64,000 nt of DNA, from contig CAZDDI010000003.1 in NCBI GenBank assembly GCA_964504195.1, positions 83,380 through 147,379 of the forward strand, written 5' to 3'. This DNA comes from an uncultured Anaerolineales bacterium (lineage in GTDB: Bacteria; Chloroflexota; Anaerolineae; B4-G1; SLSP01). The translations under genes were made by a program, and so were the position numbers. Below the pieces are notes generated by a model. The model saw only the letters and a list, made by a program, of their open reading frames with translations, ran no database searches and had not been told where the DNA came from. Every line of letters begins with the position of its first letter. Position 1 is the stretch's first letter. Shown here piece by piece: positions 1 through 64,000 of this stretch.

Positions 1-105
1 ATAGATTTAGGTTACTGGTTGCTAGTTGCTGGTTGCCTGACGACAGACTACCGACCACGCTTTGCACACTTGAGGTCTGTAGTCAGTGGTCTACGACAAA
101 GTTGC

Positions 106-1278
106 CTACACGCTGCGATGCCGCTGCACGAAGCGCGCGATGCGCTCTAGGGCGATTTCCAGCTTCTCGTAAGCGGTGGCGTAGGAGATACGGACGTAGC
201 CCACGCCCGACGCCCCGAAGCCACGCCCCGGAATCAAGGCGACCCGCTCTTCTTGCAGTAGCTGCTCGGCGAAGTCGCTATCATCCATGCCGGTGCTTTG
301 TACACACGGGAAAGCGTAGAACGCGCCCTGCGGCTCCACACAGTTCAGGCCGATGTTGTTCAGCCCGGCAACGATGAGCTTCCGGCGGCGGTCGTATTCC
401 GCGCGCATCTCCTGCACAAACGGCTCGCCAATCTCCAGCGCCTTGAGCGCGGCCCACTGCGAGGGCGTCGGCGCGGACATGATGAGGTACTGGTGGATTT
501 TGCGCATCTCACCTACCAGCTCCGCTGGGCCGAGAATTTGGCCGATGCGCCAACCGGTCATTGCATACGCCTTCGAGAAGCCCTGCAAGACTACCGTGCG
601 CTGATACATCCCTGGCAGGCTGGCGAAGCAGGTATGCTCCACGCCATACACCAGGCGGTCATAGATTTCGTCGGAGATGACCATGAGGTTGTGCTTCTTG
701 GCGACGGTGGCGATTTCGTTCAGCCGTTCGCGGCTCAGCACCGTGCCGGTGGGGTTGTTGGGCGACGCGACAAAGATAACCTTCGTGCGCTCGGTCACAG
801 CGGCTTCGATGGCCTCTGCTGTGATTTGGAAGCCAGTATCTGCTGTAGTGGGTAGGGCTACCGGCTTCGCTCCCAATAACAGCGCCGTGGGAATATAAGA
901 CACGAAGCTGGGTTCAGGGAAGATGATCTCATCGCCCGGATCGAGCAGTGCCGCCATGACCAGGAACAGCGCCTCAGAGACGCCAACGGTGATGAGGATT
1001 TCGCTCACCGGGTTGTAGGTCTGCCCGTAGAGCTTATCCATCTGCTCGGCAATCGCGCGGCGCAGTTCCACCAGCCCGGAGTTCGAAGTGTAGTGCGTCT
1101 CACCCCGCTCCAGTGATTCGATGCCGGCCCGGATGATTGGCTCCGGCGTGTCGAAGTCCGGCTCGCCAATGCCCAAACTGATGACGTTCTCCATCGTTGC
1201 TGCGATGTCGAAAAACCGGCGAATCGCCGATGGCGGCATCGTCCTGACTCGATTAGAAATAAAGCGTTCTGGATCCAT
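106..1278 (-). CDS. Class I/II PLP-dependent aminotransferase (aspartate/aromatic aminotransferase-like)
   Basis: 390-aa ORF with an aminotransferase fold signature including SFSKAYAMTGWRIG (PLP-binding Lys). An AGGAG RBS lies before the MDPERF start on the minus strand. Confidence 0.8.
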   Translation of the reverse strand: MDPERFISNRVRTMPPSAIRRFFDIAATMENVISLGIGEPDFDTPEPIIRAGIESLERGETHYTSNSGLVELRRAIAEQMDKLYGQTYNPVSEILITVGVSEALFLVMAALLDPGDEIIFPEPSFVSYIPTALLLGAKPVALPTTADTGFQITAEAIEAAVTERTKVIFVASPNNPTGTVLSRERLNEIATVAKKHNLMVISDEIYDRLVYGVEHTCFASLPGMYQRTVVLQGFSKAYAMTGWRIGQILGPAELVGEMRKIHQYLIMSAPTPSQWAALKALEIGEPFVQEMRAEYDRRRKLIVAGLNNIGLNCVEPQGAFYAFPCVQSTGMDDSDFAEQLLQEERVALIPGRGFGASGVGYVRISYATAYEKLEIALERIARFVQRHRSV

Positions 1279-1295
1279 AGTGCCTCCTGAAAATC

Positions 1296-1350
1296 TCAAA
1301 TCTCAAATAGCAAATTTCGAATGGTGAATGGCGAATAGCGAATTTATGCG
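1296..1350. repeat. Degenerate heptanucleotide tandem array in a 5' leader
   Basis: The sequence reads AAATCTC AAATCTC AAATAGC AAATTTC GAATGGT GAATGGC GAATAGC GAAT, a period-7 array. It sits in the leader of the aminotransferase. Related GAATGGC/GCGAATG arrays occur at 2381-2412 and 63745-63775. Confidence 0.6.
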
Positions 1351-1377
1351 CTCGTGTTTACAAAAAAATCCAAAAAT

Positions 1378-2364
1378 CTAAAATCCACAATCGGAAGAAT
1401 CGCCCAGGTTGAGGCTGTGGAATGTCCCCGTGACTTTGGCCCAGCGGCCAATGAGCGATTCGGTCAACAGCGCGCCCTCAATCTGTGCATCCTCATCCAC
1501 GATGGTATCGTGCAACACGCTCTCGCGCACCTGCGCGCCTGCCCCGATGGACACATGCGGCCCGATGACCGACCGCTCGATCACCGCCTGCGGGTGGATG
1601 TAGACCGGCGGGATGAGCGTTGTGCCAGGGCGCAACGCCTCGAAGCTGTTATCGTAGCCGTGCTCCAGGATGTACCGGTGCGTCTCCAGCGTTGTCTCTG
1701 GCTTGCCTGTATCCAGCCACACGCCCACTTCACGGGTGGCGAAGTTCGCCCCCTGCTGAATCATCAGCGTGACTGCATCGGCCAGATAATACTCACCCTT
1801 CGTCTGGATGCGGCGCTCCATCAGCTCGCCGCACGCGCGCGCCAGCCACGCCCCATCCTGGAAGTAGTACAGGCCCATGAGGACCTTCTTGTTCTCCACC
1901 GATTCGGGCTTCTCGATGAGGCGCGTCGCCCGGCCCTGTGCATCAGTCTCCACCACGCCGAACCGGCGGGGGTCGTCTTCCTCTTTGGTGAAGATGATGC
2001 CATCCTGTCCGGGACGCTCCAATTTCGCGAAATTCGTGTCATCAAAGAGCGTATCCACGAACATCATAAACATCGGCCCGGTCAGATATTCGCGGGCGAG
2101 CCAGAGCGCGTGCGCCTGGCCCAGCATTTCCTTTTGCTCGACAAAATGCGCTGGTAACTGGTAATTCTCGCGCATATAGACATCCACCTGATCGCCCAGC
2201 CAGCCGGTGATGAAGACATATTCTTCGATGGGCAAATCGCGGAAACGCTCGAAGATATGCGCCAGCATCGGCTTCCCGGCGATGGGCAACAGCGGTTTGG
2301 GGCGCGTCCAAGTGTGGGGGCGCATCCGCGTCCCAAATCCGGCCATAGGAATAACGAGTTTCAT
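1378..2364 (-). CDS. Sugar-phosphate nucleotidyltransferase (glucose-1-P thymidylyl/guanylyltransferase-like) with C-terminal left-handed beta-helix
   Basis: N-terminal MKLVIPMAGFGTRMRP...KPLLPIAGKP is the NTP_transferase G-x-G-T-R motif. A C-terminal hexapeptide-repeat-like region follows. An AGGAG RBS is present. Confidence 0.7.
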   Translation of the reverse strand: MKLVIPMAGFGTRMRPHTWTRPKPLLPIAGKPMLAHIFERFRDLPIEEYVFITGWLGDQVDVYMRENYQLPAHFVEQKEMLGQAHALWLAREYLTGPMFMMFVDTLFDDTNFAKLERPGQDGIIFTKEEDDPRRFGVVETDAQGRATRLIEKPESVENKKVLMGLYYFQDGAWLARACGELMERRIQTKGEYYLADAVTLMIQQGANFATREVGVWLDTGKPETTLETHRYILEHGYDNSFEALRPGTTLIPPVYIHPQAVIERSVIGPHVSIGAGAQVRESVLHDTIVDEDAQIEGALLTESLIGRWAKVTGTFHSLNLGDSSDCGF

Positions 2365-2511
2365 AGTAGCTCCTGTTCAAATTTGCAAATAGCGAATGGC
2401 GAATGGCGATCTGAGTTACAAGTAATACGGTCAGGATTTTCTTCACGCATCACGTTTCACGTCTCTTTTTGTGTGGCTGGTCATGCGTGGGATGAGCATA
2501 CCCAACGCCTA

Positions 2512-3750
2512 TTAAAAATCCCAATCGAATTCCGGGACGGGCAGCCGCAGCACGCGATCCAGATCCCGCAGCAGCTCCGGTGGGCCGGCAAGCGCATCGG
2601 TCACGGCCAGGCGGGAGGGCTGCCGCACGCCCAGCCACATCCGGCTGAAGGCATTGACCGTCGCCACGAGCGTGGGGAGCGCCGGATCGTTGCCCGGTGC
2701 CGCGCTGGATTCCGGCCCTAACGTGACGATATACTCGCCGCCGATACCCTGCCAGGGAGCATCCTCTCCCAGGTGACGGGTGATCGGATCGGTGAGCGCC
2801 AGGTTGAAGCGCACCGTTTCGCCAGGTAGATGGGTCTTTGCCAGACAGCCCGCCAAATCGCAGATGCGCAGTTGGTGATAGCCATCGCCCCAAGCGCGAT
2901 TCTCGAACTTGCCCTTGGAGGTCAGTCTGCGGAAGCGGAACGGTTGCTTGAGCAAATCCTGGAACTGGATGCCATGTGGCTCGCGCAGATGGATCGCATG
3001 TACCTGATTGCCCAGATTCCGCATTAGGGCGACCAGCTCTAACAATTGCGTGCTGTTCTGATAAACCAATTGCCAGACCCAATACGGGCCGTCCTCCATA
3101 TTGTCACTGCTGAACCAAACGTAATGCGAAAGTGCGCCATCCGGGCCATCATCATAGCCCAGCCCGAAGCCGGTCTTGCTGAAAACCATATCCCCGCGCG
3201 TCATATTGGCGGATGCCAATGAACACGCACCATGCCCAGCCATGCGGGTCAAGCGCGCCGCATGGGCAGCTTCCCAATCATCAAGCGTGATGCGGCGCGG
3301 GATGCGCGCCGTGACCGGCACCTGGAGCTGCGCCGGATCGAAGGCTACCCAACGCACATAAGGCAGCGCGCCAAAGCCCAACTGATCGTAGTACCCCTGC
3401 TCGAACATCCCCAGGCCCGCCACCTGCACACCCGCAGCAACCTCTTCCGCGAGCAGTTGCGCGAGCAGCCGCGCCGCTAACCCTTGCTTGCGTGCGATGC
3501 GGCTTGTTGCCACCGCAGCCACACCGCCCAGTGTGAGCGTTTCATCGAGATATTGGAATGTGCCGGGAATGATAGAGACGGAACTTTCCGCCGTGCCATT
3601 GATTTCAGCCACTAACGTGCTTCCGGCGGCGAAGAAACGCCCTGCAGCCGCATCTATCTCCTCGCTGCGCTGAATCCAGCCCACCTCTTGCCAGATCCGG
3701 CAAACGGCGTCATGGTCTTTTTCGGCTTCATACGGGCGAATGGTAATCAA
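2512..3750 (-). CDS. GNAT family N-acetyltransferase, Eis-like (GNAT + C-terminal extension)
   Basis: 412 aa. The N-terminal GNAT core motif is QGLAARLLAQLL...GMFEQGYYDQLGFG. Length and architecture resemble Eis-type acetyltransferases. A TTG start follows a GGAG RBS. Confidence 0.6.
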   Translation of the reverse strand: MITIRPYEAEKDHDAVCRIWQEVGWIQRSEEIDAAAGRFFAAGSTLVAEINGTAESSVSIIPGTFQYLDETLTLGGVAAVATSRIARKQGLAARLLAQLLAEEVAAGVQVAGLGMFEQGYYDQLGFGALPYVRWVAFDPAQLQVPVTARIPRRITLDDWEAAHAARLTRMAGHGACSLASANMTRGDMVFSKTGFGLGYDDGPDGALSHYVWFSSDNMEDGPYWVWQLVYQNSTQLLELVALMRNLGNQVHAIHLREPHGIQFQDLLKQPFRFRRLTSKGKFENRAWGDGYHQLRICDLAGCLAKTHLPGETVRFNLALTDPITRHLGEDAPWQGIGGEYIVTLGPESSAAPGNDPALPTLVATVNAFSRMWLGVRQPSRLAVTDALAGPPELLRDLDRVLRLPVPEFDWDF

Positions 3751-3794
3751 AATAGTTTCTCCTTGTCAAATGGCGAATATCGTCTAAGGCGATG

Positions 3795-4037
3795 TTATCC
3801 TCGAGCGCGAGCCGGGATGCCTAGCAAGGGCGCGGATTCCCCAGTAGCGCGGCGGGTGTTGGCCTGTGTGGCCTGCTCTAGCGCGATTTCGGGGTTCAGA
3901 GTGATGTAGTCCTGCACGGTATCATCCACTGTTGCGATCCAGTCGAGCGGGGCCTGGGGGAGCGCAACGGCGGTCAGCGTCCCACTTGCCAACTGTGCCA
4001 GGGCTTCGTGGATGGTCAATGCTGGCGAGTTGAGCAT
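3795..4037 (-). pseudogene. gatA: gatA (Glu/Asp-tRNA amidotransferase subunit A) N-terminal remnant, 80 codons only
   Basis: The translation LTIHEALAQLASG...TGESAPLLGIPARARG matches the GatA N-terminus up to the conserved PL.GIP block. It then stops, and the amidase Ser-cisSer-Lys region is absent. It lies directly downstream of an intact gatC. Confidence 0.5.
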
Positions 4038-4042
4038 ACCGG

Positions 4043-4318
4043 TCAGCGGGTCGGCGGCGCGATAAAATAGCCGTCTTCAATGGCGGGCGCGTTAGCGAGC
4101 GTAGTTTCGCGGGCTAACCCGACATGCAGTGTATCCTCGCGCAAGACCGACCCTGGCGGTAGTGTTGGGGCCGCAGAATTAGTATCTAGCGTTTGCAACC
4201 ACGCGGCATACTCCAGAATCGCAGTGAGCTGATCTGGGTATAACATCAGTTCTGCCTCGCTCAATTCCAGTTGCGCTAATTTCGCGATGTGCGCAACATC
4301 GTCACAGGTCAAAATCAT
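4043..4318 (-). CDS. gatC: Asp/Glu-tRNA amidotransferase subunit C
   Basis: 91 aa. MILTCDDVAHIAKLAQLELSEAEL... is a typical GatC sequence, and its position immediately 5' of the gatA fragment fits. Confidence 0.75.
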   Translation of the reverse strand: MILTCDDVAHIAKLAQLELSEAELMLYPDQLTAILEYAAWLQTLDTNSAAPTLPPGSVLREDTLHVGLARETTLANAPAIEDGYFIAPPTR

Positions 4319-4539
4319 AGCTACTTCCTATAGTGACTAGTGAGCAGTTCGTCGAGAGATGGAGAAATTACTTCTCGTTGCTCATCGCTTACTGCTCACC
4401 TTGTGGTACTTCTCATTCCTTCTTCTCTATGCTATAATTTCCTGTGGATTTCACAAGTGAGGGGCTTCTACAATTAGGGTGACAAAGTTACCTCTTGTGA
4501 TGTTGGATTTGCGATTTACCGATTTTCAAGGGAGTGTTA

Positions 4540-5174
4540 TGTTCAATCTTGACCCACAAACCATTTTGCCGTCGTTGGCGATTGTACTACTCGCCATTCC
4601 CATCCACGAGTGGGCGCACTGTTGGGCAGCTTATATGCTAGGCGATCCTACGCCGGGTAGCGAGGGCCGGCTTACGCTCAACCCTTTGCTCCACCTCGAT
4701 CCTATCGGGACGCTGATGATTTTTGTAACCGGCTTTGGCTGGGGCCGCGCCGCGCGCGTCAATCCCTATCAGATGTGGCGCGTGAAAAATCCGCGCGTCG
4801 GGATGGCAATTACGGCCTTTGCCGGCCCTTTCTCCAACATTGTGCTGGCGCTGTTCTTTGCCTTACCGTTTCGCTTGGGTTTAATCAATCCGCAACAAGC
4901 AGGCTTCTTAACCAATTTTCTTTACTATATTATTGTGATCAATGTTGGCCTGGCGATGTTCAATTTGCTCCCTATCCCCCCGCTAGATGGATCGCGTATC
5001 TTGGCCGGTTTTGCCCCACCCGCTGTTGCCGATTTCATCGAAAGCCTTGAACCGGCTGCGCCCGTTATTTTAATGGTTGTGTTATTTTTGTTGCCGATGG
5101 TAGGGCTTGATCTGATCAATCTGTTACTCCGCCCGGCGATGACCTTCATGTTGCAGGCAATTTTCTGGTGGTAA
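4540..5174 (+). CDS. Site-2 protease family (M50) membrane zinc metalloprotease
   Basis: It has multi-TM hydrophobic segments, an HEWAH (HExxH) motif and an LNPLLHLDPIGT motif. A GGGAG RBS precedes an ATG at 4540. Confidence 0.7.
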
Positions 5175-5680
5175 ACCGCGCCCGTCCCGGCCATCGCATT
5201 ACGCAGTTTTTCGCTACTTTGTTCGCGCCGCTTTTGCCGGTTGATACAGCGTATGCGGCTGTTCAGCTCTCTCCGGTTCTGTTGACGTTGTTCCAACGTA
5301 TGGCCCGTGCCGAGCAACGGCACGGCATCGCGCTCTGCCGTCGGTTGGCGGAGCAAGGACACACTACCCCGGATTTACTGGCAGCGGCGCTACTCCATGA
5401 TGTGGGCAAGCTGTGCGCCCCACCGCGCCTCTGGGAACGGGTGTGGGTCGTACTGGCGGAAGCGTTCGCGCCGGAGCGTGCCGCGCGCTGGAGCGCCAGC
5501 ACGTCCCCGCGCTGGTGGCAACGCGCATTGGTGGCACGGCGTCAACATGCCGCCTGGGGGGCAGAACTGGCCGCCGAAGCCGGTGCAACGGCCCGCACCG
5601 TCTCCCTGATCCGCACCCACCACGACCCGCCCGGCGATGATGCAGATTTGCGCGCGTTACAAGTGGCCGACGAAACGTAA
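5168..5680 (+). CDS. HD-domain phosphohydrolase-like protein
   Basis: It carries an LLHDVGK HD motif. The start is uncertain (GTG at 5168 overlapping the M50 stop). Confidence 0.5.
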   Translation: MVNRARPGHRITQFFATLFAPLLPVDTAYAAVQLSPVLLTLFQRMARAEQRHGIALCRRLAEQGHTTPDLLAAALLHDVGKLCAPPRLWERVWVVLAEAFAPERAARWSASTSPRWWQRALVARRQHAAWGAELAAEAGATARTVSLIRTHHDPPGDDADLRALQVADET

Positions 5681-5723
5681 ATTTCAAGCTGCGGTTCATG
5701 CGCCTGGAGCAAAGGATACCCCT

Positions 5724-6575
5724 ATGAAAAACTTCGCCGTGTTGCAACTTTCGGGCTGCGCGGGATGTGAAGTCTCGCTCCTCAACGCCGATGCCTGGAT
5801 CAAGGACTACCGCCTGCTCTACATGCCGCTGGTGGTCTCTGCCCATGATGTGCCGGATGTGGATGTGTTGCTCATCAGCGGCGGGGTGCGCACGGATGAA
5901 GACCTCTACAAATTGCGGCGGGCGATCCACCACGCGCAGCAGGTCGTCGCCGTCGGCACCTGCGCCATCTCCGGCGGCGTCGCCAACCTGGGCGACCGCG
6001 ATGAGGTGCGCGCGCTCTTCATGGCCCACGCTGAAGAGCATCACGACCTGCCGCGCCTGCTGCCGCGCTCCCATCCCATTGATGCCATCGTGGAGGTGGA
6101 TCGCTACCTGCCCGGCTGTCCGCCTACGCCGGAGCTCTTCATGGCCGTGCTCTCCGATCCCGATGCGTTTGTGGCCGGGCGCACCGTCTGCCACGAGTGC
6201 GGGCGCAAGAAGCTCAAAGATATGCGCCCGCAAAAATTGCTTGGCTTCCAGCAAGGCCATGTTGACCCGGACATCTGCCTCATCAATCAGGGCTATCTTT
6301 GCATCGGCTCCTCGACGCGGGGCGGTTGCCGCGCCCCCTGCACGCGCGCGGGTCACCCCTGCGTGGGTTGTCGCGGCCCTTCGGATGCGTTCATCGAGAA
6401 GGAATCCGAGGCCTGGTTCACCAGCATCCAGCGCGTCTTCGCCGCCATGACCGACGTGCCGGAGGAAGACCTCACCGCTGGGCTACGTTCTCCGCAAATG
6501 GCCCTGTTCCTCTTCCAGTTCTCCGATTACGCTGGCGGCGGGCGTCCCGCGCGCCTGAAAGAGAAGGTGCTGTGA
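5724..6575 (+). CDS. [NiFe]-hydrogenase small subunit (NuoB-like 20 kDa fold + Cys-rich FeS region), cytoplasmic
   Basis: MKNFAVLQLSGCAGCE...LPGCPPTPE is the hydrogenase small-subunit / NADH-dehydrogenase 20-kDa signature. A C-terminal region carries about 8 Cys. There is no twin-arginine signal. The stop overlaps the large-subunit start (TGATG). Confidence 0.8.
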   Translation: MKNFAVLQLSGCAGCEVSLLNADAWIKDYRLLYMPLVVSAHDVPDVDVLLISGGVRTDEDLYKLRRAIHHAQQVVAVGTCAISGGVANLGDRDEVRALFMAHAEEHHDLPRLLPRSHPIDAIVEVDRYLPGCPPTPELFMAVLSDPDAFVAGRTVCHECGRKKLKDMRPQKLLGFQQGHVDPDICLINQGYLCIGSSTRGGCRAPCTRAGHPCVGCRGPSDAFIEKESEAWFTSIQRVFAAMTDVPEEDLTAGLRSPQMALFLFQFSDYAGGGRPARLKEKVL

Positions 6576-7885
6576 TGACCACATTGACTTTTCCCCTCAG
6601 CCGTATCGAAGGCCACGCGCGCGTGGTGATCGAAGTGCGCGAAGGCGCGGTGCTGTCCGCTCATTTCCAGGCCACCGAGCTGCGCGGGTTCGAGTACCTC
6701 ATCAAAGGCGCACCGGCGGAGCAAATGCCGGTCATCGTGCCGCGGATCTGCGGCGTTTGTTCGACTGCGCATCACGTCGCCGCCGTCAAGGCGCTGGAAG
6801 ACGCCTACGGCATCGAGCCGCCGCCGCTGGCGTTGCAGATCCGCGAGCTGTTGATGCTGGGCCAGTTGATTCAGAACCAGGCCACGTCGCTGTTCATCTT
6901 CACCATGCCCGACCGGTTGGGCGTGGCGAGTCTCTTCCAGGTGGATGCGGCCAGCGAGGCTGAGGCCGCATCTGGTATAGCCGTGCGCGCGCTGCAAGTC
7001 CGCAAGGCCGGCACCGATCTCATCGGGGTGGCCGGCGGACAATTCATCCACCCGGTCAAGGCCGTGATCGGCGGAGTGACGAGCGGCATCACGCCGAGCG
7101 CCGCCGCCCAGATGCGTGAGCAGTTGCAAGCCGCGCTCCCTATCGCCTGCGAGCTCTTCGATTATTACTGGGAGACCTCGGTAGCGCTGGGCGAGCGGTT
7201 GGGCACCTGGGGCGATGACGAACCGGCTTGTTACATCTCCGCCGTCTCCGGGCTGCGCCCCAACTTCTACGGTGACGCTATCCGGCTGGTGGGGTGTGAG
7301 GGTGATTCGTGTGCGCTCTTCCCGGCGCGGCATTTCCGCGAATATCTGAGCTACGACGACACCGATTACAGCTACGCGGCCAAATCCAGCTACCAGGGCA
7401 ATGTTCTGCGGGCCAACAGCCTGGCGCGCATCAACATCGTTGAGCAGCTGGGGACGCCCTGCGCTGATCGTTACCTTAAACAATTCAAGGCGACATTTGG
7501 CTCGCCCGCCCACGCGATTCTGCTCTTCGACCTGGCGCGCGGCATCGAACTGGTCTACGCGCTGGAGCGGGCCATCGAGCTGCTGGCCGCGCCGTTGGAT
7601 GTAGGCCCGGAAGCCGTGCCGTACACCCCCCGCGACGGCGAGGGTTACGGGCTGGTCGAAGCCCCGCGTGGGCCGCTCATCCATCACTACCGTATCGAAA
7701 ACGGCCTGATAGCGCAAGCCGAATTCATCATCCCTACCGTGCATAACGTGCTCGCCATCGAGCGTGCGCTGCGTGTGGCGGCGAACCGCTACATCACGGC
7801 AGATAGCGTCAACCTGGAGCTGGAGCGCGCGGTCGGGCGCGTTGTGCGGGCCTTCGATCCGTGCATTGCCTGTGCGACACACTAG
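6575..7885 (+). CDS. [NiFe]-hydrogenase large subunit; terminates at the His of DPCIACATH (no cleavable C-terminal extension)
   Basis: The N-terminal motif is RICGVCSTAHH and the C-terminal motif is DPCIACATH*. The protein is 437 aa and translationally coupled to the small subunit. Confidence 0.85.
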   Translation: MTTLTFPLSRIEGHARVVIEVREGAVLSAHFQATELRGFEYLIKGAPAEQMPVIVPRICGVCSTAHHVAAVKALEDAYGIEPPPLALQIRELLMLGQLIQNQATSLFIFTMPDRLGVASLFQVDAASEAEAASGIAVRALQVRKAGTDLIGVAGGQFIHPVKAVIGGVTSGITPSAAAQMREQLQAALPIACELFDYYWETSVALGERLGTWGDDEPACYISAVSGLRPNFYGDAIRLVGCEGDSCALFPARHFREYLSYDDTDYSYAAKSSYQGNVLRANSLARINIVEQLGTPCADRYLKQFKATFGSPAHAILLFDLARGIELVYALERAIELLAAPLDVGPEAVPYTPRDGEGYGLVEAPRGPLIHHYRIENGLIAQAEFIIPTVHNVLAIERALRVAANRYITADSVNLELERAVGRVVRAFDPCIACATH

Positions 7886-8020
7886 TGTCCTGCGGTATGG
7901 CCGTTCCAAGAATTAAAACCGTTCACCTTGCTCGGCGTGGATTGTCAAATCCACGCCTCTGAGCTACACAGGGCCCGGGAATCGCTGGAGTTAGCAATCC
8001 AGCGAGAGCAGGATGCGCCG

Positions 8021-8053
8021 TTCGCGTGCCCGCGAAGCCGCCGCTTCGCGCTA
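8021..8053 (+). terminator. Hairpin CGCGAAGC-cgcc-GCTTCGCG followed by a T-rich tract
   Basis: This is a perfect 8-bp stem with the T-rich tract CTATATCTATTTTC displaced 3'. The same stem sequence recurs at 18005-18024. Confidence 0.25.
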
Positions 8054-8088
8054 TATCTATTTTCAAGGAAACAGGAAAGGAGGCGCGG

Positions 8089-11001
8089 ATGCGCTGTTCG
8101 CAATGCGGCCAAGAGTGGCCGGAGACCTACATAGGTTGCCCTGAATGTTTCATCCCCTTTAGCGTCACCGCTTCCGGCGAGCGGGGTATCGCTATTGGCG
8201 GCAACGCTCATAATAACACCTTCAACCTCGGCGATACTTATGTATCGCCCGATGCTCCACCCGAAGAACTGCTCCACGCCTATTACCGCTCACTGGCCGC
8301 AGAGTGCGCGCGGCTGCCGCTGGGCGTGGTGGATCCCAAATTCGCTGCGCCGGGCCGCGAGGGGGAAGTGAGCCTGCACCAGGTCTACGTGGGGCTGGAT
8401 GTGGTCGTCCCCGTGCGCGAGGAAACCGAAGACACCCATGCTTGGGGACTGCGCCTGGCGCGCGGCGAGGGCGAGGGCCGCATGCCGTTGCTTGAAGCTT
8501 TGGCTGCGCCCGCCGCGATGCGCGCTGTGCTCCTGGGCGATGCCGGTTCCGGCAAGACCACCTTCGTCAACTACCTGGTCTACCGGCTGGCTGCTGCCGC
8601 CAGCGCCGGGGATGTTCACGTCGAAGATCTGCCGGCGGCATTCCAGGGCTTGTGGCCCGTACGCCTGCTGCTGCGTGAGGTAGCAACTCACATGCCGGCC
8701 GCGGTCACTTGCGGCACCGCGACCATGTTGTGGGAGGCGCTCCAGGCAGATATAGCCAGCCGGTTGGGGGCGGTGGCGGCGGAACGCCTGCTGCCCTACA
8801 TGCAGGCGCGAGTGTTGCGACGCGGCGGTTTCTTACTGCTGGATGGCCTGGATGAAGTGCCCGAAGCCGGACGGCGGCGCAAGTGCCTGCTGGAAGCGTT
8901 GCAAGCCCTGGCGGATAGCCTGCCCGCCGGTGCGCGGGTGCTGCTCACCGCGCGCCCCTACGCCTACGCTGACCCCGCCTGGCAACTAGGTGATTTCCCC
9001 ATCCTGGCGCTGGCGCCCTTTGATGAAACGCAAGTGGAACGCTTTGTCGCCCGCTGGTATCAGGCAGTGCGCCCGGCGTTGGGGTGGGATGCGGCGGCCG
9101 CCGCGGCGCGGGGTGCGCAGTTGACCCAGGCCTTGCAGGAGCGGACATACCTGGCAGACCTGGCCTCGCGCCCGTTGCTCCTCACCTTGATGGCGACCCT
9201 GCACAGCAGTTGGGGGCAGCTGCCGGAGGATCGCGCTGATCTGTACGAGGAATCGGTCAAATTGCTGCTTTCACGCTGGCAGCGGGGCCGCCTGGTGCGC
9301 GAGGGACAGCAAATAGTGACCGAACCGGGCATCGCGGCGGCGTTGGGTTGGGGGGAAGCCCGCATTCGCGCGGCGTTGGAGAAACTGGCGTTTAACAGCC
9401 ACCAGCGGCAGGGCAGCGAGGCCGAGCGTGAGGATGCCCCCGCCGATATTCCCCAGGCGGCGGTGTTGGCGGCCTTTGCCGGCGTGCCTGAAAACGTCAA
9501 TCCGTGCGTGGTGCTCACCTATCTGGAACAACGCGCCGGGCTGCTCATGGGCCGCCGCGAAGAGGTCTATGTCTTTCCGCATCGCTCCTTTCAGGAATAC
9601 CTGGCGGCGTGTTACCTGAATGCCGACCCGGAATCGGCCGGCCGCTTGCGGAAACTGGTCTATGCCGACCCGGCCTGGTGGCGGGAGGTTTTCCTGCTGG
9701 GGGTGGGCAAGAAACGGCTGGGCAGTCTGGGCGATGCCGTGAATACCGTGAATACCCTCTTGCCGTGCGATGTAGAGAAATGCGCCCCGCCGCAACCGGC
9801 GGATTGGCGCGCGGCGGTGCTGGCCGGCAAAGCCGTGTTGGAATTGCGCTTGCGCGAGCGGGGCGCGGCGCAGGAGCATAGCGCGGTGTTGGTGGAGCGC
9901 GTGCGCGACTGGCTGGCGGCTCTGGTGACGGGTGGGCAGTTGCCGGCCCCAGAACGCGCCGAGGCCGGTGACGTGCTGGGCGCGCTGGGCGACCCGCGTC
10001 CGGGGGTGGGCGTAAGGGCGCACGGCCCGGTGGGGGCGCACGGCCGTGCGCCCTTACCCGATATTGTCTGGTGTGCCGTGCCCGCCGGGTCGTTCCTGAT
10101 GGGAAGTGTGGCGGATGAACCGGAGACCTATCCTGATGAAAAGCCCCAACATGCGGTGGACTTGCCCGCGTTCTATCTCAGCCGGTATTTGGTGACCAAC
10201 GCGCAGTTCCGGCCCTTTGTGGAGGGGGATGGCTACCGCAACCCGGCTTACTGGACGCCGGAAGGTTGGGCCTGGCGGCAGGGCGCGGAACCGGATTTGA
10301 CGCCATTGGAGGGTATGAGCGAAGATTGGCAACGTCAATATCGTGAATGGTTGGCCGGGCGCTCGCTTGAAAAGCGCGGTTGCCCGTTTTATTGGGAGCA
10401 CCCACAATTAAGTGTGCCTAATCGCCCGGTGGTGGGGATTACCTGGTACGAAGCGGCGGCGTATGGCCGGTGGCTGGAGGAACAGTTGCGAGTTACGGGT
10501 TCGGAGTTGCGCGTGTGGCAGGAGAATGAATGCACAATTCGCAACTTGAAACTCGGCACCTTCAACGTGCAACTGCCTAGCGAAGCGGAGTGGGAGAAGG
10601 CGGCGCGGGGTGAAGATGGCCGACGGTATCCCTGGGGCGGGGAGTGGCAGGAAGATTGCGCGAATACGGAAACCACCGAGTTGGGCCAGACCAGCGCCGT
10701 GGGGTTATTCCCGGCGGGGGTTAGTCCTTATGGATGCCTGGATCTGGTGGGCAATATGTGGGAGTGGACGCGGAGTCGTTGGGGGTGCAATGTGTTGCGC
10801 CCGGATTTTGGATATCCGTATACTGCTAATGATGGCCGTGAAGCTGAAAGTAGCGCTGCTGTGCCGGTGCTTCGCGGCGGCTCCTGGCTCAACAGTCAGT
10901 GGAGCGCCCGGTGCGCTTCCCGCAACAGGAACGTACCTGCCAACTTCATTGACGATGTCGGGTTTCGGGTGCTGTTGTCCCTGGGGGATGCTGATTTCTG
11001 A
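8089..11001 (+). CDS. STAND/NACHT-family NTPase with N-terminal zinc ribbon and C-terminal FGE-sulfatase (SUMF1/EgtB-like) domain
   Basis: The domains in order are:
- Zn ribbon: CSQCG...CPEC.
- Walker A: GDAGSGKTT.
- Walker B: LLLDGLDEV.
- NACHT winged-helix motif: FPHRSFQEYLAACYL.
- C-terminal FGE motifs: YLVTNAQF, GITWYEAAAY, LPSEAEWEKAARG, YPWGG, GNMWEWT, RGGSW, VGFRV.
A strong AAAGGAGG RBS precedes the ATG at 8089. Confidence 0.8.
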   Translation: MRCSQCGQEWPETYIGCPECFIPFSVTASGERGIAIGGNAHNNTFNLGDTYVSPDAPPEELLHAYYRSLAAECARLPLGVVDPKFAAPGREGEVSLHQVYVGLDVVVPVREETEDTHAWGLRLARGEGEGRMPLLEALAAPAAMRAVLLGDAGSGKTTFVNYLVYRLAAAASAGDVHVEDLPAAFQGLWPVRLLLREVATHMPAAVTCGTATMLWEALQADIASRLGAVAAERLLPYMQARVLRRGGFLLLDGLDEVPEAGRRRKCLLEALQALADSLPAGARVLLTARPYAYADPAWQLGDFPILALAPFDETQVERFVARWYQAVRPALGWDAAAAAARGAQLTQALQERTYLADLASRPLLLTLMATLHSSWGQLPEDRADLYEESVKLLLSRWQRGRLVREGQQIVTEPGIAAALGWGEARIRAALEKLAFNSHQRQGSEAEREDAPADIPQAAVLAAFAGVPENVNPCVVLTYLEQRAGLLMGRREEVYVFPHRSFQEYLAACYLNADPESAGRLRKLVYADPAWWREVFLLGVGKKRLGSLGDAVNTVNTLLPCDVEKCAPPQPADWRAAVLAGKAVLELRLRERGAAQEHSAVLVERVRDWLAALVTGGQLPAPERAEAGDVLGALGDPRPGVGVRAHGPVGAHGRAPLPDIVWCAVPAGSFLMGSVADEPETYPDEKPQHAVDLPAFYLSRYLVTNAQFRPFVEGDGYRNPAYWTPEGWAWRQGAEPDLTPLEGMSEDWQRQYREWLAGRSLEKRGCPFYWEHPQLSVPNRPVVGITWYEAAAYGRWLEEQLRVTGSELRVWQENECTIRNLKLGTFNVQLPSEAEWEKAARGEDGRRYPWGGEWQEDCANTETTELGQTSAVGLFPAGVSPYGCLDLVGNMWEWTRSRWGCNVLRPDFGYPYTANDGREAESSAAVPVLRGGSWLNSQWSARCASRNRNVPANFIDDVGFRVLLSLGDADF

Positions 11002-11170
11002 TTTCTGGTTGCTGTGATTTCTGGATCTCTGAATCCTGGGGGGATTCCAAAGGGGGCGCGCCCCCTTTGGCCGCCGCGTAGCGGCGGAGCTCGCGGCAAT
11101 TGTGCTGGTTGCTGGAAGCTGGCTGCTTGAAACTTGAGGCTTGCTGCTTGTGACTTGCCGCTTTCTCGCC
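10996..11170. repeat. Two period-7 degenerate tandem arrays (TGATTTC units; GCTKGNN units) in the NACHT-partner intergenic region
   Basis: The first array is TGATTTC TGATTTC TGGTTGC TGTGATTTC. The second is GCTGGTT GCTGGAA GCTGGCT GCTTGAA ACTTGAG GCTTGCT GCTTGTG ACTTGCC GCTTTCT. Confidence 0.6.
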
Positions 11171-11193
11171 TAATCATTTTACGGAGGCTACTT

Positions 11194-11916
11194 ATGAAAA
11201 CTCAAGAACAGGAAATCGTGACGGTATTGGCGGAGCTCGTCCCGGATGGGGGAACGGCGCTGGCGCGGCGGGTGGGGCCGCAGGCGTTGGCCCACGCCCA
11301 GGCCATTCAGGGCGAAATCGTGCCCTGGCTGGAGGCCAATGAGTTGACGGCGCGGGCCTGGCAAGCCTTTCAACAATCGCCTCAGGCGCAGAAGCCAAAG
11401 TTGCTCACCGTTGTGCAACTCATTCTGGACGATGATGTGGATCTGGCGGCGCGGCTGGACGCGCTGTTGCGGGCCTATCAGCAGGCGCAGCCCGCCGGCA
11501 AGCAGGAGACGCGCACCGTGACCGCTTCCGGCGAGCGCAGCGTCGCCATCGGCGGGAATGCCCGCGGCAACACCTTCAATACAGGCGACCAGATCCAGAC
11601 CCTCCAACCCGGCCTGGATGCGGATGCTGTGACCCGGCTCTTCGCGCAGGCGTTGGACTTGGCCCGGCAACAGCCCGTGGAACTCCGCGAAGACGTGGCG
11701 GCAGCCGTGGAAACGGCGCAAGAAGAGGTTGCGGCTGGGCCAGATGCCGACAAAGCTTTGCTGAATAAGATGCTCGACGTGTTGCTTGATAAGGCCCCAG
11801 ACGTGCTGGAACTGGTCGTTGAGGCCATCCTCAACCCGGCTGCCGCAGTGGGCAAGGGCGCCAAACTGCTGGCGAAACAAGCGCGCGAGAGCTTGCAAAA
11901 GCAACGCTCCGCGTAA
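11194..11916 (+). CDS. Hypothetical alpha-helical protein sharing a 23-aa motif with the upstream NACHT protein
   Basis: The start is MKTQEQEIV after an ACGGAGG RBS. Its internal VTASGERSVAIGGNARGNTFNTGD motif matches VTASGERGIAIGGNAHNNTFNLGD in the NACHT protein. The DNA is also conserved (17/17 nt, ACCGCTTCCGGCGAGCG). The rest of the protein is predicted helical and Ala/Leu/Gln-rich. Confidence 0.6.
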   Translation: MKTQEQEIVTVLAELVPDGGTALARRVGPQALAHAQAIQGEIVPWLEANELTARAWQAFQQSPQAQKPKLLTVVQLILDDDVDLAARLDALLRAYQQAQPAGKQETRTVTASGERSVAIGGNARGNTFNTGDQIQTLQPGLDADAVTRLFAQALDLARQQPVELREDVAAAVETAQEEVAAGPDADKALLNKMLDVLLDKAPDVLELVVEAILNPAAAVGKGAKLLAKQARESLQKQRSA

Positions 11917-12139
11917 GGCTTACTGTATTGGTGCGTGTGCAGGAAAAACTCGTGTCTGAAGCAAAGGGGAGTCCACGGAAAAACCGCCAGCCGCTCACGT
12001 TCAGATGCACAATGCTAAGAAATTTCTGCTTCTAACGGATTCTCTTGAATATCAAAGATGCTGAATGAAGCGGATATTTGTTACTTGTTCACAATTGCAC
12101 CTGTGTTATACTCACGTTACAATTTAATAAGACTGTGCA

Positions 12140-12300
12140 TTTCCGAGTCTCTCTACCTACCGGCCAGTAGCCCAGGGGAGCGAGACCATTGGGTGTAGCG
12201 GGAAACGGCTACGCCTCCCGTATTTGAAAAGGAAGTGCGCCGCAGTGCCATAATACCTTTCCCCTAGGCAACAGCTTCATTGCTTGGGGGCAGGTAGTTA
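12140..12300 (+). ncRNA. Structured 5' leader / riboswitch candidate (possibly cobalamin-type) upstream of the BtuF/FecB-like ABC importer
   Basis: It shows nested helices: CTACCTACC...GGCAGGTAG, GTAGCC...GGCTAC, and a GGGAAAC-loop hairpin. The blocks AAGGAAGUGCG and CAGUGCCAU resemble the E. coli btuB leader. An intrinsic terminator follows just before the RBS. Confidence 0.35.
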
Positions 12301-12310
12301 TGTGTGTATT

Positions 12311-12341
12311 ACGGCGTCCTTTTCAGGACGCCGTTTTTTGT
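12311..12341 (+). terminator. Intrinsic terminator (expression-platform candidate) ACGGCGTCC-TTTTCA-GGACGCCGT + T6
   Basis: This is a perfect 9-bp stem followed by TTTTTT, about 95 nt upstream of the SBP start codon. Confidence 0.55.
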
Positions 12342-12436
12342 TGTCACCTGTCTGCATCTGCAATCGCGCGCGAAGGTTTACGCTGGTGAGTGGATGTGGA
12401 TACTGATCTCAAATCTATAGACGGAGGAAATAAGAG

Positions 12437-13990
12437 ATGTCGAAAATATGGAAACAACTGTGGATAGGGCTGTTATTGGTGGTGATATTGGCGAGCTGTG
12501 CGCCCACGCCGACCACGGCGCCGCCCGAACCCTCACCTGCCACGCTCAGCCCGGCGACCCCAGAGACGCCCGCTGCAACTTTGCAAGTAAGTGGCGCGAT
12601 GGCCTCAGAACGCGCCTTTACGACGGAAGACCTCACGGCGCTGGGACTGCAAGAGTCCTTGTATACCAACCGTGATGGAGAATCTACGACCTATACGGGC
12701 GTCTCCATAGCTCTCTTGCTAAACACTGTGACGCCAGCCGCCGACGCTACCACCCTGGTCTTAGTGGCTAGTGATGGTTATGAGGCGCAAGTCCCGCTCG
12801 CTGATGCACTGGTCTGTGCGGAGTGCATTGTGGCATTTGAAGCGGATGGTAGCTTCCGCGCCGTATTGCCGGACTTCCCCGGTAATGTCCAGGTGCGCGA
12901 TTTGGTCGCGCTCCAGGTGCTGAGCGCTGCCGAAGCTCAACCCGAACCGCCCCCCACTTCCGAGGACACCATTCCCAATGATGGGCCGGTGACGATTACC
13001 GATGCTGCCGGGCGCACCGTGAGTCTGGAACAACTCCCGCGGCGCATTGTGGTCGTCGGGCGCGGCCCGTTTATGGCCCTCCATCTACTCTACATGTTCC
13101 CTGAAGGCCGTACCCGGTTGGTCGGGGCAGAAAGTCGCAGCGCCACCCCTAGCGATTTTCTACCTTACGTCCAACCGGATTTTCTGGAGCGCATCGTGGG
13201 CATGGCCGCCAATCCCAACGCGGAACAGATTGCTACGCTTGAGCCAGATTTGGTGATAATCAAGAGTGTCGCATTGGAGCAAATAGGCGAGTCCCTGGCG
13301 CAGGTCAACATTCCGGTCGTGTACCTGGGGCTGGAAACACCGGAGCAATTCTTCCAGGATGTGACCAATCTGGGGGCGTTGTTGGGCAATCCCACCCGCG
13401 CGCAGGGGATCATCGCTTTCTATCAAGCGCGCCTGGAGCGCATCGAAGCCGGCGTCGCGGATATTCCTGAGAACGAACGCCCGCGCGTGTTGCTGTTGGA
13501 GCATTCTGACCGGAGCGGGGAAGTTGCAGGCCGGGTGCCTCCGTTGGTGTGGATGCAGACCATTCAAGTCGAGGCCGCCGGCGGCGTCCCGGTGTGGCGC
13601 GAGGCTGTGCAAGTGACGGATGGCTGGACGGTGGTGAATTTCGAACAGATTGCCGCCTGGGATCCGGATAAAATTTTCATGGTGATCTCATACCAGCTCG
13701 ATCCCCAAGAGGTGATAGATGGTTTCAAAGCGGATCCGCAATGGCGTGCTCTGAGCGCGGTGCAAAATGAAGAGCTATACGCCTTCCCCGGAGACATCTT
13801 CGGCTGGGACACCCCCGAAGCCCGGTGGTTGCTCGGCGTGAACTGGTTAGCCACCCGTCTGCACCCCGAGGTTTTTGCGGATTTAGACCTCGAAACGGAG
13901 ATTTACACCTTTTTTGGCGAACTCTATGACATGGAACGGGATGTGATAGATTCTGCTATCTTGTCCCAAGTGTATCTGGATGTCCATTAG
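12437..13990 (+). CDS. ABC transporter periplasmic substrate-binding lipoprotein, FecB/BtuF (class III SBP) family, with extra N-terminal domain
   Basis: It has a signal peptide plus lipobox (LLLVVILASCAP). The C-terminal half (RIVVVGRGPFM...EPDLVIIKS...) matches iron-siderophore/cobalamin binding proteins. The roughly 200-aa N-terminal domain is of unknown function. Confidence 0.7.
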   Translation: MSKIWKQLWIGLLLVVILASCAPTPTTAPPEPSPATLSPATPETPAATLQVSGAMASERAFTTEDLTALGLQESLYTNRDGESTTYTGVSIALLLNTVTPAADATTLVLVASDGYEAQVPLADALVCAECIVAFEADGSFRAVLPDFPGNVQVRDLVALQVLSAAEAQPEPPPTSEDTIPNDGPVTITDAAGRTVSLEQLPRRIVVVGRGPFMALHLLYMFPEGRTRLVGAESRSATPSDFLPYVQPDFLERIVGMAANPNAEQIATLEPDLVIIKSVALEQIGESLAQVNIPVVYLGLETPEQFFQDVTNLGALLGNPTRAQGIIAFYQARLERIEAGVADIPENERPRVLLLEHSDRSGEVAGRVPPLVWMQTIQVEAAGGVPVWREAVQVTDGWTVVNFEQIAAWDPDKIFMVISYQLDPQEVIDGFKADPQWRALSAVQNEELYAFPGDIFGWDTPEARWLLGVNWLATRLHPEVFADLDLETEIYTFFGELYDMERDVIDSAILSQVYLDVH

Positions 13991-15005
13991 GGCGCAAGCA
14001 GCCGCCGCGCGTTCCCGGCGTTTCCGGCGGCAATTATGGAGTCTGGCAGGGTTGCTATTGCTGACCATTTTGCTCTCGCTGCTTCTGGGCCGCTATCCCG
14101 GCCCATACTTTACGCCCCTGGCGACCTTGCGCGAGAATGCGTTAGCACGCACCGTGGTGCTGAACTTGCGCCTCCCGCGCATTTTGGCCGCCGTTTTTCT
14201 GGGAGCGACGCTGGCCGCTGCCGGCACGACCTTTCAGCTCATCTTCCGCAATCCGCTGGTGGATGCTGGCTTTTTAGGGGTTTCACAAGGCGCGGCCTTT
14301 GGCGCTTCCCTGGCGATTGTTTTTCTGGGCGGCACGGCTGCGGCGGTGCAGGGGAGCGCGGCAGCCTTTGCTTTTGTGGGGCTTGCCGCTAGCTACCTGA
14401 TGGCGCAGCGCTTGCGCTTGGGAGATTGGGTGCTCCGTTTGGTCATGGCGGGAATTGGAGTCTCCGCCTTCTATGCTGCCGGCACCGGGGTGATCAAATA
14501 TCTGGCCGATCCCTTAAAGCAACTGCCAGACATCACCTTTTGGTTGTTGGGCGGCTTGTGGGCTATCACCTGGCGCGATATCCTGCATATCTTGCCCGTC
14601 GTGGCGCCGGCGCTCATCATCATCTACTTGATGCGCTGGCGGCTGAATTTACTCGCGCTTCAGGATACTACGGCTTTTGCGTTAGGGGCAGTGCCGGGGC
14701 GGGAACGGCTGGTCATGCTGATAGCCGCGACGGCTGCGACCGCCGCGGTGGTCTCCAAAGCCGGGCAAATCGGTTGGGTGGGCCTGATTGTACCCCATAT
14801 CGCCCGCCGGGTGCTCGGCGCGGATGCGCAATTGACCGTACCTGGCGGGATGTTCATCGGCGCGTTGTTTGTGCTGGGTTGTGATAATCTGGCGCGCACG
14901 GTGCTCTCCGGTGAAATCCCGTTGGGCATCCTCACCTCACTCATTGGCGCATTGGTTTTCTTTAGCTTGCTGTTGCGCAATGACCTGGAGCTGAAAAAAC
15001 GATGA
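13980..15005 (+). CDS. ABC transporter permease, FecCD/BtuC family
   Basis: About 9 TM helices with a typical FecCD fold. It overlaps the upstream SBP gene. Confidence 0.8.
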   Translation: MSIRAQAAAARSRRFRRQLWSLAGLLLLTILLSLLLGRYPGPYFTPLATLRENALARTVVLNLRLPRILAAVFLGATLAAAGTTFQLIFRNPLVDAGFLGVSQGAAFGASLAIVFLGGTAAAVQGSAAAFAFVGLAASYLMAQRLRLGDWVLRLVMAGIGVSAFYAAGTGVIKYLADPLKQLPDITFWLLGGLWAITWRDILHILPVVAPALIIIYLMRWRLNLLALQDTTAFALGAVPGRERLVMLIAATAATAAVVSKAGQIGWVGLIVPHIARRVLGADAQLTVPGGMFIGALFVLGCDNLARTVLSGEIPLGILTSLIGALVFFSLLLRNDLELKKR

Positions 15006-15778
15006 CCCCCGCAGTATCACTCACAGACCTGGCTTTTCGCTATACTCCGACCGCGCCCGATGTGGTGCAAAACATCACCCTGGACTTGCCCTCACGCGCA
15101 GTGACAGCAATTTTAGGCCCTAATGGTTCAGGAAAAACCACGTTGCTGCATCTCATCTTGGGGCTGCTCACGCCACAGCAGGGGCGCATCGCGTTGAATG
15201 GTACACAGCACACCGGCTACGCGCGTCGGGAGGTCAGTCATATTCTGGGATTGGTACCCCAAGAAGAACCGCCAGCGTTCAACTTGAATGTGCTGGAAAC
15301 GGTGCTGTTAGGCCGCGCCCCCTATCTCAAACTGCTCCAGCGGCCCAGCGAACGTGATTACACGACCGCTTTTCGCTCATTAGAGCAGGTCGGCATCGCG
15401 GATTTATGGGCGCGCCCGGTGCCCGCGTTGAGCGGCGGCGAACGACAGTTAGCCGTGTTAGCCCGCGCCTTGACGCAAGAACCGGACATTCTGTTGTTGG
15501 ATGAACCGACTTCACATCTGGACGTGAACAACGCGCGCCAGATTTTAAGCCTCATGCGTGACTTACGAACGCAAGGCAAAACCATTGTCTTTACCACACA
15601 TGATCCTAATGCGGCTGCCGCTACGGCGGATTATGTGGTGCTGATGCGTCAGGGCCGGGTGTTGTATGCCGGCACCGCCCACGAAACTTTGACCGGAGAA
15701 CATCTGAGCGCCACCTATGATGTGCCCATTGAAGTGGTGCGCGATCATCTGGGCCGTTTATTGGTGGTAGTCTATTAA
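15002..15778 (+). CDS. ABC transporter ATP-binding protein (FecE/BtuD-like)
   Basis: Walker A GPNGSGKTTLL, signature LSGGERQ, and Walker B LLLDEPTSHLD. There is a 4-nt overlap with the permease. Confidence 0.85.
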   Translation: MTPAVSLTDLAFRYTPTAPDVVQNITLDLPSRAVTAILGPNGSGKTTLLHLILGLLTPQQGRIALNGTQHTGYARREVSHILGLVPQEEPPAFNLNVLETVLLGRAPYLKLLQRPSERDYTTAFRSLEQVGIADLWARPVPALSGGERQLAVLARALTQEPDILLLDEPTSHLDVNNARQILSLMRDLRTQGKTIVFTTHDPNAAAATADYVVLMRQGRVLYAGTAHETLTGEHLSATYDVPIEVVRDHLGRLLVVVY

Positions 15779-15791
15779 GAGGAGCCTGATT

Positions 15792-16643
15792 GTGGAATCT
15801 ATACCTGATTGGTTGACCTTATGGCGAGAATTAGCCGAAGCCCATGCCCACAACTATCCGCAAGCCAGCGGCGCTGCTGCGCCCGATGCCTGGGCTACCC
15901 GGGCGCGCAGCTATCACGAATCCGTCCAACAGCGGTGGGCGCAACCGGATTCCAGCCGCGATTTTCTTGCGGCTGATTTACGACAGCATCCCCACAACAC
16001 GGTCGTAGATATTGGCGCTGGCACCGGCGCGTGGGCGATTTTCCTGGCCCGGCACGCGCGCCAGGTGACGGCGGTGGATCCTTCCCCCGCGATGCTGGAA
16101 ATACTGCGGGAGAATGTCGCGGCCAGCGGTTTGACCAACATCACCATCACCGAAGGCGGCTGGCCCACCGTGACCGTGCCGCAGCATGATGTGACCTTCT
16201 GTTCCCATGCGCTCTACAGCATTGCAGATTTCACGGCGCTTGTGCGCAAGATGGAGGCGACCGCGCGCCGGCGCTGCTATCTCCTGTTGCGCGTCTTCCT
16301 CCCCCACAGCATCATGGCGCAAGCCTCGCAACGTATTTGGGGTCAGCCTTACGATAGCCCCAACTTCCAGATCGCTTACAATGCTCTGTTGCAACTGGGC
16401 ATCTTTGCTAATGTTCTGTTAGAAGACAGTGGTCTGTGGCAACCGTGGACCAATGCGAATCTCGATGAAGCCTTTGCCGAAGTCAAACGCCGGTTTGGTT
16501 TGGAGCAAGATACCACCCACGATCAATTCTTACGCGAATTGCTGCGCCAACATTTGACCGAAGTAGCTGGTCGGGTAGTATGGCCGCGCGGCACCCGCTC
16601 GGCCCTGGTGTATTGGGATCTGGGCAAGCCGCGTTGTGAATAG
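15792..16643 (+). CDS. Class I SAM-dependent methyltransferase
   Basis: VVDIGAGTGAWAIFLA is SAM-binding motif I. It is the last gene of the ABC transporter operon. Confidence 0.65.
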   Translation: MESIPDWLTLWRELAEAHAHNYPQASGAAAPDAWATRARSYHESVQQRWAQPDSSRDFLAADLRQHPHNTVVDIGAGTGAWAIFLARHARQVTAVDPSPAMLEILRENVAASGLTNITITEGGWPTVTVPQHDVTFCSHALYSIADFTALVRKMEATARRRCYLLLRVFLPHSIMAQASQRIWGQPYDSPNFQIAYNALLQLGIFANVLLEDSGLWQPWTNANLDEAFAEVKRRFGLEQDTTHDQFLRELLRQHLTEVAGRVVWPRGTRSALVYWDLGKPRCE

Positions 16644-17567
16644 CCTGACCTATCACGAAGCGGTGACGTTGTTTGAACAGTGGGGCTTGCAAGTAGCACC
16701 GGGTCCCCGCGCGGGCGAAGTAACCCTGATGTTAGTTGCAGAGGATGCACATACTTATGCCGCCCACCCGCAATACTGCTTACCGCAGATGGCCGCAGTG
16801 ATTTGGGCCGCGCGCTGGCAGAATGGAAGCATCGGTTGTGGGCGGGTTGCCATGTCGGGCATACAGTGTGGTTAATGCGGAAGGAGAGTTACAGCTCAGC
16901 ACAAAAAAACTATTCTGGTTCTATCAAATACCCAATCTACCGATAGCTCTTTTGCGGTGGATTAAAAGACTGTAAAAGTATAATTTCCCGTTATAGCCGT
17001 GTTTTAACGGTAAAATTCGGGAACTTATAAATTTACGAACTTTAAGATGAATGGCCCACAGACATTTCTGGTGACCTAGTGGCGCGGTAAATCATAGTGC
17101 AATTACGCGCTGCGCTGGCATAACAAGCCATGACTTTTTTTGAAGTTGCAACATTAAACTTCATGTTGATTTGTTCTGATGAGGTGTTTTTTGGCAGCCG
17201 CGCTTTCCATAAGCGCGGCTGCTAACGCATTTGAAACATACCCACAACAAATTGGTTTAATGGTTATTAAATTACACCTCTCACATACGAAAAGTGTATT
17301 ATGACATTAGTGTAGTGTATGACGATAGGCTATAATAAACAGAATTTTAACATCTTTTAGTACTTATTGGCGTGGCTAGATCTACCGGCGGATTTCGCCA
17401 TTCCCTGCGCGGTTCCGTCATGGCTCTACCACACCAACAGTAACGCAAATGCGGGTAACTGGCGTCCCTCTCAGAGTCAGCTGCTCAGAGTGGATCCTTA
17501 GATCCACGACCGGTCAAATTTTTAGATTTGCCACTCGTTATTTGTTGTTTTAGGAGGGCCTTAATCC

Positions 17568-17930
17568 ATGAAGAGCTTAGAAGAATTGCGGAAGATAAAA
17601 GAACGGGCGTTGGAGCGGCGACAGCTGGCAGGGGCGGGGGCGCGCGCGCGGGTGACGGTGGCGATGGGCACGTGCGGTATCGCGGCGGGCGCGCGGGACA
17701 CCATGACGGCCATCCTCAACGAGATGGAGAAGCGCCAGCTGACCGATGTGGTGGTCACGCAGACCGGGTGCATGGGCCTGTGCGAGTACGAGCCGCTGGT
17801 GCAGATCCAGGTGGGTGAGGAAGAAGTGGTCACTTACGGCAAAATTGATCCCTCTCGCGTCCCCGACCTCATCGAGGCGCACCTGGTCAAGGGCGAACCG
17901 GTTGCAGCGTGGCAGGTACAGACGCAATAA
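17568..17930 (+). CDS. Small thioredoxin-like [2Fe-2S] ferredoxin-domain protein (HndB/NuoE-N-like), copy 1
   Basis: 120 aa with MGTCGI...TGCMGLCEYEP. A GGAGGG RBS is present. It is 97% identical to 28701-29063. Confidence 0.7.
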   Translation: MKSLEELRKIKERALERRQLAGAGARARVTVAMGTCGIAAGARDTMTAILNEMEKRQLTDVVVTQTGCMGLCEYEPLVQIQVGEEEVVTYGKIDPSRVPDLIEAHLVKGEPVAAWQVQTQ

Positions 17931-18069
17931 GCCCGCGTTTCCATGTGCCATTGGCATACCAACGCTGACGAAAATGTAATGCGAACTATTAGTTCGCAAC
18001 CACGCGAAGCAGACGCTTCGCGCTACGTCAGGCTTGATTTGTGATTTGCAGATTTTTTGAGGAGGTAGT

Positions 18070-19842
18070 ATGGTTTACCGCGCACATGTCTTGATCTGCG
18101 GGGAACCCCGTTGTGTTGAAAAGGGCGCGCGGGATGTTGAGGCGGCGCTGACCCAAAAAATACAGGAGCTGGGCCTGGAAAACGAGGTCCAAATTCTGGA
18201 AGCCAGCGCGCTAGGGCATGGCGAACAAGGCCCGGAACTGGTGGTCTACCCCGAAGGCGTCCATTACGTCAACCTGCGCCCGGAAGACGCCACGCGCATT
18301 GTTGAAGAGCATCTGTTCAAGGGACGCCCCATCGCGGAATTGCAGTACAAAGAACCGCCTTCGGAGCCGCTGCCCGCGCCATCCCACAAAGAAATCCGCG
18401 TGGTGCTGGATAAAATCGGCAAAATTGATCCCGAAAATATTGATGATTACATCGCGCTGGATGGCTATGCCGCGCTGGCGAAAGTGCTGGGCGGGATGTC
18501 CCGCGACGAGGTGCTGGTCGTGCTCAAAACGTCCGGGCTGCGCGGGCGCGGCGGGGCGGGCTTCCCTACCCACCTCAAGTGGAGTTTCGCCAAGAACGCG
18601 CCCGGCGATGTGAAATACGTCATCTGTAACGCTGATGAGGGCGACCCCGGCGCGTTCATGAACCGGCGCGTGCTCGAAGGCGACCCGCACGCCGTCATCG
18701 AAGGTATGGCGATTGCGGCGTATGTCATCGGCGCGCGGCAGGGCTATATCTATGTTCGCGCCGAGTACCCCATCGCCATCAGCACTTTGCGCGTGGCATT
18801 GGCACAGGCCCGCGAGTATGGTCTGCTGGGGGAAAACATCCTCGACACTCATTTTAGTTTCGATCTGGAAATCCGCATGGGCGCGGGGGCCTTCGTCTGT
18901 GGCGAAGAGACCGCGCTGATGAAATCCATCGAAGGCGTGCGGGGGATGCCGACCACCCGCCCGCCCTTCCCGGCCACGTCGGGCCTGTGGGGCAAGCCCT
19001 CCAACATCAACAACGTAGAGACCTACGCCAACGTGCCGCAGATTTTGCTCAAGGGCGGCGCGTGGTTTGCCTCGATGGGCACGGAGAAGAGCAAGGGCAC
19101 CAAGACCTTTGCGGTGGCCGGAAAAGTGGCGCGCACTGGCTTGATCGAAGTGCCGCTGGGCATCACCATTCGCGAAATCGTCTACGATGTGGGCGGCGGT
19201 GTGCTCGATGGCAAGAAGTTCAAGGCCGTGCAGACCGGCGGCCCGATGGGCGGTTGTATCCCAGAGAAGTATCTTGACCTGCCGGTGGATTACGAAAACC
19301 TGGCGGCCGTCGGCTCGATCATGGGTTCGGGCGGCTTCGTCGTGATGGATGAAGAAACCTGTATGGTGGATATCGCTCGCTTCTTCATGGAGTTCACGCA
19401 GGAAGAATCGTGCGGTAAATGTGTGCCGTGCCGCGTGGGCACCCGGCGGATGTTGGAGATTCTCGAACATATCTGCGCGGGCAAGGGCAAGCCCGGTGAT
19501 ATCGAGATGCTGGAAACCCTGGCCGAGAAGATCGGTTTTGGCTCGTTGTGCGGGCTGGGTCAGGGAGCGCCAAATCCGGTGCTCAGCACGCTAGAGCACT
19601 TCCGTGACGAGTACGAGGCACACATCTACGAGAAGCGCTGCCCGGCGAAGGTCTGCAAGGCCCTGATCGAGTACCGCATCGAGGCCGAGACCTGTATCGG
19701 CTGCACACGCTGCGCTCGTAACTGCCCGGTCAACGCCATTAGCGGCAAGGCCAAACAGGTGCATGTGATTGATCCTGAGACCTGCATCCGCTGCGGTATC
19801 TGCGCGCAGGTTTGTCCGGTAGACGCCGTGAAAGTTGAGTGA
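18070..19842 (+). CDS. NuoF-like NAD(P)H-binding flavoprotein subunit (HoxF/HndC/HydB-type) with N-terminal Trx-like domain and C-terminal 2x[4Fe-4S] ferredoxin domain, copy 1
   Basis: The motifs are GRGGAGFPTHLKWSF (NADH/FMN site) and ESCGKCVPCRVG ([4Fe-4S] N3). The C-terminal CIGCTRCARNCP and CIRCGICAQVCP are two ferredoxin motifs. Confidence 0.85.
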   Translation: MVYRAHVLICGEPRCVEKGARDVEAALTQKIQELGLENEVQILEASALGHGEQGPELVVYPEGVHYVNLRPEDATRIVEEHLFKGRPIAELQYKEPPSEPLPAPSHKEIRVVLDKIGKIDPENIDDYIALDGYAALAKVLGGMSRDEVLVVLKTSGLRGRGGAGFPTHLKWSFAKNAPGDVKYVICNADEGDPGAFMNRRVLEGDPHAVIEGMAIAAYVIGARQGYIYVRAEYPIAISTLRVALAQAREYGLLGENILDTHFSFDLEIRMGAGAFVCGEETALMKSIEGVRGMPTTRPPFPATSGLWGKPSNINNVETYANVPQILLKGGAWFASMGTEKSKGTKTFAVAGKVARTGLIEVPLGITIREIVYDVGGGVLDGKKFKAVQTGGPMGGCIPEKYLDLPVDYENLAAVGSIMGSGGFVVMDEETCMVDIARFFMEFTQEESCGKCVPCRVGTRRMLEILEHICAGKGKPGDIEMLETLAEKIGFGSLCGLGQGAPNPVLSTLEHFRDEYEAHIYEKRCPAKVCKALIEYRIEAETCIGCTRCARNCPVNAISGKAKQVHVIDPETCIRCGICAQVCPVDAVKVE

Positions 19843-19854
19843 CAAGGAGGCAGC

Positions 19855-20343
19855 ATGGATAAAGCGTTGACCCAAACGATACATCGGGCGCTCACGCGCC
19901 ACGCTAACAGTCAGGAATCTCTGGTGGAAATGCTGCGCGAGATCAACGCCGAGCTAGGCTATTTGAGTGCGGAGACGTTGGGCGGGTTGGCCGATGCGCT
20001 GAAATTGCCGCGCAGCCAGGTGCTCAGCGTTGCTAGCTTCTACAGTATGCTCGATTTGGAACCGCGCGGGACGCACGTCATCAAGCTGTGCCAGGACGCG
20101 CCGTGCCACGTCGCCGGCGGACAGGAGATTTGGGAGACCCTGGAGCGTGAGTTGGGGATCAGCTTTGGCGCGACTACACCGGATGGCAAATGGACGCTGC
20201 TGACGACCAGCTGCATCGGCGCGTGCGCGGTCGGGCCGGTGATGATGGTGGATGACGACATCTACGGCAATCTCACCCCGGAGCGGGTGCGGGAGATTCT
20301 CGCGCAGGTTGCCGACCAAGACCGGGCAGGAGGTAGAACATGA
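19855..20343 (+). CDS. NuoE-like [2Fe-2S] subunit (HoxE/HndA-type)
   Basis: CQDAPCHVAGG...TTSCIGACAVGPV is the NuoE 2Fe-2S cysteine pattern. A GGAGG RBS is present. Confidence 0.85.
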   Translation: MDKALTQTIHRALTRHANSQESLVEMLREINAELGYLSAETLGGLADALKLPRSQVLSVASFYSMLDLEPRGTHVIKLCQDAPCHVAGGQEIWETLERELGISFGATTPDGKWTLLTTSCIGACAVGPVMMVDDDIYGNLTPERVREILAQVADQDRAGGRT

Positions 20344-21920
20344 TACGCGCGCATGTGTTGATTTCCGGGGATGCGCTGAGCCTCTCGCGCGGCGCAGAGG
20401 AAACCCGGCTTGCCATCGAGGCAGAGCTCTCGTTTCTGGGGCTAGATAAGGAAGTGCTGGTGAGCTACACTAGCCAGGTAGAGCGCACGGATGAGTTGCC
20501 GATGGTGATGGTCTTCCCAGAGGGGATCCGGTATGGCTCAGTTCATCCGGAGGACGGTGCGTACATTGTCCAGGAGCATCTCTACAAAGGGCGTATTGTT
20601 GAACATTTGCGGTTGCCTCCGGAAATACTCTCTGGTCACATTGTACATATACCTGGCAAACTTGGCGCGCTCTACGCGCAGAAGCGCGTGGTCTTGCGCC
20701 GTGCCGGTCTGATTGATCCCACTAGTATTGAAGACTACATCGCCCACGACGGCTACTTTGCGCTGGGCAAAGCCCTCACCGAGATGCAATCGGCTGACGT
20801 GCTGCAAGCGGTAAAAGATTCCGGCTTGCAAGGTCGCGGCGGCGCGGGTTTCCCCACCGGCTTGAAATGGAGCTTCGCAGTGAACCAGCCGGGCGAGAAG
20901 TACATCGTCTGCAACGCGGATGAATCCGAGCCGGGCACGTTCAAGGATCGCCTGATCCTGGAGGGCGACCCGCACGCCGTGTTGGAAGGCATGGCCCTCG
21001 CCGGGTATGCCTGTGGCGCGGCGCAGGGCTGGATTTACATTCGCGGTGAGTATGTGCAGGCGCGCGAACGGCTCGAGCACGCCATCAAGCAGGCGGAAGA
21101 GTACGGGCTGCTGGGCGACAACATCATGGAGACCGGGTTCTCCTTCCACATCCATGTCCACGCGGGCGCGGGCGCGTATGTCTGCGGTGAGGAAACGGCT
21201 CTGCTGGAAAGCCTCGAAGGCAAACGCGGCACGCCGCGCATCCGTCCGCCGTATCCCACAGTGCGCGGTTTTCGCGATCAACCGACGCTGGTCAACAACG
21301 TGGAGACGCTAGCGAATGTGCCGGCCATTATCCTCAACGGGTCGGACTGGTTCCGCTCCATTGGGACGCACACCAGCCCTGGCACCAAGGTCTATACCAT
21401 GCTGGGCGATGTCAACATCACCGGTTTGATCGAAGTGCCGATGGGCATCACTCTCCGCGAAGTCATCGAAATCTACGGCGGCGGCGTGAAGAACGGCAAG
21501 GCCTTCAAGTGCGCGCAGACGGGCGGCGCTTCCGGCAGCATCATCCCGGCAGCGTTGCTGGATGTGCCGATGGATTTTGCTTCGATGCAGGCGCAGGGCG
21601 CGTCCCTGGGCAGCGGTGCGCTTCTGGTGTGTGACGAGGATACCGATGTGGTAGACCTGGCTTATGTGCTGGTGCGCTTCTTTGCAACTGAATCGTGCGG
21701 CAAGTGTGTGCCCTGCCGGGTGGGGTCAGCGCAAATGTTGGAGGCGCTGGAACGGCTGCGCAAGGGCTATGCCAAACCTGCCGATTTGCAGCGGCTTGAA
21801 GAGATTGCCACCCATGTTCAGGAAACCTCATTCTGCGGCCTGGGGCAGGCCGCGCCAGTGCCGATTCTTACCGGGCTACGCTTCTTCCGCGCCGAGTTCG
21901 AGGCCCGCGTACAAGCCTAG
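20340..21920 (+). CDS. Second NuoF-like flavoprotein subunit (no C-terminal ferredoxin domains; degenerate Cys-less N-terminal Trx-like domain)
   Basis: GRGGAGFPTGLKWSF and ESCGKCVPCRVG motifs. ATGA overlap with the upstream gene. Confidence 0.85.
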   Translation: MIRAHVLISGDALSLSRGAEETRLAIEAELSFLGLDKEVLVSYTSQVERTDELPMVMVFPEGIRYGSVHPEDGAYIVQEHLYKGRIVEHLRLPPEILSGHIVHIPGKLGALYAQKRVVLRRAGLIDPTSIEDYIAHDGYFALGKALTEMQSADVLQAVKDSGLQGRGGAGFPTGLKWSFAVNQPGEKYIVCNADESEPGTFKDRLILEGDPHAVLEGMALAGYACGAAQGWIYIRGEYVQARERLEHAIKQAEEYGLLGDNIMETGFSFHIHVHAGAGAYVCGEETALLESLEGKRGTPRIRPPYPTVRGFRDQPTLVNNVETLANVPAIILNGSDWFRSIGTHTSPGTKVYTMLGDVNITGLIEVPMGITLREVIEIYGGGVKNGKAFKCAQTGGASGSIIPAALLDVPMDFASMQAQGASLGSGALLVCDEDTDVVDLAYVLVRFFATESCGKCVPCRVGSAQMLEALERLRKGYAKPADLQRLEEIATHVQETSFCGLGQAAPVPILTGLRFFRAEFEARVQA

Positions 21921-21975
21921 CAGCGCTACCTGAAGCTGCTTCACAGAAGATTTATTTCAAGGAGTGAAGGAACTC

Positions 21976-23673
21976 ATGAGCGAGATACATTTGAACATTA
22001 ACGGGCAGGACGTTGTGGCGCAGAGCGGCCAGACGGTGCTGGAGGCTGCGAAGTCTGCCAGCATTGAGATTCCGGTGCTTTGTCATCATCCGGCGCTCAC
22101 CAACTGGGGCGCATGCCGCATGTGCGTGGTCGAAGTGGAAGGGATGCGCACGGTGCAGACTGCCTGTACGCTTCCGGTGTCCGAGGGTATGAAGGTCACA
22201 ACGCATACCGAAAAAACCACCAGCCTGCGCAAGTTCGTGCTGGAGCTGCTGTTCTCTGAGCGCAACCACTATTGCATGTACTGCCAGATGAGCGGTGATT
22301 GTGAGCTGCAAGATCAGGCTTACGCGCACGGTCTGGATCACTGGACTTATCCGCGCCCTTACGAGAAATTGAGCGTGGATGCGTCACGCAAATACTTCAT
22401 CATGGATCACAATCGCTGTATCCTCTGCTCGCGCTGTGTCCGTGCGTGTAGCGAGGTGGCGGCGAATCACACCCTGAACCTGCGCAATCGCGGGGCCAAG
22501 ACGATGATTGTGGCCGACCTGGATGTGCCGTTTGGCGAATCCAGCTGCGTGGAGTGCGGCTCCTGTTTGCAGGTGTGTCCCACCGGCGCGCTGGTGGATG
22601 CCAAGAGCGCCTACGGTGGGCGCGAGAAGGACGTGACGCACACCATCACGACCTGTATGCAGTGCAGCATTGGCTGTGAGCTGGATGTGGTGACGCGCTA
22701 CAGCCGCCTGCTCCGCGTGGACGGCGTCTGGGGGGCTGACCCCAACGGCGGCCTGCTGTGTGTGGATGGCCGCTTCAAGCCGCTGTACGAAGAGCGCAAG
22801 CGCATCACCGCCCCGATGCTCCGCAAGGATGGCAACCTGGTCGAGGCTTCCTGGGATGAGGCGCTCGCGCTGGTCGCCGAGAAGCTCCAGGGCGGCGAGT
22901 GCCAGGGCCTGGCCGCGTGCGCCACCACCAACGAGGCGTTGGCGGCCTTCGCGCAGCTCATCGCCAAAGTGGGTGGCAAGGCCGGGCGGCTCGAACCGGT
23001 CGCCCCGACGTTGGGCTACGGCACACCCGCCAAAGTTACGGACGTGCTCGACGCCGATTTCATCATCGTGGCCGGGGCGCAACCGCTGGATTACCAGCGC
23101 GTCGTCGGCTACTTCATCCATCGTGCTGCCGACAAGAAAGTGCCGGTCGCGGTCATCAGCGACTCAGAGAACGCCCTCAGCCCGCGCGCAGCTATGACGG
23201 TCGCCTCAGCGCAGGCAGGTGTAGTGGCGCAGGCCGCTGCCGCCGCCGCGAAGGTCGTGCTGGTCTACAGCGTGGGCCTCAAGCCGGAAGTGATTGCCGC
23301 GCTCAAGCCGCTGGGCGACAAAGTCCACTTCCTGGCGCTCGACCCGGCGCGGAATGGCAAGGGGGCGGAAGCTGCAGGTCTCAAGCCGCAAGCCCCAAGC
23401 AAAGTGGATGTGGGATATTTCCTGTTGGGTGAACAACTGCTGGATGAGACGCTCCAGCCGAAGGCGGGCTTCAAGGTGGTGCAGGCTGCGTACTTCTCGC
23501 CGCTGGCGGAGCAGGCCGATGTGGTGCTGCCCACGCCGATTTGGTCGGAGCGTAGCGGGCACATCACCAATCTCGATGGGACGGTCAAGCCGTTGAATGT
23601 GGTGTTGCCCGCGCCCGCCGGCGTCCGCGACGAGGTGGAAGTCCTGGCGCAGCTGGCCGCACTGTTGGCATAA
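21976..23673 (+). CDS. NuoG/HoxU-like FeS subunit (N-terminal 2Fe-2S + 4Fe-4S domains, truncated molybdopterin-oxidoreductase-like C-terminus lacking a catalytic domain)
   Basis: The N-terminus is INGQDV...CHHPALTNWGACRMCVVEV, a 2Fe-2S ferredoxin-type sequence. A His(Cys)3 cluster follows, then CxxCxxC ferredoxin motifs and CMQCSIGC (the MopB N-terminal 4Fe-4S). Confidence 0.8.
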   Translation: MSEIHLNINGQDVVAQSGQTVLEAAKSASIEIPVLCHHPALTNWGACRMCVVEVEGMRTVQTACTLPVSEGMKVTTHTEKTTSLRKFVLELLFSERNHYCMYCQMSGDCELQDQAYAHGLDHWTYPRPYEKLSVDASRKYFIMDHNRCILCSRCVRACSEVAANHTLNLRNRGAKTMIVADLDVPFGESSCVECGSCLQVCPTGALVDAKSAYGGREKDVTHTITTCMQCSIGCELDVVTRYSRLLRVDGVWGADPNGGLLCVDGRFKPLYEERKRITAPMLRKDGNLVEASWDEALALVAEKLQGGECQGLAACATTNEALAAFAQLIAKVGGKAGRLEPVAPTLGYGTPAKVTDVLDADFIIVAGAQPLDYQRVVGYFIHRAADKKVPVAVISDSENALSPRAAMTVASAQAGVVAQAAAAAAKVVLVYSVGLKPEVIAALKPLGDKVHFLALDPARNGKGAEAAGLKPQAPSKVDVGYFLLGEQLLDETLQPKAGFKVVQAAYFSPLAEQADVVLPTPIWSERSGHITNLDGTVKPLNVVLPAPAGVRDEVEVLAQLAALLA

Positions 23674-23683
23674 GGAGTCACGC

Positions 23684-24238
23684 ATGGGTAAAATTAAAGT
23701 TGCAACGGGGTGGTTGGAGTCGTGCGCCGGCTGCCACATGTCGTTTTTGGATATTGACGAGCGCATTGTCGAGTTCTTTAAGCACGTCGAGCTGACCTCT
23801 TCGCCGATTACCGATCTGAAACACCCGCCCATAGAGGGCGTGGATGTGGGCATCCTCACCGGCGGTATCGGCAATGAGGATCAGATTCACGAGGCCAAAG
23901 AGATGCGCGAGCGGAGCAAAATCCTCATCGCGCTGGGCGATTGCGCGGTCACGGGCGGTATCTGTACCATGCGCAACTTCTTCCCCCTGGAAGAGGTGCT
24001 GCGGCGCGGGTACATCGAGACCGAGAGCACGGTGGATGGCGAGATTCCGGCACACGAGGATCTAGCCGTGTTGACAGACCAGGTCAGCGGCATAGATGAG
24101 GTTGTGCCGGTAGACATCTATCTGCCCGGCTGCCCGCCCACCGCCGACGCGATCTGGTTTGTGTTGACCGAATTGTTGGAGGGCCGGATGCCGAAGTTGG
24201 AAGGCAAGGTCCTGAAGTATGGTATGGATGGGGGGTAA
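23684..24238 (+). CDS. hoxY: [NiFe]-hydrogenase small subunit, HoxY-type (group 3)
   Basis: MGKIKVATGWLESCAGCHMSF...LGDCAVTGGI...LPGCPPTADAI is the short NuoB-like small subunit typical of bidirectional hydrogenases. Confidence 0.8.
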   Translation: MGKIKVATGWLESCAGCHMSFLDIDERIVEFFKHVELTSSPITDLKHPPIEGVDVGILTGGIGNEDQIHEAKEMRERSKILIALGDCAVTGGICTMRNFFPLEEVLRRGYIETESTVDGEIPAHEDLAVLTDQVSGIDEVVPVDIYLPGCPPTADAIWFVLTELLEGRMPKLEGKVLKYGMDGG

Positions 24239-24246
24239 AACATAGT

Positions 24247-25671
24247 ATGGCTGAGAAAATTACCATTTCACCCGTGACCCGTATCGAGGGCCACGCGAAA
24301 ATCACGATCTACGTTGGCGATGACGGGAAGGTGACGGATTCGTACTTCCATGTGGAACAGTTCCGGGGCTTCGAGAAGTTCAGCGAAGGCCGCATGTTCT
24401 ACGAAATGCCCCAGATCACGCCGCGCACCTGCGGCATCTGCCCGGTGAGCCATCACCTGGCTTCGACCAAAGCTTGTGACGTGATCGCCGGCACCGCGCC
24501 GACGCCCACCGCGCACAAGCTGCGCGATCTGATGCACATGGGGCAGATGATCCAGTCGCACGGGATGCACTTCTTCGAGCTGGCCGGCCCGGACTTCATC
24601 ATGGGCTTCGACGCCGACCCGAAGGTGCGCCATGTGGGCGGCGTCATCGGCGTGAACCCTGATCTGGCCGTGAAGGCGGTCAAGTTGCGCGCCTTCGGGC
24701 AGGAGATCATCCGCAAGCTGGGCGAGCGGCGCGTGCATCCGATCTTCGGCGTGCCGGGCGGGGTGACCCGCCCGCTCGATCCCGCCGACCGCGAGTGGAT
24801 TTTGCGCGAGGTGGACAATCACATCGCCACGACGATGGTGGGCATCTCGTTCCTCAAGAGCTGGATGCAGGATAACCACCAGATGATGGAGGAGTTCGCC
24901 GTGTTCCCCTCGGCCTACATGGGGCTGGTGCAGCCGGATGGCGCGCTGGAGCTCTATGATGGGCAGCTGAAGATGGTGGACGCGGACGGTTCATTCCTGG
25001 AGCAGTTCGATCCGGCGGACTACCTGGACTACATCGCCGAGCACGTCAATCCCTATACCTATCTCAAGGCCCCGTACTACAAAAAGCGTGGCTACGAGAA
25101 GGGCATCTATCGCGTTGGCCCGCTGGGGCGGTTGAACGTCGCCACCCACATTAACACGCCGATGGCGCAGAGCGAGATGCGGCTGTGGAAGCAGCTCAAC
25201 GGCGGTAAGCCCGTCGAGGGGACGCTGTACTTCCACTACGCGCGGCTCATCGAGACGGTGTATGCTCTGGAGCATGTGAAGGGGCTGATGGATGATCCCG
25301 ACATCCTGGGGACGGATGTGGTGGCCCCGCCCGGACACATCACCGGCGAGGGCGTGGGTGTGCTCGAGGCGCCGCGCGGTACGCTCTTCCATCACTACTG
25401 GACCGACAGCAATGGCGTAATCCAAAAGGTGAACATGATCGTCGCCACCGCCGGCAACGCCTGGGCGATGAACCACTCAGTCAACATGGCCGCCAAGCGC
25501 TATGTTGACGGCACGCAGCTCACCGAGGGGATGCTCAACCGCGTTGAGCACGCCATCCGCGCGCATGACCCGTGCCTCTCCTGCTCGACCCACGCGATAG
25601 GGCAGATGCCTATCCAGATCGAGCTCATCGGGTCAGATGGAGCTGTGCTGGATGTGTTGAAGCGGGATTAG
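24247..25671 (+). CDS. hoxH: [NiFe]-hydrogenase large subunit, HoxH-type, with cleavable C-terminal extension
   Basis: The N-terminal motif is RTCGICPVSHHLAS and the C-terminal motif is DPCLSCSTHAIGQMPIQ... The tail after His is the substrate of the maturation protease. Confidence 0.85.
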   Translation: MAEKITISPVTRIEGHAKITIYVGDDGKVTDSYFHVEQFRGFEKFSEGRMFYEMPQITPRTCGICPVSHHLASTKACDVIAGTAPTPTAHKLRDLMHMGQMIQSHGMHFFELAGPDFIMGFDADPKVRHVGGVIGVNPDLAVKAVKLRAFGQEIIRKLGERRVHPIFGVPGGVTRPLDPADREWILREVDNHIATTMVGISFLKSWMQDNHQMMEEFAVFPSAYMGLVQPDGALELYDGQLKMVDADGSFLEQFDPADYLDYIAEHVNPYTYLKAPYYKKRGYEKGIYRVGPLGRLNVATHINTPMAQSEMRLWKQLNGGKPVEGTLYFHYARLIETVYALEHVKGLMDDPDILGTDVVAPPGHITGEGVGVLEAPRGTLFHHYWTDSNGVIQKVNMIVATAGNAWAMNHSVNMAAKRYVDGTQLTEGMLNRVEHAIRAHDPCLSCSTHAIGQMPIQIELIGSDGAVLDVLKRD

Positions 25672-25778
25672 CTTTTACAAATTCCACGCGAAGCCTTGGC
25701 GGACTGAGTCTACCAGGGCTTTTGCTTTTCCAATTTAGTGATATACAATGCGCTACAGGCGAAAGTAAGGGGAGTAAT

Positions 25779-26870
25779 ATGCGCTTAAGCAAAATCTCTG
25801 TAGAAGGTTTCAAATCTCTCCAGGAAGTTAAGGACTTAAAACTGCGCAATCTTAATGTGCTTATCGGTGCAAATGGTGCAGGAAAGAGCAATTTTATTGC
25901 GCTATTTAGGCTTCTCAACCAGATGGTAAGCGGCAACTTCCAAACAGCGGTGCTGCAGCAGGGCGGAGCAAATGCGTTACTATACCTGGGTGAAAAAACC
26001 ACGCCACAAATCACCGTGCAATTAGATTTTGAGCGCAACGCTTATTATTGCGTTTGGATCCCCACTGTAGATGAACGTCTCATTTTTGCGAAGGAAACAT
26101 GCATATTCTATGGTGATCGCGTACCACAATGGGAGAAACAATTAGGAAGCGGCCATCTGGAAAGCCGGTTGCCCCAAGCCGCTCAGGAAACCAAAGAACC
26201 TGTGCTGGATTATGTTTTGCAGGGTTTGAATGCCTGGAAGGTCTATCACTTCCACGATACCAGTGACAGTGCCCTGGTTAAAAAGAGCCGTGCTCTGAAT
26301 GACAATCTATACTTGCGGCCTGATGCTGCTAATCTGGCGGCTTTTCTCTACAGGCTACAACAAAGCGCGCCTCAATATTATGCAGCTATTCGGGAGACAG
26401 TACAGCTGGTGTTCCCAGTTTTTGATGATTTCCTGCTGCGCCCGCAGCCGGAAAATGAAAATCTGATTCGGCTCGAGTGGCGCGAGCAAGGCTCAGATTA
26501 TCCATTCATGGCCTACCATTTATCCGATGGTACGTTACGTTTCATCTGTCTGGCAACTTTATTGTTACAACCGGAACTACCCCCTACCATCCTGATTGAT
26601 GAACCGGAATTGGGATTGCATCCTTATGCCATAGAAGTTTTAGCCTCGCTAATGCGCAGCGCGGCAGAGCGCACCCAATTGATTGTCGCCACGCAGTCAG
26701 TCACACTGGTCAACCATTTTACGCTGGAAGATATACTCGTTGTGGAAAACCGCAAGCGAGCAACAACGATAGAACGGTTAGACTCGGAACAGCTGAGCGA
26801 TTGGTTGGAGGATTACGCACTCGGCGAACTATGGGAAAAGAACGTCTTTGGCGGGAGGCCAACTCGATGA
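25779..26870 (+). CDS. ABC/AAA-type ATPase of the OLD/AAA_21 (SMC-like) family; candidate defense ATPase
   Basis: N-terminal Walker A NVLIGANGAGKSNF. A C-terminal Walker B/D-loop region ILIDEPELGLHP. Low GC relative to its flanks. ATGA overlap with the downstream gene. Confidence 0.75.
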   Translation: MRLSKISVEGFKSLQEVKDLKLRNLNVLIGANGAGKSNFIALFRLLNQMVSGNFQTAVLQQGGANALLYLGEKTTPQITVQLDFERNAYYCVWIPTVDERLIFAKETCIFYGDRVPQWEKQLGSGHLESRLPQAAQETKEPVLDYVLQGLNAWKVYHFHDTSDSALVKKSRALNDNLYLRPDAANLAAFLYRLQQSAPQYYAAIRETVQLVFPVFDDFLLRPQPENENLIRLEWREQGSDYPFMAYHLSDGTLRFICLATLLLQPELPPTILIDEPELGLHPYAIEVLASLMRSAAERTQLIVATQSVTLVNHFTLEDILVVENRKRATTIERLDSEQLSDWLEDYALGELWEKNVFGGRPTR

Positions 26871-27553
26871 GCGACAGTTATGCGCGCGTGAACATCATCG
26901 TTGAAGGCCATACCGAAGAAACATTCGTGCGTGATGTGTTGACGGAGCCATTGGCAGCGCAGCACGTGTTCATCACAGCTCGCCGCGTGGAAACGGGACG
27001 TTCTTCCAGGCAGATTTATCGCGGCGGCATGACCACTTATGCCAAGGCCCGCCGCGATATCATGCGCTGGTTGGCTCAAGATCGTCAAGCATATGTCACT
27101 ACCATGTTCGACCTTTACCGAATCCCACTGGATTTCCCCGATGTGCGCTTAATTCCACCAGGCATTGAACCTTACGCCAGAATTACAGCATTGGAGAAGG
27201 CATTGGAGGCTGATATCGGCATTGAGCGGTTCATCCCCTACCTGCAATTACACGAATTCGAAAACCTACTGTTCAGTGATGTGCAAGCAATTGATACAGT
27301 ATTGGGATTAAGACGCTCTCAACTACAGGCATTACAAGCCCTTCGCGAAGAGTTTACCTCACCGGAGTTGATTGATGATGGGGAGGACACGGCACCCTCC
27401 AAAAGGTTGCAGAAGCTCTACGAAGGATACGATAAATTGGCTTTCGGGCCGCGCATCGCAACCCATATTGGACTGGCAAAACTGCGCCAGGAGTGTCCTC
27501 ATTTCAATGCCTGGTTTTCTAGATTGGAAAATCTGCAATTTAGTAACCTTTAG
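26867..27553 (+). CDS. DUF4276-like small protein with Toprim-like N-terminal motif (candidate nuclease partner of the ATPase)
   Basis: The start VNIIVEGHTEETFVRDVL resembles the conserved Toprim IVEG-x-TE acidic motif. About 228 aa. Translationally coupled to the ATPase. Low GC. Confidence 0.6.
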   Translation: MSDSYARVNIIVEGHTEETFVRDVLTEPLAAQHVFITARRVETGRSSRQIYRGGMTTYAKARRDIMRWLAQDRQAYVTTMFDLYRIPLDFPDVRLIPPGIEPYARITALEKALEADIGIERFIPYLQLHEFENLLFSDVQAIDTVLGLRRSQLQALQALREEFTSPELIDDGEDTAPSKRLQKLYEGYDKLAFGPRIATHIGLAKLRQECPHFNAWFSRLENLQFSNL

Positions 27554-27558
27554 AAGCT

Positions 27559-28068
27559 ATGAACCACGCACGACGCATTCTCATCGTAGGATTCGGCAAT
27601 CAGTACCGGCGGGATGACGGCGTTGGGCCGTATGTGATCAATCTGGTGCGCGCGGCGCTGGCCCGTTCGCCTTTCGATCCGCTTGATGATGGCTTCGACA
27701 CGCTGGGTGAAACGGTGGATACCATCGTGCTGCATCAACTCGTGCCGGAGCTGGCGGAGACCTTCAAGGATTACGATCAGCTGATCTTCGTGGATGCGCA
27801 TGTGGGCGACCTGCCCGAACCCATCCGCGAGGAGCGGCTCGATGCGGCGTACACGCAGCCCTTCGTCTCGCATCAATTCCACCCCTCGACGGTGCTGGCG
27901 CTGACGCAACAGCTCTACGGGCGCGCGCCGCAGACTGTGCTGCTCTCTATTCGTGGGCACGATTTCGACTTCGGCGAGGGACTTTCGCCCGAAACTGAGG
28001 CCCTCGCGCAGGAAGTCGCGGCGCGGATTATACAGAGTATCACGGATTCTGCTTTCCCCGCACGTTGA
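27559..28068 (+). CDS. hoxW: Hydrogenase maturation endopeptidase (HoxW/HycI/HybD family)
   Basis: ILIVGFGNQYRRDDGVGPYV is the GNxxxxDDGxG motif. VDAH gives the Glu/Asp/His metal ligands. About 169 aa. Confidence 0.8.
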   Translation: MNHARRILIVGFGNQYRRDDGVGPYVINLVRAALARSPFDPLDDGFDTLGETVDTIVLHQLVPELAETFKDYDQLIFVDAHVGDLPEPIREERLDAAYTQPFVSHQFHPSTVLALTQQLYGRAPQTVLLSIRGHDFDFGEGLSPETEALAQEVAARIIQSITDSAFPAR

Positions 28069-28700
28069 AGTAGAACTGCCTCGTGCAAGTCCCCCGCGCC
28101 CCCGTGAAAAACACAGGAGCGCGCTTTTTTGCCCCCCACGCTCTTCGCGTATCATGCTTGCTCAATCCCTCAAGGTGGATGTCTTAACGACATCATTCAA
28201 GTTGCCACCCGCACTTTTGACCACAGTCGGCTGACAACGGACGACCTTTGGAATGTAAAACGTGGTCTGTCATCACTGGTCGGTGGTCTACGTCTAGAAA
28301 GTAACAATTTGGTTTAACATATCCACACTCGGTCATTCAAAACGGAATTTGGCAAGGCATTGGTATGACCTTTGCAAGGTTTAACTGTATCGGTGGAATA
28401 ATGTCACTATGCCGTTAGGTGAGATTGCGGTATAATGAACGGTGGTATTTTGTAAGCGGGAAAGCAGGTATTGGAAATGAAGCGAGACGACATCTTGCAC
28501 GCCTTAGCTCAATTTCAAGAGCTAACCCAGGTCGAATTTGGCATCACGCACAGTCGAGATTTTTAGCCACGAATCACACGAATTTTACGAACTTAGCTGA
28601 TGTTTTCGCGTTAATTTGTGAAATTCGTGGCAAATTCTGGAAAATGTCGGTAGTGAATTCGTAACTTGTCATTTGTAATCTTACAGGAGGAACTTAGTCC

Positions 28701-29063
28701 ATGAAGAGCTTAGAAGAACTACGGAAGATCAAAGAACGGGCGTTGGAGCGTCGGCAGCTGGCCGGGGCGGGGGCGCGCGCACGGGTGACGGTGGCGATGG
28801 GCACGTGCGGTATCGCTGCGGGCGCGCGGGACACCATGACGGCCATCCTCAATGAGATGGAGAAGCGTCAACTCAGCGATGTGGTGGTCACACAGACCGG
28901 ATGCATGGGCCTGTGCGAGTATGAGCCGCTGGTGCAGATCCAGGTAGGTGAGGAAGAAGTGGTCACTTACGGCAAAATTGATCCCTCTCGCGTTCCCGAA
29001 CTCATCGAGGCGCACCTGGTCAAGGGCGAACCGGTTGCAGCGTGGCAGGTGCAAACTGCCTAG
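28701..29063 (+). CDS. Small thioredoxin-like [2Fe-2S] ferredoxin-domain protein, copy 2
   Basis: 117/120 aa identical to 17568-17930. Confidence 0.7.
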   Translation: MKSLEELRKIKERALERRQLAGAGARARVTVAMGTCGIAAGARDTMTAILNEMEKRQLSDVVVTQTGCMGLCEYEPLVQIQVGEEEVVTYGKIDPSRVPELIEAHLVKGEPVAAWQVQTA

Positions 29064-29202
29064 AGCGCAGGGCGCGCGTGAGCATTCATCCGGTACAGCC
29101 CTGATGATGGGAATAGCAGCCTGAGAGCGAACTAAAGTTCGCGTTATGTTTGCTACATTGATTTGTGATCCGCTGATTTGCAGATTTTCTTGAGGAGGTA
29201 TT

Positions 29203-30975
29203 ATGGTTTACCGCGCACATGTCTTGATCTGCGGGGAACCCCGCTGTGTCGAAAAGGGCGCGCGGGACGTCGAGGCGGCGCTGACCCAAAAAATACAGGA
29301 ACTGGGCCTGGAAAACGAGGTCCAAATTCTGGAGGCCAGCGCGCTGGGGCATGGCGACCAAGGGCCGGAGCTGGTCATCTACCCCGAAGGCGTCCATTAC
29401 GTCAACGTGCGTCCGGAAGATGCGGCGCGCATTGCTGAGGAGCATCTGCTCAAAGGGCGTCCCATCGCGGAATTGCAGTACAAAGAGCCGCCGAGCGAAC
29501 CGTTGCCTGCGCCTTCTGTCAAAGAAATTCGCGTGGTGCTGGGCAAAATCGGCAAAATTGACCCGGAAAACATTGAGGATTACATCGCGCTGGATGGCTA
29601 CGCCGCACTGGCGAAGGTGTTGGGCGGCATGTCCCCCGATGATGTGCTGGCCGAGCTTAAAACATCCGGGCTGCGTGGCCGTGGTGGTGCGGGTTTCCCC
29701 ACGCACCTCAAGTGGAGCTTCGCCAAGAATGCACCCGGCGATGTGAAATACGTCATCTGTAACGCTGATGAGGGTGACCCCGGTGCGTTTATGAACCGGC
29801 GTGTGCTCGAAGGCGACCCGCACGCCGTCATCGAGGGGATGGCGATTGCGGCGTATGTCATCGGCGCGCGGCAGGGCTACATTTACGTCCGTGCCGAGTA
29901 CCCCATCGCTATCAGCACCTTGCGCGTGGCGCTGGCGCAGGCCCGCGAGTATGGGTTGCTGGGAGAGAACATCCTCGGTACCGATTTCAGCTTTGACCTG
30001 GAAATCCGCATGGGGGCCGGCGCCTTCGTCTGTGGTGAAGAGACCGCGCTGATGCAATCTATCGAAGGCGCGCGCGGGATGCCCACCACGCGCCCCCCGT
30101 TCCCCGCCACCAAGGGTTTGTGGGGCAAGCCTTCCAACATCAATAACGTGGAGACCTACGCCAATGTCCCGCAGATTTTGCTCAAGGGCGGTGCGTGGTT
30201 CGCCTCGATGGGTACGGAGAAAAGCAAGGGCACCAAGACCTTCGCCATTGCGGGGAAAGTGGAACGCACCGGGCTGGTGGAAGTGCCGTTGGGGATGACC
30301 ATCCGCGAAATCGTCTATGATGTGGGCGGTGGCGTGCTCGATGGCAAAAAGTTCAAGGCCGTGCAGACCGGCGGGCCGATGGGTGGTTGTATTCCGGAGA
30401 AGTACCTGGATTTGCCTGTGGATTACGAGAATCTTGCCGCAGTGGGTTCTATGATGGGGTCGGGCGGTTTTGTCGTGATGGACGAAGAAACCTGTATGGT
30501 GGACATCGCCCGCTTCTTCATGGAGTTCACGCAGGATGAGTCGTGCGGCAAGTGTGTGCCGTGTCGCATCGGTACGCGGCGGATGCTGGAGATTCTCAAC
30601 GATATTTGCGCGGGCAAGGGCAAGTCGGGTGATATCGAGATGCTGGAACAGTTGAGCCGCTATATCAACAAAGGCTCGTTGTGCGGCCTGGGTCAGGGTG
30701 CGCCGAACCCCGTGCTCAGTACGTTGGAACACTTCCGCGATGAGTATGAGGCGCACATCTTCGAGAAGCGCTGCCCGGCGAAAGTTTGCAAGGCCCTGAT
30801 CGAGTACAAGATCGAGCCGGACGCCTGTATCGGCTGCACGCGCTGCGCGCGCAACTGCCCGGTCAACGCCATTGCGGGTTCGCCCAAGCAAGTGCATGTG
30901 ATTGACCCTGAGACGTGCATCCGCTGTGGCATCTGCAAGCAGGTCTGCCCGGTCAACGCGGTCTACATCGAGTAG
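29203..30975 (+). CDS. NuoF-like flavoprotein subunit with C-terminal 2x[4Fe-4S] domain, copy 2 (FDH-associated)
   Basis: About 93% aa identical to 18070-19842 and has the same motifs. Confidence 0.85.
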   Translation: MVYRAHVLICGEPRCVEKGARDVEAALTQKIQELGLENEVQILEASALGHGDQGPELVIYPEGVHYVNVRPEDAARIAEEHLLKGRPIAELQYKEPPSEPLPAPSVKEIRVVLGKIGKIDPENIEDYIALDGYAALAKVLGGMSPDDVLAELKTSGLRGRGGAGFPTHLKWSFAKNAPGDVKYVICNADEGDPGAFMNRRVLEGDPHAVIEGMAIAAYVIGARQGYIYVRAEYPIAISTLRVALAQAREYGLLGENILGTDFSFDLEIRMGAGAFVCGEETALMQSIEGARGMPTTRPPFPATKGLWGKPSNINNVETYANVPQILLKGGAWFASMGTEKSKGTKTFAIAGKVERTGLVEVPLGMTIREIVYDVGGGVLDGKKFKAVQTGGPMGGCIPEKYLDLPVDYENLAAVGSMMGSGGFVVMDEETCMVDIARFFMEFTQDESCGKCVPCRIGTRRMLEILNDICAGKGKSGDIEMLEQLSRYINKGSLCGLGQGAPNPVLSTLEHFRDEYEAHIFEKRCPAKVCKALIEYKIEPDACIGCTRCARNCPVNAIAGSPKQVHVIDPETCIRCGICKQVCPVNAVYIE

Positions 30976-30995
30976 CCGAGATTGCGAGGGATAGG

Positions 30996-31475
30996 ATGAC
31001 AATGAATACAACTTTGATGGACACTGTTTTTGAGCGTTACGGGAGCGATGCAGAAGCGCTGGTCGAAATCCTCCGTGATCTGAACCAGGCTGAGGGCTAC
31101 CTCTCCCAAGAACTGATGATAGCCGTAGCTGACCGGCTGCGCTTGCCGCGCGGTCATGTGTTTAGTGTGGCTTCGTTCTATAGTATGATGAATGTAAAAC
31201 CGCGTGGGCAGCATGTGGTGCTGATGTGCCAGGATGCGCCCTGTCATATAGCTGGCGGGCGCGAGGTCTGGGACGCGCTGGAAGAGACACTGGGCATCGC
31301 CTTTGGCGAGACCTCGCCCGATGGCAAGTGGACGCTGGAAGTCGCCAGCTGCCTGGGTCTGTGCGCGGTTGGCCCGGTGGTGCAGATTGATGGTGAAGTG
31401 TACGGCAATATGACCCCAGACAAGGTGCGGGCATTGCTGGTGCGCTTCGATGGGGATGCAGGAGGTGCAGCATGA
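30996..31475 (+). CDS. NuoE-like [2Fe-2S] subunit (paralog of 19855-20343)
   Basis: CQDAPCHIAGG...ASCLGLCAVGPV. About 55% identical to the hydrogenase-operon paralog. Confidence 0.8.
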   Translation: MTMNTTLMDTVFERYGSDAEALVEILRDLNQAEGYLSQELMIAVADRLRLPRGHVFSVASFYSMMNVKPRGQHVVLMCQDAPCHIAGGREVWDALEETLGIAFGETSPDGKWTLEVASCLGLCAVGPVVQIDGEVYGNMTPDKVRALLVRFDGDAGGAA

Positions 31476-33133
31476 TCCGCGCCCGTGTGATGATTTCTGG
31501 CGACCCCATCAGCCTGGCCCATGGCGCTGAGGCGCTCAAGCTGGCGATGGAAGCGGAACTGGCTTATTACGGCCTGGAAAACGAGGTGCAGGTGGGCTTC
31601 ATCGGGCAGGTGGGCCGCCGCGACGTGCTGCCGTTTGCGCTGGTCTATCCTGAAGGTACGCTGTATGGCCCGCTGCGGCTGAGCGATGTGCCGTTCCTGG
31701 TGCAGGAGCATCTCTACAAGGGGCGCGTGGCCGAAGCGCTGTTGGCCCCGCCCGATGTATTGTCCGGTAAAATTGCCCGTCTGCCCCGGCGCGAGGGCGT
31801 GCTTTACGGGCAGCAGCGCGTGGTCTTGCGCCGCGCGGGTTTGATTGACCCCAAGAATATCGAAGAGTACATCGCGCACGATGGATATTTCGCGCTGGGT
31901 AAGGCCGTCACCGAGATGACGCCCGCCGAGGTGCTGCAAACCGTGAAAGATTCCGGCTTGCAGGGACGCGGCGGCGCAGGTTTCCCCGCCGGGGTGAAGT
32001 GGGGCTTTGTAGCTGCGCAACCGGGCGATGAGAAGTACATTGTCTGTAACGCGGATGAATCTGAGCCGGGCACGTTCAAGGATCGCCTGATCCTGGAAGG
32101 CGACCCCCACGCGGTGCTGGAAGGTATGGCCCTGGCCGGGTATGCCTGTGGCGCATCGCAGGGCTGGATTTACATTCGCGGCGAGTACACGCTGGCGAAA
32201 GAGCGCATCGAGCTGGCAATCCAGCAGGCTGAAGAGCTGGGTGTGCTGGGCAACAACCTCTTTGAGAGCGATTTCTCGTTCCATATTCACGTCCACGCGG
32301 GTGCGGGCGCGTATGTCTGCGGCGAGGAGACGGCGCTGCTGGAGAGCCTCGAAGGCAAGCGCGGCATCCCGCGCATCCGTCCGCCGTATCCACCAGTGCA
32401 GGGCTATCACCAGAAGCCCACCGCTGTCAACAACGTGGAAACGCTGGCGAACGTACCGGCGATTATCCAGAATGGCGCGGCGTGGTATCGCGGCATCGGC
32501 ACGGAAAAAAGCCCCGGCACCAAGGTCTATACTATGCTGGGCGATGTGAATGTGACGGGCCTGATCGAAGTGCCGATGGGCATTACCCTGCGCGAAGTCA
32601 TCGAAGTCTACGGCGGCGGCATGAAGGGCGAGCTGGCGTTCAAGTGCGCGCAGACCGGCGGCGCGGCGGGCAGCATCATCGCCCCGGCGCTGCTGGATGT
32701 GCCGATGGATTTCGCTACGATGCAGGCGAACGGCGCCTCTTTGGGCAGCGGCGCGTTGCTCGTCTGCGGCGAGGATAAGTGTATCGTAGACCTGGCTTAC
32801 GTCTTGATGCGCTTCTTTGCGACCGAATCGTGCGGCAAGTGCGTTCCCTGTCGTTTGGGCACGCGCCGCATGGTGGAGATTCTGGATCGCCTGCGACATG
32901 GACATGGCACGCTGGAAGACCTGGATGCGCTCGAAATAATGGCGCCGCAAGTCATTGCGACCTCGTTCTGCGGGTTGGGGCAGGGCGCGCCGGTTTCAAT
33001 CATTACCGCGCTACGCCACTTCCGCGCCGAGTTCGAGGCCCACGTCGCCGGGACCTGTCCCGCGGGCGTTTGTCCTATGCACAGTCCGGTGGCCGAGCAA
33101 CCGGTATCGCACGCCTACCTGGCGTTTGCTTAA
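31472..33133 (+). CDS. NuoF-like flavoprotein subunit (paralog of 20340-21920)
   Basis: GRGGAGFPAGVKWGF and ESCGKCVPCRLG motifs. ATGA overlap with the upstream gene. Confidence 0.85.
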   Translation: MIRARVMISGDPISLAHGAEALKLAMEAELAYYGLENEVQVGFIGQVGRRDVLPFALVYPEGTLYGPLRLSDVPFLVQEHLYKGRVAEALLAPPDVLSGKIARLPRREGVLYGQQRVVLRRAGLIDPKNIEEYIAHDGYFALGKAVTEMTPAEVLQTVKDSGLQGRGGAGFPAGVKWGFVAAQPGDEKYIVCNADESEPGTFKDRLILEGDPHAVLEGMALAGYACGASQGWIYIRGEYTLAKERIELAIQQAEELGVLGNNLFESDFSFHIHVHAGAGAYVCGEETALLESLEGKRGIPRIRPPYPPVQGYHQKPTAVNNVETLANVPAIIQNGAAWYRGIGTEKSPGTKVYTMLGDVNVTGLIEVPMGITLREVIEVYGGGMKGELAFKCAQTGGAAGSIIAPALLDVPMDFATMQANGASLGSGALLVCGEDKCIVDLAYVLMRFFATESCGKCVPCRLGTRRMVEILDRLRHGHGTLEDLDALEIMAPQVIATSFCGLGQGAPVSIITALRHFRAEFEAHVAGTCPAGVCPMHSPVAEQPVSHAYLAFA

Positions 33134-33167
33134 GCTTACATCGAATTATTGAGTTAAGGAGGACTGC

Positions 33168-35897
33168 ATGTCTCAAATGATCAATCTAACCATTGATGGC
33201 AAGCGCGTCGCCGTGCCAGGTGGTTCAACGGTATTGGAAGCGGCCCAGGCCGCCGGTATTGAAATCCCGACCTTGTGCCATCATCCCGCGCTCACGCCCA
33301 CCGGCTCGTGCCGCCTGTGCGTGGTTGCGGTTGAGGGGATGCGGGGGCCGACGACGGCCTGCACCCTGCCCGCAAACGAGGGCATGGTGGTCAACACGCA
33401 CACCGACGAGGTAGTGACGCTGCGCAAGTTCGTGCTCTCGATGCTGCTCACCGATCACCCTAACGATTGTATGAAGTGTGAGGTGGACGGCAACTGCGAG
33501 TTGCAGCGCTGGGTCTATGAGTACGATGTGGAATGGCCGGTGCATAGCGGTGCGCGCCACGCCTATCCTATAGATTCTGACCCCAATCCGGTGGTCTTTG
33601 TGGATATGAATAAGTGTATCCTGTGCGGGCGCTGTGTGCGCACCTGTCAGGAGATTCAGGGCTGCGACGTGTGGAACTTCTCGCAGCGCGGGTTCGATAC
33701 GCACGTTGTCGCCGGGGCTGAGCAGCTGATGCTCGATTCCGGCTGCGAGTCCTGCGGTAACTGTGTTGCAATCTGCCCCGTCGGCGCGCTGTTCGACAAG
33801 CCTTCGATTGGGTGGGGACGCGCGGCCTATCAAGAGAAAGTCCGCACGACCTGCACCTACTGCGGCGTCGGTTGCCAGTTCGATTTCAACGTCAAAGACG
33901 GCAAGATCACGCGCGTTACCTCCGCTGAGGATGCGCCGGTCAACGGGCTGGCGTTGTGCGTGAAGGGCCGCTATGGGTGGGACTTCATCCATCGCGAGGA
34001 TCGCCTGACCGCTCCGCTTATCCGCGACGAGAGCGTGACCGACGGCCCTTGGCCGGGCTTCCGCGAGGCGAGTTGGGACGAGGCACTCGATCTGGTCGCC
34101 AGCAAGCTGACACACTACCGCGACACGACCGGCCCGGATAGCGTAGGCTATCTGAGTTCGGCGAAATGCACGAACGAAGAGAATTATTTGATGCAGAAGA
34201 TCGCGCGTGGTATCGGCAAGACCAATAACGTAGATCACTGCGCGCGCCTGTGCCACGCCTCCACGGTGGCGGGCCTGGCGACGACGTTGGGCAGCGGTGC
34301 GATGACCAACTCGATTGAAGATAGCACGATGCAGAGCAAAGTGCTCTTTGTCATCGGCTCGAACACCACCGAGCAGCACCCGGTCATCGGCACGAAGATG
34401 CGCAAGGCTGTGCGCGAGAACGGCACGAAGATCATCGTGGCCGACCCGCGCCGCATCAGCCTGACGCGCCTGCCGGGCTGCCTGCACTTGCAGCAGCGGC
34501 CTGGTACGGATATCGCGCTGGTCAACGGCCTGATGCGCGAAATCCTGGTCAACGGCTGGGAGGATGCGGAGTACATCGCCGCGCGCACGGAAGGTTTTGA
34601 GGAACTCAAAACTGTGGTGATGACGTACACGCTGGAGAAGACTGAGGAAATTACTGGTGTCCCGGCGGCGAAAATTGCTGAGGCAGCGCGCATCCTGGGC
34701 GAGAACAAGCCCGGCGCGGTCTTCTGGTCTATGGGTATCACGCAGCACACCACCGGTGTCTACAACGTGATGTCGCTCTCGAATATGCAGATGCTTTTGG
34801 GCAACCTGGGCGTCGCGGGCGGCGGTGTGAACCCGCTGCGCGGGCAGAACAATGTACAGGGTGCGTGCGACCTGGGCTGTCTGGTCAACGTCTACCCCGG
34901 CTATCAGGCCGTTACCAATCCCGATTTCAAGGCCAAGTTCGAGAAGGCCTGGGGTGTTGAGGGGCTGTCGGATAAAGTGGGTTTGACTGTGGTTGAGCAG
35001 ATGCACGCGGCGCACGATGGCCGGGTCAAAGCATTGTTCATCATGGCTGAAAACCCAATGACCTCCGACCCTGATCTCAACCATGTCAAAGAGGCGCTGG
35101 AGACGGTGGACTTCCTGGTGGTGCAGGAAATCTTCATGAGCGAGACGGCCAAGTTCGCGGATGTGATTCTGCCGGGTCTGTCGTTCGCGGAGAAAGAAGG
35201 CACGTTTACCAATACTGAGCGCCGCATCCAGCTGATTCGCAAGGCGGTGGAAGGCCCAGGCATCGCGCGCGCCGACTGGGAAATTCTCTGCGATCTGGCG
35301 ACGCGCATGGGCTATCCCATGCACTACAACAGCCCGGCGGAGATCATGGATGAGATGGCGCAGGTAACGCCGATTTATGCGGGCGTCCACTTCTCCCGTC
35401 TGGAGGCTGGTGAGCAGCTCTGCTGGCCGGTGAAGGGCGACGAGCATCCCGGCACACCGATCCTGCACATCGGACAGTTCTCGCGGGGCAAGGGCCTCTT
35501 CAAGGCGCTTGAGCACATCGAGCCGCAGGAAGCGCCCGATGCCGAGTATCCGTTCACGATGACGACAGGGCGCGTGATCTACCACTGGCACGGCGGCGAG
35601 CAGACGCGCCGTTCGGAGAGCCTGATGGCGCTCTATCCAGGGCCGCGTGTGGAAATCAACCCGGCGGACGCTTCGCGGCTGGGCGTCGTCGAAGGGGACG
35701 ACCTCAAGGTGGCCTCGCGGCGCGGCGAGTTCCACGCCAAGGCGGAAGTGACGGAGCGCGTAGAGCCAGGCATCATCTTCGGCACCTTCCACTTCCCGGA
35801 GGGTAACGTCAACTGGGCCACCGGCGCGTTCCTCGACCCCATCGCCAAGATTCCGGAGTTCAAGGTCACGGCGGTGAAAGTGGAGAAGGTCGCGTAA
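33168..35897 (+). CDS. fdhA: Formate dehydrogenase catalytic (alpha) subunit, molybdopterin-dependent, Cys-type, with fused NuoG-like N-terminal 2Fe-2S/4Fe-4S domains
   Basis: 909 aa. The N-terminus parallels the HoxU-like gene (INLTIDGKRV...CHHPALTPTGSCRLCVV). The catalytic-site block NNVDHCARLCHASTVAGL has Cys at the position occupied by Sec in FdhF-type enzymes. MopB and molybdopterin dinucleotide-binding regions are present. Confidence 0.85.
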   Translation: MSQMINLTIDGKRVAVPGGSTVLEAAQAAGIEIPTLCHHPALTPTGSCRLCVVAVEGMRGPTTACTLPANEGMVVNTHTDEVVTLRKFVLSMLLTDHPNDCMKCEVDGNCELQRWVYEYDVEWPVHSGARHAYPIDSDPNPVVFVDMNKCILCGRCVRTCQEIQGCDVWNFSQRGFDTHVVAGAEQLMLDSGCESCGNCVAICPVGALFDKPSIGWGRAAYQEKVRTTCTYCGVGCQFDFNVKDGKITRVTSAEDAPVNGLALCVKGRYGWDFIHREDRLTAPLIRDESVTDGPWPGFREASWDEALDLVASKLTHYRDTTGPDSVGYLSSAKCTNEENYLMQKIARGIGKTNNVDHCARLCHASTVAGLATTLGSGAMTNSIEDSTMQSKVLFVIGSNTTEQHPVIGTKMRKAVRENGTKIIVADPRRISLTRLPGCLHLQQRPGTDIALVNGLMREILVNGWEDAEYIAARTEGFEELKTVVMTYTLEKTEEITGVPAAKIAEAARILGENKPGAVFWSMGITQHTTGVYNVMSLSNMQMLLGNLGVAGGGVNPLRGQNNVQGACDLGCLVNVYPGYQAVTNPDFKAKFEKAWGVEGLSDKVGLTVVEQMHAAHDGRVKALFIMAENPMTSDPDLNHVKEALETVDFLVVQEIFMSETAKFADVILPGLSFAEKEGTFTNTERRIQLIRKAVEGPGIARADWEILCDLATRMGYPMHYNSPAEIMDEMAQVTPIYAGVHFSRLEAGEQLCWPVKGDEHPGTPILHIGQFSRGKGLFKALEHIEPQEAPDAEYPFTMTTGRVIYHWHGGEQTRRSESLMALYPGPRVEINPADASRLGVVEGDDLKVASRRGEFHAKAEVTERVEPGIIFGTFHFPEGNVNWATGAFLDPIAKIPEFKVTAVKVEKVA

Positions 35898-35917
35898 GAC
35901 GGATTTCTCGTATAGTA

Positions 35918-35956
35918 ACGTCCTGGCAGAGGCTTCTGCCAGGACGTTTGTTTTTG
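35918..35956 (+). terminator. Intrinsic terminator after fdhA
   Basis: ACGTCCTGGCAGA-GGCT-TCTGCCAGGACGT is a 13-bp stem followed by TTGTTTTTGTG. Confidence 0.6.
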
Positions 35957-36132
35957 TGAGAGGGAAGTGAGAAGTAAACTTACCTTAAAATTGACAAAGC
36001 CGATGGTTATTTTACAATAGAAATGTGGGACGGCAGGCAAAGGCGTGACCTGAAGCGATAATGAAGGGCTGAAATTTTGCTATCTAGCGCTCTTTGCGCT
36101 GGATAGCGCCAGTCTGAAATAGGAGGGGAAGG

Positions 36133-36600
36133 ATGAAACTTTCCAAGACCATGAGACGATTCGGCTGGTTGGCATTTGTGCTCATGTGGATCCCTTTCGT
36201 CACCCTGGTTACTCTCCCCCCTGGTGACCATGCCTGGTCAGAATTACCTTCGTTCATTCGCTATTCCCTTACGGTTAGCGGGGGATTGTGTATTGTCTCG
36301 AACTTGCTCTTGGTTGGTGCACCCATCATCAGCGCCATCCATCATCACAACCTCCTCACCAATGGGGTGCCAGCTCAGGCCACTATCCTCGAAGTGTCCG
36401 ACACCGGTACCACCATCAACGATGATCCGGTAGTGCGGCTGCTGCTGGAAGTCGAACCATCCGGTCAACCAATCTTCCAGGCTGAAACTGAGCGCGTGAT
36501 GTCTCGTGTGCAGCTCTCCCAATTCCAGCGGGGGACGGTCGTGCAGGTGAAGTACAACCCTGCCAGTCGTGCTGTGGCGTTGCTGGTTGAAAGCGATTAG
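36133..36600 (+). CDS. Hypothetical membrane-anchored protein
   Basis: 155 aa with two N-terminal TM segments and a GGGGAAGG RBS. No recognisable catalytic motif. Confidence 0.45.
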   Translation: MKLSKTMRRFGWLAFVLMWIPFVTLVTLPPGDHAWSELPSFIRYSLTVSGGLCIVSNLLLVGAPIISAIHHHNLLTNGVPAQATILEVSDTGTTINDDPVVRLLLEVEPSGQPIFQAETERVMSRVQLSQFQRGTVVQVKYNPASRAVALLVESD

Positions 36601-36723
36601 GTCCTTGGATGAGTTTTTTTGCGGTGTGGCTCCTAACCTTGTGGATGGGGTGAAGTGGGGCAGCACATGACACTGGCTTTGATTTGAGATTTGCTGATTT
36701 GTAGATTTTCAAGGGGGTGACTT

Positions 36724-37401
36724 ATGCAAGACCGCATTCTGGCCTGGGATGGATGTATCAATGTCCGTGATCTTGGAGGACTGCGGATTGGCGATGGTCG
36801 CGCGACGCTGTTGGGGTCCCTGGTGCGCTCGGATACGCCCGCCCGGCTTACCGAGGCAGGCTGGGCGGCGCTCTATGCGTATGGCATCCGCACGATGATC
36901 ACGCTCCACACAGTGGGCATGGTGGAAAATGAGCTTGATTTCACGTCACCATACCCTGATATCGCCACCGTGCGCGTGGCAATAGAGGATGTTACGGATA
37001 TGGAATTTGCGCGTCGGTGGGCTGTGTCTGATCTTTGGTGTACGCCGCTCTATTACCCGGATGCGCTGCAACGCTGGCCGGAGCGCCACGCGGCTGTGAT
37101 GACAGCTATTGCCCAGGCGCAACCTGGCGGCGTGCTGTTCCATTGCGCTCGCGGCCATGATCGCACCGGCATCATTACGCTGCTACTGCTCGCGCTCGCC
37201 GGTGTGACGCTTGATGACATTGTTGCGGATTATGAGCTGAGCACTGATCCCGCGCGCGATAAGCTGCTGGCGGATGAGCATACCTCGGTCCGCGAGGTCT
37301 TCCTCGGCATATTGGCTGGGCTTGATATTGACAAATACCTGACTATGGGCGGAGCAAGCCAGGCTGATCTAGTCGCTGTTCGCAAGCGGCTGCTGGGGTG
37401 A
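36724..37401 (+). CDS. Tyrosine/dual-specificity protein phosphatase family protein
   Basis: FHCARGHDRTG is the CX5R P-loop motif. 225 aa. Confidence 0.6.
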   Translation: MQDRILAWDGCINVRDLGGLRIGDGRATLLGSLVRSDTPARLTEAGWAALYAYGIRTMITLHTVGMVENELDFTSPYPDIATVRVAIEDVTDMEFARRWAVSDLWCTPLYYPDALQRWPERHAAVMTAIAQAQPGGVLFHCARGHDRTGIITLLLLALAGVTLDDIVADYELSTDPARDKLLADEHTSVREVFLGILAGLDIDKYLTMGGASQADLVAVRKRLLG

Positions 37402-37465
37402 AGTCGCTGCTGATGAGGACTGTAGCCAGGCTTATGGGCAAAGAATTACCTACACGGAGGCACTC

Positions 37466-38098
37466 ATGGATATTTTAGTCGAACAAACCCGCGCGACCCG
37501 CGCAACGTGTTATCAGAACGAAGCCGCGCTGATGGCGGAACTAGCGCAGGGTCAGCACCCCGGGCTGCTGTACATCGGTTGTTCCGACTCGCGGATTCTG
37601 CCCTCACACATCCTCGATGCACACCCCGGCACGGTGTTCACCACGCGCAACATCGCCAACATCGTGCCGCCCTACGCGGCGTTGGAACAGGGTGAAACGG
37701 CGGTCGCTGCCGTGCTGGAGTATGCCGTGCTGCACCTCAAGGTCAGCGATATTGTGTTGTGTGGGCATAGCTGTTGCGGTGGGATGCAGGCGTTGGCCCA
37801 CGCGCACGCGCTTGAACCGGGTTTGCGCGCCTGGTTGACCTACGCGGAGGACGCTCAAGAGCGTGTGCCAGCCGATCTTTCCGGTGCCGCGCAGCTGGAT
37901 GCGCTTATCGAAGCGAATGTGCTGTTGCAAGTGGAACATCTGCGCAGCTACCCGTTCATTGCGGAGGCCGAACAAGCCGGGACGCTGCGCTTGCACGCCT
38001 GGGTGTACGATCTCGCTACTGAGCAGGTACGGGCTTATGATGAGGCGGAAGATCACTTTGTGGAAGAGCCGCCGTTTAGCAAGGACGGGCAATTGTGA
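37466..38098 (+). CDS. Beta-class carbonic anhydrase
   Basis: YIGCSDSR and CGHSCCGG are the beta-CA zinc-ligand motifs. Confidence 0.8.
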   Translation: MDILVEQTRATRATCYQNEAALMAELAQGQHPGLLYIGCSDSRILPSHILDAHPGTVFTTRNIANIVPPYAALEQGETAVAAVLEYAVLHLKVSDIVLCGHSCCGGMQALAHAHALEPGLRAWLTYAEDAQERVPADLSGAAQLDALIEANVLLQVEHLRSYPFIAEAEQAGTLRLHAWVYDLATEQVRAYDEAEDHFVEEPPFSKDGQL

Positions 38099-38691
38099 CA
38101 CATCTAGCCTTTCCTAGCCATCTTCCTGAAAACTACAACGAAGTGTTGTACTGGAAATTGTCCCACCACAAAAAATTACTCATCGTACTGAACGTGGTCG
38201 GCATCGTATTGATGGGATTGGCATTTGTATTGTTTTCCGCCTGGGCGCAATTGTGGCATGTAGTCACTGGGGGGGAAATCTATGCCGCGCAAATGCTATT
38301 GGCAATCGTTATGATTGTTCTGACTGTCGTGCTGCACGAACTAACGCACGGTCTCGCGCTGCGCTACTATGGTGCCACGCCCACCTATGGGGTGCTGTGG
38401 AAAGAAATGATGTTCTACGCAACTGCGGCCGGCCATGCCTTTCCCCGTAATGCCTATGTGGTCATCGCGCTCGCACCGCTAGGGGGATTGAGCGCGCTTG
38501 CGATGGTCTTACTGGCGCTGCCCTTGCCGCTGTGGCTCGTGATGACGGTTATCTTATGTGCTGCGTTTAACGTCGGCAGTGCCATCGGGGATATGTGGTT
38601 GGTGCGGGTGGCGTTGGGTTATCCACGAGCAGCTTACATCGTTGACGAGAAAGATGGCTTGCGCGTGTTTATGCCGCTGGCGGAGGGGTGA
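38095..38691 (+). CDS. Membrane protein with HExxH motif (DUF3267-like putative zincin)
   Basis: About 4 TM segments and an HELTHGLA HExxH motif embedded in a membrane region. It overlaps the carbonic anhydrase stop. Confidence 0.45.
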   Translation: MTHLAFPSHLPENYNEVLYWKLSHHKKLLIVLNVVGIVLMGLAFVLFSAWAQLWHVVTGGEIYAAQMLLAIVMIVLTVVLHELTHGLALRYYGATPTYGVLWKEMMFYATAAGHAFPRNAYVVIALAPLGGLSALAMVLLALPLPLWLVMTVILCAAFNVGSAIGDMWLVRVALGYPRAAYIVDEKDGLRVFMPLAEG

Positions 38692-38744
38692 GTACGGGAA
38701 GAATTACTCTTCATCAGCGAAGTATAAAATGCTAATATAGCAAA

Positions 38745-38769
38745 CACCCCCGCTCTGTGCGGGGGTGTT
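38745..38769. terminator. Bidirectional terminator hairpin between convergent genes
   Basis: ACACCCCCGC-TCTGT-GCGGGGGTGT is a perfect 10-bp stem. It has an A/T-rich flank on the focA side and TGTGGTTG on the other. Confidence 0.45.
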
Positions 38770-38791
38770 GTGGTTGCGGTGATGAATGAGA

Positions 38792-39658
38792 TTACTTCTT
38801 GCGCAGATAGATGAACCAGTAAACTACACCGACCATGACTGCGCCGCCGATGATGTTGCCGATGGTGACGGGGAGCAGGTTCTTGATGAAGAAGTTGCCC
38901 CAAGTCAGATTCTGGAAATCAGCCGCCGTCTTGCCAATAGCAGTCCAGAAGCTTTGATCCGCACCGCTCTTGATAAACAATGCTATAGGGATGAAGTACA
39001 TATTGGCGATGCTGTGCTCGAAGCCAGCCGCCACAAAGGCAGAGATCGGGAAGATAATGGAGAGGATTTTATCAGTGGTGCTGCGGGCCGAGAAGCACAA
39101 CCACACTGCCATACAGACTAGCGCATTACACATAATACCCAGGGCTACCGCCGGGAGGAAATCGAGGCCAGATTTGGCATTGCCGATATTGAGCGCGGTG
39201 AGGCCCATCGCGCCACCACCGAAGGTGTACTGCTTGCTGTAGAACATGATGATGGCGGTAGCCAGGGAGCCGACGAAGTTGCCTGCATAAACAATGCCCC
39301 AGTTGCGGAGTAGTTGTGCCGTGGTAACTTTCTTGTTCGCCCAGGCCATGATGATGAGGTTGTTGCCCGTGAATAGTTCTGCTCCACCTACAATCACCAG
39401 GATGAGGCCGAGAGAGAAGACTGTGCCGGCCATCAAGCGCTGCACGCCGTAAGGCAACGAGCCGGAGCCAGCCAGAACGGTGGTGCAATAGATACCGCCC
39501 AGACTGATGAACGCGCCGGCTAGAATTGCCAATGCAAAGAGCTGCAGGGCATCGCCGGTGGCTTTTTTAACGCCGACGGTTTCAGCCTTCGCCGCCATTT
39601 CGCCCGGCAACAGAGCATCGAGTTTGACCTCGGGTACAGAGTGATTGGGATTCGCCAT
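38792..39658 (-). CDS. Formate/nitrite transporter (FNT family, FocA/NirC-like)
   Basis: Six TM segments. FTGNNLI and the family-typical GAELFTGN loop motifs are present. Confidence 0.8.
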   Translation of the reverse strand: MANPNHSVPEVKLDALLPGEMAAKAETVGVKKATGDALQLFALAILAGAFISLGGIYCTTVLAGSGSLPYGVQRLMAGTVFSLGLILVIVGGAELFTGNNLIIMAWANKKVTTAQLLRNWGIVYAGNFVGSLATAIIMFYSKQYTFGGGAMGLTALNIGNAKSGLDFLPAVALGIMCNALVCMAVWLCFSARSTTDKILSIIFPISAFVAAGFEHSIANMYFIPIALFIKSGADQSFWTAIGKTAADFQNLTWGNFFIKNLLPVTIGNIIGGAVMVGVVYWFIYLRKK

Positions 39659-39891
39659 TTTTTTTCCTCCTATGAAATGAATAAGTTATTGGAAATTCCC
39701 AATACTATTATAACCGGTTAGGGGTTTTGTCAAATGGTTAAATATCATGTTTGCATTTGATACTATTCTGCTATTGGCTAAACAGCTTATAAGAGTGTCT
39801 TTTACAAATCGTGGACATAGAAACTGCGTAGCTGCAAAATTCGCAGTCGTGGTAAAATGGTTATGACAATCGTGTAGATTGAGGAGATGAT

Positions 39892-40500
39892 TTGAACTAT
39901 AGTGGGGTAATTTTAGCCGGCGGCAGTGGTACCCGTATGGGTATGGATAAGCGTTTTTTACAACTGCATGGCAAACCGTTGGTGTTATGGGTTGTAGAGA
40001 GCCTCCGCCCATTAGTGGATGAGGTCGTGCTGGCAGTTCAAGACGTGACCCACTTCGCTGATTACGGTTTGCGTCTGGTTGTGGATCACTACCCTGGACA
40101 GGGTGTCTTGGCTGGGATGCATGCTGGCCTGGCTACCGCGCAGGGCGCGTGGGCTGTGGTTGTGGGGGGCGATATGCCCTTGCTCAATCCAGACTTGCTG
40201 ACGGCTATGCTGCAACTCACCTCCACCGCAGCGGCGGATGTCATTGTGCCAGAATGGCAGGGCAATCTTGAACCCCTCCATGCCCTCTATCGGACTGCGG
40301 TCTGTGCGCCAGCGGCGGAGGCGGCGTTACAAGCCGGTAAGCGGCGTATTGTGGCTTTCTATCCAGCGGTGCGGGTTAAGGTGTTCCCCCAGGCCGAAGT
40401 TGCCCGTTGGGATCCAGACGGGCTTTCGTTCTTCAATATTAACACTATGGATGATTGGACTGCAGCTGTGCAGTATTTGAACAAGCAGCACGTGCTTTGA
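39892..40500 (+). CDS. mobA: Molybdenum cofactor guanylyltransferase
   Basis: GVILAGGSGTRMGMDKRFL is the MobA N-terminal nucleotide-binding motif. TTG start after a GAGGAG RBS. Confidence 0.7.
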   Translation: MNYSGVILAGGSGTRMGMDKRFLQLHGKPLVLWVVESLRPLVDEVVLAVQDVTHFADYGLRLVVDHYPGQGVLAGMHAGLATAQGAWAVVVGGDMPLLNPDLLTAMLQLTSTAAADVIVPEWQGNLEPLHALYRTAVCAPAAEAALQAGKRRIVAFYPAVRVKVFPQAEVARWDPDGLSFFNINTMDDWTAAVQYLNKQHVL

Positions 40501-40578
40501 AAATTGAAATGATACATATTCATTGGACATGGTTGCGAAATTGGATCTGGCATCACGCGATCATAGAATAGAGGGGCT

Positions 40579-40920
40579 ATGCACGAACTACCCGTAACCG
40601 AAGAAATCCTGCGCATTGCAGCGCAACACGCCAGCGAGCAGCGCATCACGGACATCCATCTGGTGATTGGCGAGCTGAGCAGCTTTATTGATGACTCCAT
40701 TCAGTTCTATTTCGATTTGCTCGCGCCAGGGACAGTCGCCGAGGGTGCGACGTTGCACTTCAAGCGTATCCCGGTGCGCTTCCGCTGCCGGGCGTGCGCA
40801 GCGGAATTTGCACCCACCGCGCTGGATTGGCATTGTCCGGTGTGCAACGCCTTGGGCGGTGATGTCATCGCGGGCAAAGAATTCTATGTCGAAAGCATTG
40901 AAATCACCAGCAACCAGTAA
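40579..40920 (+). CDS. hypA: Hydrogenase nickel incorporation protein HypA
   Basis: The start MHELPVTEEIL is the MHE Ni-binding N-terminus. It has a CxxC...CxxC zinc finger and is 113 aa. Confidence 0.8.
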   Translation: MHELPVTEEILRIAAQHASEQRITDIHLVIGELSSFIDDSIQFYFDLLAPGTVAEGATLHFKRIPVRFRCRACAAEFAPTALDWHCPVCNALGGDVIAGKEFYVESIEITSNQ

Positions 40921-40930
40921 AGGAGGAACT

Positions 40931-41632
40931 ATGTGCGATCATTGCGGTTGTGAAGATCACGAACATGAGCATGAGGAAGCCCGGCGCATTCCTGTTGTCC
41001 AAAGAATTCTGAGTGCCAACGATGAGGCGGCGCTGGGAAACCGGCAGTATTTGCGGGCGCATGGAATCTCGGCGATCAATATCATGTCCTCGCCAGGCGC
41101 GGGGAAGACGACGCTGCTACTGGCGACGATTGCCGCGCTGGGCGAGCAGATGCGCCTGGGCGTCATCGAGGGCGATACCGCCTCGCAGGTGGATGCGGAG
41201 CTCATCGCGGATACGGGTACGCCGGTGGTGCAGATCAACACGGGCGGCGGCTGCCACCTCGATGCGCCGATGGTGCATAATGCGCTCCACGCGCTACCGC
41301 TCGATGCGCTCGATGTGCTCTTCATCGAGAACGTGGGCAACCTCATCTGCCCGGTCTCGTTCGATCTGGGGCAAGACTACAAGGTAGCGCTCCTCAGTGT
41401 GCCGGAGGGCCACGATAAGCCCTACAAATACCCGGCGATCTTCGAGGCGGTGGATCTGGTCGTGATTACCAAAGCTGATCTGATGCCCTATCTCGATTTC
41501 GACCTGGTGAAGTTCAAAGAACTGGTACATGGGCTGAACCCCCACGCGCCAGTGCTGATGCTTTCGGCTAAAACTGGTGAGGGGCTGGCTGCGTGGCTTG
41601 CCTGGGTGCAGGAGCGCTGGGGCGTGCAGTGA
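40931..41632 (+). CDS. hypB: Hydrogenase nickel incorporation GTPase HypB
   Basis: His/Cys-rich N-terminus MCDHCGCEDHEHEHEE. P-loop GAGKTTLL. CH...C metal site (GGGCHLD). A C-terminal G-domain with NKAD-like ITKADL. Confidence 0.85.
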   Translation: MCDHCGCEDHEHEHEEARRIPVVQRILSANDEAALGNRQYLRAHGISAINIMSSPGAGKTTLLLATIAALGEQMRLGVIEGDTASQVDAELIADTGTPVVQINTGGGCHLDAPMVHNALHALPLDALDVLFIENVGNLICPVSFDLGQDYKVALLSVPEGHDKPYKYPAIFEAVDLVVITKADLMPYLDFDLVKFKELVHGLNPHAPVLMLSAKTGEGLAAWLAWVQERWGVQ

Positions 41633-41652
41633 GCATCGCTGCTGTACAATGT

Positions 41653-41692
41653 AACCTGGATGGGGAAAACCTCATCCAGGTTTTGTTTTTGG
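41653..41692 (+). terminator. Intrinsic terminator after hypB
   Basis: AACCTGGATG-GGGAAAACCT-CATCCAGGTT is a 10-bp stem followed by TTGTTTTTGG. Confidence 0.6.
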
Positions 41693-41867
41693 TTGACGTT
41701 TCACGTTTCACGCATCTTATGTTATAATTTTAACAACAATCTTGCGTGATTGCATATTAGACATCCATGAACGAGCAACCAATTTGCGACCATCAGCCCT
41801 GTGCTGTCAGTAATGCTACTGACAGGCCGGGCTTTTTTTTGTCTATACCCCCAGAAGTGAGTGATCT

Positions 41868-43262
41868 ATGAATCTGTCTGTCGTGATTCTAGCCGCTGGA
41901 ATGAGCACCCGGTTTAAGTCTGCTACGCCCAAAGTGCTGCATCCGCTGGTGGAACAGCCCTTGCTGGCCTACTCGCTTGATCTGGCAGAGCAATTATCCA
42001 CCGAGCTGCCGGTGCTGATCGTCGGCCCAGAGACCGAGGCCGAAATCCGCGCCTGGGCGGGGGGGCGCGCGCGCTGTGTGGTGCAGGAGCCACGCCTGGG
42101 CACCGGCCACGCAGCGATGCAGGCTGCGCCGATGCTGGCCGGACATGCGGAACAGGTGCTCGTCCTCTATGGCGATATGCCGTTGTTGCGTGAAAGCACG
42201 CTGCGCGCGCTGGTGGAGCAGCAACAGCAGTGCCAGGCTGCCGTCGCGGTGCTGACCGTCGAGCGGGACGATCCGCGCGGGTTTGGGCGCATCGTCCGCA
42301 ACAGCGCCGGCGACATCATGGCTATCATCGAAGATCACGAGGCTACGCCGGAGGTGCTGGCGATTCGGGAGCTCAACACCGGCGTTTACACTTTCCGGGC
42401 GGATTTTCTGTGGGGCGCGTTGCCGCAACTGCAACCCAGCCCGCGCAAGGGGGAATACTACCTTACCGATCTGATCGCGCTGGCGGCAAACGTGGGGGAG
42501 CGGGTGATAGGGGTGCAGGTGGAAGATGCGACCGAGGGCATGGGCATCAACACGCGCGCGGATATGGCGCTGGCAGCGGCAGCGTTGCGCGAGCGCATCA
42601 ATCTGCACTGGATGCTGGCCGGCGTCACCATCGTTGACCCGGCGACCACCTACATCGGCCCGCGCGTCACGCTCGGCATGGATACTGTCATCCACCCCAA
42701 CACGCACCTGCGCGGGCAGACCGCTATCGGCGCGGGGTGCGCTATCGGCCCAAACAGCATTATTGAGGATTGCACGCTTGGCAATCGCTGCCAGGTGGTG
42801 GCTTCGGTGTTGGAGCAGGCGGTGATGGAGGAGGAGAGCCATATCGGGCCGTTCGGCCATCTGCGCAAGGGCGCGCGGCTGTGTGTGGGCGCGCACATGG
42901 GCAACTTCGGCGAGATGAAGAACAGTACGCTTGGCCCGGGTGCGAAGATGGGGCATTTCAGTTATCTCGGCGATGCGGAGATAGGCCCGAATGCCAACAT
43001 TGGCGCAGGGACGATTACCTGCAATTACGATGGGACACGCAAACACGCGACGGTGGTTGAGGCCGGCGCGTTTATTGGATCGGATACGATGCTGGTGGCG
43101 CCGGTGCGCGTGGGCACGGGCGCGAAGACGGGCGCGGGGGCGGTGGTGACGCATGATGTGCCGCCGGGTGCAGTAGTGTATGGGGTCCCGGCGCGTATCG
43201 TCGGGACGGTTACAACGGATCAAGAGACAGACAAGGAGAAAGGAGACTGTGGACGACGGTAA
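41868..43262 (+). CDS. glmU: Bifunctional UDP-GlcNAc pyrophosphorylase / GlcN-1-P N-acetyltransferase
   Basis: N-terminal VVILAAGMSTRFKSATPKVLHPL. A C-terminal left-handed beta-helix hexapeptide repeat region. 464 aa. Confidence 0.85.
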   Translation: MNLSVVILAAGMSTRFKSATPKVLHPLVEQPLLAYSLDLAEQLSTELPVLIVGPETEAEIRAWAGGRARCVVQEPRLGTGHAAMQAAPMLAGHAEQVLVLYGDMPLLRESTLRALVEQQQQCQAAVAVLTVERDDPRGFGRIVRNSAGDIMAIIEDHEATPEVLAIRELNTGVYTFRADFLWGALPQLQPSPRKGEYYLTDLIALAANVGERVIGVQVEDATEGMGINTRADMALAAAALRERINLHWMLAGVTIVDPATTYIGPRVTLGMDTVIHPNTHLRGQTAIGAGCAIGPNSIIEDCTLGNRCQVVASVLEQAVMEEESHIGPFGHLRKGARLCVGAHMGNFGEMKNSTLGPGAKMGHFSYLGDAEIGPNANIGAGTITCNYDGTRKHATVVEAGAFIGSDTMLVAPVRVGTGAKTGAGAVVTHDVPPGAVVYGVPARIVGTVTTDQETDKEKGDCGRR

Positions 43263-43269
43263 TTTATGG

Positions 43270-44529
43270 TGGTTGTTAGTTTTGTTAGCGGGGCAATTTA
43301 TGCTTTCATTGGCACGTGCAACATTGCATCGTGCGCGCCGGGAGACCAACGAGGAGCGCATTGGAATGCTCCCGAATATTACACATCTGAGCATCGCGCT
43401 CGATTTTGCCCACTTGTTGATGCTGGGCGGTTATTTTATCCTCGGCGCCCGTTATGGGCATCCAGTCTTGCTGCATGTGTTTTCGACTCCCCTAGAGCCG
43501 TCGCCTGTGTGGCTGGCCCCTATCACTTATGGTGTGCTGCTGCTGCTGCTGGCGTGGGTTAGTTTGAGCGTCGGGTGGCTCGCGCCAGAAGCTATCGGTT
43601 ATGAGCTCGCTCAGCCTACCGCCGAGCGGATCACGCGTCTGGCGCAGTTTATTTCTGGCCTGCTCAAGCCATTTACGCTTACCGCGCTGGCGTTGGGTAA
43701 TGCCATCTCGCGCTGGTTGGGGGGCGCGTCGTTGCAGCGTTTCGCGCTCATTACCGAAGAGGAAATCAAGACTCTGGTCATCGCTGGCGAGCATGAAGGC
43801 GTGATTGAAGAGGGTGAGCGGGAGATGATTTATTCGATCTTCCGGTTGGGGGATATGATTACCCGTGAGATCATGATTCCACGCATTGACTTGGTTGCCT
43901 TTGATGTGGATACGCCGATTCACGAGACTCTTGAGGTTATCGTGGCGAGTGGGCATTCGCGTATTCCCATCTACGCCGACACAATTGATAACATCATCGG
44001 GGTTCTGTATGTCAAGGATTTGATCCCCTATCGGAGCCGGGGTGACGCTTTACCGACGTTGCGTGATATTTTGCGCCCGACTTACTTCGTCCCTGAATCC
44101 AAACGGTTGGATACGCTGCTCCGAGAGATGCAGGAGGCCAAAATCCAGTTGGCGATTGTGGTGGATGAGTATGGTGGTGTCTCGGGCATGGTAACGCTGG
44201 AGGATATTGTCGAGGAGATTGTGGGTGAGATTCAGGATGAGTACGACCGCGAGGAACCAGAAGTCACCGCGTTGGAAGCTGGTGGGTATCTCTTTGATGC
44301 GCGCATCCCGTTGGATGATGTGCAGGAGATTCTAGATATCCCGTTGCCGCTGGAGGAAGCTGATTCGTTGGGGGGGTTCGTCTACAATCAATTGGGGCAT
44401 ATTCCTACGGCCAAAGAGCAACTTACGTTTGACGGTATCGTTTTTGAAGTCGCTGAGATTACCGGTCGCCGTATTCGTAAGGTGAAAGCGACCAAAATTA
44501 CCACACCAGAGGAGGCAATGGAAACATGA
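43270..44529 (+). CDS. CNNM/CorC-HlyC family membrane protein (DUF21 TM domain + CBS pair + CorC_HlyC C-terminal domain)
   Basis: N-terminal TM helices are followed by CBS-like MIPRIDLVAFDVD...GHSRIPIY and a C-terminal transporter-associated domain. The start codon is uncertain (TTG/ATG near the glmU stop). Confidence 0.65.
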   Translation, partial: WLLVLLAGQFMLSLARATLHRARRETNEERIGMLPNITHLSIALDFAHLLMLGGYFILGARYGHPVLLHVFSTPLEPSPVWLAPITYGVLLLLLAWVSLSVGWLAPEAIGYELAQPTAERITRLAQFISGLLKPFTLTALALGNAISRWLGGASLQRFALITEEEIKTLVIAGEHEGVIEEGEREMIYSIFRLGDMITREIMIPRIDLVAFDVDTPIHETLEVIVASGHSRIPIYADTIDNIIGVLYVKDLIPYRSRGDALPTLRDILRPTYFVPESKRLDTLLREMQEAKIQLAIVVDEYGGVSGMVTLEDIVEEIVGEIQDEYDREEPEVTALEAGGYLFDARIPLDDVQEILDIPLPLEEADSLGGFVYNQLGHIPTAKEQLTFDGIVFEVAEITGRRIRKVKATKITTPEEAMET

Positions 44530-44927
44530 CCACTTCTTTACAGCCAGAATTGTTGATTTCGCGGGCCATTGAGGCCCGCGAAATGGCCTACGCGCCCTAC
44601 TCCCACTACCAGGTAGGGGCGGCTCTGCTTACCGAAGACGGCGAAATTTTCTCCGGCTGCAATGTCGAGAACGCCGTCTACCCACTGGGTATCTGCGCCG
44701 AGCGTAATGCTGTCTCGCTGGCGGTGCTCCAGGGCCAGCAGCGCATCCTGGCCGTGGCCGTCGCCACGCATAACGGGGGGACGCCCTGCGGTGCCTGCCG
44801 ACAAACCCTGCGGGAGTTTGCTGATCCGAGTATTCCTATTTACATCGCGCGCCCCGATGGGAGCTATCGTACTACGACACTAGAGGCGCTGCTGCCGGAG
44901 AGTTTTTCGGTAGCGGATCTGGCATAA
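44526..44927 (+). CDS. cdd: Cytidine deaminase
   Basis: CAERNAV and PCGACRQ are zinc-ligand motifs. 133 aa. 4-nt overlap with the upstream gene. Confidence 0.75.
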   Translation: MTTSLQPELLISRAIEAREMAYAPYSHYQVGAALLTEDGEIFSGCNVENAVYPLGICAERNAVSLAVLQGQQRILAVAVATHNGGTPCGACRQTLREFADPSIPIYIARPDGSYRTTTLEALLPESFSVADLA

Positions 44928-45078
44928 AATGTAATAGTGCAAAGGAGCAGCCCGGTGGCTGAGCCTGCCGAAGCCTCTCCCGGTGGCCCTCCGGCATTGC
45001 CTTTGACCGCAATCGCGCCAAAGTCGCCCTGTCACAGCCGTCAATAGGCGTGTTTTGAGCAACCTACCGGGTTAGTTT

Positions 45079-46806
45079 TTAGGGGGCTGTCATCAGCGGT
45101 AGGTATATCCTCCAGCGTATGTCACCCATGATCGCCCATACTGGCCCGTGGAAGGTGCGGATGCCGGAGATGTCCATATCTTCCAGGCGATAGTAGTAGG
45201 TGACGCCGGGTAGCGCGGTGGTGTCGAGGTACGCGTACTCCCCCCCGTGGGCTTGACCGGGGAACTGTGGCGGGATGAGTGCGGTATTGAGCCGCATCCA
45301 CGGGCCACGCGTGGTTGCCCCCCGATAGAGATTGAACCCCAGGTTATCCAGCTCTGCCGCAGTTTCCCAAGTGATGAGAATTGCCTCGGCTTGCGGCGTA
45401 GCGGTGAAGTCCACGAGCGTGACGGCGGTGGGCTGGTTCATGATGATGCTGGTATGGGTAGGCCCGATTTGTATTTTCCCCACGCGCCCGTAGCTCTGTT
45501 GGGTATAAGTGCCGTTGACAGCGGGCACGTTGACTTTGAAAATCAGGCGCAATTCTCCGGGATTGTTCGGGCCGCTCGCCGCCGGCACGCGGTATGACGT
45601 TCCCGCAATCCCACGCCAGAGCAAGGTCCTGCCTGCGCCGCTGGCGGGATAGCGGCTGGAAGTGCTTTCGTCCACATCACTGGTAGCGGCGATGCTATCG
45701 AAGGTTAGCCCGGAGGCCAGGGTTACGGTGATGGTGTTGAGCTTCACCGGCTGGGTAAAGACATTGGTGAAGCGTACCGTGTAGGTCACCACCCCGGCAT
45801 GATTCAATTGTGTGGGTGTCACCTCACTCGTGACCTGTAAAGACAGGCTGGCCTCGGGGAAAGTGGTGAAGTAGACGCCATATCTATTTGAGTATTTACC
45901 CGGTTGACCGATGCCGCTATTTGTCCATGGGGTTGAAGTCGTTGCCGCCTGGCATTGCGCCTGCCAGAAGTACACGGCTGTTAGCTGCCGATTTTGTGCC
46001 GTAGGGGTAACCTGGGGGAAGTACAATTGATTGCGCGTTCCAATTGGCATGTTTGCCACATTCGAAGCCGTAATTTCAGTACCTAGCAAACGAAAACATG
46101 CATCCGCAAAACCCACATCACCGGTAGGCTGTAAAAGAACGCCTTGAAGGTTGGGGTGGAATTGATAGGTCACTGTTTGGGTAAAAATTTGACCGATGGC
46201 AATGGTACTGCCTCGACTGGATGTGATAACATCGGTGCCGCCAACGCCTTCTGATAAACGGGTGGTAAGGTGTCCGGTATATTGGGCTGGCGCATTCAGA
46301 TTGTTTGCTGTCACCGTGAGTGTGTAGGCATCAGTTAGCCCTGCGTAAGGCGTGCTCTGGCAGGCGCCGCTATAATCTACATACCAGTAGCCATAATATA
46401 CTGCCCCGGGGGCGAGATTGCCTATATAGCGCAGCGGATCGGCCGTCAACTTATAGTGATTGGAAGTGAAGCCGGTGAGTTCAACCCTTACCTCCGTCAA
46501 AGTCTCGGTAGTGTGATTGTTGGTGACGGCGATTCCTAACCACAGCGCGCGTGGGCCTTCAGGGGCCGTGGCGCACGCCTCCGCCGCATCCATCCAAGCG
46601 ATGTTGCCGCTGAGGAGCGTGAACTCGATATGTGTCGGCTCCGCGTGCAGGTCTGCTCCGACCACCACAACAGGGCTGACGCTCAACAGCGCCAGCCATA
46701 ACATAGCCAGACCTATTGCCGCCAGACAGCCGGTAGTAATAAATTTTCTTGCCATAGTTTTTGATACTCCTTTGAGGTGCAACGCACTTGTATGAGTGCG
46801 TTGCAC
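45079..46806 (-). CDS. Secreted protein with N-terminal signal peptide and a conserved ~110-aa C-terminal domain shared with 47360-50074
   Basis: It has a signal peptide/TM (LAAIGLAMLWLALL). The C-terminus AVTLVDFTATPQAEAILITWETAAELDNLGFNLYRG...GVTYYYRLEDMDISGIRTFHGPV is about 85% identical to the C-terminus of the neighbouring gene. Confidence 0.6.
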   Translation of the reverse strand: MQRTHTSALHLKGVSKTMARKFITTGCLAAIGLAMLWLALLSVSPVVVVGADLHAEPTHIEFTLLSGNIAWMDAAEACATAPEGPRALWLGIAVTNNHTTETLTEVRVELTGFTSNHYKLTADPLRYIGNLAPGAVYYGYWYVDYSGACQSTPYAGLTDAYTLTVTANNLNAPAQYTGHLTTRLSEGVGGTDVITSSRGSTIAIGQIFTQTVTYQFHPNLQGVLLQPTGDVGFADACFRLLGTEITASNVANMPIGTRNQLYFPQVTPTAQNRQLTAVYFWQAQCQAATTSTPWTNSGIGQPGKYSNRYGVYFTTFPEASLSLQVTSEVTPTQLNHAGVVTYTVRFTNVFTQPVKLNTITVTLASGLTFDSIAATSDVDESTSSRYPASGAGRTLLWRGIAGTSYRVPAASGPNNPGELRLIFKVNVPAVNGTYTQQSYGRVGKIQIGPTHTSIIMNQPTAVTLVDFTATPQAEAILITWETAAELDNLGFNLYRGATTRGPWMRLNTALIPPQFPGQAHGGEYAYLDTTALPGVTYYYRLEDMDISGIRTFHGPVWAIMGDIRWRIYLPLMTAP

Positions 46807-46929
46807 GATAGTTTCTACACGGTAAAACGGTCTCTCTCAGACGTGGCAGGTTTCACAAACTGCCACGTCTGCCATAAAAGCCGGTCAGACGGGTATAGGA
46901 TAAATTATTGGAGATTTTCCCCTTATCCC

Positions 46930-47066
46930 CCTGCCCCCTTTTCTCCGCTTGCGCGGGAAAGGGGGGCTGTTTTTGAAGGTGTTTTGGACTGCGGCGAAGC
47001 CGCCGTCCAAAACACCTGTTATTTTCGCCCCCTCCCCGCGCCGCATAGCGGCGTGGGGAGGGGGCC
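46930..47066. repeat. Cluster of three GC-rich imperfect hairpins (REP-like)
   Basis: The three hairpins are GCCCCCTTTTCTCCGC/GCGGGAAAGGGGGGC, GGTGTTTTGGACTGCGGCG/CGCCGTCCAAAACACC and CCCCTCCCCGCGCCGC/GCGGCGTGGGGAGGGG. Confidence 0.4.
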
Positions 47067-47296
47067 AGGGGAAGGGGCAAAATTCTCAACATGAGACAGC
47101 CGACAAGTCTGGGAGGTATTTTTCAGATAAGAATCGTTCTTTATTCAATAATTTGTTGTATATCCCGGTAAGACTTTCATGGCGTATGGCTGGTCATGCG
47201 CAGCAGCGCATATCCGACGCCCTACTTCCTTACCATACCATAACCTTAGGCCCTTGTGACTGTACTTTTAGTACAGTCAAAGTACAGTCTTGCGAC

Positions 47297-47335
47297 AAAA
47301 AAACCCACCCGTCCCCTGAAACAGGGACGGGTGGG
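47297..47335 (-). terminator. Rho-independent terminator of the 904-aa surface protein gene
   Basis: On the minus strand it reads CCCACCCGTCCC-TGTTTCAG-GGGACGGGTGGG followed by TTTTTTT, a perfect 12-bp stem. Confidence 0.65.
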
Positions 47336-47359
47336 TAAGAGAATGGTTAGTTTTGCCGT

Positions 47360-50074
47360 TTAGCGTGCTTTAGCGAGTGTTGCCGGGGCGGATGCAGGCG
47401 CGCACGACACTAACGGCATATAAACCTGCCAACGCACTTCACCCATGACCGCCGATACTGGCCCGTGGAAGGTGCGGACGCCGAAGATGTCCACATCTTC
47501 CAGGCGATAGTAGTAGGTGACGCCGGGCAGCGCGGTGGTGTCGAGGTACTCGTACTCCCCGCCGTGGGCTTGACCGGGGAACTGTGGCGGGATAAGCGCG
47601 CTCGTGAGTTGCGCCCATGGGCCAGTGGCGGACTCGCTGCGGTGGAGGTGGAAGCCGAGGTTGTCGAGCTCCGCGGCGGTCTCCCAGGTGACGCGGATGC
47701 CTTCAGGTTGCGGGGTCGCAGCGAAGCTGACGAGGGTGACGGCGGTGGGCTGGTTGCCGCCGGTGAAATCAGAGAAGGCGGTCAATCCGCTGAAGGAGAT
47801 TTGATTGGTGCTAGTATCAATGCTGCCGCCCGTGCTAGACCAAGAGGCAGCATGTCGCCGATATGCCTGGATACTGCTTTCAGTTCCATTGATGTCAGCA
47901 TCCAGGTAATCGAATGTTGCGCTTGCGCTGAAGCCAGTGATACCAGAGGCAGTTACACTCCAAAAACGGGAAAGATAGTGTGTAGGACTATTGTTATTAG
48001 GGTGTCTAGCGTCTCGCAAATTGACACAAGCTTGTCCAGAAGCGAACGTGCCAGAGGCGAAATTCACAGTGGCGGGAGAATACTCCGCTGTGCCGGTGGC
48101 ATCGCCGACGGGGAAGAAGTATGAGCCATCTGCGCTGTAATTTTTACACAGCGTTCCCGCTCCATCGGCCACAATCATAGTAGCATCATTAAATGTTCCT
48201 GCAATAGCAGGAGCGCTATCGCCCAACGTGAGCTTGTAACTGCCCAGCGTGAGCCGTCCGCTCGTGAGCGTCAACTGATTGGCGACGGTTTGCGCCCTGC
48301 CCAGGCTCGCGCCGGTGCTGTTGTTGAGCGTGAGGTTGTAGAAGTCGGTGGTCGCGTTTCCGCCAATGGTCTGTGCAGTCGAGCCGTTGAAGATGACGGT
48401 GCCGTCGTTGTTGTGGGTGAAGGTGCCGTGGTTGGTCCAGTTGCCGCCAACGGTAAGCGTTCGTGCTTGTCCACTTTCGCTTACTAATGTTGCCCCACTC
48501 TTAATTAGCACATTGCCGGTGGCTGTTGTTTGGTCAATGAAGGTACCTATTCCAGCCGAAACGTATATATGCCGAATGGGTATAACTTCTCCCCCCATAT
48601 CACTGGAATAATTACTAGTAATATCAAAGTTGCGAGTTTGACTACTATTATAATCCCAGATTCTTTCCGTGCGCACAGCAACCCCACTACCCATGCTGGC
48701 AAATCCGGCCTGTGTGCGATAGCGGTTGTCAGAGGTAGTAGGTGGATCAATTCCTAAAGAAGTTTGCCACTCCCCACTACTATTAGCTATCCAAAAATAA
48801 AGTCCAAATTCACCAGTTTTATTCAATCCAACACTAGATCTTGGTATTCGCCAATGAGTTTTATTAGTTGTTCCACTGATTGTGCGATATAATTCTGTAG
48901 CCGCATACATATTAGTAGCGGTGCCCCATCCAGTGTCACTCCGGGTGAACAAATCAAGATTTGTGTTGTTCAGAGAACGTATAATATACTCCGGTGTTAA
49001 ATAGCCAGCAAATGAAACACCAGCAAAATCTGCTGTTGTGATTCCTGAATCTATGCCTGGATTTACATCAACCGCTACATTAAGTTGAGCAGTGTTATCA
49101 TCATATCCGCCATCGAAATAGATATACAGGTAGCGATCATCCCAAGTGGCGTAAAAATTAGCGTTTCCATTGTCATCTCCTACTTTTTCGTTGGAACGCC
49201 AAATATTAAAATTGCTACTAATGTTAATAGAGTGATTTGTTGTTGTTGCATTACTAACATAAAGATACAGATAGTTTGTTTCTGTATTTCCAGTATTTCC
49301 CATAAAATCAGTATATTGGGCGCGTAAGCGATATACCCCTTCGCTGAAAGAAGGATTAGTTAAGCGATAACTCCAGTTATTACCTTCATCAGAATACCAA
49401 CTAAAATTAGTTCCATAGGTGCTCAAATCAGACCAATTGCTTCCTGTGACACTCCACTTTTCATATTCTATTTGTACAAGGATAGGTGAGATGGTGACAT
49501 CACTGGCTGCACTACTAGCATTTGTCAGTCCATTGGCGTAAACCTCTACATCAATAGTAAAATTTTCGCCGACATTCACATGCTTGTTCGTTGAGCCATT
49601 AAAATCTTGGTTCCCTATAAAGGTTACTCCGCTAAAATCTAATTGAGCAGCATCGCAACTGACAGATGCATAGGGATCGGCACCATCATTGATAGTGATT
49701 CCGTAGGGATTGCCCTGGGCTAGCATATAGGTGTTACAAGAACCTATGCTGTCAAATGTTAAATTGGCTCCAGAAGCGGGGAACCATTGTGTAGTATCAC
49801 TGCGATAAAACTTGTACTCATCATTGTTTTCAAGTGGGCTGTTAATAGTAAGATTTAGAGAATGGATATAATCCCCTGAAAACTGGTCTCCGTTCGTGCC
49901 ATCGTCGTAGAGCTGACAACCCGAATCCCAATTACATTGTTCACCACGCAGATAATAGGTTCCACCTGCAGCCATAAGTGGTATTTGTAACATGACCAAA
50001 GACAATAGTAAAGCTCCAGAGAAGAGTAAAAATAAACCATACACAGCGATTTTGTTAGTTGCCTGTTTCATCAC
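47360..50074 (-). CDS. Large secreted Asn/Ser/Thr/Gly-rich surface protein (adhesin/S-layer-like) with shared C-terminal domain
   Basis: 904 aa with a signal peptide. The N-terminal two-thirds are low-GC and Asn/Thr-rich. The C-terminal ~110 aa are high-GC and near-identical to the C-terminus of 45079-46806. Confidence 0.6.
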   Translation of the reverse strand: MMKQATNKIAVYGLFLLFSGALLLSLVMLQIPLMAAGGTYYLRGEQCNWDSGCQLYDDGTNGDQFSGDYIHSLNLTINSPLENNDEYKFYRSDTTQWFPASGANLTFDSIGSCNTYMLAQGNPYGITINDGADPYASVSCDAAQLDFSGVTFIGNQDFNGSTNKHVNVGENFTIDVEVYANGLTNASSAASDVTISPILVQIEYEKWSVTGSNWSDLSTYGTNFSWYSDEGNNWSYRLTNPSFSEGVYRLRAQYTDFMGNTGNTETNYLYLYVSNATTTNHSINISSNFNIWRSNEKVGDDNGNANFYATWDDRYLYIYFDGGYDDNTAQLNVAVDVNPGIDSGITTADFAGVSFAGYLTPEYIIRSLNNTNLDLFTRSDTGWGTATNMYAATELYRTISGTTNKTHWRIPRSSVGLNKTGEFGLYFWIANSSGEWQTSLGIDPPTTSDNRYRTQAGFASMGSGVAVRTERIWDYNSSQTRNFDITSNYSSDMGGEVIPIRHIYVSAGIGTFIDQTTATGNVLIKSGATLVSESGQARTLTVGGNWTNHGTFTHNNDGTVIFNGSTAQTIGGNATTDFYNLTLNNSTGASLGRAQTVANQLTLTSGRLTLGSYKLTLGDSAPAIAGTFNDATMIVADGAGTLCKNYSADGSYFFPVGDATGTAEYSPATVNFASGTFASGQACVNLRDARHPNNNSPTHYLSRFWSVTASGITGFSASATFDYLDADINGTESSIQAYRRHAASWSSTGGSIDTSTNQISFSGLTAFSDFTGGNQPTAVTLVSFAATPQPEGIRVTWETAAELDNLGFHLHRSESATGPWAQLTSALIPPQFPGQAHGGEYEYLDTTALPGVTYYYRLEDVDIFGVRTFHGPVSAVMGEVRWQVYMPLVSCAPASAPATLAKAR

Positions 50075-50429
50075 TAAACCTCCTGTAGATATTCAAATAC
50101 ACAAAAACCGGCCCACCGATCAAAGTCCCTCGATCAGCGGCCGGTTTCAATCATACCTTTGCAGCACTATGCTTTTGCACCCACACGACTCCATCACGGG
50201 CTAAACGCCGCATCCAACAAGGCAGGGTCTGCCCACAGTTTGGATGAGAAGAGTATCAGAGAGGCTCATTTTAATTATTATACCAGCAAAATGGAGGCAT
50301 TGCAAGTACTCGTAATCTATATTGCAGTTGCAGACACGCTATCCGCAAAACGTGACCGCAAACAAAACCGCCCTGGGAGCCGTGCGACTCCCAGGGCGGT
50401 GAAGCTAAGCGTCCGCGCTATTGCGCCCG

Positions 50430-53400
50430 CTACCGCGCCCGCGCGCGGTGTAAGGTTAGCGTGAGTGTGTACTCGCGCAGCACGGCGGGCAGGTAGATGA
50501 AGTATGCGTCATCGTTCTGGGTGAAGGTGGCCGTGCAGGTCTTGTCTGCGTCCATCGTGACCGCGCCATCTGCGCAGTCGGGAGCGCCGCTCCACCCGGC
50601 GAAGCTGGAACCGGCGTCCGGGGTGGCGTTCAACGTGATGACCGTTCCGGAGATGTATGTATACGTCCCCGGCAGTGGCGTGACCACGCCGCTGCCCGTG
50701 CCCGCCGTGGTGATGGTTAACGTATAGGTAATCGGCGGCGTCTCCATGAACGTGGCATGAATGGTGTGATCGGCGGTGACATTGTGGAACGTGTACGCGC
50801 TCACCACGCCCAGCGCCACCTCATCCACGAAGACGTTGGCGATGTAGTAGCCGGGATCGGTCTGGATGGTGAAACTGACAGTGTCGCCGTGGTTGACCGT
50901 CTGCGGTATCGCCGGGATGATGCTCCCGCCGGTTTCTGCCGTCGGTGTGATCGTGTAGGTGCGGAGCGTGAACGTCGCGGTGATGACCAGCGGGGCCTCA
51001 AACCAAATCGCCACCGGGTTCTGGGTGCTTTCCAGACCGCCCGACCAGCCCGCAAAAACCGAGTCTGCATTGGCCTGCGCGCGCAGTGTGACCCAGCGTG
51101 GTTCTGGATACGTATGGACTCCCACCGTCGGGCTGATGACGCCGTTGCCGTTGCCGTCCACGCGCATGGTGAGGGTGAACAAAGGTTGATCCTGTGTGAA
51201 CGTGGCCGTGCAGGTCTTGCTCGCATCCATCGTCACCGAGCCGTCTGCACAGTCGGGATCGCCGCTCCAGCCGCCAAAGGTTGAGCCGGGATGCGGCGAC
51301 GCGCTCAGCGCAACCACCGTGCCTTCATCGTATACATGCGTACCTACCGTAGGCGTGACCACGCCGCTGCCCGTTCCTGCTGTGGCGATCGTCAGCACCA
51401 CGCCGGTGCGCGCCGCCGCGTGAATGGCGAACGCATCCAGCGCGCCTAGCGTGGTGTTCACAATGTTTCCCGTGCTGTTGATGCTGATCGTGCGCCCGGT
51501 GCAGCCGGAGGCGTCCGGCAGCAGCTCGCCCTGGGTCACATCGCAATAGGTCCCGGCGGGCAGGCTCGTCTGATAGGTCGTGGTCGCCTGGCTGCCCGTG
51601 CCGTTGATGGCGACAAAGCCCTGATCACCGCGCCCAAATGCGATGTGGTCGCTGCTCACGTTGATCCAGTCGGTCACGGGTTCGCCGTCCGTGACCTGGC
51701 GGAACTGCACCATATTGGCCGTTTCCGGGCGGCGATGCTCGCAGGCCCACTTACCCCAGGTAAAAGTCGCTGCGCAGTTAGCCGGGTCCCCGTTCACGTA
51801 GACCGGCAACGTCGCCCCACTGCTCCCCGGCCCGCCATTGACCGTGGGCGGCCCCAGGCTATCGCCCGTATCATCGTTTGGGTCGCTCTGCCAGTAGTAG
51901 CTCGACATCACCGAAGGGTAGCCATAGGGATGGGCCAGCGCGAAGATGTTGGCGAGGCTATGCGCTTGCCCGTCCCGGTGATCCACGATGCAGCGCCCCG
52001 GCCCTACGCCGTGCCCGCGCTGATTGTCGTGATTGTCCGTGAAGACCACTGCAAAGCGCGAGTCTAACAGCCCGCCGGTGAACGCTTGCAGTCCGCTCAA
52101 CGTGCCGGCGCAGCCACTATCGAAGGCATCCCCCAGCGCATACGAATAATCGAACTCCGTGACATCGCCGTAGGGCGTGTACTCCCAATCGCGGATGCGC
52201 TCTGTGGGGTCCTGATCAATCACTTCCTGGAAAACGTAGAAATCGCCCGTGATGCCCTCCAGAATCGCGCCCACCTCATAAGCGGCGACGTGCTTCGCGC
52301 CATCGAGCCGGAACCCGGCCACCCCGGCATCCACGAGCGCCTGGAAGTAGTTACGCAACTGCGCTTGCACATAGCTCTGCCCGGTATCGAGATCGGGCAG
52401 GCCCGAAAGCGCGCAGTTCTGCACCTCAGCGCGATCCTTGTAGTTGCTGATGGTACAATCCTCATGGAAATGCGCGCTGGTGTACTGCGTTCCATAGTAG
52501 CGCGCGGCCTTCGGCGAGGAGAGGTAGGGCGTTCCGTGCGTGCCCACATCCGCCACGCCGACCGGATACAGCCCCATGTGGTTGATGACCGCATCCACAT
52601 AGATGTCTACCCCCAGCGCGTTACAAGTCTGTACCATGCTCTCGAACTCGGTCCACGTCCCGCTGCGGCTGGTCATCGTGCTGATGAGATGGGTCACGGG
52701 CTGGTACCGCACCCACCAGGGATAATCGTTGGCCGGATCGAGCATATTCTCCACCGGCACGATGTGCTCATTGGGCGGTGAAACCTGCACGGCGCTGTAG
52801 CCCTTCTCCGCCAGGAACGTACATTCTTGTTCGATATCGGCCCAGCGCCACTCGAAGAGGTGAACGAAGACACCGCCGGGAGGGGCTGGGCGCGGATCGC
52901 CCGCCGGGATGATGGTAATCAGCCCATCGCCCTGGTCGTCGTCGAGCGGATCGCTGCCAATGTCGTAGGTATCCTCTTTCCACTGCGGCCCTTCGCCGTC
53001 TTTCTGGCAATAGGTCGTAAAGCCATACGTTCCCGGCTCCAGCGCATTGAGCGCCGCCTGTGGAAGCGTGGCCTTGTATTCATCGTTATCGCCGATGTCG
53101 CCGTTGTAGCTCATGACCAGATCGCTCCACGGTTCGCCATACGCGCCCCAATGCAGATAGCACGCGATACCTGCGCCCTGGCCTGGCCCTGGCGTCACAC
53201 CGGTCTCATAGACCTGCACAAAAACATCGAAGCCGGTCGGCCCAAAGGCGTCCTCCTGGATGGCGTGAGCGACGCCGCCGCGCGGCCACATCAGCCCCAC
53301 CCAATCCAACGAGCTGGGCGCGGTCAACAGATGCGTAGAAACAAAGACCACGGTGGTGCGCGCCGGAATGGTGAATGCGCCGGTGCTGTTGTTGAAGGTC

Positions 53401-56400
53401 GCGCCGCCCGTAATCACCGGGTCGTCATCCAGCCCGTCCGTATGTACCGGGTGTAGCGTGAAGCTCTTCCCGACGGCTTCGGGAATCGTATAGGTCTGGA
53501 CGATCTTGTGGGCGTTGAAGAAAACCAGGATGGTCTCCAGATTCGGGTCGAGATCGGGTGCCGGGCCGTCGGAGAGGTGCATGACGAGCAGCCCCGCGTG
53601 CGTGTTGGCGGTGTTGTAGTGTGAGGTACGCGCGTTGATGTCGGCGCGGGTACGCAGGCGGAACAACGGGGAGCTGTAGCGCAGCCGCAGGAGCTCGCGG
53701 AATTGCGCCGCCGCGAAAGTGATGTCGCTGGAGGCCGGATCGAGCGCGGTGTTTGCCAGTAGCGGCGACATGATGGGCCACCGGCTGCTGTTGTCCCAGG
53801 CTGGCGGCAAGCCCTGCCCGAAGTTGTTGTGGCTGTAATCCCAATAGACGCGGTTGAACCAATCGCCGGAATCGTAGGAGTTGCGGTCGAGCGATTTGGA
53901 GCGCAGCATATCGCTGCTCATGTGGAAGAAGGGCACGCCCTGCGCCAGCGCCATGATGCTCAGCCCCACATTCTGCGCGCGCACCCGCTCGGTCATACTG
54001 ACACTGCTGGGCAGCTTGAAGATGTTTTGATCGAACAGCGTCTCGTTATCATGCTTGGAGACATACGGGATGGATTCCTGCGGGTCGGCAGCGAAAGGCC
54101 CGCCTTGCCCGTTCCAGTCATCGCCGCTGCCGCGCAACGCGCTGCGCAGCGTATCCATGGCCGCGTGCAGGTCGCTCTCGAAGCGGCGGTCGTACTCGTA
54201 GCCGTTCCAATCGTAGCTCAGGCCGTTGCTGAAACCCTGCCGCCGAATTTGCAGCGAGTCCTGCTCGTATCCGCCGTGCGTGGCGTCGCGGATGATGTCG
54301 TTGAAGAGGCCGATGCCCATGCCGGTCATGTTGTACTTGTGCGCGTAGCACCAGCCATCGGTGCAATTCGTCAGCCCCTTATCTTTGGCCGAGCCGAAAT
54401 CCCAGCCCTCGCCGTAGAGATAGATTTTGCTGCCGTCCACGCCATGCGCGCCCGGTGTCAACGCCGCAATTGCCGTCTGCACATTGAGCATGTTCCCCTG
54501 CGTGTGCAGATTCATCAGGTCGAAGCGGAAGCCATCTACCTTGTAATCCACCGCAAAGCGGATGAGCGTATCAATCATCAGCTTTTCCATCATGGCGTAC
54601 TCGCAGGCGGTGTCCGGGCAACAACTGGATTGTTGCAAGACGCCGTCGCGGTCGTAGCGGTAGTAGTAGCCCGGCACGACCTTGTCTAGCACGGATTGCG
54701 CGTATTGCCCGCTGGCCGAGGTGTGATTGTAAACCACGTCCATCACCACCCGCAGCCCATTTTCGTTGAGGCGCTGCACCATCTCGCGGAATTCGATGAT
54801 GCGCTGCACGCCATCGGGATCGGTGCTGTAGGAGCCTTCCGGCACGCCGTAGTGATAGGGATCGTAGCCCCAGTTGAACCCGTCAAGCGTGCGGGAAATA
54901 GCGATGGTCGCCTGCTGTTGATCGCTATCGCGGGCATGTCCCGTAGGATTGGGCCAGACCTCGCGGGGCACGTTGGCTTCCAGCACAGAGGCAATGTCGA
55001 AAATCGGCATCAAATGCACATGGGTCAACCCGGCGTCTTGCAGGGCCAGCACGTGCGTCATCCCGGCGGATAGCGTGCGCCCGTCGCGCCCATCATAAGT
55101 GAACGCCATGTAGGTACCCCGATCAGCCTGTGCCACGGTGCTATCGTTGATGCTGAAATCGCGGACGTGCATCTCGTAGATGGTGATATCCTCGAAAGCC
55201 GCCAGCGCGGGCTTGGCGAGGCTCGTCCAGCCTACCGGCATCAGATCGCTATCGGCCAGATTCACGAACTGGCTGCGCGCGCTGTCGGTGGAGAGGCTTA
55301 CCGCGTAAGGGTCGGTGACGAGGTTGTTGAGGACGGCATCCTCACTGGGGACATAGACCTCCACATCTAGCAGGTAGTATTGGCGATCCCAACTCGCCGC
55401 GCCGGTGACGCTCCACACGCCAGAGGCCGTAGCTTCAGTCAACGTATGGGTCGTATAGGTGCTCGTGGTGGAATCGGCATACCGGCGCAGTGTGACCGAT
55501 CTGGCGGTGGGCGCCCACACGCGCAGCGTGGGCACGCCCGCGCTATAGCTTACGCCGAGCGTCTGCGTCTTGGCGCTGTCCGCGTAGAGCGCATCGAGTA
55601 CGCTCTGAATTTGCACGTGGCTGATATCGAGCAACGCAGTGCTCCCATCGTAGCTGGCGACTACCACCTGCCCCTTGAGCAAGTGCTTGGCATTGGCCGC
55701 AGAGAGTCCCGTCAACAGGCGCGGCAGTCCCGTGGCGTTGGGGTTTTTGGGGTAGCCGCTCACCGTACCGCTGGCTGTGAGGTTTACGTGGCAGGGCGCG
55801 GTAGGTGCGGGGAAGGTGCAAACCGTCGCCCCGGCGACCGCCGGATCCAGCGCGCCGTCGGGATCGTAGAGCAGCTTGTAGCTCGTGCCGGCCGCGCCGT
55901 TCCAGCCGATGGTGTTAGTATCGAGCCAGAACGCGCGCATTCCGGTGGGCGTGCCGCTGGGCGGGTTGACAGTAATCCGGCCATTGCCGATGTCGTCGCC
56001 ACCATCTTGCTTCCAAATATCTATTCCATCAGAGGTGCAATACGCCGAGAACTCATACAGGCCGGCGCTTGGGGTGATGGTGCCTTTGTACTCATCGTTG
56101 TTCACCTGATCGGCATGGTAACTCATCGGCGTATGGGTAATAACGCCCCAGGGGGCGCCGAAGTAGCTTACCTCACTCCAGGCGAGTGTGCAGGTAATCC
56201 CCGGTCCTTGTCCTGGCCCAGGCGTCACGCCATCTTTCCAGACCTGGATGTAGACATCGTAACTGGTCCCTTGGGTGATCGTTTCATGCGTGCCGCCGCG
56301 CGGCCACATCCACCCGACCCACCCCCAGGTCATCGCCTGTACCGGCCCTGGCGCGCTCAACAGCGCGGGGAACAGGCTTGTCAACAAGGCCAAAGCCAAC

Positions 56401-56429
56401 ATGATATGCAACCAACGTCTCTGTCCCAT
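50430..56429 (-). CDS. Giant secreted amylopullulanase: pullulanase-type GH13 + alpha-amylase-type GH13 catalytic domains, duplicated N-terminal binding-like domains and four C-terminal InlB-B-repeat-like domains
   Basis: The domain evidence is:
- An N-terminal signal peptide.
- Pullulanase motif: [18 protein letters not shown] (YNWGYDP).
- GH13 region II: [10 protein letters not shown].
- [10 protein letters not shown] (region IV-like).
- Four C-terminal ~70-aa repeats: [10 protein letters not shown]...[24 protein letters not shown]. Confidence 0.85.
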
Positions 56430-56656
56430 GATTTACCTCCTGATGAAAATAGTAAATTACCTCGTACATCCCGTCAAATTTTCGTTAGCGTGGGTGTGGC
56501 ATAAGCCATAGGAGAACCCTGTGATTAGCACTGATGTGCCTGAGCAGCGGCGTGCTGGGGAGATCGTAGCTACGGCCTCCATTTGTGTACGAGACCGGCC
56601 TGCGGTAGTTACAAAACGGCTGTGATAGCGCGGAATAAGGGAATGCTTTGTACCTG

Positions 56657-59600
56657 CTAAGCCCTTGCGGAGTCAGGTGGCGCGGTTTCAGCTGGAAGCG
56701 TGAACCAGAACGAACTGCCGCCGTCCGGGAGGCTTTCGACGCCGACTTCGCCATCGAGTTTTTTAACGATGCGCTCAACGATGGATAATCCCAAACCATG
56801 ACCTTCGGCGCGCATTTCGTGCAATCGGGTGAACTGGGTAAACAACTGGGCTTGTTCTTCCTGCGTCAGTCCCGGGCCATTATCTCGCACCCAGAATTTG
56901 ATGCTGGATACTGGAATCTGGTCAGACGATTCCCCAGCTTCTGGCAACGAAGTTTTAGCCTCCAGCATCGTGTAGCCCAATTTTACCTGTGGTGGCTGCC
57001 CGCCATACTTGAGGGCATTGCTGATGTAATTGATCCAGACTTCCTCTATCCACGGCGCGTGTCCTAGCGCTACCGGCCAATTTGTAGGGACAATAAGGTG
57101 GGTCTCATACTCCGCCAGCATGGACATCAGCCGTTTTTGCACTTCAGTAATAATCTCACCCATATCCAAAGGCCGGCGCGGTACATCTTCGATTTTGCGA
57201 ATGCCAGAGAGCAACAACAGCTCATTGATGATACTGACCATCTTGTGGCCGGTAGTTGTGATACGGTCAAGGTTTTCGCGCACAATCTGCGGGGAGAGTG
57301 CTTCCAAGCGTTGGCTCAGCAGTTCGCTAAATCCCACCACCACCGTCAGCGGATTTTTAAGGTCATGCGCAACCGTATGCGCGAACGCATCTAATTCTGT
57401 ATTGCTGGCCTGCAATTCCTCGGCATAGCGGCGCAGAGCAGCTTCAGATTCCTTACGCTCAGTAATATCTTCTTTGACTGCAACATAGTGAGTGATGGCT
57501 CCCACGTTATTCGTCAGTGGTGCGATGGTGGCTGTTTCCCAGAACAAGGTACCATCTTTGCGCCGATTGAGGAATTCACCGTGCCAGATTTTTCCGGTGC
57601 TGATGGTGTTCCACAGCGTTTTGTAATACGCCGCATCATGTTCACCTGATTTCAAAATCCGGGGGGTGTTTCCCAGCGCTTCGGCGCGCGAGTAGCCAGT
57701 CAATTCTTCAAAGCGGGGGTTGGCGTATTCAATCGCGCCCTCTGTATCTGTAATTACAACAGTGTTACCGCTTTGCTCCAGGGCCAGGAAGTATTTCCGC
57801 ATTTCATCACGGCTCCGCACTGCCCGGTCGCGTACCTCCGCCAAATCACGGGTCCGCTCAACCACGCGCCCTTCGAGCAAGTCGCGTTCCTGTTGTAACA
57901 AATTCAGAGCTTGGGTTTCCTGTTGCCAAGCTTTGTTGATACTACGCAATAGGACGCTACTTGTCATTAATAAGGTGGTTGCAGTGGCTAAGAAAACCAG
58001 CAGATTGGCTAGGCCAAACTCAATCGTTCGGGGTGCGATGGGCGTATCCACGGCGCTGGGAGGAATGTAATGGCCTCGCCCAATTTGCCAGCCAAAGCTG
58101 GCCAGGGTAAACAGACTGATGCCTAGCATAATCAAGCCGTTGCGCTGGCCGCGCAGCAGTACCGCCAGGGCGACCAGGACCAAGAAATACATAAATGCTT
58201 CGACCGAATACCCATAATATACAACTTCAGCCAAGGCTAATGTGTAGAACAACAACAAGAAGATGTTCGTGCGATAGTTGAAATTGATCTGACGTGCCAG
58301 GCTAAGTCCCCAGAGCAAGATGAGAATACAACCAAACAACAACAATATACCGATTTTGCTGGCCTCTGGAAGAATCGTGGGCGCGTGGACGAGCAGTGCC
58401 AGGGTTCCGAATAGCGCTGCGAAGCGCAGCATGATGGTAAAGGCGCGTTCCAGCGATTGGGTGAGGAGTGGGTTTGTGCCGGGGGGCGTGGTAAGATTGG
58501 GCTTTATCGCTGGCAATAACCATTTAATCAGTACCCCAAAACGGCCTAATTGAGGAATCGGTAACGGTTCCGCTGGGGGGGTAACTTCTACAGCCGGTGT
58601 CGGGGATTCATGCAGCGGTGGCTCAATCAAAGTCGCCGCGGATATAATCACCTCACGGATGACCGCAACGCGCCCCAACAAGCGTTGTTGGCGATCCTGG
58701 AGTGGCGTTATGCGCACGGCATAGCGCCGTTGCGTTTCTCCTTGCCCGACAGTAATTTCATCCTGCCCTTCCAGAACAGCTTTGAACCGTTTTGCCAGGT
58801 GCGGCCAGGGCGCCAACGCCTCCTCCACGGTTTTACCTAGCACCTGCCGGGTAGGTAGTCCAATCATGTGTGCAGCCGCAGGATTGATGTCGGCAATGCG
58901 TCCCTGGATGTCCAGCACGATCATGCCTTCACGTAAGCCTTCGATAACCAGATCCCGAGCAATCGGCGCGATATCGCCTAGGCGATAGCCGAAAACAGCC
59001 CAGGTAAGTGCAATCAGGGTGAGGGTAAAAGCGAAGGGGGTTGGGTCGAGTTCGGGGATGGGGCTAAGCCCGCTCAAATGTACGATATTGCCTAGCCAGG
59101 TGAAGATGACCGCGATAATTACAGCTACCGCTTGGGCGCGGTATAATTGCTGGCCCTGGCGTAGCGCGGATAACAAGATATAAGCACCAACCACCAGGAA
59201 GGTGTATGAAAATACCACATTGATCCAGAATCCCAGACCATAAGTGATGTCTAACACCAACAACGTATCGGTTTGCTTCAGTGCGGTTGCGCTCCAAATC
59301 AAACCATGCCATGGGTTGGTCAAAGCCAGGATCAGGGTCGTAAGCGGCCATACTATCAACCAGCGCCAATGACCAAGTGGTAAAGGGCGGAACTGATGGG
59401 TGTATGCGCGCGCAAACAGCAGCCACAAGTAGGGGATGAAGGCGATCCCCAGATACTGGAACTGGCCCCAGAAATATTTGGTGGGTAGGTCGGTCCCGGC
59501 AATCTCCAAAGCGTAGCCTAGTGCCCATAACGCAATAGCAATGGAAATTTCTACTAAGGCCATGGCTCCTTGCGCGCGGCGGCGTGGCAATACATACGCA

Positions 59601-59707
59601 GCGATCAACAGAGCAATCGCAGTAGCGACAAGTAAGGGCAGGATAAAGGGTGTATAGGTAAAATTTAACACGGTGTTCCTATAAATTCGACAAACGCAGG
59701 CCTTCAT
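56657..59707 (-). CDS. Membrane-bound multi-PAS sensor histidine kinase (7TM-type N-terminal sensor, PAS/PAC, HisKA, HATPase_c)
   Basis: Multiple TM helices at the N-terminus. PAS-like regions. H-box HDLKNPLTVVVGFSELL. Phospho-acceptor + ATPase G-boxes (GHGLGLSIV). No receiver domain. Confidence 0.8.
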   Translation of the reverse strand: MKACVCRIYRNTVLNFTYTPFILPLLVATAIALLIAAYVLPRRRAQGAMALVEISIAIALWALGYALEIAGTDLPTKYFWGQFQYLGIAFIPYLWLLFARAYTHQFRPLPLGHWRWLIVWPLTTLILALTNPWHGLIWSATALKQTDTLLVLDITYGLGFWINVVFSYTFLVVGAYILLSALRQGQQLYRAQAVAVIIAVIFTWLGNIVHLSGLSPIPELDPTPFAFTLTLIALTWAVFGYRLGDIAPIARDLVIEGLREGMIVLDIQGRIADINPAAAHMIGLPTRQVLGKTVEEALAPWPHLAKRFKAVLEGQDEITVGQGETQRRYAVRITPLQDRQQRLLGRVAVIREVIISAATLIEPPLHESPTPAVEVTPPAEPLPIPQLGRFGVLIKWLLPAIKPNLTTPPGTNPLLTQSLERAFTIMLRFAALFGTLALLVHAPTILPEASKIGILLLFGCILILLWGLSLARQINFNYRTNIFLLLFYTLALAEVVYYGYSVEAFMYFLVLVALAVLLRGQRNGLIMLGISLFTLASFGWQIGRGHYIPPSAVDTPIAPRTIEFGLANLLVFLATATTLLMTSSVLLRSINKAWQQETQALNLLQQERDLLEGRVVERTRDLAEVRDRAVRSRDEMRKYFLALEQSGNTVVITDTEGAIEYANPRFEELTGYSRAEALGNTPRILKSGEHDAAYYKTLWNTISTGKIWHGEFLNRRKDGTLFWETATIAPLTNNVGAITHYVAVKEDITERKESEAALRRYAEELQASNTELDAFAHTVAHDLKNPLTVVVGFSELLSQRLEALSPQIVRENLDRITTTGHKMVSIINELLLLSGIRKIEDVPRRPLDMGEIITEVQKRLMSMLAEYETHLIVPTNWPVALGHAPWIEEVWINYISNALKYGGQPPQVKLGYTMLEAKTSLPEAGESSDQIPVSSIKFWVRDNGPGLTQEEQAQLFTQFTRLHEMRAEGHGLGLSIVERIVKKLDGEVGVESLPDGGSSFWFTLPAETAPPDSARA

Positions 59708-59848
59708 CAGTTATTATGCCAGCATTTGTGATTTTGACAAGACATATCATCATATCTCTAAAGGGATTCTATTTCTATTGTTGACTTTACTGGAACTACT
59801 TTGAATTAGAGCAGGCAGCAACTTGCGTTGTGATATCTTGTGCTAAAA

Positions 59849-59995
59849 CGTAAGGAAATCGTAAGGAAGCCGTCAAGTAAAGGCTCCTCCCGTTTGTTAT
59901 AATATAGTCAGTATTGAGAACGGGGCCGCGATGAGATTCTCCTCCTTCTGCGAAACCGGGGGCTTTTGAAAGCCCCCGGTTTTACGTTGTCTACG
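59849..59995 (+). ncRNA. Candidate small-RNA gene unit A (direct repeats CGTAAGGAA x2, -10 TATAAT, CU-rich anti-SD-like core, intrinsic terminator)
   Basis: The elements in order are: ACGTAAGGAAATCGTAAGGAAGCCGTCAAG ... TTGTTATAATAT ... GGGGCCGC..TTCTCCTCCTTCTG ... AACCGGGGGCT-TTTGAA-AGCCCCCGGTT + TTTAC. It is repeated in tandem at 60009-60152. Confidence 0.4.
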
Positions 59996-60008
59996 TTTGT
60001 TCCATAGA

Positions 60009-60152
60009 ACGTAAGGAAATCGTAAGAAATCCGTCAAGCACAGGCTGGGTGCATGTGGTATAGTAATCTCAGATATGGGATTTGGGGCCGCACATGTTCT
60101 CCTCCTTCTGAGAAAACCGGGGGCTGGGGGAGCCCCCGGTTTTACTTTGTCT
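60009..60152 (+). ncRNA. Candidate small-RNA gene unit B (tandem copy of 59849-59995)
   Basis: ACGTAAGGAAATCGTAAGAAATCCGTCAAG ... TATAGTAAT ... GGGGCCGC..TTCTCCTCCTTCTG ... AACCGGGGGCT-GGGGG-AGCCCCCGGTT + TTTAC. Confidence 0.4.
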
Positions 60153-60166
60153 CCTTTCCGCGCCGC

Positions 60167-60194
60167 TTGACATCCACGCAGCACTCTTTACAAT
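60167..60194 (+). promoter_or_regulatory. Near-consensus sigma70-type promoter TTGACA-N16-TACAAT
   Basis: TTGACATCCACGCAGCACTCTTTACAAT. It sits about 230 nt upstream of the 60428 start codon. Confidence 0.35.
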
Positions 60195-60427
60195 GGCCTA
60201 TGGAGCAAAATTACTGGAAGGCCTTAGGTATGTATCCGAAAATTCCGTTGGCGGTGGGGTTAGGCGGGCGGTAGTGGGGTTCGGCAGGCTCACCCACCGC
60301 CTGCCGAACCCCACCATCACCTTTACGAGTTTTCGGATAGATGCTTAGCCGAGGAGATGGCTGTGCGCGTTGAGAATCCAATGCCTGTTGCTTGCTTGTG
60401 CCTGCTGAGCGCGCGAGGTGGTAAGCC

Positions 60428-61771
60428 ATGACCCCCCGCCAAACGCGCTTGTTGGTTGTGATGGCGCTGGCCGTTTTAGCCATGCTGGGCTTCTTAGGTT
60501 GGACTGTGTGGAGCACGCTTAATGCTCCTGTAAACACGGTGTCGCTCTTGCCCACGCCACTGCCGCCTTCACCCACGCCTACACCTACCCGTGATCCGTT
60601 TACCCTGACCCCTTCGCCTACACCGCCCTTTGAGATGCGCGAAACTGGCGAGATTGCCGCCGCTGTGGCTCAGGCGCGCGAACTGCTCCCCCGTTGGGAA
60701 ACCCCTTTCAACTTCGTGTCCGAGTATGAACTTAGTATCATTCTCCACTATCGTTACCAGACCGTACAACCCTTCCCCGTGCGCGAGCAGCGCACGTTGC
60801 AAATTCTCGATCTCTGGCCTGAAGGGCCGGTAAGCGTAGATGCGGTGGCTCAGGCAAAGTCTGCTGCGGCACTCTATTTACCTGAAGAGGAACAACTTTA
60901 TCTGCGCCGCGATTGGACTGGCTCCGCCGATAACTTGCGTAAATTGCTTGCCTATAGCTTCGCGCGTGCTATCCCGGAACAGCACGGCAACCTCCAACGG
61001 TTGCGCGCGGACGCTCCTACACTCGATCAACGGTTGGCCTTGGATGCGGTGGCCGAGGGGGATGCCTGGTTTTCTCTCACGCGCTATGTGGGCCTTGCTC
61101 CGGATGATCCTGCTACGGCGGAACTGTCTGCGCTTATCGCGCGGGCCGCCTATCCGCAATGGCGCGCACAAGATCCGCTGGTTTTCGACTTGAATTGGCT
61201 CGCGCTCAAGATGGGGGCGCACTTTGCTGCTGCTCGCTACGCTCAGGGGGGCATCCCCGCACTTGATGAAGCCCTGCGCCGTCCACCACGCTCTACCGAG
61301 CAGCTGTTATATCCTGACCGTTATGCCGCCGATGATCGCCCGATGCTGGTCGAACCCGTCACGCCGCCTCTGGGCCGGGGATGGCAAATTACACTGACCG
61401 AAACTCTCGGTGCAGCGATGATGCAGGTGATGTTGGAGACAGTTTTGCCGCCCAACAGCTTTGCCGTGGAAGGCTGGGGGGGCGACCTGATCCAGGTGTG
61501 GGAAGGGCCGGATGGTGCGCGTCTTTATATCTGGCAGACTGTCTGGGACAGCGGCAGCGCAGCTGCCGTGATGGTGTCACCGTTCAAGACACTGTTGCCA
61601 CAGCGCGTCGCCGCCACCGGCACGAGTGTGCTGCCCGCTGGATTGCCACGCGGACAATGGTGGACAGGGCGGCGTGGTGGGGCGTTTTTCTACCGCACCG
61701 CTAACCATATTTGGCTGATCTGGGGCGATGATCCTGATGTGGTCAAAGCTGCCACGAGCATCATTCCATGA
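60428..61771 (+). CDS. Hypothetical membrane-anchored/secreted protein with Pro/Thr-rich linker
   Basis: N-terminal TM (LLVVMALAVLAMLGFLGW), then a PTPLPPSPTPTPT linker. The remaining ~380 aa have no recognised motif. Confidence 0.5.
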   Translation: MTPRQTRLLVVMALAVLAMLGFLGWTVWSTLNAPVNTVSLLPTPLPPSPTPTPTRDPFTLTPSPTPPFEMRETGEIAAAVAQARELLPRWETPFNFVSEYELSIILHYRYQTVQPFPVREQRTLQILDLWPEGPVSVDAVAQAKSAAALYLPEEEQLYLRRDWTGSADNLRKLLAYSFARAIPEQHGNLQRLRADAPTLDQRLALDAVAEGDAWFSLTRYVGLAPDDPATAELSALIARAAYPQWRAQDPLVFDLNWLALKMGAHFAAARYAQGGIPALDEALRRPPRSTEQLLYPDRYAADDRPMLVEPVTPPLGRGWQITLTETLGAAMMQVMLETVLPPNSFAVEGWGGDLIQVWEGPDGARLYIWQTVWDSGSAAAVMVSPFKTLLPQRVAATGTSVLPAGLPRGQWWTGRRGGAFFYRTANHIWLIWGDDPDVVKAATSIIP

Positions 61772-61780
61772 GGTACGTAT

Positions 61781-62452
61781 ATGGAAACCCTTAAAGAGCA
61801 CCCCTTCTGGCGCTATCGCTGGTTCTTTGTGTTGGATTTTCTTCTCATCAGTGCGGGCGTGCTGGCCTGGACATTGTGGACGTTGACCATACGCTTCGAG
61901 TATCTTATCTTCCGCGCGCCGGAGTACGTCCCGGAACGCCCGGTGGCGGTTGTCTTTGGTGCGGGCTACTGGCCCGATGGACGGCTTAGTCCAGTATTGC
62001 AAGATCGCATTGATTCTGGCATTGAGCTCTACCGGGCCGGGCGCGTGCAAAAGCTACTCTTCAGCGGTGATAATCGCTTCGAGCATTATGACGAGCCGGG
62101 ACGTATGTTGGAGTACGCGCTGGAACAGGGTGTGCCTCGTGAGGCCATCGTGCTTGATTATGCTGGGCGGCGTACCTATGATACGTGTTATCGCGCCCGC
62201 GATATTTTCCAGGTGCAGCAGGTGGTGCTGGTTACGAATCGCTACCACTTGCCGCGCGCACTGGAAACCTGCCAGGCGCTGGGCCTGGATGCGGTGGGCT
62301 ATGCCGCTGATCGGCAACCTTACATCCGCCGCTATCTTGCCTGGTACTGGGCGCGGGAATTCCCCGCAATATGGCGTGGCTGGTGGGATGTGTATGTCGC
62401 CCGCCCCTTGCCCGTTCTCGGTGATCCGCTGCCGATTTTCCCTTCACAATAA
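61781..62452 (+). CDS. DUF218 / SanA-YdcF family protein
   Basis: N-terminal TM, then VVFGAGYWPDG...LLFSGDN...VTNRYHLPRA, typical of the DUF218 (SanA/ElyC) fold. Confidence 0.65.
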   Translation: METLKEHPFWRYRWFFVLDFLLISAGVLAWTLWTLTIRFEYLIFRAPEYVPERPVAVVFGAGYWPDGRLSPVLQDRIDSGIELYRAGRVQKLLFSGDNRFEHYDEPGRMLEYALEQGVPREAIVLDYAGRRTYDTCYRARDIFQVQQVVLVTNRYHLPRALETCQALGLDAVGYAADRQPYIRRYLAWYWAREFPAIWRGWWDVYVARPLPVLGDPLPIFPSQ

Positions 62453-62522
62453 CTTCTGTGCGTGGTATATCTTATGGGACTTATTCTCGATGTGCTAGTT
62501 GTAATTTGAAAGGAGTCCCCCG

Positions 62523-63557
62523 ATGGTATCAGAGGAAACACAGCCCACAAGAAAACCCTCCAAACCTGATTGGTTGAAGGATCTCATGCCTTATCAAAAG
62601 GCAGACCTCAAAAAGTCGCTTTGGCAGTTGACGCACACACTTATTCCATACTTTGCCCTGCTCGTGTGGATGGTTTACACTGTACAGCAGGGCTACTCCT
62701 ACTGGCTCACCCTGGCGTTGGCCGTACCTGCCGGTGGGTTGCTCGTGCGGATTTTTATTTTCTTTCACGATTGTGGACATGGCTCGTTTTTCGCACAGCG
62801 CTGGGCCAACACGCTCGTAGGCTATATTACTGGCATTCTTACCTTTACGCCTTATGAGGATTGGCGACACGCGCATGGTATTCATCACGCGGCAGCGGGC
62901 AATCTGGATAAGCGTGGGGTGGGTGATGTGCTGACGCTGACAGTAGCCGAGTACCTGGCGTTACCCCGATTGCAACGGCTGGGGTATACGCTATTTCGTA
63001 ACCCGTTTATTATGTTCGGGCTAGGGCCGGCGTTTATCTTCTTGCTTAGTTCCCGACTGCCTGGCAAACGTACCACGGCGGCTGGTCGGCGTAGCGTCTT
63101 TATCACGAATAGCGCACTCCTGGTGATCATCGCTGTTTCCAGTCTTACCATTGGGTTGCGCACGTATCTGCTAGTGCAGTTACCGGTCATCTTAATCGCT
63201 GCGGGGATGGGTGTGTGGCTGTTTTATGTACAGCATCAATTTGTCGGGGTCTATTGGGCGCGACAGGAGACATGGGATGCGGTGCGTGCCTCGCTGGAGG
63301 GGAGTTCCTACTACCGGTTGCCTGGCGTGTTGCGTTGGTTCACCGGTAACATCGGCTTGCACCATATTCATCACTTACGCCCGCGCATCCCCAATTACAA
63401 CCTACAAGCCTGTTATGATGCCATACCCGAAGTACGCGCCGTCAAGCCGTTGACGCTTCGCGCCAGCCTTGCGTCGTTGCGGCTCAATCTGTGGGATGAA
63501 ACGGCTCAAAGGCTGGTCAGCTTTAGCGATTTACGCCGGATGCGCGTGAAGGCGTAA
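62523..63557 (+). CDS. Membrane fatty-acid (acyl-lipid) desaturase
   Basis: Three His boxes: HDCGH, HAHGIHH and HHIHH. Four TM helices. 344 aa. Confidence 0.8.
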   Translation: MVSEETQPTRKPSKPDWLKDLMPYQKADLKKSLWQLTHTLIPYFALLVWMVYTVQQGYSYWLTLALAVPAGGLLVRIFIFFHDCGHGSFFAQRWANTLVGYITGILTFTPYEDWRHAHGIHHAAAGNLDKRGVGDVLTLTVAEYLALPRLQRLGYTLFRNPFIMFGLGPAFIFLLSSRLPGKRTTAAGRRSVFITNSALLVIIAVSSLTIGLRTYLLVQLPVILIAAGMGVWLFYVQHQFVGVYWARQETWDAVRASLEGSSYYRLPGVLRWFTGNIGLHHIHHLRPRIPNYNLQACYDAIPEVRAVKPLTLRASLASLRLNLWDETAQRLVSFSDLRRMRVKA

Positions 63558-64000
63558 CCGAGTCATGAAGTTAAGACCGGGCAGGTTTCGCCCAAATTGG
63601 GTGGGGTAGTATTCTATCAGTGAATAACAGCTTCAAGGCCTTGAAACCTGCCAGGTCTATGGCCTAAACTTAATGACATTGAATTGCAACTACACAGCCG
63701 TTGTCATTGTGATTGGTATCTGTAGCGCAATCTCATCTGAAAATGGCGAATAGCGAATGGCGAATCTCAAATACTTGACCTGTAGTGGGTCTCAAAAGCG
63801 CTGACATCTGGGAACGGATTGTAGAGCAGCGGTTGCCGGGCTTCTGCCCTCTTGGAACAGGCAACCTCAAGCCGGTATTTTTGAGCGGTGCGGACTTGCG
63901 TCGGCACATCAACCACGTCAAACAAGAGCGACACCTGCTAAATTATCACGAAATTGCCCTGCGTTTCAAGGTGAAATCTACAGTGGTCGCTCGCTGGATT

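Follow-up and report, generated by a model that had tools for sequence, protein, structure and literature searches.

Paralogous C-terminal stalk-and-tail cassettes, probably homogenised by gene conversion, on two neighbouring exported proteins of an Anaerolineales bacterium

Two adjacent minus-strand genes, g558 and g904, lie in a stretch of 64,000 nucleotides from an uncultured Anaerolineales bacterium (hereafter, the window). Their products, both predicted to be Sec-exported, all-beta, and surface-bound or extracellular, have only the C-terminal ~118 residues in common. We favor, with a probability of roughly 60%, a joint reading in which these ends are paralogous stalk-plus-tail cassettes on exported proteins, homogenised by conversion, and g904 is a recombinant gene. 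The last ~118 codons of both genes would then belong to a cassette type widespread in Chloroflexota, whose tail would determine if an exported protein is kept at the cell envelope, and in what way. The cassette is a kind of putative sorting signal already known from databases, not something new.

The shared cassette

The gene g558 (45079..46755, minus strand; ORF list and public gene calls) is taken here as 558 codons from the ATG of the public calls, the 575-aa ORF using an upstream GTG at 46806; the identical 558-aa product is called on at least seven public contigs. The compositionally mosaic g904 (47360..50074, minus strand; ORF list) encodes 904 aa, or 903 aa when started at ATG 50071 as public calls do, and the 903-aa product is present in identical form on four contigs. 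BLASTP between the two proteins returned one significant match, with 74% identity over the C-terminal 118 aa (E = 4e-59), confirming that the remainders are unrelated, and tblastn found exactly two copies of the cassette within the window.

At the nucleotide level, the two copies are 78.8% identical over 354 codon-aligned nucleotides, 80% over 300 ungapped nucleotides and 82.6% in BLASTN over 321 nucleotides. The earlier note, which first described this sole region common to both proteins, had put its identity at 90-95%, a value reached by a 150-nt core (94.7%) and not by the full cassette. Its ~110-aa consensus string agrees with both sequences, while its pairing of 45079-45420 with 47360-47700 (offset 2281) lies 36 nt off register because the g904 tail is 12 codons longer than that of g558. 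The correct register is 45085-45438 versus 47402-47755, with an offset of 2317.

An Fn3-like domain and a short tail

The cassette encodes a seven-strand Fn3-like beta-sandwich and, after it, a short tail bearing a [YF]LP[LV] motif, degenerate in g904. The AF2 model of g558 contains an N-terminal helix (residues 7-26), three beta-sandwich domains and the C-terminal Fn3-like domain, whose seven strands are modeled with a pLDDT of 89.8, whereas the tail is disordered. Foldseek matched the whole protein to Ig/Fn3 arrays such as PrgB and RbmA. The C-terminal domain (NQPTAV...HGPVWAIMG, 105 aa, 45124..45438, minus strand; AF2, Foldseek and profile search) had as its top PDB matches FN3 domains exclusively, with TM-scores of 0.55-0.66; its counterpart in g904 (47441..47755, minus strand) was delimited by identity comparison. 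Like Fn3-like modules known from bacterial extracellular enzymes (e.g. PDB 3mpc of C. thermocellum), the cassette domain has seven strands, a strand B tryptophan and a tyrosine corner (YYYRL). Unlike them, it carries its own signature, W-x-T-x-x-E-[IL]-D-N-x-G-F ... Y-Y-Y-R-L-E-D ... H-G-P-V, and has no Pfam match, even at E<=10. With ~100 aa, it is a beta-sandwich of generic Fn3-like type.

A profile search (E<=1e-3) placed the domain in a very large family of 60,817 cluster representatives. Across GTDB species genomes, 288 domain stretches were confirmed, and individual Anaerolineae genomes hold several copies. Many unrelated passengers carry the domain, among them Ig-like arrays, an S8 peptidase and a protein for which a PF13529 match had been precomputed, as the note's claim of different passengers had supposed. 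In Chloroflexota, the domain typically stands last among the folded domains of such a protein, directly before the C-terminal tail. In Acidobacteriota and Desulfobacterota, it is found internally in ~2000-aa proteins.

The g558 tail, DIRWRIYLPLMTAP (45082..45123, minus strand), includes a YLP-box that scores 15.8 bits against NCBIfam NF050076 (cut-off 15) when the tail is searched alone and 12.8 bits in its 119-aa context. The g904 tail, EVRWQVYMPLVSCAPASAPATLAKAR (47363..47440, minus strand; alignments), carries a degenerate YLP-like motif (YMPLV) and further residues, extends 12 residues past the end of the g558 tail and has no NCBIfam match. Both NF050076 (sort_motif_YLP) and NF053834 (ultrashort_CTERM), named 'YLP-box putative sorting motif-containing protein', match tails of g558 relatives above cut-off, and the window proteins resemble these families in placing aromatic-L-P-aliphatic-aliphatic within a few residues of an exported protein's C-terminus. 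The family is a database annotation, for whose function our literature search found no supporting paper or published mechanism, and its model name makes no link to transmembrane tails.

The motif ends three adjacent exported proteins of the window, against an expectation of ~0.009 per tail (regex scan over the tails of every ORF in the window). The third is encoded by the neighboring gene at 50430-56429, a 1999-aa pullulanase/alpha-amylase fusion according to its Pfam and NCBIfam domains. Its YLP-like motif FIYLPAVLR (50475..50501, minus strand; same regex scan) lies near the C-terminus, with 14 residues following YLPAV, and the protein lacks the Fn3-like domain. Unlike members of the YLP-box families, the g904 and pullulanase tails do not score with the NCBIfam YLP models. 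Since the domain is internal elsewhere and the pullulanase has a YLP-like tail without it, the short tail is more likely to be the sorting determinant, with the Fn3-like domain as its stalk. The proposal of a C-terminal sorting or anchoring domain is thus best transferred from the domain, which is generic, to the tail, which matches a curated putative motif and is replaced by a membrane anchor in orthologues.

In a rough regex and hydropathy sort of the 96 distinct short tails that follow the domain, about 50 combined a transmembrane helix with a basic cluster, about 23 were YLP-type and about 23 were other. The Chloroflexota tails are typically either a YLP-box or a 'PTAV...PLALGL transmembrane helix...RRR' anchor; among the aligned g558 orthologues (n=15), four have the former and 11 the latter. 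In this alignment, the YLP proline shares a column, at least 90% conserved, with the proline that opens the transmembrane helix. At the equivalent site, related proteins run from a PTAV motif through a helix opening with xxPLALGL to an Arg-rich end, and we infer that the YLP-box is a helix-less derivative of that C-terminal signal, homologous to the helix start. Convergence or alignment bias could also explain the alignment of a five-residue motif to a helix start. The tail would, on this reading, serve in sorting or retention.

One could instead regard the Fn3-like domain as a mere spacer and the YLP motif as the remnant of a truncated anchor, the tail having no sorting role and both proteins being released. 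We consider this account rather unlikely. In its favor, the degenerate, extended g904 tail gives no HMM match, the tail of one relative (P0172) looks like a decayed anchor, about 23 of the 96 tails fall outside both classes and the domain is internal in other phyla. Moreover, no candidate sorting enzyme recurred within +-3 kb of 78 loci or was evident among the window genes scanned. Against it, aromatic-L-P-aliphatic-aliphatic is retained only a few residues from the stop codon in ~23 different tails spread over many genomes, and random truncation would not have spared the flanking aromatic residue. Two independent NCBIfam models describe the motif, with relatives above cut-off, and one of the three adjacent window proteins bearing it has a different last domain.

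Gene conversion between the two copies

Silent differences are unevenly distributed along the cassette, affecting 18 of 36 conserved codons in the 5' half of the module and three of 46 in the other half (Fisher P = 8.4e-6; run permutation P = 0.002). This mosaic indicates a recent gene-conversion tract of 150 nt, covering 45127..45276 in the g558 copy and 47444..47593 in the g904 copy (both minus strand), the core already mentioned. The peptide PGQAHGGEY, common to both window copies, is absent from all orthologues. The C-half is 88% identical between the window copies, compared to 50-64% with the orthologues of g558 and 40-44% with those of g904.

The Fn3-like domain of g904 as a whole shares 78% identity with that of g558 but no more than 41-46% with those of the g904 orthologues, three Anaerolineae proteins with 43-51% identity to g904. 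A domain of g558-family type throughout points to an older replacement preceding the conversion of the core. The idea that the domain had been grafted onto these proteins holds only in this restricted sense, since all orthologues of both already carry such a domain and only the g904 copy looks replaced, by the type of the g558 family. The view of a recombining domain fares better and extends beyond the window: for loci pre-selected by similarity to the query, Anaerolineae cassettes have a mean identity of 0.67 within genomes versus 0.55 between genomes, and 17 of 42 cassettes have their nearest neighbor within their own genome (2.2 expected).

An old duplication followed by plain descent, with a slowly evolving C-half and no gene conversion, appears improbable. 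The residues most conserved across the family (YYYRLED, HGPV) do lie in the C-half, and high GC3 limits codon choice. Yet conserved residues of the N-half (TWETAAELDNLGF) show eight silent changes in 13 codons, against three in 46 in the C-half, and silent sites are not subject to protein-level selection. PGQAHGGEY is a shared derived state, and we found no RNA structure that would account for constraint at the nucleotide level.

Non-reciprocal recombination would thus keep the window copies alike. Concerted evolution is a general phenomenon in the anchor or C-terminal regions of paralogous bacterial surface proteins. The present case, with a short conversion tract linking two paralogous 3' ends in direct repeat at a distance of 2.3 kb, resembles it and has nothing unusual, with a tract of about 150 nt and a modest overall identity.

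Known sorting systems and the mosaic structure of g904

Assignment of the cassette to a characterised sorting system, as a T9SS-like or a sortase/exosortase-type C-terminal secretion domain, is very improbable. The concept is alike, as a ~100-aa C-terminal beta-sandwich on diverse, unrelated cargo also describes the T9SS CTD (TIGR04183). Anchored g558 orthologues share with LPXTG/sortase, PEP-CTERM/exosortase, PGF-CTERM/archaeosortase and GlyGly-CTERM/rhombosortase substrates a C-terminal order of motif, transmembrane helix and Arg-rich cluster, and transmembrane-type tails of relatives gave weak, sub-threshold matches to LPXTG, PEP-CTERM and PFE-CTERM models. Unlike those tripartite signals, they score below threshold or marginally and have a different signature (PTAV ... 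xxPLALGL); neither window protein has the helix or the basic cluster at all, and no cognate enzyme was found. The HMM search that the note had suggested gave a match to NF050076 for the g558 tail alone, with none in Pfam and none for the g904 tail; apart from the YLP-box, neither TIGR04183 nor any other sorting-domain model matched the window proteins. A T9SS-type CTD was rejected on these grounds, and the comparison with CTD-type secretion is at most a functional analogy. The Fn3-like domain is, in addition, not the extreme C-terminus, having an extra tail after it, and in other phyla it is internal. To our knowledge, T9SS is not known from Chloroflexota.

An assembly artefact, whether a duplicated or a chimeric contig, can be dismissed, although the source is evidently metagenome-assembled and repeats at times mislead assemblers. 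Contigs from three assemblies of different samples (ENA ERZ27252295, JGI 3300033170 and 3300033178) match the window at 100% identity across 7.7 kb, a span that includes both cassettes and the GC3 junction. At ~80% identity, the copies are far too different for assemblers to collapse, and the low-GC segment is in frame within one gene, with high-GC genes on either side.

The compositional chimerism reported for g904 was reproduced by GC3 and codon analysis. GC3 is 0.327 in codons 1-538 (48460..50074, minus strand) versus 0.669 downstream, with a change point near 48460 (log-likelihood gain of 52). This 5' segment spans the signal peptide, a passenger homologous to three database proteins (P0161-P0163) and ~100 further codons. 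It contains 9.3% Asn versus ~3.4% in eight other window genes, and its codon preferences are different for almost all amino acids; GC-ending codons, for instance, account for 25% of Thr codons there and 81% elsewhere. By contrast, GC3 is uniform (0.73-0.85) in the g904 orthologue from GCA_034435295.1. In codon usage, the first 538 codons resemble a genome of much lower GC, which suggests a foreign origin; a donor was looked for and not found. Judged by this GC3 break, g904 is probably recombinant in this respect as well.

The 3' part of the gene is also mosaic, with GC3 values of 0.875 (codons 539-618), 0.44 (codons 619-758) and 0.78 (codons 759-904). The first two blocks form a middle part (47801..48459, minus strand; GC3 and orthologue comparison) with no Pfam, NCBIfam or PDB sequence match, and residues ~437-700 have no counterpart in the orthologues. 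Just 3' of the g904 stop codon lies an intrinsic-terminator-like hairpin with a 14-bp stem and a T run (47303..47336, minus strand), and a promoter-like site, TTGCAA-17-TATAAT with a TG (50277..50305, minus strand; a consensus match only), lies upstream of the gene. Because of the terminators and the promoter-like site, g558 and g904 are considered separate transcription units.

The shared 3′ cassette and its probable exchange

Three genes for large, putatively exported proteins follow one another on the minus strand: a pullulanase/alpha-amylase fusion of 1999 aa encoded in a single ORF (50430-56429), the gene of the 904-aa protein (47360-50074) and that of the 558-aa protein (45079-46755). 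The length of the latter is counted from the ATG chosen by public gene callers, the 575-aa ORF previously proposed starting at a GTG upstream of it. As the earlier note had stated, the 558-aa and 904-aa proteins are alike only at their C-terminal ends; we found the shared part to span ~118 residues (BLASTP 74% identity, E = 4e-59, no other significant match), and a tblastn search identified exactly two copies of this cassette in the window. The nucleotide identity had been put at 90-95%, which proved too high: we measured 80% over 300 ungapped nt, 78.8% over 354 codon-aligned nt and 82.6% by BLASTN. The coordinate pair proposed for the two copies was also shifted by 36 nt, as the tail of the 904-aa protein extends 12 codons past that of the 558-aa protein; the correct pair is 45085-45438 versus 47402-47755. 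An assembly duplication was rejected as the origin of the pair, since a 7.7-kb span that takes in both cassettes and most of the 904-aa gene recurs with 100% identity on contigs of three further assemblies (ENA ERZ27252295, JGI 3300033170 and 3300033178).

Analysis of the silent sites revealed a mosaic. Over cassette codons 1-53, silent differences were found in 18 of 36 conserved codons, with a nucleotide identity of 69.8%, versus just 3 of 46 conserved codons and an identity of 93.7% over codons 54-106 (Fisher P = 8.4e-6). Up to 24 conserved codons in succession are free of silent differences (run permutation P = 0.002), and a 150-nt core (45127-45276 versus 47444-47593) is 94.7% identical. 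At the protein level, the C-terminal halves of the two copies are 88% identical to each other, compared with 50-64% to the orthologues of the 558-aa protein and 40-44% to those of the 904-aa protein, and both carry the motif PGQAHGGEY, which occurs in no orthologue. Silent sites cannot be kept constant by protein-level selection. Constraint at the RNA level was unsupported, the two copies folding differently (z-scores of +0.59 and -1.88), and the conserved tract had no match in Rfam. From the uneven silent divergence, the lack of a consistent RNA structure and the derived motif confined to the window copies, we conclude that the 150-nt core is a tract of recent gene conversion.

With domains of the 558-aa family, the domain of the 904-aa protein shares 54-63% identity, versus 41-46% with those of its own orthologues (P0161-P0163). 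This suggests that the entire domain of the 904-aa protein was replaced at an earlier time, before the recent conversion of the core. Cassettes borne by unrelated proteins are likewise 70-95% identical to one another in other Anaerolineae genomes. Among 60 cassettes from 31 genomes, the mean identity was 0.67 within genomes and 0.55 between genomes, a contrast that is indicative only, the loci having been pre-selected by similarity to the query. Of 42 cassettes, 17 had their nearest neighbour in their own genome, where 2.2 were expected.

Two ORFs antisense to the cassettes, 45247-45597 (+) and 47465-48124 (+), were taken as high-GC shadow ORFs.

Fold and carriers of the shared domain

The cassette domain was modeled with AlphaFold2, from a 14-sequence alignment, as a confident seven-strand beta-sandwich (pLDDT 89.8). 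It superimposes on solved fibronectin type III domains, which made up all top Foldseek matches in the PDB (E = 2e-4, TM-scores 0.55-0.66), the best being Ihog FN3, a C. thermocellum Fn3-like protein, myomesin and titin. No Pfam family, fn3 (PF00041) and related families included, was retrieved at E<=10 for either cassette, and no NCBIfam or Pfam domain model matches the domain. Sub-threshold DUF11 and Big_13 matches of the proteins and cassettes in these scans were disregarded.

Searched with a profile built from ten members, the family came to 60,817 cluster representatives at E<=1e-3, of which 1,024 remained at E<=1e-30, and a scan of GTDB species genomes yielded 288 confirmed stretches. Chloroflexota genomes have several carriers each, in which the Fn3-like domain is the last folded domain after unrelated upstream parts; it lies internally in proteins of ~2000 aa in Acidobacteriota, Desulfobacterota and Planctomycetota. 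This family of tens of thousands of clusters would be better annotated with a new model. The ~2000-aa carriers of Acidobacteriota and Desulfobacterota (loci L044, L051, L053, L056, L057, L059, L065, L072, L076, L080 and L082) share a conserved C-terminal part of ~900 residues ending in ...LLGDPxxxLR, which may resemble the ends of C25/gingipain-type peptidases.

The proteins that bear the cassette are diverse. In the AlphaFold2 model of the 558-aa protein, an N-terminal hydrophobic helix (residues 7-26) is followed by three domains of beta-sandwich fold and then by the Fn3-like domain, and the tail is disordered. This arrangement resembles the Ig/Fn3 arrays known from matrix proteins and adhesins, PrgB and RbmA among them. 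When the 904-aa sequence was searched against the PDB, no match was returned. The N-termini MARKFITTGCLAAIGLAMLWLALLSV... and MKQATNKIAVYGLFLLFSGALLLSLVML... look signal-peptide-like by eye. Elsewhere, the cassette is found, among others, on an S8 peptidase (P0158) and on a protein with a precomputed PF13529 match (P0002).

C-terminal tails and the sorting question

After the Fn3-like domain, the 558-aa protein ends in ...DIRWRIYLPLMTAP, with only 3 residues between YLPLM and the stop. This tail scored 15.8 bits alone with NF050076 (cut-off 15) and 12.8 bits within the 119-aa cassette, a borderline match and the only one obtained in NCBIfam and Pfam for the 558-aa and 904-aa proteins and their cassettes. 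Both NF050076 and NF053834 (cut-off 10) are named "YLP-box putative sorting motif-containing protein", and the tails of several relatives pass both. The 904-aa protein ends in ...VRWQVYMPLVSCAPASAPATLAKAR, a degenerate and extended YLP-like version whose motif stands 15 residues before the stop. The pullulanase/alpha-amylase fusion consists of a type-I pullulanase unit and an alpha-amylase unit followed by four InlB-type B-repeats, with an internal 201-nt repeat (50517-50717 / 51192-51392). It lacks the Fn3-like cassette, and its YLP-like tail stands after a different last domain, the B-repeats. NCBIfam HMM scans gave no YLP-box match for the tails of the 904-aa protein and the pullulanase, and only the 558-aa protein carries the motif at the extreme C-terminus, on an ultrashort tail with no transmembrane helix.

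A loose regular expression applied to the last 30 residues retained these three proteins and three other ORFs (chance expectation ~0.009 per tail), namely two shadow ORFs and a DUF3267 protein. The latter, a "putative zincin peptidase" (38080-38691, +), ends in ...LRVFMPLAEG; apart from the three exoprotein genes, it alone among the plausible genes of the window has a YLP-like motif, which is probably there by chance.

The relatives revealed a second type of ending. Many Anaerolineae proteins (P0166-P0169, P0174, P0176-P0180; L013, L015, L018, L021-L028) have a recurrent tail behind the Fn3-like domain, P[TS]AVxLxxVSAR followed by an xxPLALGL hydrophobic helix and RRR. A rough classifier based on a regular expression and hydropathy sorted 96 distinct short tails into ~50 of this helix type, ~23 of YLP type and ~23 of neither. 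The helix-type tails score close to or under the cut-offs of the sorting-signal models in NCBIfam, with one marginal LPXTG_anchor match, and may form an uncurated class of sorting signal. Orthologues of the 558-aa protein, 43-61% identical to it over the upstream part, have the domain at the same place in all those examined. In an alignment of 15 of these sequences, four tails are of YLP type (the window protein, P0165, P0172 and P0178) and 11 of helix type. The proline column of the YLP-box is at least 90% conserved and corresponds, in the helix-type tails, to the proline that opens the helix (...ITPLALGL...). We infer from this alignment that both tails derive from one C-terminal signal, of which the YLP-box is the form without a helix; this would fit a function in sorting or in retention at the surface. 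The last 35 residues of P0172, ...YSIYIPLVFRNSPMTPPEADFRQD, keep the helix-type spacing with a polar sequence in place of the helix, and look like an intermediate between the two types.

Neither of two known types of sorting signal fits the window tails. The window proteins and cassettes had no NCBIfam match to the T9SS C-terminal domain (TIGR04183), and unlike that domain, the Fn3-like domain is not at the very C-terminus, being followed by a tail of 14-26 aa. The tripartite signals of sortase or exosortase type consist of a signature motif, a transmembrane helix and a C-terminal basic cluster; the window tails contain neither a basic cluster nor any hydrophobic stretch of at least 15 residues, although 11 of the 15 aligned orthologues have such a stretch and score below the cut-offs of known models. 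No candidate sorting or processing enzyme recurs within ±3 kb of 78 related loci, where only shadow ORFs and, at five loci, a sensor kinase were found. A literature search on the YLP-box, ultrashort sorting signals and Anaerolineae surface-protein sorting returned nothing relevant.

The earlier note had interpreted the cassette as a mobile or recombining sorting or anchoring domain grafted onto different proteins. This interpretation holds in part. The cassette recombines, its putatively exported carriers are diverse, and it ends in a database-curated putative sorting motif. The domain itself, of 100 aa, is a stalk of generic Fn3-like type, and the sorting role is putative. More broadly, the Fn3-like module and the helix-type tail could constitute a Chloroflexota-wide sorting system with its own putative processing enzyme, with the YLP-box as a derivative of its signal that lacks the helix. 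By swapping or truncating tails, orthologues would alternate between a membrane-anchored state and one that is wall-bound or released, and gene conversion would keep the cassette uniform within each genome. We consider this reading less likely than not, with a probability of roughly 0.3. Little is understood about how large exoproteins (glycosidases, proteases, adhesin-like arrays) are displayed or released by Chloroflexota. Here, the alignment places a full membrane anchor and the ultrashort YLP-box at one and the same position of an orthologous protein, which gives a clean basis for comparison and makes the role of the YLP-box testable. This interchange among orthologues and the large Fn3-like family without a domain model are the most useful by-products of the analysis.

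Composition of the 904-aa gene and organization of the locus

The compositional chimerism reported for the 904-aa gene was confirmed. GC3 remains at 0.20-0.38 over codons 1-510 and then climbs sharply; by maximum likelihood, the change falls at codon 538 (about 48460) and separates a GC3 of 0.327 from one of 0.669, and adjoining genes have values of 0.59-0.79. The low-GC part differs in codon choice for nearly every amino acid (GC-ending Thr codons, 25% versus 81% elsewhere) and is indeed rich in Asn (9.3% versus about 3.4% in other genes). The closest orthologue, P0161 from an Anaerolineae MAG, is 51% identical over residues 35-436, and its gene is uniformly GC-rich (GC3 0.73-0.85), like its neighbours; low GC is therefore not a trait of the family. 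With an abrupt break in codon usage that is absent from this orthologue, the most economical reading is that the 904-aa gene would have recombined with a copy long resident in a lower-GC genome. A protein search for such a donor gave only three orthologues of the GC-rich type, and a metagenome scan gave nothing beyond weak matches confined to the first ~45-100 residues. As instances of modular evolution in surface proteins, the conversion tract and the GC3 break within the gene are ordinary but well resolved.

For residues ~437-700 (~260 residues), the orthologues offer no counterpart, and Pfam, NCBIfam and PDB gave no match. The 3′ part described as high-GC is itself uneven, with GC3 values of 0.875 (codons 539-618), 0.44 (619-758) and 0.78 (759-904); codons 539-758 (47801-48459, -), where the first two alternate, may be a separately acquired module.

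Strong terminator-like hairpins lie 3′ of the pullulanase gene (50400-50367) and of the 904-aa gene (47336-47303), and a promoter-like site was located at 50305-50277, so that the three exoprotein genes appear to be separate transcription units. Within the long (600-nt) region between the 904-aa and 558-aa genes, a further hairpin with a 13-bp perfect stem (46777-46806; GTGCAACGCACT TGTA TGAGTGCGTTGCAC), 22-51 nt 5′ of the ATG of the latter, may be a 5′-leader element. A 1016-aa 7TM-PAS-HisKA sensor kinase (56657-59707, -) adjoins the cluster, and a PAS-type sensor kinase also stands beside cassette-bearing genes in 5 of the 78 related loci (e.g. L028). The sole Rfam match of the window is a Moco riboswitch aptamer (12132-12250, +; molybdenum/tungsten cofactor; 63.8 bits versus a gathering score of 36), located upstream of ORFs starting at 12437.

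Follow-up and report, generated by a model that had tools for sequence, protein, structure and literature searches.

Do the two similar units that lie between a sensor kinase gene and the next gene in a 64,000-nucleotide stretch of DNA from an uncultured Anaerolineales bacterium (hereafter the window) encode regulatory RNAs, and, if so, what switches these RNAs on and what do they act upon? A preliminary description of the region had seen in it a duplicated gene for a small RNA (sRNA) that represses translation, and the elements that it listed (direct repeats, -10 boxes, a CU-rich stretch, and hairpins) were all found again in their places. Two head-to-tail units are indeed present at positions 59849-60146, but their period is 161 bp, rather than the unit length of ~145 bp given at first, and each spans ~137 bp from operator to terminator. 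Aligned with each other, the units are identical in 84% of 167 columns. The sequence TTCTCCTCCTTCTG occurs exactly twice in the 64 kb, at 59937-59950 and 60097-60110 (0.15 matches expected with up to two mismatches; 0 of 100 shuffles reach two), and the 20-nt repeat pair CGTAAGGAAATCGTAAGGAA is likewise found twice at no more than one mismatch, with an expectation of 0.00. A chance origin of the repeats in the window is excluded. The duplication extends to whole genes, each copy having an operator, a -10 box, and a terminator of its own.

Each unit begins with an array of direct repeats on the plus strand. In unit 1, the operator (59849-59881) reads CGTAAGGAAAT / CGTAAGGAAGC / CGTCAAGTAAA, and in unit 2 (60010-60042) CGTAAGGAAAT / CGTAAGAAATC / CGTCAAGCACA; the assignment rests in both cases on the sequence, on the chance test, and on the homologous copies described below, from which a consensus was derived. 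Two repeats, CGTAAGGAA, separated by AAT had been noted before. The repeats are real (the second one of unit 2 is CGTAAGAAA instead of CGTAAGGAA), but the spacer is AT, so that the period is 11 bp, and GTCAAG, previously listed as a separate element, forms the center of one more repeat in the same phase, CGTCAAG (59871-59877 in unit 1, 60032-60038 in unit 2), which gives three 11-bp repeats per unit. The TATAAT/TATAGT boxes are present in both units and turn out to be extended -10 boxes, TGTTATAAT at 59895-59903 and TGGTATAGT at 60056-60064, both on the plus strand and both matched by the sequence and by the -10 column of the family alignment. In both units, the -10 box lies 20 nt past the third repeat. 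Relative to the presumed start of transcription, the repeats of unit 1 are centered at about -58, -47, and -36; the third repeat covers the -35 position, where no -35 consensus is seen, and a sigma-70 two-hexamer scan found no promoter at the -10 boxes of the window. Phasing by 11 bp together with a promoter that lacks a -35 element is the arrangement of an OmpR/PhoB-type operator. Elsewhere in the window, two-repeat matches occur at chance level only.

Downstream of each promoter, a covariance model built from homologues delimits an RNA of ~75 nt on the plus strand: copy 1 at 59910-59984 (match at 59907-59982, 68.4 bits, E about 1e-19) and copy 2 at 60071-60145 (match at 60069-60142, 65.3 bits). 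The start of copy 1 was placed 7 nt past the -10 box and its end at the U run of the terminator; transcription as such, the RNA ends, and the strand are predictions from the conservation of promoter and terminator. The CU-rich stretch corresponds to the blocks GATTCTCCTCCTTCTG in copy 1 (59935-59950, plus strand), which is nearly invariant in 62 aligned copies and has an anti-Shine-Dalgarno core, CCTCC(TT), and TTCTCCTCCTTCTG in copy 2 (60097-60110, plus strand), identified by the chance test and the family alignment; TG precedes the latter block, where the family has GA. GGGGCCGC is present in both units of the window and is not conserved across the family. Folding of both segments, proposed at the outset as a check, gave minimum free energies of -32.2 kcal/mol for copy 1 (z = -2.98) and -35.6 kcal/mol for copy 2 (z = -2.52), with terminator hairpins in both. 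These hairpins had been described as perfect 11-bp stems. A hairpin is found in each unit, but the stems are longer: 14 bp with a 4-nt loop and a U run in copy 1 (59952-59983, plus strand; arms 59952-59965 and 59970-59983) and 13 bp with a 5-nt loop in copy 2 (60113-60143, plus strand; arms 60113-60125 and 60131-60143). Both agree with the fold and with the terminator helix of the family, and unit 2 is the only one to pass a simple terminator scan with a strict U-run rule; in the terminators of the window, the U run (UUUU) is mostly paired with an A run at the base of the stem. In the predicted fold, the block is unpaired with a probability of 0.27 in copy 1 and 0.09 in copy 2 (family median 0.48), and G runs of the 5' domain are able to pair with the CU core. 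The 5' hairpin is weak in copy 1, and a loop of this copy, UUGA, contains no G run.

The window units belong to a family. In the main locus set, the covariance model (R1) and a genome scan gave 62 matches of 33-90 bits, the two copies of the window included, and six further copies adjoining a regulator gene were found later; outside the window, the search for homologues recovered ~65 copies. They lie in 44 species-representative metagenome-assembled genomes (MAGs) of the Genome Taxonomy Database (GTDB) and in several metagenome contigs, the family being present in at least 46 genomes of Anaerolineae-type Chloroflexota, and all 44 representatives are labeled Anaerolineae, Anaerolineales, Thermoflexales, Chloroflexota, or "Chloroflexia". 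The DNA pattern of the family also gives hits in other phyla, but these have no operator and stay under 32 bits. A metagenome scan with TTCTCCTCCTTCTGNGAAA returned 75 loci, of which a single one (L047) is genuine and the rest are chance or coding matches, and in a search for cultured carriers through RlmN homologues, the best 120 hits are all MAGs or metagenomes. At the gathering threshold, Rfam families match neither the window nor any of 15 family loci, and nothing relevant appears over 59600-60500 at E values up to 10; microRNA-like Rfam matches at 60249-60319, to a long hairpin, were rejected as spurious. A literature search on sRNAs of Chloroflexota or Anaerolineae, or on the core sequence, found nothing relevant, and no trans-acting sRNA of Anaerolineae-type Chloroflexota was found described in Rfam 15 or in the searchable literature. 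The family is previously undescribed.

All copies share the operator, the -10 box, an invariant UCCUCCUU core, and a terminator, and conservation peaks at exactly these places (operator, -10 box, CU block, terminator), with variable sequence in between. The RNA has the same plan throughout: the 5' hairpin varies, the unpaired block that follows, GAUUCUCCUCCUUCUG, is invariant, and an intrinsic terminator closes the molecule. A plain MAFFT alignment gave a consensus fold of only four pairs, because the 3' arm of the terminator was misaligned. After the tails had been trimmed and the alignment fitted to the covariance model, 91% of the cells are paired and double changes are seen in 13 of 14 pairs, values that 0 of 500 shuffles reach (slid controls, 28%-60%). 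The terminator helix is 98% paired, with compensatory changes in 9 of its 10 pairs, and the 5' hairpin is 74.6% paired on the fitted alignment. In divergent second and third copies, operator, -10 box, and core are retained, and the terminator stem differs by compensatory substitutions (GGGAG/CUCCC, GGAGA/UCUCC, GGAAG/CUUCC, GGUGGGGG/CCCCCACC). The CU-rich segment, singled out from the start, proves to be the most conserved block of the family, set between two helices with compensatory changes. The G-rich hairpin loops UCGGGGG and UGGGAC are also conserved, an observation for which our main model has no explanation. Tandem copies, each with a full promoter, occur in at least seven lineages, a distribution from which the sequences indicate that they arose repeatedly.

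The preliminary description had itself raised the alternative that the units are left over from a repeat family such as MITEs; this may be widened to any mobile or repetitive element, REP-like ones included, and to a functionless, accidental local duplication. A tandem duplication that contains inverted repeats, as the terminators are, is what one would see in such a case. However, there are only two copies in 64 kb, each genome has 1-4 copies at a few syntenic positions across at least 44 species, inverted repeats at the ends of the unit are absent, and conservation falls into three parts (promoter, core, terminator), the stems changing in a compensatory manner; this explanation is already contradicted, and we give it next to no credence. 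The same holds for a product of the minus strand, where the block, read as its reverse complement, gives AAGGAGGAG, an ideal Shine-Dalgarno sequence and very strong ribosome-binding site that could serve a tiny open reading frame such as MCGPKSHI opposite unit 2; in this unit and in a few relatives, an eight-codon frame stands at the right distance. But 20 of 52 copies, unit 1 of the window among them, have no start codon 4-12 nt past the Shine-Dalgarno sequence, the peptides vary from 3 to 36 residues and are not conserved, the conserved promoter elements sit on the plus strand, and the changes in the variable region compensate stems and are not codon-like, so that a minus-strand gene, too, stands contradicted and has a negligible probability.

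The genomic contexts of the copies bear on whether the RNA is a transcript in its own right or the leader of a neighboring gene. Copies are found at a few conserved sites, in at least four different gene contexts, and the conserved neighbors in relatives are rlmN, dnaX or DUF8575, or an orphan OmpR-type response regulator. In one class of sites, the RNA lies between rlmN and dnaX, or, in the clade of the window, between rlmN and DUF8575; neither rlmN nor dnaX is present in the window itself, and the sensor kinase that adjoins the units there is probably not the conserved partner. Small SRP RNA precedes dnaX-ybaB-recR in many bacteria, and we therefore considered this identity; it was rejected, as neither the rlmN-RNA-dnaX loci nor the window has a corresponding Rfam match. 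A cis-acting 5' leader or attenuator of the downstream gene (DUF8575 in the window, dnaX in most relatives) would account for the finding that most loci have the element co-oriented with dnaX or DUF8575 and 60-390 nt upstream of it, with a terminator at its end, and that type-B copies lie 60-75 nt upstream of a response-regulator gene. Against it, the DUF8575 gene of the window has a separate sigma-70-type promoter, TTGACA-16-TACAAT, which the promoter scan places outside the sRNA genes (60167-60194, plus strand), an arrangement repeated at the orthologous locus L004, which makes the sRNA genes independent transcription units; response-regulator genes likewise have their own sigma-70 promoters past the terminator. 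In the EamA/DUF401 class of sites (L123, L149, L168, and L126), both flanking genes are on the minus strand and the RNA is antiparallel to both, has no co-oriented gene downstream, and so cannot be a 5' leader. In addition, some copies lie downstream of the regulator gene, every tandem copy has a full promoter, the element is constant while the downstream gene varies among lineages, and by inspection the upstream sequence has no complement to the terminator's 5' arm from which an antiterminator could form. We consider a leader function very improbable. Both units of the window are, with high confidence, real stand-alone sRNA genes with their own promoter and terminator on the plus strand; this part of the preliminary description is borne out by the same structure in ~65 homologous copies, with a length of ~75-85 nt in place of roughly 80 nt.

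What, then, might switch these genes on? The direct repeats had been taken for the binding site of a regulator, and the family lends support to this: their sequence (consensus CGTcAGgaAAg / CGTCAGrTTnn / CGTCAAGyAnn), phase, and distance to the -10 box (TATAGT, TATATT, or TATAAT in the family) are conserved, with 19-20 nt between operator and -10 box in 45 of 51 copies. In the 768 kb of sequence searched, each of the 51 occurrences of the operator motif precedes one of these RNAs, and none was found before a protein-coding gene. In type-B loci, an orphan gene for an OmpR-family protein (REC + Trans_reg_C, recognition helix EDVLRVH(V/I)(Y/H)RLRQK) has an RNA gene 60-75 nt upstream and copies downstream as well, co-oriented with it on both sides. 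This was seen at L047/L107 and L139 and for the closest orthologues of the regulator at L177/178, L184, L185 (regulator gene at 2001-2711), and L186, that is, in six of six genomes, the count comprising every context retrieved for these orthologues. Such adjacency is guilt by association, and it makes the orphan regulator the best candidate activator; it has no adjacent kinase, and a gene of this type is absent from the window. It should be noted that no RNA copy lies next to paralogous regulators that share this recognition helix, that the kinase adjoining a paralogous regulator has only 27% identity with the kinase of the window, and that a REC-GAF kinase that follows an RNA copy at L135 is 51% identical to the latter in its catalytic core; a connection between the kinase of the window and the candidate regulator is a lead, not a result. 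Activation through the repeats by an OmpR-type regulator appears likely, with appreciably less certainty than attaches to the genes themselves.

The reading that we favor, and hold to be rather probable, is that the units encode sibling trans-acting sRNAs, activated by an OmpR/PhoB-type regulator on the repeats, that block Shine-Dalgarno sites. Each unit would be a complete, independently transcribed gene for a trans-acting RNA of ~75 nt; a winged-helix response regulator of the OmpR/PhoB type would bind the phased repeats and recruit RNA polymerase, and since the repeats are shared, a single signal would switch on all sibling copies together. The CU-rich block, with the CCUCC core also found at the 3' end of 16S rRNA, would then pair with the GGAGG regions of target mRNAs, blocking 30S binding and lowering translation and probably mRNA stability too, and the presence of two tandem copies might raise the dose or offer 5' domains that differ slightly. 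Genes in the window use ribosome-binding sites of the GGAGG type, to which the block is complementary (e.g., at 12419, 36118, and 39876). Tested against the start regions of rlmN, dnaX, ybaB, recR, and DUF8575, the block gave duplex energies no better than with generic Shine-Dalgarno sequences (medians of -9 to -14 kcal/mol for ribosome-binding regions of conserved neighbors and generic sites), and no conserved site was found for the extended complement CAGAAGGAGGAGAATC at up to three substitutions in 441 kb of family loci; within the family loci searched, no specific mRNA target emerged, and the complementarity found is to generic Shine-Dalgarno sequences. By analogy, we give translational repression through anti-Shine-Dalgarno pairing slightly better than an even chance of being the mode of action.

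The RNA might instead act as a decoy or sponge, either by imitating the 3' tail of 16S rRNA (GAU..CCUCCUU.CU) and titrating, on a global scale, Shine-Dalgarno sequences or a factor with affinity for the anti-Shine-Dalgarno tail, or through conserved G-rich or GGA-containing hairpin loops that sequester a CsrA-type RNA-binding protein. The block is invariant over 14-16 nt, which is beyond the typical length of a seed, and contains the exact anti-Shine-Dalgarno core; loop motifs (UCGGGGG or CAGGAAC in the 5' hairpin, UGGGAC or UGGGGGCA in the terminator) are conserved without structural need; no specific target was detected in the loci searched; and a multi-copy family with tandem amplification is what a titrating RNA should show. 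Yet the G runs of the loops are absent from copy 1 of the window (UUGA) and from the copies at L092, L084, and L176, the similarity to the 16S tail, in the form that we take this rRNA sequence to have, is weak outside CCUCCUU, no protein partner was identified, and a signal-dependent promoter suits a regulator with specific targets at least equally well. A decoy in place of classical target pairing seems to us unlikely. Still more speculative is the idea that the RNAs constitute a class-wide, signal-controlled anti-Shine-Dalgarno in trans, whereby one orphan regulator would induce CCUCCUU siblings together; instead of regulating a few mRNAs, these would act as a general throttle on, or decoy of, Shine-Dalgarno-led initiation or a factor reading the 3' tail of 16S rRNA, and the conserved G-rich loops may in that case mask the RNA intramolecularly and hold it inactive until needed. 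If this is true, Chloroflexota would gain their first defined regulatory RNA system.

Whichever way the siblings act, the preferred model of sRNAs under a common response regulator comes with practical tools. Anaerolineae-type Chloroflexota are abundant in sediments, digesters, and wastewater and are almost entirely uncultured. The family supplies a ready covariance model, a promoter motif expected to delimit a regulon, and a candidate regulator gene, and these make it possible to follow a signaling pathway, together with its post-transcriptional arm, in metagenomes and metatranscriptomes of organisms that are not in culture.

Several known systems resemble the window genes in part. OmrA and OmrB of enterobacteria are adjacent tandem sRNA genes with their own OmpR-activated promoters and terminators and a conserved single-stranded seed, and the pair in the window likewise shares one intergenic region, in tandem, with a promoter and a terminator for each gene. 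OmrA/OmrB, however, have a seed at their 5' end that does not mimic an anti-Shine-Dalgarno sequence, and these RNAs are Hfq dependent and gammaproteobacterial; the window RNAs have no Rfam match. In Firmicutes and Actinobacteria, RoxS/RsaE and 6C-type sRNAs use C-rich motifs to base-pair with G-rich ribosome-binding sites, and transcription of RoxS/RsaE depends on the response regulator ResD/SrrA. Their motifs (CCCC/UCCC) are in hairpin loops and they are single-copy in most genomes, whereas the window family has a CU-rich linker between hairpins and no covariance-model match to them. An sRNA gene beside the gene for its own transcription factor is known from oxyS/oxyR, gcvB/gcvA, sgrS/sgrR, and qrr1/luxO. 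Type-B RNA genes similarly flank the orphan OmpR-family regulator gene directly, but they are co-oriented with it and stand on both sides, and the window contains no such regulator gene.

The closest analogue is the streptococcal csRNA/CiaR system, although the window RNAs are not members of the csRNA family. The csRNAs (ccnA-E, Streptococcus, controlled by CiaRH) consist of two stem-loops and an unpaired anti-Shine-Dalgarno stretch and are present in 2-6 copies per genome; their promoters combine a -10 box with a response-regulator direct repeat, NTTAAG-N5-TTTAAG, 10 nt upstream of it, and new members are found better by a search for promoter and terminator than by sequence similarity (PMC3091779). 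In both families, two stem-loops appear to flank a block complementary to Shine-Dalgarno sequences (in the window family, both helices show compensatory changes and the predicted accessibility of the block is moderate), the promoter has a -10 box and, in place of a -35 element, an 11-bp-phased direct repeat (bound in Streptococcus by CiaR, of the OmpR family, and probably by a regulator of this type in the window family), and several highly similar copies per genome each have their own promoter and terminator. They differ in phylum (Firmicutes versus Chloroflexota), share no similarity in sequence or by covariance model, and use different repeats, three of CGT(C/A)AG in the window family as against two in NTTAAG-N5-TTTAAG. 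The last repeat is 19-20 nt instead of 10 nt from the -10 box, which, compared with CiaR or PhoB promoters, places it a full helical turn farther away; the core is CCUCCUU and an anti-AUG is not conserved; and the regulator is a candidate with no kinase adjacent to it. We regard the window family as an independent, cross-phylum reinvention of the csRNA/CiaR design, which bears on how easily such a circuit evolves.

The two units lie head-to-tail, with a 161-bp period, in the gap bounded by the start of a sensor kinase gene on the minus strand (HisKA_7TM-PAS-MASE11-PAS-HisKA-HATPase; 56657-59707) and a plus-strand DUF8575 gene (60428-61771), and agree in 84% of columns when aligned with each other. 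Each opens with three direct repeats at an 11-bp period (CGTAAGGAAAT, CGTAAGGAAGC and CGTCAAGTAAA at 59849-59881 in unit 1; CGTAAGGAAAT, CGTAAGAAATC and CGTCAAGCACA at 60010-60042 in unit 2), followed, 20 nt past the third 7-mer, by an extended -10 box (TGTTATAAT, 59895-59903; TGGTATAGT, 60056-60064), a G-rich stretch, the 14-mer TTCTCCTCCTTCTG, identical in both units (59937-59950 and 60097-60110), and a G+C-rich hairpin with UUUU at its end, of 14 bp in unit 1 (59952-59983) and 13 bp in unit 2 (60113-60143). The preliminary description of tandem units is confirmed at this place with small corrections: it had recognized the repeats but counted two per unit, where there are three, and had seen the hairpin with its U run but made it 11 bp long. 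In the window, the 14-mer, like the 20-nt repeat pair, recurs far above chance expectation. A two-hexamer sigma-70 scan of the window called no promoter for either unit, because the units have no -35 hexamer; it did call a good one (TTGACA-16-TACAAT, 60167-60194) after unit 2 and ahead of DUF8575. Located 3' of this promoter, in the DUF8575 5' UTR, is a near-perfect long hairpin of ∼119 nt (60227-60345, plus strand; MFE -71.7 kcal/mol, z = -8.2) that is single-copy in the window, is missing from the orthologous UTR of L004, gives rise to spurious microRNA-like Rfam matches and may represent either an inverted-repeat insertion or a structural element of the UTR.

Rfam 15 has no match to the units at the gathering threshold and none around them up to E 10, and zero matches to the RNA in 15 family loci; no description of such an RNA was found in the literature. 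The sole gathering-level match in the window is a Moco riboswitch aptamer (RF01055, 63.8 bits; 12132-12250, plus strand) upstream of an ORF starting at 12437. DUF8575 protein homology puts the window among Anaerolineae-like Chloroflexota, and the locus of a DUF8575 orthologue (L004; 66% identity) has one unit upstream, with matching operator, -10 box, 14-mer and terminator, and, as in the window, a separate DUF8575 promoter. Scanning a genome collection with the relaxed pattern CCTCCTT-gap-CCGGGG-gap-CCCCGGTTT returned 96 loci, about 55 of them in Chloroflexota MAGs with the complete architecture; the others belong to other phyla and share the pattern and no further feature. A covariance model seeded with 47 distinct sequences scores the window copies at 68.4 and 65.3 bits and, across the main collection of family loci, which come from 44 species-representative genomes, yields 62 matches scoring 33-90 bits. 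Together, these putative sRNAs are a widespread, unannotated family in Anaerolineae-type Chloroflexota. In metagenome contigs L008, L010, L027, L028, L042, L052, L063, L067, L072 and L073, the seed pattern matched a different conserved element, unrelated to the sRNA family: a hairpin of the pattern GCCCCGGCTGCGGCGCTGGCGCAGCCGGGGC, after which come TTACAATTCTCCTCCTTCTGCGAAATACTTCTC and a conserved segment, present several times over in single contigs (BNJU01001477, BNJU01001406). It probably represents, in reverse complement, a gene start with a strong Shine-Dalgarno lead beside a terminator.

Conservation by column is highest in four blocks, with variable sequence between them: the repeats (CGTcAGgaAAg / CGTCAGrTTnn / CGTCAAGyAnn), a -10 box that is TATAGT or TATATT in most copies and that in 45 of 51 follows the third 7-mer at 19-20 nt, the CU-rich block (family-wide GATTCTCCTCCTTCTG) and the terminator; this family-wide conservation of promoter, core and terminator bears out the structural parts of the proposed sRNA gene. 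In the alignment of 62 copies, the terminator helix is paired in 98% of cells, with compensatory change in 9 of 10 pairs, and the 5' hairpin helix in 74.6%, with compensatory change in 4 of 4, figures that favor structure because the alignment had been fitted to the structure model. These pairing values were reached by none of 500 column shuffles, and pairing falls to 28-60% when partners are slid. Independent support comes from the raw sequences, in which divergent copies retain the core and exchange terminator stems (GGGAG/CUCCC, GGAGA/UCUCC, GGAAG/CUUCC, GGUGGGGG/CCCCCACC); the 5' hairpin, weak in window copy 1, also varies (UACGG/CCGUA, UGUGG/CCGCA, AGUGG/CCACU). Between the two helices sits the only invariant transcribed sequence, a block that includes CCUCCUU. 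As this block is a perfect Shine-Dalgarno complement, the functional product might be a small ORF behind it on the minus strand, which is highly improbable: the ORF is not conserved, a suitably spaced start codon being absent from 20 of 52 copies and the peptides (3-36 aa) showing no mutual similarity. Conserved G runs occupy the loops of both hairpins in the family alignment (e.g., L151:5257-5336 and L119:5316-5397), with UCGGGGG, or CAGGAAC in loci with a response-regulator gene (type B), in the 5' loop; in the terminator loop the motif is UGGGAC or UGGGGGCA. These motifs are not demanded by the structure, the terminator-loop motif is missing in window copy 1, and the G runs might base-pair with the CU-rich core or serve as a protein-binding site.

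The RNA recurs in four genomic contexts. In context A (about 30 loci), the order MobA/HAD - rlmN - RNA - dnaX - ybaB - recR lies on a single strand. Context A' reads rlmN - RNA x2 - DUF8575 - DUF218 in L176 and RNA - DUF8575 - DUF218 in L004, L147 and the window, where the kinase takes the upstream position of rlmN and neither rlmN nor dnaX is present. In context B, RNA copies flank a response-regulator gene, and in context C (L123, L149, L168, L126), a plus-strand RNA lies between minus-strand EamA and DUF401 genes. In context C, the RNA is antiparallel to both neighbors and therefore no 5' leader; together with the distribution of copies over contexts, this makes a 5' leader or attenuator an improbable reading of the units. 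Several genomes hold two or three such loci and one at least four copies (L083, L139 x2, L168). The window, L176, L147, L106, L124, L110 and L144 have tandem copies that are each complete with an operator, a -10 box and a terminator. This pattern, with copies at few recurring contexts, effectively rules out a MITE-like repeat, the contrary outcome named in the preliminary description, or an accidental one, and shows the units to be multi-copy genes, each with its own predicted promoter and terminator, for an RNA of ∼75-85 nt. The window copies are mutual closest relatives (76%), as is the L176 pair (79%); it therefore appears that tandem duplication recurred or that copies were homogenized.

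The triple repeat occurs 51 times in the 768 kb searched, with the RNA downstream in 51 of 51; the repeat put forward as a regulator-binding site is a conserved putative operator. Its form (7-nt units, 4-nt spacers, 11-bp phase, last unit on the -35 position, extended -10 box) is shared by operators of OmpR/PhoB-type winged-helix regulators. For the phased repeats, the CiaR operator provides a published comparison (PMC3091779). In the type B loci L047/L107 and L139, two co-oriented RNA copies flank an orphan REC + Trans_reg_C regulator gene, and its four closest orthologues among those fetched (64-67% identity), all adjoining glyoxalase and phosphofructokinase genes, also have the RNA beside them (one copy upstream in L177/178, one on each side in L184 and L185, and a single upstream copy, at the contig end, in L186), giving adjacency in 6 of 6 genomes. 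Less closely related homologues (57-63% identity) are found in other contexts, with no RNA copy nearby in those fetched, and have the same recognition helix, EDVLRVH(V/I)(Y/H)RLRQK; DNA specificity may be common to the entire group, and adjacency is therefore suggestive of a regulatory role, not decisive. A sigma-70-like promoter of its own precedes each regulator gene, past the terminator of the upstream RNA. The cassette sRNA - orphan OmpR-family regulator - sRNA lies on one strand in L184:1851-2908, L185:1859-2923, L047:138-1153 (minus) and L139:5640-6735 (minus), with the regulator promoter (TTGAC-N17/18-TATACT) between the first terminator and the regulator start codon; of the two sRNAs, the downstream one, with 5' domain AAAACAGGAACGCACGCGAC, consistently diverges more. 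The 755-nt intergenic region between hrcA and a paralogous response-regulator gene, upstream of the latter (L180:1746-2500), has six or more spaced motifs with GTGGGG, together with a long perfect hairpin (GGGGGGTGTGCGGGCGC...GCGCCCGCACACCCCCC); the covariance model finds no sRNA there.

The window kinase is probably a chance neighbor of the units; with the kinase whose gene lies near a paralogous regulator, it shares only 27% identity. In the catalytic core, it shares 51% identity, across 281 residues, with a REC-GAF-HisKA-HATPase hybrid kinase of L135/L157, which possibly connects this kinase subfamily with the sRNA system. At L135:4987-7035, and with the same layout in L157, the gene of this hybrid kinase follows, at a distance of 195 nt, an sRNA copy whose operator is degenerate.

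From these sequence features, we infer that binding of an OmpR-family regulator to the phased repeats would activate every copy jointly and that the CU-rich block would pair with GGAGG ribosome-binding sites, blocking initiation; the mechanistic part of the original interpretation is plausible. GGAGG-type sites are in use among window genes. A specific target was sought among neighbors and family loci, and none was found; predicted core accessibility is moderate (median 0.48; 0.27 and 0.09 for the window copies, in which G runs pair with the core in the predicted fold), and the mechanism does not account for the conserved G-rich loops. These points keep alive the rather unlikely reading of the RNA as a decoy or sponge, either a mimic of the 16S tail or a protein-titrating RNA.

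The value of the finding lies in the sRNA family, its conserved operator and the candidate response regulator, more than in the tandem pair. Among known systems, OmrA/OmrB are tandem, OmpR-activated genes, and RoxS/RsaE and 6C have C-rich anti-Shine-Dalgarno motifs, each sharing single features with the family. The nearest analogue is streptococcal csRNA/CiaR, which has the same parts list, copy-number behavior and search logic (PMC3091779). However, its operator sequence, repeat number and distance to the -10 box differ, it has no covariance-model match with the Chloroflexota family, and its host belongs to another phylum; the Chloroflexota RNAs are therefore not members of csRNA/CiaR; they form a new family, although the kind of regulator is known.
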